Source: a virus
Lineage: Duplodnaviria; Caudoviricetes
Virus record (IMG/VR): IMGVR_UViG_3300020045_003778
Coordinates: 1-26,423 of that record
DNA: 26,423 bases
Strand: one strand, 5' to 3'
Shown: piece by piece, positions 1-26,423 of the stretch
Position numbering within the stretch: position 1 is the first letter of the stretch
How the letters are laid out: each line of letters opens with the position of its first letter
Made by a program: the position numbers and the translations under genes
The notes under the pieces: generated by a model
What the model was told of the DNA's origin: nothing
Databases searched by the model: none
What the model saw: the letters and a program-made list of their open reading frames with translations, nothing else

Positions 1-732
1 CCCTCCTTCACTCTATCTGTGCCTATATGGGCAGGAGCGAGCGATATTCTGGCAGAATATCCGCTGCTTAACGATTACTCCTTGTCGTTGCTCCTGCCCA
101 TTGATTTATTCGGCGAGAACTTCATCGCCGCCGTGAGATGGCTCACCGATGATGACGTCTGGGCTCGTTATATCCTGTTCGAGCACGATGACGCGGTGCT
201 GAACTACCCATTATACAATGGGGAGAGGATTGGACCTAACGCTGTATTCGAGATTTGGTCTGTTGACTCATTAGACGCACCAATTCTCGATGATGACTAC
301 ACATTCTGGTCCTCCATCCTTGTATTTCCAGTCGGCGAGGCAAGCAATTCTTCCTGCTCTTCGGTATGTTGCAACGCTCCAAGTAGCGTTATCACCCTCG
401 TAGTAACCCCTCCGTCGGAATTGCCTCCCGGCTCGGCTTGTAATCCGTTCTGCGGGAATTTATGTAACACCGCTCCCCCTATGCCAACATGTGAATGTCC
501 AAATTACGTGGTCAACAACGTCCAAGATGGTCGTGATTACGAGCCGGATGTGTTCGTCTCACCGTTCTTGTTGTTCGTCTTGGGTGGCTCCACGCCCGGC
601 GATGGTTTCGGTAAACAGTTCTACTGGGACAGTGCATCCCTAGCTGTTGACACTGGCCTGCCTGATACAACCGTTATCCGGCCAACAAGTCTCACTGCGC
701 TGGACCCTGGAAGGTGGTTGCAATATATATGA
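1..732 (+). CDS. Putative virion protein, 5' truncated; Cys-rich linker and C-terminal tailspike-type domain
   Basis: Frame is open from base 1 (PSFTLSVPIW...); Cys clusters CSSVCC, CNPFCGNLC, CECP; C-terminal VLGGSTPGDGFGKQFYWD...GRWLQY resembles the GDGGG-F-W-D...G-W motif of tailspike N-terminal domains; stop overlaps next ATG (ATGA). Confidence 0.6.
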   Translation, partial: PSFTLSVPIWAGASDILAEYPLLNDYSLSLLLPIDLFGENFIAAVRWLTDDDVWARYILFEHDDAVLNYPLYNGERIGPNAVFEIWSVDSLDAPILDDDYTFWSSILVFPVGEASNSSCSSVCCNAPSSVITLVVTPPSELPPGSACNPFCGNLCNTAPPMPTCECPNYVVNNVQDGRDYEPDVFVSPFLLFVLGGSTPGDGFGKQFYWDSASLAVDTGLPDTTVIRPTSLTALDPGRWLQYI

Positions 733-1571
733 AGAAAGTAATCTTATTGGTCATCATTGGTTTCTGCATCCCGCTGCTCGCGCAACGATTCGTGCGCACT
801 GCGAACACTATAGCAGAGCTGGTCGCCAGCAATCCTAACAACGTCCACACGAATGTTTTAGTCCTCGGGTTGACGAATGTGAACGACTCACAAGGAGGGG
901 CATTCTCCTGGGTAGTGGGGGCGACGAACACTACCAATGGGTTCGCTGTGTTTGCCTCCTCAACGGCCACGAATGGGTTGTGGATAAGGAGAAGCTATTC
1001 ATCGGATACGAACTACGGCGGCAATAGCTATATCACGAATCTCTACGTGACGAACATTACGGCGAATACGATCTATGTTACTAATCTGTATGCCACGAAT
1101 ATTTACTCTACGAATATTGTGGGTGCTGTTGGCACCTTAACATACGGTTACACAAACTATGCTGCTGCTGGTGGTAACTACTTAGTAACAGCCACGCTGA
1201 CTAATGTGACATTTGCTGGTGGCACAATCACTAATGCTATTATTTTACCTTCTGCTGGCACCTATATCGTTACGGCCACTATTGGTGGCCTAACTTCACA
1301 CAACACTGGCAATCAAACATCCTTTCAGCTGTATAATGCAACCACTGCTGCTGCAATTGCTGACTCTTACCGTTCTGTTGGTGTCACATATTCTCCCGGC
1401 ACGGGTGATGGCACAGTGGACCAGAGTTACTCTTTGGTGCTGCGTAGTCTAGTCACAGTCGGTAGTGCTTCTAGCATAGTTGTGCAAGCTATTATGTCTG
1501 ACGGTGGAGATGTGAATAACCAGGTAAACGATCAAGAGTGTTCGATAGACTATTTGAAAGTCGGGAACTAA
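729..1571 (+). CDS. Fibre/spike-like protein with predicted Sec signal peptide and TN-rich pentapeptide repeats
   Basis: ATG at 729 in ATGA overlap gives MKKVILLVIIGFCIPLLA-QRF; tailspike-type motif VLVLG...DSQGGAFSW...GLWIR; repeats ITNLY/VTNIT/ANTIY/VTNLY/ATNIY/STNIV; beta-rich C-terminal domain (LPSAGTYIVTATI). Confidence 0.7.
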   Translation: MKKVILLVIIGFCIPLLAQRFVRTANTIAELVASNPNNVHTNVLVLGLTNVNDSQGGAFSWVVGATNTTNGFAVFASSTATNGLWIRRSYSSDTNYGGNSYITNLYVTNITANTIYVTNLYATNIYSTNIVGAVGTLTYGYTNYAAAGGNYLVTATLTNVTFAGGTITNAIILPSAGTYIVTATIGGLTSHNTGNQTSFQLYNATTAAAIADSYRSVGVTYSPGTGDGTVDQSYSLVLRSLVTVGSASSIVVQAIMSDGGDVNNQVNDQECSIDYLKVGN

Positions 1572-1572
1572 T

Positions 1573-2724
1573 ATGAGCATGTCCTACTTACTCTCCGGTG
1601 TCGATCTGTTAGCATTACCTTGTATCACCAAGGCTGATGTCCAGCAGGCGATCACACAAGCGAGCCCAACAAGCACTATTGGCTTCGTGATCGTCTCTGA
1701 CTCCGCGCCGGATGTTGTCGCCACTCCAGACTTGGCCAGGTTTATCTGGTTAAAAAGCACCCTTGGTGTGCTGGATGGCACATTCTACTACTACGACGGC
1801 GCATCTTGGCAATTGGTGAATCTCGCTGATGGCTCCGTGCTCGTAGATCATTCCATCCCGATCAACAAACTCTCACTAACAGGTGCGTCCCCTTATTTCA
1901 TCATCCAAGTCAACGCCGCTGGTGATGCTCTGCAATACGTATCGGTGGTGAATGCCATCACTAACGGCACAGTTCCACTGAACAAACTAGTAGGTGGCGG
2001 TGGTGGTAATACTGCATTCGTAAGTCTCGCAGGAGTTAATCAGTTCGTCACCATCGCGAGTTTAGTGAACTACTTCGCGAATAATACCATCCCGATAATG
2101 TCCTTGATTCGTGGTGGCATCTCCAGCCACGGATTATTCCTGCGCACCTTTGAGGATGGCACCATTGTAGAGTGGGCAGACTTCGATCCCAATGAGCAGA
2201 TTGACCCGGAAGAATTGTTGATCTCTCGCTTGTCTGGTTTTGGTGGTAATGCTGGCCAGTCATTCCGGCGCGATGGAACGAATACTGGATGGGAGTGGTT
2301 TACACCGGGCCAACCATCTAATAACTACGTAGTTCGTGCGAATGGTGTCGCTACCGGTTCAGCTATCGGTGTGGGCGACACGAACATCATGAACTTCACG
2401 TTGGCGCTGCCAGCGTCTAGGACGTGGAAATCATTCCGTATCGCATTCTCGACCGCCGTGGACAACACAGTGGGCCAAGTTAATAACTTCACGATGCGTA
2501 TCGGCGCTGACGTGCTTACTGTGTATGCCACGCCTACTGGCGGCACATTGTGGGAAGGTGCTGACCCCACGAAACAGCAAGTCATGTATATTGCTGAAGC
2601 TGACGTGCATCCTGACCATCTTATTGATAGCTCGCTAGTGCTCTCCTTGTATGCACAATCCGCCGATGCTGGTGGCGATGTGATTGCGGCCCGCACTGGC
2701 TACGCCGCTGCCGAATACTACTAA
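1573..2724 (+). CDS. Putative tail fibre protein
   Basis: 383 aa, Gly/Ser/Thr-rich; YYYDGASW motif; four imperfect repeats of about 35-42 aa; located in tail module. Confidence 0.6.
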   Translation: MSMSYLLSGVDLLALPCITKADVQQAITQASPTSTIGFVIVSDSAPDVVATPDLARFIWLKSTLGVLDGTFYYYDGASWQLVNLADGSVLVDHSIPINKLSLTGASPYFIIQVNAAGDALQYVSVVNAITNGTVPLNKLVGGGGGNTAFVSLAGVNQFVTIASLVNYFANNTIPIMSLIRGGISSHGLFLRTFEDGTIVEWADFDPNEQIDPEELLISRLSGFGGNAGQSFRRDGTNTGWEWFTPGQPSNNYVVRANGVATGSAIGVGDTNIMNFTLALPASRTWKSFRIAFSTAVDNTVGQVNNFTMRIGADVLTVYATPTGGTLWEGADPTKQQVMYIAEADVHPDHLIDSSLVLSLYAQSADAGGDVIAARTGYAAAEYY

Positions 2725-2728
2725 GTAT

Positions 2729-3634
2729 ATGCTTAAAGACGTAATAGATTTCATCCGCTCTCGCACTGATCTAACTCGCACCGATGCGCTGCGCGAGATT
2801 AACTTCGCCTGGAAGGAGATATGGAATAGTGATGATCTGCCGAACTCCATATTTGAAATCTCCGTGGCGCCGATTGACAACAACGCTAGAATCTCTCTGC
2901 CATACTACGTAGGTGAGATTCGCGCAGTGAAGCAGAAAACCTGGGGCAAGGAGCGGATTCATCTCAACACACCTAGACCGTATTATCAGGACGATTCTTA
3001 CTTCCAATCGCCATATAAGTGGCGTATCTTGGGCACGAGTCCAGTGCTCACAAGCGTTGTCAACACCACTACGATCACGCTTACCTTCGACCAACCCGTC
3101 ACAGCTCAAGTGATCGTCTCCTTAATTGGCCCCAATGATCGCGGCGCTGGAGTGCGGGAGCAAGTAACCTTCGAAATCGGAGACACCACACATGAATCCG
3201 TCAATCGTTACTCCGACTTCGAAGCAATCAGTAAAAACACAATCACCGATAACGATCTACGTGTCCTGGCCGCCGACGATTCAGTTCTCGCTATTGTTCC
3301 AAACAACGCCTTCGAGGCCGCTAACACGATCGTGCAGATTACCGATGACTGTTTCAAAATCTGCAACTTCTGCCGCTGTTTCGACATTCTCTACAAGAAA
3401 CCGGCGCCATATCTGCATTACGACGAAACCCCTGTAGCCTACCAAGAAGTCTTAATGGCGAAAACTATGGAGTGGATCATGTTGCCTAAAGATGGACAGG
3501 AGCAGAAAGCTGATCTGTTCGCAGGCAAGGCATCTGCGATGTTAAAGGGTTTCCACTATAACGAGCAATCAGTGGAGAAGAAACTCGACGTTGGTCGATC
3601 CCACATGGAAACATTGTATTACGGCAAGCTATGA
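2729..3634 (+). CDS. Putative head-tail adaptor / tail tubular protein A-like
   Basis: Likely start ATG 2729 (MLKDVIDFIRSR), 4 nt after previous stop; N-terminal ALREINFAWKEIW helix pattern; lies immediately before the nozzle-like gene. Confidence 0.55.
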   Translation: MLKDVIDFIRSRTDLTRTDALREINFAWKEIWNSDDLPNSIFEISVAPIDNNARISLPYYVGEIRAVKQKTWGKERIHLNTPRPYYQDDSYFQSPYKWRILGTSPVLTSVVNTTTITLTFDQPVTAQVIVSLIGPNDRGAGVREQVTFEIGDTTHESVNRYSDFEAISKNTITDNDLRVLAADDSVLAIVPNNAFEAANTIVQITDDCFKICNFCRCFDILYKKPAPYLHYDETPVAYQEVLMAKTMEWIMLPKDGQEQKADLFAGKASAMLKGFHYNEQSVEKKLDVGRSHMETLYYGKL

Positions 3635-6225
3635 GTTTATTCTCACAGTCTAATTTTATCGCTGGACTCGACACGGAACTCGACTCCACGAAGACGCCTA
3701 AGGATAGCTATAGCCTGTTAATCAATGGGCGCGCTCGTAGGGATGTTATCGAGCCCACGAACAAGCACTTAGCTTTAGCTGCGCCGGACGGGAACTACCA
3801 AGGTCTTTACATTTCTGGAGACATTCTAGTTCTCTTCGTTTCCGGCGTGGCTTATTATGCAGACATCACAGAAGATCCGATTAACTTCCAGACTCTTGCC
3901 GGCTGGACAGCGATGGACGCCGACGTATCACGTCTCTATGCGGAGATTGTCCCGGCGACTAGTAATCTCTTCAACCGTAGTGGAAATCCTGATGACACAT
4001 CCCGTGTTTACAACAATACGATAGCTGCTTTCACACAGGCATTGTTTGTGTTCGAAGGAGTGGCGACTGATATTCCGCCAGTGAATCGTCCGCAGGCTAT
4101 TGCGCCAGATGGCACAGTGATTACGCTAGCCGATTATGGCACCTGGACTAAGGATATTCCGCAATACGTGCCGTTTGGCGTGCTGCCCTGTGTGGCAGCG
4201 AATAAGTTATGGCTCGTTTCTACGGATCGAAAGTCTATATTCCAGTCTGTTTCGGGCCGCACTAGTGATTTCGTGGTTAATATAGATTCTCTTGGGGAGA
4301 AAGCTGGTGAGGCTGATACTGTGTCCATAACGGTGTCCTACAATGACATCACTGCGCTGCGTGCCCTGAGCACCGGGCAAATCTTGGTATCCACACTGTA
4401 TGCGACCTTCGTTTTGGAATTAGACTATACCAACACAATATTCGGTGAGCCTTATGCAAATCCAATCTATCTATTCCCAGTCGGCGCCATCAATGAACTC
4501 TCCTCTATCGACATATTGGAGGACACAGCATTCATCACGCAATCAGGGATTCATGCCTTCAATGCCGTGGCCCAAAGTAAGCGTGAGAGTAATAATTTCC
4601 CACTGGGCGCGAAGATTCGTGGCCTTCTTCTTAACCCGCAATCAGATACCTGTGCAGTTAATCATGACGACTACGGATTCTTCGCAGTCAACACCATCTT
4701 CGGATATGGGGCGTTAGTATATGATACCATCCGCCGAACTTGGACCAGTCTTGACTTATCATTCGGCCATGTTAAGCAATTTGCCAACACAAGGATTGCA
4801 GGCCAAGAGCGACTATTCTTCATCACGCACGAGAATGAAATCTTCGAAGCTTTCGCTGGAAGTGCAGTGAATACCACACGAGTTTATCTCGGTGAATGGA
4901 CACCACCGGAGGCAGATAGCCAATCCCTGACTTTCATGGTGGACGGTGTGTTTCTTAACGTCAAATCTGCCGGGCAAGTTAAGTATTCACTCTATGCCGA
5001 TGGCGCTAAGCACAGCGAAGTAGTCATAGAAGTGCCAGCATCTGGATATACAGATAATCCGCCACTGCCCACGCCATTCACCTCTGCGGAGAAATCATTC
5101 CCTATAGGCTGGCAGTTCATCAATAAAGCTCGTGCCTGGAATGTCGGCGTCATGGTGGAGTGGAACTTCAACGGCCAGCTTAGTGAGCTGGCTATAGATG
5201 GGGAAATACAGAAATCTGAGAATGTGGGCATGTCAATCCAGGAAAACATCGAGCCAGAGGAGTTCGCCTTTATTGGCAACACTGGATATCAAGAACTACT
5301 TGATCCCTCTTCTAATTTTGAGGATGGTTTCATCTGCGTGGAGGTAACCAAAGGCCATATCTATGAATACCAAGGTATCGGGCGTCTTGTATCGGGTTCC
5401 CTTGTGGTTAACAAGGAGGGAATCTTCACGGCTCCAGCGAACACAGTGGCCGTGGAAGGTTCTGGTGCAGCAAACTTTGCGTTACGCGACATTACGAATT
5501 TCAGGGCTGTTCTCGCCGCGATACAAGGAAACTCCAAGATCACAAGAATCATTGGCGGCGGTAATCATGCATATCCCTTAGCAACTCTTCGTGATTGCCA
5601 GCTTGCGCGGCTGCCTATGAAGCTCCCATTCTACCCTGGCGTGGGGGATATAGACTACGGCGCCGACTTAGGAAATCAATTCTTCAACTTCTTCGGCATC
5701 CCGCGGTATCGCAAGCAATCCTTCAACTATGTGGACGTTTTCTTCTACAACGGTGGATGGACGGCTGCTAACGCAATCTTAATTAATGGCGTGCCTACTG
5801 GCCCTACAAGCGAGCCAGATGGAAATGATATTTCCTCGGCGCAAGCGGCGTGGCTCCGCCAAGAACTCAGTAGTTCTACAAAGCCCTTCAAACTAGTAAT
5901 CATCGCCGAACCACCATACTCCAATGAAGCACTCAACTATCCTGGCTACACTGCTCTACGCCTCCCCTTTAAGAAGTGGGGCGCCAGTGCTGTCCTATCG
6001 GGACGCCCCGGTGTTATGGAGCGACTCTCGGTATCAGGGTTTCCGTATCTTTCGACGGGTGTGGGCGGACACAATCTTGGAAGCTTTCAACCGTCAACCG
6101 AATCTGCTTTCCGAAGCAGTAGCGAGTATGGATTTCTCCACATAAAAGCTGATCCCGTCACCTGCGAATTGACCTTCAAAAACACCGCTAACGCAATCCT
6201 AGATTCTTTCCTACTCTATGCATGA
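3631..6225 (+). CDS. Tail nozzle/stabilisation-like protein (P22 gp10 / T7 gp12-like position) fused to a degenerate calcineurin-like phosphoesterase domain
   Basis: N-terminal SQSNFIAGLD and beta-rich body; last ~320 aa follow the purple acid phosphatase-like scaffold (FAFIGNTG, GGNHAYP, FYPGVGDID, EPDG..SSAQAAWL, PPYS, WGASAVLSG...ER, GFPY..TGVGG, YGFL). Confidence 0.7.
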   Translation: MSLFSQSNFIAGLDTELDSTKTPKDSYSLLINGRARRDVIEPTNKHLALAAPDGNYQGLYISGDILVLFVSGVAYYADITEDPINFQTLAGWTAMDADVSRLYAEIVPATSNLFNRSGNPDDTSRVYNNTIAAFTQALFVFEGVATDIPPVNRPQAIAPDGTVITLADYGTWTKDIPQYVPFGVLPCVAANKLWLVSTDRKSIFQSVSGRTSDFVVNIDSLGEKAGEADTVSITVSYNDITALRALSTGQILVSTLYATFVLELDYTNTIFGEPYANPIYLFPVGAINELSSIDILEDTAFITQSGIHAFNAVAQSKRESNNFPLGAKIRGLLLNPQSDTCAVNHDDYGFFAVNTIFGYGALVYDTIRRTWTSLDLSFGHVKQFANTRIAGQERLFFITHENEIFEAFAGSAVNTTRVYLGEWTPPEADSQSLTFMVDGVFLNVKSAGQVKYSLYADGAKHSEVVIEVPASGYTDNPPLPTPFTSAEKSFPIGWQFINKARAWNVGVMVEWNFNGQLSELAIDGEIQKSENVGMSIQENIEPEEFAFIGNTGYQELLDPSSNFEDGFICVEVTKGHIYEYQGIGRLVSGSLVVNKEGIFTAPANTVAVEGSGAANFALRDITNFRAVLAAIQGNSKITRIIGGGNHAYPLATLRDCQLARLPMKLPFYPGVGDIDYGADLGNQFFNFFGIPRYRKQSFNYVDVFFYNGGWTAANAILINGVPTGPTSEPDGNDISSAQAAWLRQELSSSTKPFKLVIIAEPPYSNEALNYPGYTALRLPFKKWGASAVLSGRPGVMERLSVSGFPYLSTGVGGHNLGSFQPSTESAFRSSSEYGFLHIKADPVTCELTFKNTANAILDSFLLYA

Positions 6226-6575
6226 AGCCCTTCACACTCAAGGAAGTAGCAGACTTCTGCTACAAACATCAAACGCAGTTCGACAAGCGGAAACGCTACG
6301 TTGCGCGCACGTGGGAAGAGTGGGGCAGAATAGTGGTGGCCGCAGACAAGAACAAAACACTGTGGACCACCGCCAAGGACGAACGCCTAGTAGGAGTTTC
6401 AGTGGCAAAGAAACTCTACGCCGCGAAAATGATGTATGTCTATGAAATCATCTGCATTGAAGACGGTTTCTGGATGTTTGTGAATGCTGTGGAACGTGAT
6501 CACCCCGACTGGGGATTTATTGGTATGAGAAACAACAAGAAAATAACGATTGGAGGCCAAGATGGGACAAGATAA
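6222..6575 (+). CDS. Small protein, possibly GNAT-fold virion assembly factor (T7 gp13 / P22 gp14-like position)
   Basis: 117 aa; ATGA-coupled to nozzle gene; KDERLVGVSV beta motif; synteny before ejection proteins. Confidence 0.45.
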   Translation: MKPFTLKEVADFCYKHQTQFDKRKRYVARTWEEWGRIVVAADKNKTLWTTAKDERLVGVSVAKKLYAAKMMYVYEIICIEDGFWMFVNAVERDHPDWGFIGMRNNKKITIGGQDGTR

Positions 6576-7386
6576 AGGCGTGAAAATGTCCAATGAGGCA
6601 ACGTCGAGTATGCTACAGGCGTTGACTCAATATGGACCAGACGCGATACGCGCGCTGAGCGATGTTGCGGAATATCCTGCTGCCAAAACCTTAGCTATCG
6701 AACAGCGTGACGCACCAGCTTATGCCGCTTTGCAGAATCAAGTCTACTCTGACTACGGCCCCGAGGCGAATCGCATCGGCTCGCAGATAGCCAGGGATAA
6801 TGCTTTAGCTGCAAGTGAAACAGAACGGCAACTAGCTGAAGGTCCTGGTCGCGAACTAGTAGGGCTTGCAGATGCCGAGCAGCGTGCTCTTGATCCTGAA
6901 TTCTACGCATCTCGTGCGGCGGTAGGTAAGGGGATCACTGACTTTCTAGGTTCCTATTCGCCCACGGAGCTAACGCCCACGGAGATCGAGCAGATCAATC
7001 GCGGCATCTCGGCGCGTGAAGGTCCAGTTACACCTAGTGCGCTGCGCACGATTAAGAATGCACAGACATTCGGTGATGCCGCCACGAATCGCTGGAAGAA
7101 CTTTGGTGAAGCAGTGACGATGGCCAGTAGCGCGCTTCCTAATTTGAAAAGTGGGTTGACCGGATTCGAGATAGCCACTCGCCGGCCACTAACCTCGAAC
7201 ACTGGTGATTCTCGCCTTAGCACTCCATCAGCAAATAACGCTACTAGTGCGCTGGACACCACATTTGGCTTCGGCAATAACCTACTAAGCGAGATAGGCT
7301 CGACACAGCGCACGGCTTTGAGCAAACAGAAAGATGCTTTTGATAAAGTCTCATCACTCACAAGAATCATCGGTGGACTCGGTTAA
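6562..7386 (+). CDS. Putative internal virion / DNA ejection protein
   Basis: GGAGG at 6552-6556 precedes ATG 6562 (MGQDKG...); Ala/Gln-rich helical protein with Gly-rich C-terminus; synteny. Confidence 0.6.
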   Translation: MGQDKGVKMSNEATSSMLQALTQYGPDAIRALSDVAEYPAAKTLAIEQRDAPAYAALQNQVYSDYGPEANRIGSQIARDNALAASETERQLAEGPGRELVGLADAEQRALDPEFYASRAAVGKGITDFLGSYSPTELTPTEIEQINRGISAREGPVTPSALRTIKNAQTFGDAATNRWKNFGEAVTMASSALPNLKSGLTGFEIATRRPLTSNTGDSRLSTPSANNATSALDTTFGFGNNLLSEIGSTQRTALSKQKDAFDKVSSLTRIIGGLG

Positions 7387-7398
7387 ATAACTACTTAT

Positions 7399-8373
7399 AT
7401 GCCAGAACAACCAACTTCAGCAATCGCTCCACCAGTGATGGAGCAAGAGAGTAAATGGTCCAAGCTACGTGAATTGGATTTCCTTGGTGGTCTTGGATTA
7501 CGCGGCGCGCGTAGAAGGGAGGTAGAAGGAATAAAGGCTCGTAACTTCGCACGTGAACAGCAATACAATGAATACCAGCAGAAGTTACTGCTTCAGAACA
7601 TTACAGCCACCAATCAACTAGAGCAGATCAGAGCGACTGGTGGTGCCCAGACAGAGGCCAAGCGAATTGAAGAAGAGAGACTACGTGAATTGATACGTAA
7701 TAGCACCAAGGAATTAGCTATTCTACAGGGTAAAACTCCAGAGGAAGCTGCTAGACTGGGAGACGAGCAAGTATTGAAAATGACTGTAGTGCCCGCACAA
7801 CTCGATACAGCAACGAAAGAGAATTCTTTGAAGGAGGTTTTAGGTGCCGCACCATTTAAGACTCAAGAGGGGCAGCTTAGAGTCACTAGCGCTAATGCTG
7901 GCTTTGCTAAGAGCCAAGCACAGAGCGAACTAGAAGCTGCTGCTCTTAATGCGCAGATGCCTGGGATCACTAATGCTACCGTTGCCGCGCAGCAAGCTGC
8001 TACTCTGGGTTCACAAGCTGCGGCAGAGAAGGCAGCCAATGAGGTGCTGGCTACATCTTCTCTTGATCCACGCGCTATAACGGATTTAGCTAGGGAGAGC
8101 AATAGGGCAGAGGTTAGTAAAGCTGCCTTTGTAGCTGATAATCCAGCAGCTAGTGCCGCTGCCAATATTCCTCGCGGTAGCGGATTTGAATCGCCTGCGC
8201 AAACATTAAAAGAGTTAAGAGAGGTTCAAACCCTACGCCCCGATGGTAGTGTGTCCGGTGTTCTTTATGGCCCATCTTCCGCAATCACTAACTTCCCAGG
8301 CTTAAAGGTGGTGCCTGGTAAGATTCGCCCAATCCCCGGCATCAAACTCGATATGCAGCCAATCGCCCCATAA
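7399..8373 (+). CDS. Putative internal virion / DNA ejection protein
   Basis: 324 aa; FLGGLGL segment followed by coiled-coil-like Ala/Gln/Glu-rich sequence; synteny. Confidence 0.6.
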   Translation: MPEQPTSAIAPPVMEQESKWSKLRELDFLGGLGLRGARRREVEGIKARNFAREQQYNEYQQKLLLQNITATNQLEQIRATGGAQTEAKRIEEERLRELIRNSTKELAILQGKTPEEAARLGDEQVLKMTVVPAQLDTATKENSLKEVLGAAPFKTQEGQLRVTSANAGFAKSQAQSELEAAALNAQMPGITNATVAAQQAATLGSQAAAEKAANEVLATSSLDPRAITDLARESNRAEVSKAAFVADNPAASAAANIPRGSGFESPAQTLKELREVQTLRPDGSVSGVLYGPSSAITNFPGLKVVPGKIRPIPGIKLDMQPIAP

Positions 8374-8374
8374 T

Positions 8375-11300
8375 ATGCCACGCTGGAGAAGAATAACCAC
8401 AGAGGAAGCTGCGCAATTACGCAGTAAGGGTCTTACAGAGACTAGAAATGTTGTCGTAGATCAGGACACTGGCGACCTAGCGGAAGCTGGTGACGAGAGC
8501 GAGTCAAAGTTAGGCTTTGCTGCTCGCAGTATCGCTGGCGCTATTCCTCCGTTGCTAGCGGGACGCGCTATTGGTGCTGGAGCTGGAGCTGTGTTAGGTG
8601 GTGGTGCTGGTTTAGCTGGCGGTCCTGCTGCACCTGCCACTGTTCCCGCTGGTGTTACTGCTGGAATCATTGGCGGCAATATAGTTGGTGGCTTAGCCGC
8701 TTCTGGCTTACAAGAATATCTCTTAAAAGGTGCCGCAAATCGCTGGCCCAGCAGTGCTATAGCAGACTTCCAACGCCGCCGCGAGGGAGACATACAAGCA
8801 TCTCCTTATGCCTCGATGTTGACTTCTCTAGGTGCTAGTCCAGCGGGTGGTGGTGGTTTAATGACGATTCCAAGCACGTTAAAACGTGCGGCGCAGATGG
8901 GTGGGTTGCAGTTTGGTATTGATATACCTTTACAATATGCCACAACAGGTGAATACGATCCAGTGCGCGGTCTAATCGCCGCCGGAAGTGGTGCTTTCCA
9001 ATCTACTCCAAATCGCTCCATAAGAAACCTAGAGCGCAAGATTACATCTGCTATTCCTGGCATTAGAGGCACCAGTTTCGAAGAACATTTCGCGCCGCGC
9101 ATGGCGCCGGAGAAGCCGCAGGCAGATGCTATTGATAAAGTTCGTCGTAGTTACGGCCAGCAACTTCGTTCTCGATTAGAAGGGGAACAAATCCCGCCAG
9201 CTAACGTAGAGAGTCCAGGCACCGATAAAGATGTTCTTGCATCTATTGCAGCAGAAGGAATGACTGTGGCGAAACCAGCAGTTCCTGCTGAGCCTACTCT
9301 CGCCGCAGCCCAACCTCCACCACTAGCTCCCGAATTAGCCGGCCAACTAGCCGATCTCGCAGCAGGAAAACGCTACGCTATTCCCCTCTCCGCCACTGAC
9401 ACTCTAGCCGCGCCAGAAGGCACGGTAATAACTGAAACCTCAAAAGGAAAGATACTCCATGATAAAACCATCAAGCCAGAACTCATCAAAATCTGGGCAG
9501 AGAACGACCAACTCGGATCTCTATATGGCAAGCCAGAAGCGGCAAGCCCAACCGTCGCAGAATCCAGTGTTACCAAGCCAGCCAGCCCCGCAGACAGTGT
9601 CCCAGCCGCTATCAAAGCAGTCGCGCCAGTCGAGCCGCCGAAAGAAGTAACCGCTATTCCGCCCGGCACTAGGGTCGAAATAGGGGACGAGACAGGTAAT
9701 CACTACACCGTGGGCCAAACAGTTGGCGATCAGGTGGAGATCATTCAGGGTGGCAAGAAGCAGACTATTCCGGTGGCTACGCTAGAGAGTTTTATCAGGT
9801 CTACTGGGGCGAAAGTAACGGCGCCTAGTGCGGCTGTTACCTATGAAGCTCCACCCGCTAGCACAGCGCCGAAGCTGGAGATTAAGCAGGCACAAAGTGA
9901 GGAAGTAATTCCTCCTGTTAAGGAGATAACGCCAGAGGAAATCAAAGCCGACCTAGAAGCCACGGCACGAGAAGCGGCTGACGAGCTTGGTGGTGTGGGT
10001 GACGATGTTGTGGAACCTGTAGTTCCTGTTGCTCCGAAGGTTAAGAAACCACGCCAGCCCCGTGGAATAGTGCTCAAGCAGAAGCCTGCTGAAGCGTCGC
10101 CGGTTACATCGGCGGTGGAGGAAGCTCCTCTAACAACTAAGCTACCTGCTGCTCGCCCAGCGCCAGGTAAGCAGTCAAGTGAAGAGGCTGCTAGAATACT
10201 GGCAGAACTGGAGAAGCCTGGATCGGCAGCTATACAAGGCCGAGTCACAGAAGACACAAGACCTAAGGGGCCGACGCATGTGCTACCAGAATCAGTAACC
10301 AAGGTGCGCACGCCAGAGGAACAACGTAACTTTCGGATCAATACATTGGCCGATCGTATTGATGATCTGCGTCCACGACTTGCTGGATCAACAGATAAAG
10401 TTGCACTTCGAAATCTTAAAAAGATGGAGAAAGAGATGGCTACGTTGATAGCAGAACGAGAGGCATATAAGAATCCAGCTTCTATAGGCTCCGGCATCAA
10501 GGCCGTTATGGAGAAGGGTAAAGAGTCTGGTGCAGTATTGAACCCGTTCACGATATTGTCAGAGCGTGTAAAGAATAGAAAACTCCGACTCTCAAAGGAG
10601 AACACTGACTTATTACCCAAGCTAGTCAAGGATCGTGTTGACAAATATGTAGCAGATTGGGCAAACACAAATTATAAGATCAACTCACTCGATTTCAATG
10701 ATAGTGATAGTGTATTCATCAGGTCAGATGCTGAATACAATCCTATAAATCTAAAAACAGGAACAACAGGAACAGGTCCAAGTGCTGGAGATTTTCACGG
10801 AGAAAAAGGGATTCTCCCTGGGCAACGTGTGAAGCTGCCACCAGGTGGTGTAGTCGTAGAGCAAGCATATCGTGGTAATGGCGATCCTTATATCGCTGTG
10901 CATTACAATAGTCGTGATCCAATGTTTAGTGTGGCAGGGCCAGCAGAACAAGGATCAATAGGTGCAGGAATGCAGAGAGCTATTGGCGCAAAGAGCGAGT
11001 CTGGTTCTATCATCAATCCAGGCCCAGAAATCCAGCGCGCTATGGAAGCTGGTGGTGCTGGCCCAGCTAAGCTACCAACGATGGCCGATCTCAAAGCAGG
11101 TGCAAAGCGCGTAATAGGCGCCCCTTTCAAAGCTGGCGAATACCTCGGAATCAAACAGCTCTATGACATGACTAAAGGTTCAGTGCAGCGCAAGCTGGCT
11201 ACTGGCCACCCACTGGAATATCGCCACGTCAAGAAATACGAGCAGATGGTAGTTGATGCCGCCAAGCAGGCGCCCTTTAAGCAGGCCATGCAGGAGATGA

Positions 11301-13438
11301 AAAGCGAGCTTAGCGCCGCTGAGATAGATAGAATCTCCGATTACGTCTATGCGAAGAAGCACAATGAGCCATCTGATGTCAAGCCCACGGAGCTAGAGCA
11401 GGAGCATATCAACACGGCGCGAGAGATCATAGACACCACGGGTATGCAGAAAGTCATGGGCGCCTACATCACAGACTTCGACGCGAAAGGCAACCAGTTC
11501 CAGCGGCCAGCGATAATGACTGAGCATTTCTTTCCCGAGGCGATGAATAGCCGTGCAAGAAAGGTGTTGAACAACGCCACTCGATATGGCGATGAATACA
11601 ATAGATTGCGCAATGACTTCATAGCCTTCCAGGTGTCTCAAGGCCGCACCGAAGAAGTGGCCGGCAAGATATTCGAGCAGCTGAAATCCATACCGCAGGT
11701 CGATAAGAAGAATATCAACATGCAGTTCCGCGGCAATCGCTTCGCTTTAGGTGTGGGACTACCGAAATCAATGAGGATGAATGCTATAGATGCATTAGAC
11801 CGGGACATCTCCAGGCATTTCCAGGATTATTCGTGGCACAAGAACATTGAAAGCGATCCACAATTAGCTAAAGGATTAGGCCTAGAGGATATGGGCCGCA
11901 ATGATAAAGTCCCCGATGAAGTGCTGGACGATGCTGGCAATCCTATTGAGTCGAATATCTTGCAGAGTGAGGATACCGCGGCGATGCACAAAGACTATTT
12001 AGGATATTCGAATCCTGGTGGGCAGATGCTGGAAAAGATGACATCTACTGTGGCATCCACACTGGTATCTACGTGGTCTGCTGTGCGTGATACACTACGT
12101 TTGCCGGTGTTCATGGCGACACACGGCACCATTCCACAGAACGTGCGCTTGGCTTTGCCAACTATTGCGGATGCTTTCAAGAAATCTGTAAAGCACGAGG
12201 CTATGGCCGCCGGTGGCCTGCGTGCTAAAGGTAATGCCGCCATGACAATCGTGGACGACGCTGAAGAAGGCATCAAGGGAATCTTGACCGACGGGCTGCG
12301 CACCGGCATACATCGTATTACAGCCACAGAGCGCATCTCCTCAGCTAATCGCCAGCTTGGATTTGCCTACGGAAAACGCTTAGCGCGGGATAACTTCATC
12401 AAAGCCAACGAGAAATTCCTAGAGAAGTGGGGACCGTTTGAATGGCGCAAGATGGCTGCTGAGAATCCTGAAGAGCTATTCGATTACATCGGCGCACGTA
12501 TGGCTGGTGCCAGCGGTGGAACTTATGGTGCAGAAGGCTTGCCTAATTTTGCACTGAAATCCGGAGACAATAAAGTCCTGCAAGCCACCGCCCCGCTGTA
12601 TCGCTGGAGCATAGAAGAGTTCAACCGCTGGTATCGTGACGCATACACGCCAGCTAAAGAGGGAAATGTTGGTCCTTTGTTGCGTTCGTTGACCGCTACG
12701 ATGGCGCTAACAACACCGGTGTTTAACTATCTCAAAGAGAAGATCACAGAAGCCAAGCCAAGGGAGATGACTTGGGCAGAGTATCTTAAACTAGGCGGGA
12801 AAGAAGATACAGCCTACGAACTTTTCTCCAGAATCGAGGCAGCTGGATATGCTGGTGCTTTAGGCAGCTTGGCATTCATGGCTGTGCAAACATGGAAAGG
12901 TGAAACACCACATGGTTTTGGCCAGCCAGCATTCCAACTCGCGGTGGATATTATCGAACGTTTCTCCCAGTGGGGCCAGCACTATCGTAATGGAGAAGCT
13001 GAGCTAGGCGACCTAGCTACTTACGCTGGTGAGACTGCTTTACAGCAAGTGCAAATCCTACGTATGTTAAGTCAGCAACCACCTACCGGCGAGCGTGAAG
13101 AGAATATTGCCCGCCGAGTAGGTGTGCTGCCACCAGAAAGCAAGGGTGACTATGGGGTGCGTGACCCACTGTCGATGTCTGGCGCGTATCGTAGCAATGA
13201 TGCAGAGCGATTGGCGAAGATATTTCGTAGTCGTATAGAGAAGGCTCCGATGTATCCAACTCGCAATCCACTACCACGCCCAACAAGCGCCGTGCGCCCT
13301 GATCCGAACTACTACAGATTCATTGCCGAGCTTCAAGGGCCAGAAGCGGCGGAAGCTGCGTATCAGCGCGATAAGGATGAAACGATTAAGAAGAGGGAGC
13401 TATTCCAACGCGCGGCGCAGGAAGCTACTAGGAGATAA
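8375..13438 (+). CDS. Large internal virion / ejection protein (1687 aa)
   Basis: Gly/Ala-rich hydrophobic N-terminal segments (GAGAGAVLGGGAGLAGGPAAP), long Pro/Ala/Glu-rich linker, helical C-terminal region; last gene of the virion arm. Confidence 0.7.
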   Translation: MPRWRRITTEEAAQLRSKGLTETRNVVVDQDTGDLAEAGDESESKLGFAARSIAGAIPPLLAGRAIGAGAGAVLGGGAGLAGGPAAPATVPAGVTAGIIGGNIVGGLAASGLQEYLLKGAANRWPSSAIADFQRRREGDIQASPYASMLTSLGASPAGGGGLMTIPSTLKRAAQMGGLQFGIDIPLQYATTGEYDPVRGLIAAGSGAFQSTPNRSIRNLERKITSAIPGIRGTSFEEHFAPRMAPEKPQADAIDKVRRSYGQQLRSRLEGEQIPPANVESPGTDKDVLASIAAEGMTVAKPAVPAEPTLAAAQPPPLAPELAGQLADLAAGKRYAIPLSATDTLAAPEGTVITETSKGKILHDKTIKPELIKIWAENDQLGSLYGKPEAASPTVAESSVTKPASPADSVPAAIKAVAPVEPPKEVTAIPPGTRVEIGDETGNHYTVGQTVGDQVEIIQGGKKQTIPVATLESFIRSTGAKVTAPSAAVTYEAPPASTAPKLEIKQAQSEEVIPPVKEITPEEIKADLEATAREAADELGGVGDDVVEPVVPVAPKVKKPRQPRGIVLKQKPAEASPVTSAVEEAPLTTKLPAARPAPGKQSSEEAARILAELEKPGSAAIQGRVTEDTRPKGPTHVLPESVTKVRTPEEQRNFRINTLADRIDDLRPRLAGSTDKVALRNLKKMEKEMATLIAEREAYKNPASIGSGIKAVMEKGKESGAVLNPFTILSERVKNRKLRLSKENTDLLPKLVKDRVDKYVADWANTNYKINSLDFNDSDSVFIRSDAEYNPINLKTGTTGTGPSAGDFHGEKGILPGQRVKLPPGGVVVEQAYRGNGDPYIAVHYNSRDPMFSVAGPAEQGSIGAGMQRAIGAKSESGSIINPGPEIQRAMEAGGAGPAKLPTMADLKAGAKRVIGAPFKAGEYLGIKQLYDMTKGSVQRKLATGHPLEYRHVKKYEQMVVDAAKQAPFKQAMQEMKSELSAAEIDRISDYVYAKKHNEPSDVKPTELEQEHINTAREIIDTTGMQKVMGAYITDFDAKGNQFQRPAIMTEHFFPEAMNSRARKVLNNATRYGDEYNRLRNDFIAFQVSQGRTEEVAGKIFEQLKSIPQVDKKNINMQFRGNRFALGVGLPKSMRMNAIDALDRDISRHFQDYSWHKNIESDPQLAKGLGLEDMGRNDKVPDEVLDDAGNPIESNILQSEDTAAMHKDYLGYSNPGGQMLEKMTSTVASTLVSTWSAVRDTLRLPVFMATHGTIPQNVRLALPTIADAFKKSVKHEAMAAGGLRAKGNAAMTIVDDAEEGIKGILTDGLRTGIHRITATERISSANRQLGFAYGKRLARDNFIKANEKFLEKWGPFEWRKMAAENPEELFDYIGARMAGASGGTYGAEGLPNFALKSGDNKVLQATAPLYRWSIEEFNRWYRDAYTPAKEGNVGPLLRSLTATMALTTPVFNYLKEKITEAKPREMTWAEYLKLGGKEDTAYELFSRIEAAGYAGALGSLAFMAVQTWKGETPHGFGQPAFQLAVDIIERFSQWGQHYRNGEAELGDLATYAGETALQQVQILRMLSQQPPTGEREENIARRVGVLPPESKGDYGVRDPLSMSGAYRSNDAERLAKIFRSRIEKAPMYPTRNPLPRPTSAVRPDPNYYRFIAELQGPEAAEAAYQRDKDETIKKRELFQRAAQEATRR

Positions 13439-14018
13439 ACCTAGACAGATCAGGGGGCACATGGCAAGGTGGTTTTACTACCTTGCCATTCTTGTTTTTC
13501 ACTAAGAACTTCTGGCCTTTAGGGATCACGATTAGCTCTTTATCATCTGGTCGTGCGGTCCAGAGCTTTGACATGTTATTTTCGTGGACTACTTTGAACG
13601 CTTCGATTAAGTTCATTGCGTAGCCAAGGTCATCTATCTTGGCCAGTAAGCGATTGGAATATCTATACATACGCTTGTGGCACGGAATGCCTAATCTACA
13701 TTCTTCAATAGTGTAGCTAGCTTCGGGGTCCATAGAGACTAGCGTCTTATTTGTTTTAGCACTATAAGGAATAGGCATCAATCCGCAGGTGATCATAGTG
13801 CCAGCAGTCACGTAGGCTAGATCACAGAGGGCGTCTAGTATTCCTATTTTATCACCCTTATTTCTAGCCTCATCGTATTCTTTATCTTCTTCGTCAATTA
13901 AGTCCGCCCGCAGCTTCAAGGTTTTATCTGGCACATCAGACGTGAAGCGATAGCATCGCTGGTCGAAGGCTTTCATGAACTCTTTGACCAAGTAGAAATA
14001 TGTTTCGGTATTTGTCAT
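13428..14018 (-). CDS. MazG-like all-alpha nucleotide pyrophosphohydrolase (PRA-PH / DR2231-like)
   Basis: LRADLIDEEDKEYDEA...ILDALCDLAYV acidic metal motif; AFKVVHENNMSK and NGKVVKPP...PDL C-terminal signature. Confidence 0.85.
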   Translation of the reverse strand: MTNTETYFYLVKEFMKAFDQRCYRFTSDVPDKTLKLRADLIDEEDKEYDEARNKGDKIGILDALCDLAYVTAGTMITCGLMPIPYSAKTNKTLVSMDPEASYTIEECRLGIPCHKRMYRYSNRLLAKIDDLGYAMNLIEAFKVVHENNMSKLWTARPDDKELIVIPKGQKFLVKNKNGKVVKPPCHVPPDLSRFIS

Positions 14019-14125
14019 ACTTTCTTGCTTTTCTTATTTCCATAATGCACACGTAGGTAGTGCATAGCAATCGAGATGAATCTGCGAGCTGTATATTTAC
14101 AGGTTTTACAAGGGCATTGTTTCAT
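14015..14125 (-). CDS. 36-aa C2H2 zinc-finger microprotein (not in ORF track)
   Basis: MKQCPCKTCKYTARRFISIAMHYLRVHYGNKKSKKV; C-x2-C-x12-H-x4-H; starts 1 nt after upstream stop, ends in ATGA overlap with the MazG-like gene. Confidence 0.75.
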   Translation of the reverse strand: MKQCPCKTCKYTARRFISIAMHYLRVHYGNKKSKKV

Positions 14126-14126
14126 A

Positions 14127-14345
14127 TTACCAGATTAGATCAGGGTTCTCTACCTCCAGCGCCGACATAGAATTCACTATGTATTTATGCACTGGTGCAT
14201 TCTTCTCATGCCTCAGACCATTGTGCCACAGCCAGTGTAGGTAGCTAGCAGGCACATCTTGCATTGGAATTCCTCTATGTTTACCATACGGCATTGGATC
14301 GAGATCACCTAATGTTTCCTTTACTTCTTCACGTTTGATCTTCAT
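14127..14345 (-). CDS. DUF3820-like small protein
   Basis: MPYGKHRGIPMQDVPASYLHWL matches the MPFGKYKG...VP..YL.W family motif. Confidence 0.8.
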   Translation of the reverse strand: MKIKREEVKETLGDLDPMPYGKHRGIPMQDVPASYLHWLWHNGLRHEKNAPVHKYIVNSMSALEVENPDLIW

Positions 14346-15547
14346 AAGTAGTATATTGTTTTCCTTGTTTTATCCACCTTGTGTTTTAACCCGCAACCTA
14401 TTTCTAATTCTTTCAAGCACATCTCTATCTCTTCAATGTTTAGATCGCTGGAGAATTCCAATACGATCTCTGCCTTACTGACTTCCTTACGCTGCTTAAT
14501 GTAGGCTAAGATTTTCCGGCTGGGGATATGTAATACATTACTGCCCGATAAGGCTAGTCCAGCACGCATGTTATCCTCCACAGAGTCCAACAATTCCACG
14601 GCTCTAACCACACATGGTAGTTCAATCTCCATTGTTAGGCTCTCCGCGAAATGTATCGCCGCTGCGAGTTTCAATAAGATGACTTTCTTGCGGCCTAAGT
14701 AGTCCCTCATGCGATCGCCAGCGCCAAGTTCTTTCTTCACGTGGTCGTTAACATACCACGCATCCAGCCATTCAGTCACTGCTGGCCCATAAGTAATCGG
14801 CCCGTAAACACCAGCAAGCTTGCGAAGCCAATCCAGAATAGCAGTCTTAGCGGCCTTTTGCTCGTCTGTCTCGCCGCTGATGTGGAAGGCATCGAATCGT
14901 CTGTTGTTCTCAAAGAGCATAAGAGTCCTGCTGGAGAATCCCTGTCCAAATATCTTATGCTTGTGCGCCTCCTTGAGAAAGTCGATCTGTGTGCCAGCGA
15001 TGAAATTGAGACATAATCGCCGAATGAGGTCTTGGCCCTGATGTTTTGTTTCTTTATCATATTCTTTGCAGTCGTAGGCATTGACTAGGAATTTCACCAC
15101 GTCCTCTGTTTTACGCTGGAATAAAGAAGAGAGTTCCTCCAGCACGAACCAGATAGATGTGTGCGTGTAGAAGGATTTATCGGGGCGCATTATCACGCGA
15201 CCAGATGATGCGAGCTTAGCGAGCAGTTGCTCGAAAGTTATGTTATCCGCTCCGCTGGGGAAGAGTAATTGATGCTCCGTGCCGGTGGAGGTTTTAATCG
15301 TAGGCCGTGACGAGTCCTTATGGAATTTCAGGAAATGACTGATAGCTCCTAACACTAATCCTTTACCCACCGCCGGTGGCCCGACGAATACTATGTATTG
15401 ATTCGGAAACACTGGCATGGATTCCGAATAGAACCACACTCGGCGTTGTAGAGCGGCGGATATTATGAAGTAGAAACCGAAGTTGATATAACTATTTGGA
15501 GAGGGAAGGTTTTTCGTGTATAAAAGCCAGCGTTCATAGTTGGTCAT
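14342..15547 (-). CDS. DUF3987-like AAA+ ATPase, putative replicative helicase, with possible C-terminal winged helix
   Basis: Walker A GPPAVGKG, Walker B-like FVLEEL, AYDC...TK.QG.D.I, FIAGTQ, GFSSR; ATGA-coupled directly downstream of PolA C-part. Confidence 0.7.
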   Translation of the reverse strand: MTNYERWLLYTKNLPSPNSYINFGFYFIISAALQRRVWFYSESMPVFPNQYIVFVGPPAVGKGLVLGAISHFLKFHKDSSRPTIKTSTGTEHQLLFPSGADNITFEQLLAKLASSGRVIMRPDKSFYTHTSIWFVLEELSSLFQRKTEDVVKFLVNAYDCKEYDKETKHQGQDLIRRLCLNFIAGTQIDFLKEAHKHKIFGQGFSSRTLMLFENNRRFDAFHISGETDEQKAAKTAILDWLRKLAGVYGPITYGPAVTEWLDAWYVNDHVKKELGAGDRMRDYLGRKKVILLKLAAAIHFAESLTMEIELPCVVRAVELLDSVEDNMRAGLALSGSNVLHIPSRKILAYIKQRKEVSKAEIVLEFSSDLNIEEIEMCLKELEIGCGLKHKVDKTRKTIYYL

Positions 15548-16530
15548 GCGAATTCTTTCATACCATCCGGGTTATTCGTCTCATGCCACTTGGCCCAATT
15601 ATATCCTTTAGCAATCTCCGCCTTCATCTTATAGTGCTCTCCTCTACTCGATACTAACTCCCGCTCCAACACGCCCTTCAATACCGCCGCACCACTCTCG
15701 ACATGTTCAGATGTATCTGGAACCTGTATGAGAACACTGTCATGTTTATTGTTAAGCACCTGCCACGGCAAATGTTCCTTTTGAATCTTATGATGCAATT
15801 CCACGAACGCCAGGTTAGTAATGGTTCCGACCGTAGATTGAGGGATGAAGGCATAAGCATCTCGTTTCAATGAGTCACTCCATAGTCCGCTGAAATACCG
15901 TGGGTATCCGAATAAGTTGTGCAGAGTTCTATCGGCCGCCAGCTTGGCGTTAATGATTGCATGATATTCTGCAATCTCTGGGAATACTGTGTCGTCAATG
16001 CCGAGGAAGTCTTTCGCTTCTTTAAAGCTCAGCACTATCTCACCTTCACTTTGTTCCAAGCAGTTGACCTGGAATGTCCGGGGCCCCATGTTGTAGTTCT
16101 TCGCGTGCCGCACCATCTTACCGAGTTTGTATTCCCGCTCGGAGTTCTTCAAGGTTTTGAATAGCTCCTTATATTCAGGGTACGTTACGATTACTTCTGG
16201 GTCCACACCTTTGTAGCGGTCACTTGGGTGCCCACCTTTGAACTTCTCTGTGAATATCTGTAGCGCAGTGTAGCTATGTGGTTTCACTCCTAGTTCAAAG
16301 AGCTTGCGGAACTTAGCTCGGCGGCACTCGTAGGCTACGATTAAAGCTTCAGCGCCGGCTTGATCTCCTTGTAGGAATATTTTACCTTCATCTGGTATGA
16401 TACATTGCATCAAGGATGGGCTAGGATTCTGGAGGTTAGCGCCGTAATAACTTAACATCTTAGCAGATGCTAATCGAAAATTCTTTGTACCTGAAAGTTT
16501 CCATCCAGTAGTTATTCTATTCGCTATCAT
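15544..16530 (-). CDS. polA: DNA polymerase family A, C-terminal part (palm and fingers)
   Basis: GTKNFRLAS...NLQN, motif A GDQAGAE, motif B KMVRHAKNYNMG, NLFGYPR, AFIPQST, motif C KHDS; has its own RBS. Confidence 0.93.
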   Translation of the reverse strand: MIANRITTGWKLSGTKNFRLASAKMLSYYGANLQNPSPSLMQCIIPDEGKIFLQGDQAGAEALIVAYECRRAKFRKLFELGVKPHSYTALQIFTEKFKGGHPSDRYKGVDPEVIVTYPEYKELFKTLKNSEREYKLGKMVRHAKNYNMGPRTFQVNCLEQSEGEIVLSFKEAKDFLGIDDTVFPEIAEYHAIINAKLAADRTLHNLFGYPRYFSGLWSDSLKRDAYAFIPQSTVGTITNLAFVELHHKIQKEHLPWQVLNNKHDSVLIQVPDTSEHVESGAAVLKGVLERELVSSRGEHYKMKAEIAKGYNWAKWHETNNPDGMKEFA

Positions 16531-16819
16531 GCCATCTCCTTATTAAATACTTTCGCTCATGGTCTAGGATACACCACTCTTCCCACGTGGCATCTTTGGA
16601 TTCAAATGTTACGGCGATTAGTTCTAGCACATCTAAGTTGATCCTTCTTAGTTTGCATCCATGTGGTTCCGGTAGTAGTTCCCATATACTGTCGCGTGGA
16701 TCAGCGGCGCTTACAATGTGAAATTCACTAGCTTCGGCTGCAAGGGGACGTTCGCTTTTGACAGCTCGGTGTATCTTATTGTGATAGTCCTTCCAAGAAA
16801 AGAACTCTGGTTGTTCCAT
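16517..16819 (-). CDS. Hypothetical protein (start uncertain)
   Basis: Fills the ~180-nt gap between ligase and PolA C-part and overlaps the PolA start by 14 nt, but its ATG lies 109 nt inside the ligase gene. Confidence 0.4.
   Translation of the reverse strand: MEQPEFFSWKDYHNKIHRAVKSERPLAAEASEFHIVSAADPRDSIWELLPEPHGCKLRRINLDVLELIAVTFESKDATWEEWCILDHERKYLIRRWHDSE
16536..16542 (-). promoter_or_regulatory. Shine-Dalgarno site of PolA C-part
   Basis: Minus strand reads TAAGGAG-ATGGC-ATG(16530); the TAA is also an in-frame stop four codons upstream of the ATG. Confidence 0.8.
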
Positions 16820-17487
16820 ACATGTTGTCGTTGTTTCTCGGTGATGTTGCCGCCGCCTACACAGCAGCGTTCTCCAGTTTTACGTATCACTACGAATGCA
16901 CCTAGTGAACCTTTGAATTTCCCTTTCCCCTCGACGAACTCTGATATTTCTACGTTCTCCTGCTGCAAAGGTTTCATCTTGAGTAGAGCAGCAGTGCGGC
17001 CAACATGATATGGCGCTGTTAAATGTCTGATCATGGCGCCTTCGTAGCCACATTGAATGTAGTCTGCTAGCTGCTGCTCAAGTTCCTGCTTATTGCGGAT
17101 TACTTTGAACGACCCACTAGGCACACGTAGATTCGCCGGCATGCTAGAGATATTATCGTAATGCACGAAGTTAATCTTCCACGCATCTGGATGGGCGATG
17201 ATACGGTGCTGGACTAACATGCCACAGAGTTCTTGGAAGGGAATTCCATGACTATAGAGTTCACCATCTTGCGATACGGTGCGATCGAAGTCTAGCTTCT
17301 CGGTGTATAGATGTGGGATGATATGGCGCGGGAACACTTTGCCCTGCCGGGAGATGAATAGCTTCTCCTTATGGTCCCACTTAGCACGCACGCCATTGTA
17401 TTTGGGCTGCACGATTGCCGGGAATGGGATGAAGTCTTGGGCGTAGTAGTCTTCCGCTAACATGGCCCATGAGGGGTAGTCTTTCAT
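16711..17487 (-). CDS. lig: Minimal ATP-dependent DNA ligase
   Basis: Motif I QPKYNGVR, III DGELY, IIIa FVHYD, IV YEGAMIR, V LLKMKP, followed by OB-fold (EGKGKF.G.LGAF...GGG...ITIRY). Confidence 0.9.
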   Translation of the reverse strand: MKDYPSWAMLAEDYYAQDFIPFPAIVQPKYNGVRAKWDHKEKLFISRQGKVFPRHIIPHLYTEKLDFDRTVSQDGELYSHGIPFQELCGMLVQHRIIAHPDAWKINFVHYDNISSMPANLRVPSGSFKVIRNKQELEQQLADYIQCGYEGAMIRHLTAPYHVGRTAALLKMKPLQQENVEISEFVEGKGKFKGSLGAFVVIRKTGERCCVGGGNITEKQRQHVWNNQSSFLGRTITIRYTELSKANVPLQPKLVNFTL

Positions 17488-17744
17488 GGTTTTGCTCCAT
17501 AAAACATTAGATATTCTTGTTTGTTTTCCATATCTGTGATTACTAGCTTGCCTTTCTCTTCTTTCAAATCGTATTCATCCCGTGTGATATATCGTGGCGC
17601 CTTCGACAACCGTGAATACCACACTTCATAATATGGTAAATGTCTATCATGGCAAGCCATGCGTAGCGATTCGTAGCTCGCATAGATTTTATTATGCTCG
17701 CCGTTGATACGGATCATGTCTTCTTGGATTTCTTCTAGTGTCAT
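17484..17744 (-). CDS. Hypothetical protein
   Basis: 86 aa; ATGA overlaps at both ends. Confidence 0.7.
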   Translation of the reverse strand: MTLEEIQEDMIRINGEHNKIYASYESLRMACHDRHLPYYEVWYSRLSKAPRYITRDEYDLKEEKGKLVITDMENKQEYLMFYGAKP

Positions 17745-17932
17745 TGCCGTCCTTTTATTCTGAATTCAAATATTCTTTCTTCTGGTGGTAGTAATGAAGT
17801 AACGTCTCGTTCTTCATCCACCAGCATTGTTTCATATTTCTGCCATTGAAATTGATTGTCGAATGCTTTACATGCACAACGTTCTCGTAGCTCTGGCTTT
17901 ATGCGAAATTCTATAGCCACTTGTTTTCTCAT
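17741..17932 (-). CDS. Hypothetical protein
   Basis: Likely start ATG 17932 (MRKQVAIEFRIK) in ATGA overlap with the PolA N-part stop; EFRIK occurs at both ends of the 63-aa product. Confidence 0.7.
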   Translation of the reverse strand: MRKQVAIEFRIKPELRERCACKAFDNQFQWQKYETMLVDEERDVTSLLPPEERIFEFRIKGRQ

Positions 17933-19341
17933 GGCTGTGTCCACAGTTCACAGTTCAGCATTGATAGGTCTTTTGCGGCCTTGCGATAGCGTAGAATTAC
18001 CGGGATCAATGGGTTGTTATGTTTCAGCATGAGTTGATAGAATTGTTTTCGTCCAAGTTTCGCGCCACCAGTATCGGATTTGGCCACTACTGGGTAATGT
18101 AACACATCGTGGAAGAAAGCTTTGCACTGCGGCGGTGAGCCAGGGTTGAATGTTTTACCTACTAGTATGGAGCAAATCCTAGCATATTGCTGCGCCGCTA
18201 GGGTTAAATGCGTAGATGTTTCCAGTTGCTGCACACGGTTGAGGCGTAGGCCTGTTAGAGTGTTAGCTAGATACGGGCCGACCATAGAGTTGGCCTGGGC
18301 TATGGAGTCCAGGAGTCCAGGCTTATCCTTTGCGTAATTAAGTTGTGCATCCTTGATAAGCTTGAGATTGAAAACATCTTTAGCATTGTATTGCCAGAGT
18401 TGCTGTTCAGTTTTACTATTGAAGGCTTCACATATCTGGTCCTTATGATAAGGTTGCCAGGTCCACTGGGCGATTACGTGGGATAAGGATTTCTCCACTT
18501 CTGGGAATGCTCGGTGATTGGCTAGCATCGTATCGTAAATACGTGATGGTAATGGAAAGCGATAGAATCCGTGGAGCACCGTTAGATCGAACATACTGTT
18601 GTGGATTACCACTGTATTCTTCAAGAGAGCCACAGCCAGAGCACGATAAATAGTAGAGAAGTCACGGTAAGCAAGTCCGCCAGAATAATTATAGACAGGC
18701 ACAACATAAACTTTAGGGAAAAGCGATGTGGAAGAGAAGCCAATACACGTGATTGCGCGATGTTGCCTTGACGTTTCAATGTCGAGATAAAGGTCTTCAT
18801 TCTTAATAGTGCTAAGGACTTTAACTAGCTCACCACTTGAAGGATATACATGCACGTTCGGCCTGCCTTCATTAACTGGAACTCCATGCAGTAATTTCTG
18901 GACGTGCCAAGCTGTCCAGAATCTGTGGTTTCCTCTCTTGGTCGGACTTGCATCTTTAGTATCACGCTCGCTACCGCCATCGTCATCGTCATCATCGCCG
19001 GCTCCTTCGATGTTTCTATGGTCGCAACAATCCTGTGGATAGTAAGCTACCACTGTGCGGATGCCTTTAACATAATGTGGATACCCGTGCTTACTAACGT
19101 CGCCGTGATATTGCTTGGCTGCTAGTGGGCCTAGCAAAGCTAGGTATTTAGTTCCTGGGATGAACTCGTCCCAACATTTCGTATCTCTAATGTCGCAACC
19201 AGCTAGGCATAAAGGCTTGATGACTTCATCTTCCATCCACTGGCCGGCTACACCAGAGAGTAGGTGGTCTTTATCTAATCTACTGGGCTTGTCGATTACG
19301 ATAGTCAAGCCGTTGTAGGCTATTGATGGAGGGGTTCTCAT
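17929..19341 (-). CDS. polA: DNA polymerase family A, N-terminal part (degenerate UDG-like domain, 3'-5' exonuclease, thumb)
   Basis: ExoI LDIETS, ExoII HNSMFD, YDTMLA, ExoIII YNAKD; thumb TGLRLN...FNPGSPPQ...NPLIPVILRYRKAAK; N-terminus resembles family 4 UDG fold (IVIDKP, SGVAGQ, LALLGPLA, AYYP). Confidence 0.88.
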   Translation of the reverse strand: MRTPPSIAYNGLTIVIDKPSRLDKDHLLSGVAGQWMEDEVIKPLCLAGCDIRDTKCWDEFIPGTKYLALLGPLAAKQYHGDVSKHGYPHYVKGIRTVVAYYPQDCCDHRNIEGAGDDDDDDGGSERDTKDASPTKRGNHRFWTAWHVQKLLHGVPVNEGRPNVHVYPSSGELVKVLSTIKNEDLYLDIETSRQHRAITCIGFSSTSLFPKVYVVPVYNYSGGLAYRDFSTIYRALAVALLKNTVVIHNSMFDLTVLHGFYRFPLPSRIYDTMLANHRAFPEVEKSLSHVIAQWTWQPYHKDQICEAFNSKTEQQLWQYNAKDVFNLKLIKDAQLNYAKDKPGLLDSIAQANSMVGPYLANTLTGLRLNRVQQLETSTHLTLAAQQYARICSILVGKTFNPGSPPQCKAFFHDVLHYPVVAKSDTGGAKLGRKQFYQLMLKHNNPLIPVILRYRKAAKDLSMLNCELWTQP

Positions 19342-19553
19342 CGGTGTTTGAATGCTGCGATATACGCTTGCTGCACTTTATGTGCCTGCTCAACTGTAGC
19401 ATGGTAACCTAAGTAGTAACGATTTCCATTGATGCAATAGGTGGCCAACCACTTCTGACTTTTCGTATGCCACGATACGCCACGATAGCCGGAGCGGTTC
19501 TTAATGTTGAGCTTGCGTTGCTTCATTGGTGCGCAGTCCTTTAAGTTCTTCAC
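19338..19553 (-). CDS. Stand-alone AP2-domain DNA-binding protein (start 19553 or 19526)
   Basis: NRSGYRGVSW...KWLA...NGNRYYLGY..TVEQA is the AP2 signature; no HNH domain; ATGA-coupled to PolA N-part. Confidence 0.8.
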   Translation of the reverse strand: MKNLKDCAPMKQRKLNIKNRSGYRGVSWHTKSQKWLATYCINGNRYYLGYHATVEQAHKVQQAYIAAFKHR

Positions 19554-19806
19554 CTTTTGGCACGATAATACCAGAGCGTCTCCATAATATTACACCATCA
19601 CTACGGAAGCCAAACTCGATCATGAACTGTATGCCATCTGGCTTGTCAGACGTGGTGAATAACATGGAGTTCCGCCAGGCTAATACTTCTGGTTCTTTCT
19701 CACGGAAGCCCATGTAGAGACAGAAGATAATGACAGCTAGCCCCGCTAGTAAGCCCACTAGGTTTCTAATCTCCATCTTTTCATCTTGGAATTTGGGTAG
19801 ATTCAT
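19501..19806 (-). CDS. Small predicted membrane protein (start 19806 or 19776)
   Basis: One hydrophobic segment LVGLLAGLAVIIFCLYMGF. Confidence 0.6.
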   Translation of the reverse strand: MNLPKFQDEKMEIRNLVGLLAGLAVIIFCLYMGFREKEPEVLAWRNSMLFTTSDKPDGIQFMIEFGFRSDGVILWRRSGIIVPKGEELKGLRTNEATQAQH

Positions 19807-19812
19807 AAAGAG

Positions 19813-19843
19813 AACCACTCCTGGTCACAGCGGCAGAGTGGTT
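19813..19843 (-). terminator. Intergenic hairpin, possible weak terminator or RBS-sequestering structure
   Basis: AACCACTC (19813-19820) / GAGTGGTT (19836-19843) perfect 8-bp inverted repeat, followed on the minus strand by CTCTTTAT. Confidence 0.4.
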
Positions 19844-19866
19844 ATGTGCCCGTGCGCACTTGTTAG

Positions 19867-20061
19867 TTATTCTTCGCTGTCGCCAGCGATACCAGACCAG
19901 TCAGCTTTCGCTGGCTCCTGTGTTTCCTCGAAGCTTAGTGTTACTTTGTCTGCGTTTATTAGAGCTTCGATCGCATCTCCTTCGTTATCTTTGTAGTAGG
20001 CAACATCATTCTCGTCCAGCTTGACTACTATAGATAGCGATACTTTGTAGTTCTTTGTCAT
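19867..20061 (-). CDS. Small acidic hypothetical protein
   Basis: Likely start ATG 20061 (MTKNYKVSL), 1 nt after the SSB stop; 64 aa, D/E-rich. Confidence 0.65.
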   Translation of the reverse strand: MTKNYKVSLSIVVKLDENDVAYYKDNEGDAIEALINADKVTLSFEETQEPAKADWSGIAGDSEE

Positions 20062-20062
20062 G

Positions 20063-20605
20063 TTAGTATGGAACTTCCGCCCTACTAGGCCTACAGTTCT
20101 CCAGCACATCTGAGATGTTCGCATTGATGCGCCAGCCATCAGAGATCTCCTTGCCCTCGCCGTCCAGTATGGGTGCGCCGATCTTCTCACCTTTGCTCTT
20201 GTCTGCGGGCAACCGTTTGATTGCCTCCTCGCTGGACAAGATGATGTCGAACTCCATGCCGAGGAAGTATTCAGCATGTGCGTCCGTGTCGTATTCCTCG
20301 CCGTCGTATTCTACCTTGAGCTTGTCCATGAAGCGGAACACTTGTGACTGGGAGGATTCTGTCTGCTTACCTACCAATGAGGGCACATGCACGAGGTAGA
20401 GTTTGAATGACATGCCCGCGATACGCTGATCGGCGCCATCAATAGTGATACTCTCCGGCTCCACGATTTCCGCATTGAGCGTGGTCATCGGATTGCCAGA
20501 GTTGCTCTTGCCGAATGACGTGCCCGTCACGCGAGCGCGATAGCAACCTTTAGGCAACTCGAACTTACCGCCGCCCATTATGGTATCTGTTTTACTGATT
20601 TTCAT
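20063..20605 (-). CDS. DUF669-like single-stranded DNA-binding protein
   Basis: LPKGCYRARVT...KSNSGNPM...EI motif; C-terminal EVPY resembling SSB tails; directly downstream of Sak4-like ATPase. Confidence 0.7.
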   Translation of the reverse strand: MKISKTDTIMGGGKFELPKGCYRARVTGTSFGKSNSGNPMTTLNAEIVEPESITIDGADQRIAGMSFKLYLVHVPSLVGKQTESSQSQVFRFMDKLKVEYDGEEYDTDAHAEYFLGMEFDIILSSEEAIKRLPADKSKGEKIGAPILDGEGKEISDGWRINANISDVLENCRPSRAEVPY

Positions 20606-20608
20606 TTA

Positions 20609-20635
20609 TGTTTTGTTTTGTGTGTTTTGTTTTGT
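20609..20635 (-). repeat. 13-bp direct repeat in SSB leader
   Basis: TGTTTTGTTTTGT at 20609-20621 and 20623-20635 (ACAAAACAAAACA on the coding strand). Confidence 0.85.
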
Positions 20636-20650
20636 ATTACACCACCTATC

Positions 20651-21436
20651 TTAGGTGCTGTAAATTTTTAAGATCTCTTCGTAACTAGCAGGCACCATCT
20701 TAATCTTCGCCGCTCTTAATTTCACGCCCAAGATAGGGTTCGTATTAGTGTTCACTTGCTCGTCACCGATGAGCTGCCACCACCATCCTGCTTTGATAGC
20801 CTTCTTACCCTCAGCGATTACGATGCCGCCCTTCTCGTTGCGCTCATAGGGATTGCATAGCTGGCGCCACACATCAGTGAAATGCCCGAGTAGTTGATCC
20901 TTAAACGAGCCGTCCATCACGGGGCGAATCTTCCCGGTAAGTTCTCCTTCAGCATCACGATCAACTGTTTCATGGAATGTCACCACTACTCTAGCCCGGC
21001 ACGCTTTGACCATCTCCATGATCTCTGTGGCATACTGCACCTTACGTTTCCAGAAGGCGAATGGATTAGGCTTGTCTGCCATGTCTTCTTCGAGTTGTGT
21101 CTGCTGGTCGAAGGCATTCTGCATGATGGTCCACGAGTCGATGATAACAGTTTGTTCTTCTGTGTAGAGTGTGTGGTTCTCCCGGAAGTGTTTCTTGAAC
21201 GCATCGCGGCGGTTCGCTGGAGAGTTGCCATAGGTTCGCTTCGCTTGACTGTCCACGTATTTAGCGTCCCACATGGGAATGGATGTCTCGTTCGCCGGTA
21301 GCTTATGATCGAAATCATACCATATCCTGTTAGGGAAAGACAGGCAAGAGGTAGTCTTACCACTGCCCGGTGCTCCGATCAGCGCGATGATCTCGTGCGG
21401 CGCTGTTGATTTTATTGACTCCTTGGGGATGTGCAT
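20651..21436 (-). CDS. Sak4-like (AAA_24) ATPase, putative ssDNA-annealing recombinase
   Basis: Walker A GAPGSGKTT, Walker B VIIDSWT, VVVTFHE; adjacent to SSB and near PD-(D/E)XK nuclease. Confidence 0.8.
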   Translation of the reverse strand: MHIPKESIKSTAPHEIIALIGAPGSGKTTSCLSFPNRIWYDFDHKLPANETSIPMWDAKYVDSQAKRTYGNSPANRRDAFKKHFRENHTLYTEEQTVIIDSWTIMQNAFDQQTQLEEDMADKPNPFAFWKRKVQYATEIMEMVKACRARVVVTFHETVDRDAEGELTGKIRPVMDGSFKDQLLGHFTDVWRQLCNPYERNEKGGIVIAEGKKAIKAGWWWQLIGDEQVNTNTNPILGVKLRAAKIKMVPASYEEILKIYST

Positions 21437-21439
21437 ATA

Positions 21440-21733
21440 CTAATATCTCCTATCATGTTTCCGTTTATTGTGTCGTGCTGCTGCTAGATAGTTGATGCTG
21501 TCCAGTTGTTCGTTGTAGAGTTCTGCTAGGTGATCCACGTCAGCCACGAAACAACCTTCACCGTGTTCCTTGCTGCCCGCCACGAACTTATGAATATTGC
21601 TGGTTACCAACTCCACGCAAGTCTGCGTGATGAAGTCGAAGTCTTCGATGCATAAGCGGTGGCCTAGTTCTCCTTCCTTGTCGCGGACTAACTGGTGGAC
21701 TAGTTCTGTTATTGTTTTATGTGTGGATGTCAT
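21440..21733 (-). CDS. Hypothetical protein, possibly MazG-like all-alpha fold
   Basis: KF..G..EHG...D.L.ELYNEQLD..NYL pattern; ATGA-coupled to upstream gene. Confidence 0.5.
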   Translation of the reverse strand: MTSTHKTITELVHQLVRDKEGELGHRLCIEDFDFITQTCVELVTSNIHKFVAGSKEHGEGCFVADVDHLAELYNEQLDSINYLAAARHNKRKHDRRY

Positions 21734-21921
21734 GGTCTTGATAGTTGTTCTGCCAGTCGTAGGAATTCTCGTTGCGCATCTTCTTCTGTTTCGAAACTAG
21801 CGTTGTATGGATTGGCTGAATCAGATTTCGTCCACATCTTTATTGTTGCATATTCAATGCTGAGGTATACCAGCTCATCTCGGTTGACTATATCTGAACC
21901 TACTCGTATGAACTCACTCAT
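21730..21921 (-). CDS. Hypothetical protein
   Basis: 63 aa; TAATG and ATGA overlaps with neighbours. Confidence 0.7.
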   Translation of the reverse strand: MSEFIRVGSDIVNRDELVYLSIEYATIKMWTKSDSANPYNASFETEEDAQREFLRLAEQLSRP

Positions 21922-22787
21922 TATCTGAACTCCATTGGGTTATATGTTTTCTTCTCAAACCTAGATAGCAATTCTACTTCTCTTTCACTGCCCATCACCA
22001 AACAGGCGTTACGGAAATCACAATAGTCACAGTATTTATAGATGTTCATGCCATCATGGGGTGCTGGACTTGAACCTAAAGCGACAATGTCCATCGCTTC
22101 TTTCGCTCGTGTTTCGATTATCAACGGAACTTCACGCGTGATGAAATCGCTATTGAATGCTTGCTTCGATAGCGTCTTGAATCTCGGTGGCTGTGCCGCA
22201 TAGAACACGATTAACAATTCAACTCTGTATCTACCGTTGACCAGGTAGTCTTTATACCTAGCTGGAAGTATGCCGGAATTAAGCAGGCAGAAAACATAGA
22301 ATGGTAGTTGGAAACTGAGGGAATAACTATCTAGCTTGGCTGCGATTTTGTAGTCTGTCACGTCACCGGCGGTCTTGTAGTCCAGGATTACTAGGATGTC
22401 TTTCTCTTCGTCCAGGTGGATGCGGTCGATGGTGCCGCAAAGTTCTATGTCCTGCTCGCCATGATTGTAAGGAAACGAGAACTTAATCTCCACCGCCGGC
22501 TTGCCATCATCAAGGATTATCGGTGGTGGTAGCTTCTTAGTGGTTCTAAACAAAGCAACTGTCTGCATGAGCAGCAGCTTATTCACGTCCGGATATTTCT
22601 CAAAGGTTTTATCCACGCTTTCATCAACACCTAAGTTTTTATCCAGGTATTCGATGGCTGTGTGGAATGCAGACCCGAACTGTGCTGATGCGGATGTATG
22701 TCCTTTAAGTCCATCCACCACAGCGAGCTGGAAACGTCGCTTGCAGGGGAGCAAACTTAATGCGGAGTTATCTAGGAGGAGTTTCAT
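21921..22787 (-). CDS. Cas4-like / RecB-family PD-(D/E)XK exonuclease
   Basis: CKRRF, GSAFH, VE, GTIDRI, LDYKT, QLPFY, C-terminal CDYCDFRNAC (1+3 Cys Fe-S pattern). Confidence 0.88.
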   Translation of the reverse strand: MKLLLDNSALSLLPCKRRFQLAVVDGLKGHTSASAQFGSAFHTAIEYLDKNLGVDESVDKTFEKYPDVNKLLLMQTVALFRTTKKLPPPIILDDGKPAVEIKFSFPYNHGEQDIELCGTIDRIHLDEEKDILVILDYKTAGDVTDYKIAAKLDSYSLSFQLPFYVFCLLNSGILPARYKDYLVNGRYRVELLIVFYAAQPPRFKTLSKQAFNSDFITREVPLIIETRAKEAMDIVALGSSPAPHDGMNIYKYCDYCDFRNACLVMGSEREVELLSRFEKKTYNPMEFR

Positions 22788-22957
22788 GGCATCGGAGCTT
22801 CTATTAAACGCACTACTTCATGGGGTGCTATACTTGGGTAGTTAACATCATACGCACCAGCACAGAACTCTGCCTCCTGCTTATTCGCGAAGGCCCGCAT
22901 ACTATTCAGGTCGCCATCTTTGTCGATGACGACATAGATTTCTAGTGGGATTCTCAT
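22784..22957 (-). CDS. 57-aa hypothetical protein (not in ORF track)
   Basis: MRIPLEIYVVIDKDGDLNSMRAFANKQEAEFCAGAYDVNYPSIAPHEVVRLIEAPMP; ATGA overlaps at both ends. Confidence 0.75.
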   Translation of the reverse strand: MRIPLEIYVVIDKDGDLNSMRAFANKQEAEFCAGAYDVNYPSIAPHEVVRLIEAPMP

Positions 22958-23139
22958 AATGGTAATCCTTTCACGAATCTGTAAAGAACTCGTGTTGTGA
23001 TAATACCGCTATTTAATGCTTTATGCACGAGGGCGGCTAAGCAATCAGAGCATAATCCAATCCTCTCAGTGCCTTGTTTAGTCTGCATTTCCCATTGGAA
23101 TTTAGGTTTGCTGCCACTGCATCGCGAACATGTATTCAT
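22954..23139 (-). CDS. Small C4 zinc-binding protein
   Basis: CSRC...CSDC followed by a helical segment; ATGA overlaps at both ends. Confidence 0.7.
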   Translation of the reverse strand: MNTCSRCSGSKPKFQWEMQTKQGTERIGLCSDCLAALVHKALNSGIITTRVLYRFVKGLPL

Positions 23140-23357
23140 TGTGTCCTTCCTTTCCTCATTGCCGCTATGGCATCTTTGTTTGCTTCTAGTAGTTGTTGTA
23201 TCATGGATGTTTCGACTGTTGATTTGCGTGACTTCTCTGGCGGCAGTAATGCTTTACGCACCGCCGGAAAGTATGGTTGCAATATAGCTTCTAATTGTGA
23301 TGTGGGGATTGTCGCTAGTTCTTCAGGTGTTTTGTCTAGTAATTCCTTGATCGTCAT
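23136..23357 (-). CDS. Hypothetical protein
   Basis: 73 aa; AGGAG 8 nt upstream of ATG. Confidence 0.7.
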   Translation of the reverse strand: MTIKELLDKTPEELATIPTSQLEAILQPYFPAVRKALLPPEKSRKSTVETSMIQQLLEANKDAIAAMRKGRTQ

Positions 23358-23538
23358 TCATTGTTCTCCTGTTGATTGCCGCTGGTGGTTTAGGCCATGT
23401 GGACCAGTGTGATCGAGCTACTATGTAGCCACTGAATCTTAATCCTAGCACGCCACCAGCAATATCTGTGTCTCTAAGACTGTCGTGATAGCGCCGGTGT
23501 TCTCTCCACTCCTGGTCACTAACTACGTATTCACTCAT
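23323..23538 (-). CDS. Hypothetical protein
   Basis: 71 aa; 8-nt overlap with upstream gene, 35-nt overlap with downstream gene. Confidence 0.55.
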   Translation of the reverse strand: MSEYVVSDQEWREHRRYHDSLRDTDIAGGVLGLRFSGYIVARSHWSTWPKPPAAINRRTMNDDQGITRQNT

Positions 23539-24082
23539 TGTATCTTATGAAGTGTATCTCATTATCTTCCAAGCGATAGACGAATAGATGTTTGATGTCT
23601 GATATCAAGTTCTCTATCCACTCCTTATCCGAGCCACTTAGAAAGATGCCCACCTTATGGAACTTCGCACCCTGCTCCGCGGCGTTATCCAAGTAGTCTT
23701 GAAGTTCACCTTTCCAATCATCCGTGGAAAGCGTGGACAAAGTATCCATCGCATATCGCTTCGGCACGATCTCTATGTAGTCTCTGTATGTCTGGCACTT
23801 GATATAGCGCGCCTTCTCCTGGTAATTGCTATCCATGCATTCTTTAAGATAGCGTAGCCCTTCATAGTATTGTAACCTCACCGTGGTGAGTGAGACATGC
23901 GTGGCATGGATTTTATGTGGCTTGCCCGTGGAGATCACTAGGTCCACCACTTTCTTGACCTGCTCACCATAGAGTTGTGCGTAGTATGGACGCCTAACGT
24001 TCTTAGTAGCGGGCTGAGCGGTGGACTGTTCTAAGAATTTCTTAGCTAGACTAGCCATCTTGGGGTCTTCAAATAAATCCAT
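23531..24082 (-). CDS. Hypothetical protein
   Basis: 183 aa; start overlaps the end of the sigma-54 activator-like gene by 14 nt. Confidence 0.75.
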   Translation of the reverse strand: MDLFEDPKMASLAKKFLEQSTAQPATKNVRRPYYAQLYGEQVKKVVDLVISTGKPHKIHATHVSLTTVRLQYYEGLRYLKECMDSNYQEKARYIKCQTYRDYIEIVPKRYAMDTLSTLSTDDWKGELQDYLDNAAEQGAKFHKVGIFLSGSDKEWIENLISDIKHLFVYRLEDNEIHFIRYNE

Positions 24083-24935
24083 AGGTTTTATAGCGTCTCA
24101 CGAACGTCTGTATTCCCCGCACATTGAAGCGATAGATGTCTGGCAACACCGAGTCCGGGATTGGTTCTGTCCAGTTTAATGGATTCCCAGATGTATCAAG
24201 TCCTTTCGCGGCGATCAATGGGATGTCATCTTTACGAGATTCCAAGCCAGTGACACGTAACTCGTGCGTGAATAGTCTAGCGAATAAGTCCTCGCGAAAT
24301 AGTCCTTTCTCTACTTGTTCTCGTAGGTCGAACTTAGTGGCAGCCACGAAGCGACATGCTATGGGTATGCTTTCCACGGCACCTAACCTACATACCTCCC
24401 GTTCCTGTATAGCTCTTAACAGCATGGCTTGTAGCTCCAGTGGCATGTCTCCTATCTCATCTAAGAATACTACACCGGCTTTAGCTTGCACTAATATTCC
24501 TTGTCTATCGCTATCCGCGCCAGTGAAGGTGCCGCGTAGATGTCCGAAGAATATAGACGCTATGAGTTCCTTAGGTATGCCAGCACAATTCCGCGCCACG
24601 AATGGCTCGTCGTTATCACCTATTGCTCTGGCGATTAACTCTTTGCCCGTTCCACTGGGGCCAGTTATCAACACTGCATCATGATTAGAACTGTTTTTCT
24701 GGATGGCTATCACTTTAGACTTCAAGCGTAGCATAGCTGGATCGTTAGTGATCCACTTGTCCAGAGAGACTTCTACGTTCTTCCTTGTCAAGCGCTGGAA
24801 GACATCTGCGCCGGTGACTTGTCCGCTAGCGATCTGCGCTGTGAGTTTCTTGAGTTCCTCATACTGTGTTGCTTTATATGTGGTGTCCCGAAGGACTATT
24901 CCACGTGGGCCTAATTGGTTATTCGTGGGTTGCAT
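24069..24935 (-). CDS. Sigma-54 interaction domain AAA+ protein (NtrC-family enhancer-binding protein core), no sensor or HTH domain
   Basis: VLITGPSGTGKELIARAI, FVARNCA, FFGHLRGTFTGA, FLDEIGDMPLELQAMLLR, RFVAAT, FREDLFARL, NVR. Confidence 0.92.
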   Translation of the reverse strand: MQPTNNQLGPRGIVLRDTTYKATQYEELKKLTAQIASGQVTGADVFQRLTRKNVEVSLDKWITNDPAMLRLKSKVIAIQKNSSNHDAVLITGPSGTGKELIARAIGDNDEPFVARNCAGIPKELIASIFFGHLRGTFTGADSDRQGILVQAKAGVVFLDEIGDMPLELQAMLLRAIQEREVCRLGAVESIPIACRFVAATKFDLREQVEKGLFREDLFARLFTHELRVTGLESRKDDIPLIAAKGLDTSGNPLNWTEPIPDSVLPDIYRFNVRGIQTFVRRYKTYGFI

Positions 24936-25089
24936 CTTGTTTTTCTACTAGCGTTAGTATCTTATATGGGAACGCTGTGCTACCGTAAAGGGTATCTAAG
25001 AACCCTTTACTCGTTTCCGCTCCTTCAAGAGTTCTGTAAACTGCTAATGGCTCGCCGCGACTATCCACTAATAGGTAGTATTCTTTCAT
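24919..25089 (-). CDS. 56-aa hypothetical protein (not in ORF track)
   Basis: MKEYYLLVDSRGEPLAVYRTLEGAETSKGFLDTLYGSTAFPYKILTLVEKQDATHE; ATGA overlap with helicase stop, 17-nt overlap with next gene. Confidence 0.75.
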   Translation of the reverse strand: MKEYYLLVDSRGEPLAVYRTLEGAETSKGFLDTLYGSTAFPYKILTLVEKQDATHE

Positions 25090-26423
25090 ATGATTTCTCC
25101 TTCTTCATCATCTTCATCATCCTCATTCTCCTTGACGAAATCCGTCACGATAGTATCGTCCTTCTCGGCATCTAGTGCTGCTTGCTTCTGATCCCTAACG
25201 GTTATTTTATTCATGGGTTTATCCGTGCGTGTTAGCAAGTCGATGATATCGAATGATCTATTGGTGATCTCCGCTATGCATTTCAATTTCTCATCCAATA
25301 TGGGTGCAACATGGTATTCCTCCACAGTATCCCGCAACATGCAGATCAACTGGTCTGCATCATCAATGCTGGCCCTTCTAACTAACCTACCAAGAGCCTG
25401 CTGGAACTCCTTGCCCGAGTAGATAGGTGTGAAGATTCCCTCGCGCCTTAGTAAAGATTCTTTATTTCGATCAAAGCTAAGACCGATACCACCGCTGGCG
25501 ATAGTAGCTAGCACTATTTTAGATTCTCCATTCTGGAATTTATCTATCTCGATCTGCCGCGCGTTCTGTGATTGCTTACCCACCAAGCGTAGTTCTTTGA
25601 GGCGATTATGCCGATAACTTTGCTCTTCCACCGATTCACTATGCTCATGCTGGTCTTGCATGTAGCGTAGCGTGATGCGTATCTTCTTGAGCAATCCTTT
25701 GTTCTTGATTAGCTCGCCCACATTGGGGTTCTTCAGGATGTTATCTATCTCCTCCTTGGACAGCAGATCATCTGGTTTGTATTCCTTCTTTCCGCCCCAG
25801 ATTATGGAGATTTGCTCTCGTGGGATATGATATTTATCCACCAGTTGGAATGCTACTTCCGTGATTGTCTCCTTGTAAGCAGTGAATATAGCTGTAGCTC
25901 GGGTTCCAGATTTGTAGTTGTTGGCTGCTCGTTCGGCCAAATCCCAGGCTCGCATTGGCTCCGCTGTCTTACGAAAGTTATTAAGCGCAATGAATACTTC
26001 GAATCTACCCCACATGGTGTTCTTCCCCGACTTGGCGCACGCCTCAATATACCTTTGTTGAGCGGTATCGTAGATGACTTTATGTTCAGGTTTTCTAAAG
26101 TCGACGAGCCAAACTGTATTGATAGCTTTGTGCTTAGGTTTGACATAAGGGAAACTTATTATGTTGTTACTCAGAATAGAACGCAACCTTTTAAGTGCTT
26201 CTCTATTAGGTTTATCTGGCCGTGGATCAACAAGTTGTGCGAACTGCTTGAATGTGTCCTCATTGACATGCGTGCCCATGAATACTTTGTTCGCCATCAT
26301 GGTGAATAGCCACGCATCGTTGACTTTCTCCATAGGAGTGGCGGACATAGTGAGGAAGTGTTTCTTAACCTTATCATTCATCAGATAGAACGTGGCTCTA
26401 GTCCTCCATGTGTACTTCTTCCC
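25086..26423 (-). CDS. Superfamily 2 helicase, 5' truncated by window edge
   Basis: Frame open to base 26423; motif III MSATP, motif V SGGIGLSF, motif VI QALGRLVR; acidic C-terminal tail; motifs I and II would lie outside the window. Confidence 0.85.
   Translation of the reverse strand, partial: GKKYTWRTRATFYLMNDKVKKHFLTMSATPMEKVNDAWLFTMMANKVFMGTHVNEDTFKQFAQLVDPRPDKPNREALKRLRSILSNNIISFPYVKPKHKAINTVWLVDFRKPEHKVIYDTAQQRYIEACAKSGKNTMWGRFEVFIALNNFRKTAEPMRAWDLAERAANNYKSGTRATAIFTAYKETITEVAFQLVDKYHIPREQISIIWGGKKEYKPDDLLSKEEIDNILKNPNVGELIKNKGLLKKIRITLRYMQDQHEHSESVEEQSYRHNRLKELRLVGKQSQNARQIEIDKFQNGESKIVLATIASGGIGLSFDRNKESLLRREGIFTPIYSGKEFQQALGRLVRRASIDDADQLICMLRDTVEEYHVAPILDEKLKCIAEITNRSFDIIDLLTRTDKPMNKITVRDQKQAALDAEKDDTIVTDFVKENEDDEDDEEGEII

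Follow-up and report, generated by a model that had tools for sequence, protein, structure and literature searches.

A predicted minimal sigma-54 activator without sensor or DNA-binding domains is conserved in an uncultured phage lineage with -24/-12 sites

We have analyzed a 26,423-base virus fragment, referred to here as the window. It contains part of a virion arm on the plus strand, followed by genes on the minus strand that include a predicted activator of sigma-54 RNA polymerase:

1..13438 (plus strand): distal half of the virion arm, with an SU10-adaptor-like gene and a 1687-aa probable ejection protein
13428..22787 (minus strand): replication arm downstream of the activator, with a PD-(D/E)XK exonuclease, Sak4-like protein, likely SSB, split PolA, ligase, primase-like protein and MazG-like protein
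23531..24082 (minus strand): 183-aa conserved lineage gene overlapping the activator stop, with two small alpha/beta domains, weakly R3H/IF3C-like
24069..24935 (minus strand): minimal sigma-54 activator (AAA+ core of an enhancer-binding protein, bEBP), 288 aa, ATG start
24919..25089 (minus strand): 56-aa ORF without a family match, whose overlaps link the helicase and the activator
25086..26423 (minus strand): C-terminal part of an SF2-type helicase, cut by the end of the window; it lies upstream of the activator throughout the lineage

The activator gene overlaps the 56-aa ORF on its upstream side by 17 nt and the 183-aa ORF on its downstream side by 14 nt, and the opposite (plus) strand across 24069-24935 is full of stop codons. 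The first-pass annotation had placed the gene, by virtue of such overlaps, within an early operon. The overlaps are as described, but the setting is better termed a helicase/recombination/replication arm. Near-complete relatives are 44-58 kb in length, and the record lacks the terminase, portal and capsid genes and their upstream DNA, together with the early region. The missing half was not recovered, and in one DNA run there are just a pair of short stretches that are identical and a single short match that is unlike.

The 183-aa gene occurs in 108 clusters, and lies downstream of the activator in most of the lineage loci. Its product has tandem alpha/beta domains with near-invariant YY, W and F residues, and may bind nucleic acid. 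It matched no Pfam, PHROG or NCBIfam family, its Atlas scores were below 0.9 and its fold matches had Z values of 6.6 or less. Complex prediction for the activator together with this neighbor gave a score of 0.00. Within the replication arm the family A DNA polymerase is split in two (17929-19341 and 15544-16530, minus strand), with the ligase and small ORFs in between. It is split in some relatives and fused (~790-840 aa) in others, and no family matches the first 170 residues at its N-terminus. Directly before the polymerase there is a stand-alone AP2-domain ORF (19338-19526, minus strand; PF00847, E 4e-9) that looks like the part of an HNH homing endonuclease that binds DNA, the nuclease part being absent. 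A 72-aa ORF (14127-14345, minus strand) located between the primase-like and MazG-like genes matches PF12843 (QSregVF_b).

The activator matches Pfam PF00158 (Sigma54_activat) over residues 66-225, with E 1.4e-51 and 174.9 bits against a cut-off of 20.2. The translation confirms the complete bEBP AAA+ core that had been noted at first sight, with both Walker motifs, the asparagine, both arginines and the NVR sequence, and the GTFTGA loop lies exactly where it had been placed. The elements of the protein, all on the minus strand, are as follows:

24756..24935 (minus strand): N-terminal extension of ~60 aa, of variable length across the family and without a Pfam match
24639..24662 (minus strand): Walker A, GPSGTGKE, residues 92-99, from sequence and alignment
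24588..24590 (minus strand): switch asparagine N116, invariant in 23 of 23 aligned lineage proteins
24516..24533 (minus strand): L1 loop GTFTGA, a variant of GAFTGA, residues 135-140; G135, T138 and G139 invariant in 23 of 23
24456..24470 (minus strand): Walker B, VFLDE (FLDE is residues 157-160), from translation and alignment
24276..24299 (minus strand): arginine fingers R214 and R220 in FREDLFAR (FREDLFARL), invariant in 23 of 23
24117..24125 (minus strand): sensor II, NVR, residues 271-273, in a shortened lid; R273 invariant in 23 of 23

Sensor I is T200. An acidic residue following the Walker A lysine is typical of bEBPs according to the section of PMC7175178 consulted. Residues 161-243, which cover the pre-sensor I insertion (L2), align without gaps with ZraR and NifA. 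Some residues that are usually conserved differ, such that ESELFG becomes ASIFFG and the sensor I sequence ATN becomes ATK. The AlphaFold model has a mean pLDDT of 88.8 (from a 45-row alignment), and its top Foldseek matches are the AAA+ domains of FlrC, FleQ and NtrC1, with E values of 1e-21 to 1e-20. In this model the N-terminal extension, earlier put at ~55 aa and refined here to ~60, is mostly helical (residues 18-36 and 42-59).

A Pfam search of the activator returned no REC, GAF, PAS or HTH family even at E 0.1, and the chain ends 15 residues beyond the NVR sequence. This agrees with the earlier statement that the protein has neither a sensor nor a Fis-type HTH. The alpha-helical lid is also shortened. 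From Walker A to the C-terminal end there are 197 residues, where HTH-less bacterial REC-AAA proteins have 219-226 and the longer bacterial ones 267-367, making the lid ~20 residues shorter than in the HTH-less bacterial proteins. The activator falls below the whole-protein cut-off in the best 25 of 26 matched NCBIfam bEBP equivalog models (NtrC, NifA, PspF, RtcR, ZraR and others), and its top PHROG match is PHROG 7998, of unknown function. By every feature of sequence and predicted fold examined the ORF is a bEBP, and what is new is its architecture and setting.

The same gene order is found in 48 of the 66 viral loci found with the activator protein, and the complete proteins there are 241-328 aa in length. 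The remaining 18 loci lack the lineage synteny, and mostly encode longer, host-type bEBPs. Alignment using the polymerase led to 491 viral stretches. The activator is present in 32 of the 80 loci examined, most of the others beginning too near the polymerase to show it. Automatic annotation names the lineage activators after GAF, PAS and Fis domains, none of which the proteins possess. In 23 aligned lineage proteins, with 31-44% identity to the query, the Walker A and B motifs, N116, G135, T138, G139, T200, R214, R220 and R273 are all invariant. The L1 loops of 62 distinct lineage proteins (63 before L065 was taken out as non-lineage) read GSFTGA (29), GAFTGA (15), GSYTGA (7), GSYSGA (4), GAYTGA (3) and GTFTGA (2), with two singles, and every one conforms to Gx[F/Y][T/S]G. 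Values of dN/dS lie between 0.04 and 0.22 in all 15 of a set of hand-picked pairs of relatives, none of which includes the window. The loops, the dN/dS values and the shared synteny speak against an unconserved loop or a decaying host capture, both of which had been raised as possibilities. On these comparisons a recent, decaying capture is excluded, and the activator is a conserved gene of an uncultured phage lineage.

A phage clade had also been envisaged. In a 116-row tree made by a quick search, from which 17 near-duplicate or partial rows had been dropped, 25 phage rows fall on one side of a branch, although its SH-aLRT is only 79 and the branches are long. A single origin of the phage activators would fit this tree, which neither rejects nor shows it. 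The window protein has a long terminal branch, and its nearest neighbor is L001/G001, which shares the same isoleucine substitution in the ESELFG motif and has five strict sigma-54 sites of the kind described below. Eight further loci (L127, L135, L146, L157, L158, L165, L173 and L177) form a tight group of 387-aa HTH-less bacterial bEBPs apart from the phage group, with ~168 residues before Walker A and an end 219 residues after it. L065:9725-10579 encodes a short (284 aa), apparently HTH-less bEBP with the loop GAFTGA on a viral contig without the lineage synteny. L133, taken as a lineage member through a MazG-like neighbor, was relabelled bacterial. A metagenome scan of 1/64 parts, saturated by bacterial bEBPs, provided no close relative, and its matches served as an outgroup. 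We found no cultured member of the lineage in the GenBank phage collection among the matches listed (40 of 66 and 60 of 65 for the activator). The activator matches listed there are mostly host DNA by annotation or size, and the polymerase matches reach at most 31%.

Relatives in the lineage carry predicted sigma-54 promoters. Across 14 records, made up of the window and 13 relatives, there are 39 strict TGGCAY-N5-TTGC sequences where dinucleotide shuffles predict 2.72, and wrong spacers give just 0-2 matches per record. The strict site is absent from the window and from G002, the other member with a GTFTGA loop. Matches to the -24/-12 promoters for which the first-pass annotation had proposed a scan are present in the relatives, but none is seen in the window. 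At positions that the search did not force, T precedes the motif in 26 of the 39 sites and follows it in 36, in line with the sigma-54 consensus. The relaxed form TGGCAY-N7-GCW, a rule framed after the variant of one subclade had been seen, is found 112 times in 20 genomes, where six other spacers give 17-37 matches, and twice in five phages outside the lineage. In leave-one-genome-out matrix scans most of the strong sites are intergenic and in the sense direction.

The sites are placed before particular genes. With the G016-G018 subclade left aside, 28 of 29 loci have a sense site scoring 13 bits or more in the interval that runs from 150 nt ahead of the activator stop to 750 nt beyond it, compared with 1 of 42 antisense controls, the matrix having been built partly from the same sites and many of the loci being close kin. 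Many of these sites are 2-45 nt past the stop codon, and in most relatives a sigma-54 site heads the replication arm, with no such site seen in the window. A site is also found 117-193 nt before a capsid-like gene in 14 of 15 genomes (13 of 14, and G018), against 2.1% of random 300-nt windows; the exception is G024, where no site precedes the gene. The capsid-like gene has no Pfam or PHROG match, and was called from gene order and Atlas feature scores of 0.95-0.97, with 13-75% of cluster members having capsid families. Further sites precede the terminase region of relatives and, in G001, G003, G007 and G019, the helicase-activator operon itself. At G001:26058-26134 and G009:30294-30641 sigma-54 sites are back-to-back or clustered on opposite strands, and the reverse-strand site in G001 heads a gene with paralogues elsewhere in that genome (cluster c65). 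A search of five near-complete relatives found a sigma-70 region 2 domain in none of them, and the gene maps examined show no second bEBP.

DNA upstream of the strong sites shares more 9-mers than shuffled sequence does (50% vs 34%) and has more dyads (1.28 vs 0.65), and may thus contain enhancers for a host bEBP. The commonest shared 7-mers there are A/T tracts without a common consensus, and terminators, neighboring sites and A/T tracts could cause the excess of words and dyads.

One subclade (G016-G018) encodes a sigma factor of its own, a full-length sigma-54 of 430 aa that scores above the cut-off of TIGR02395 and has the AID, CBD and DBD Pfam domains:

L263:9990-11282 (= G016:29990-31282): phage sigma-54 gene, found also in G017, G018 and L286-L306

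The gene is absent from the other 17 fetched genomes and from the window. All 21 viral loci with the phage sigma-54 also carry the activator. Upstream DNA is available for 19 of them, and in every one of these a -24/-12 site is predicted at a distance of 34-60 nt ahead of the sigma gene. These loci are 75-100% identical, and therefore count as one event. The sites of G016-G018 mostly end in TAGC, AAGC or AGGC and not in TTGC. Twelve loci with the loop FGYMPGAFTGA, of the G016-G018 type, have no site after the activator, and these three genomes have no site in the region equivalent to the window, yet have sites before the capsid-like gene. That these phages carry the sigma factor, the activator and the sites together is the best indication that the activator works on sigma-54. 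G016 repeats a tail-gene block at both ends (1-12289 and 47006-58477), its 58.6 kb including ~11 kb of overlap, and counts for G016 may include duplicated DNA. Two 5-kb lineage contigs come from genome bins, the labels of which are Phycisphaerales and Terracidiphilus. Identity between the phage sigma-54 and its cellular matches in 31 genomes of the phylum of the Phycisphaerales bin is no higher than 28-41%, and for this reason no host is assigned.

The window itself is blank. The best score in a scan with the trained matrix is 12.0, inside the helicase and on the wrong strand, and the region after the activator scores 6.3. A relaxed pattern gives 3 matches where 4.3 are expected, the consensus with two mismatches gives 24 (26.5 expected), and a sigma-70-type scan gives 17 (22 expected). 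Sense-strand GGCAY-N7-GCW sequences at 19372, 20813 and 22260, and a GG-N8-TTGC at 24143 with a score of -3.3, were rejected as chance. The intergenic gap that usually follows the activator is replaced by the overlap with the 183-aa gene. In 12 relatives there are 14 sites inside the region equivalent to the window, the limits of which were set by hand, and 53 of the 67 sites lie outside; at least one is inside in nine of the 12. Given these nine relatives and the site-free G016-G018, the blank in the window is unusual, though with precedent. The scans cover the 26,423 bases of the record, which lacks the half that holds 53 of the 67 sites in relatives. Since no promoters can be seen in it, the window makes a poorer example than the relatives do.

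We think it likely, from the comparative sequence evidence, that this sensorless, HTH-less and lineage-conserved bEBP core activates sigma-54 RNA polymerase constitutively, and independently of enhancers, at -24/-12 promoters of the phage's own. The earlier suggestion of phage transcription driven through the sigma-54 holoenzyme finds good support at the level of the lineage in conserved sites, invariant residues, purifying selection and the sigma-54 of the subclade, but not in this genome, where no site rises above chance in 26 kb. The activator would first be expressed from a promoter that is not sigma-54 dependent, or with the help of a host bEBP, and would then assemble an ATP-hydrolyzing ring, with no signal required. 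The L1 loop would engage region I of sigma-54 in closed complexes from solution, as in the engineered DctD250, of which the phage protein may be a natural counterpart. The L1 and L2 loops of bEBPs contact sigma-54 and the -12/-11 DNA (PMC7175178, in part), and threonine at the second position of GAFTGA is classed as putatively functional in the accessible text of PMC3162934. As described in the portion of PMC3844500 consulted, DctD250 consists of the AAA+ domain only and activates sigma-54 promoters constitutively, promiscuously and free of enhancers; such truncated activators are weaker, and at glnK DctD250 falls short of NtrC by about tenfold. The phage activator would in this way open the promoters that precede the replication arm, terminase and capsid gene and, in several relatives, also that of the helicase-activator operon, creating positive feedback. 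Sigma-54 would be supplied by the host except in G016-G018, with their own sigma-54 and a -12 element shifted to (T/A/G)(A/G)GC. In the case of the window, the promoters acted on would be expected in the head and early half that the record lacks. The activator would incidentally also fire sigma-54 promoters of the host.

Other explanations must be weighed against this. It is unlikely in our view that host bEBPs acting through enhancers, or a mixed ring, fire the phage promoters, with the phage protein a co-subunit or modulator that is unable to work alone. The invariance of all the cis- and trans-acting ATPase residues argues against such a role, as do the lack of a consensus in the A/T tracts that dominate the shared upstream words, the closeness of many sites to the activator stop codon, and the retention of the activator in every locus of the subclade with its own sigma-54. 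It would nevertheless fit with the excess of words and dyads upstream of the sites and with the shortened lid. There are precedents for mixed rings, since FleT reportedly works with FleQ, and HrpS with HrpR. Natural bEBPs without both domains are also rare, FleT being the named case in the available text of PMC3162934. A main role in reprogramming the host, whether by promiscuous activation of the whole sigma-54 regulon (nitrogen scavenging, surface structures) or by tying up the holoenzyme, strikes us as quite improbable. It would leave unexplained the conserved sites before the capsid, terminase and replication genes, and the phage sigma-54 with its shifted -12 elements. DctD250 activates many host sigma-54 operons (PMC3844500, in part) and the window has no target site of its own, both consistent with reprogramming, and from that promiscuity an effect on the host regulon is expected as a by-product. 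An inhibitor could do without the arginine fingers, sensor II and Walker B that are intact here, and we find no positive evidence for the poisoning of host sigma-54 that had been suggested. Effects on host genes are plausible as a side effect of the activator.

We regard it as very unlikely that the sigma-54 circuit has lapsed or changed in the phage of the window, leaving a protein with another AAA+ role (in replication, for example, beside the helicase) or one that is becoming a relic. The 26 kb are free of sites where most of the 12 relatives have one, a gene overlap takes the place of the usual gap after the activator, and the protein has its long terminal branch, each of which is consistent with a lapse. 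Yet it retains every residue that is invariant in the family, and its nearest neighbor, with the same isoleucine substitution, has its five strict sites. Moreover G016-G018 are equally free of sites in this region while having them before the capsid gene, and most of the sites of the relatives lie outside it.

Among the closest counterparts known to us, FleT of Rhodobacter (Cereibacter) sphaeroides, a type Ic bEBP, likewise lacks sensor and DNA-binding domains (PMC3162934, in part), but it is a chromosomal flagellar regulator, whereas the phage activator has a shortened lid and predicted phage target promoters. DctD250, an engineered AAA+-only fragment of Sinorhizobium meliloti DctD, has the same architecture and about the same length (excerpts of PMC3844500). 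Unlike this laboratory construct, the phage activator occurs in nature, evolves under purifying selection and carries a variable, helical extension at its N-terminus. A DNA-binding domain is also missing from Helicobacter FlgR and Chlamydia CtcC (PMC3162934, in part). The activator scores 154 bits against the FlgR model NF049963, whose cut-off is 750, has no Response_reg match, and is placed apart from the HTH-less bacterial REC-AAA proteins in the 116-row tree. FlgR and CtcC have an N-terminal receiver domain and are controlled by a signal. In the bEBP-like proteins that act with sigma-70 (TyrR, DhaR, HupR and VpsR) GAFTGA is defective or deleted, whereas the phage loop is of full length with its phenylalanine and threonine.

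Among phages, Pseudomonas phage YuA depends on host sigma-54, with one sigma-54-like promoter reported in the accessible parts of PMC5053324 and 10.1101/2023.10.13.562163. The phages of the present lineage differ in encoding an activator, and each genome among the relatives holds several sites. The matches to the activator listed from the GenBank phage collection include no Pseudomonas phage record. Htm (Gp204) of E. coli phage AV110 is an HTH-less phage AAA+ protein proposed to act on sigma-54 RNA polymerase (bioRxiv 10.64898/2026.10.06.757011, in part). In the sections of that preprint consulted it has no GAFTGA loop, has DD in Walker B and is bEBP-like by structure only, whereas the present activator is a bEBP at the level of sequence with its loop intact. 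T4 MotA/AsiA and gp55, gp33 and gp45 are also phage-made activators that redirect host RNA polymerase to replication and virion genes (PMC6024815, in part), but with sigma-70-family chemistry and no ATP-driven opening step. We found no description of a phage-encoded bEBP or phage sigma-54 in the literature searched, with most subscription papers outside its coverage. The view that the strategy is without precedent holds for a phage bEBP within that literature, but has to be qualified by the dependence of YuA on host sigma-54 and by the architecture of FleT. The use of sigma-54 by a phage and a bEBP without both domains are each known, separately. To our knowledge, the middle and late transcription strategies described for phages employ a phage RNA polymerase, sigma-70-family factors, sigma-70 appropriation or antitermination.

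Sigma-54 holoenzyme is locked until an ATPase opens it, and a phage that encodes the ATPase would therefore gain a tight switch that needs no host signal. On balance, and with somewhat less assurance than for the activator itself, we favor the broader view of a widespread lineage whose replication and virion genes are controlled by a self-made sigma-54 circuit. A sensorless, enhancer-free activator would be a core gene of this circuit, which would include positive feedback and, for one branch, both a phage sigma-54 and a shift in the -12 element; the phage of the window may have shifted its promoter code further. The family would offer natural minimal activators and paired sets of sigma-54, activator and promoter. 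With these the action of a bEBP without enhancer or sensor, the limits to drift in the GAFTGA loop and the lid, and shifts in promoter specificity all become testable. A promiscuous activator would also disturb the sigma-54 regulons of the host during infection. If the interpretation is correct, this self-made sigma-54 circuit would be an ATP-gated switch for phage transcription of a previously undescribed kind.
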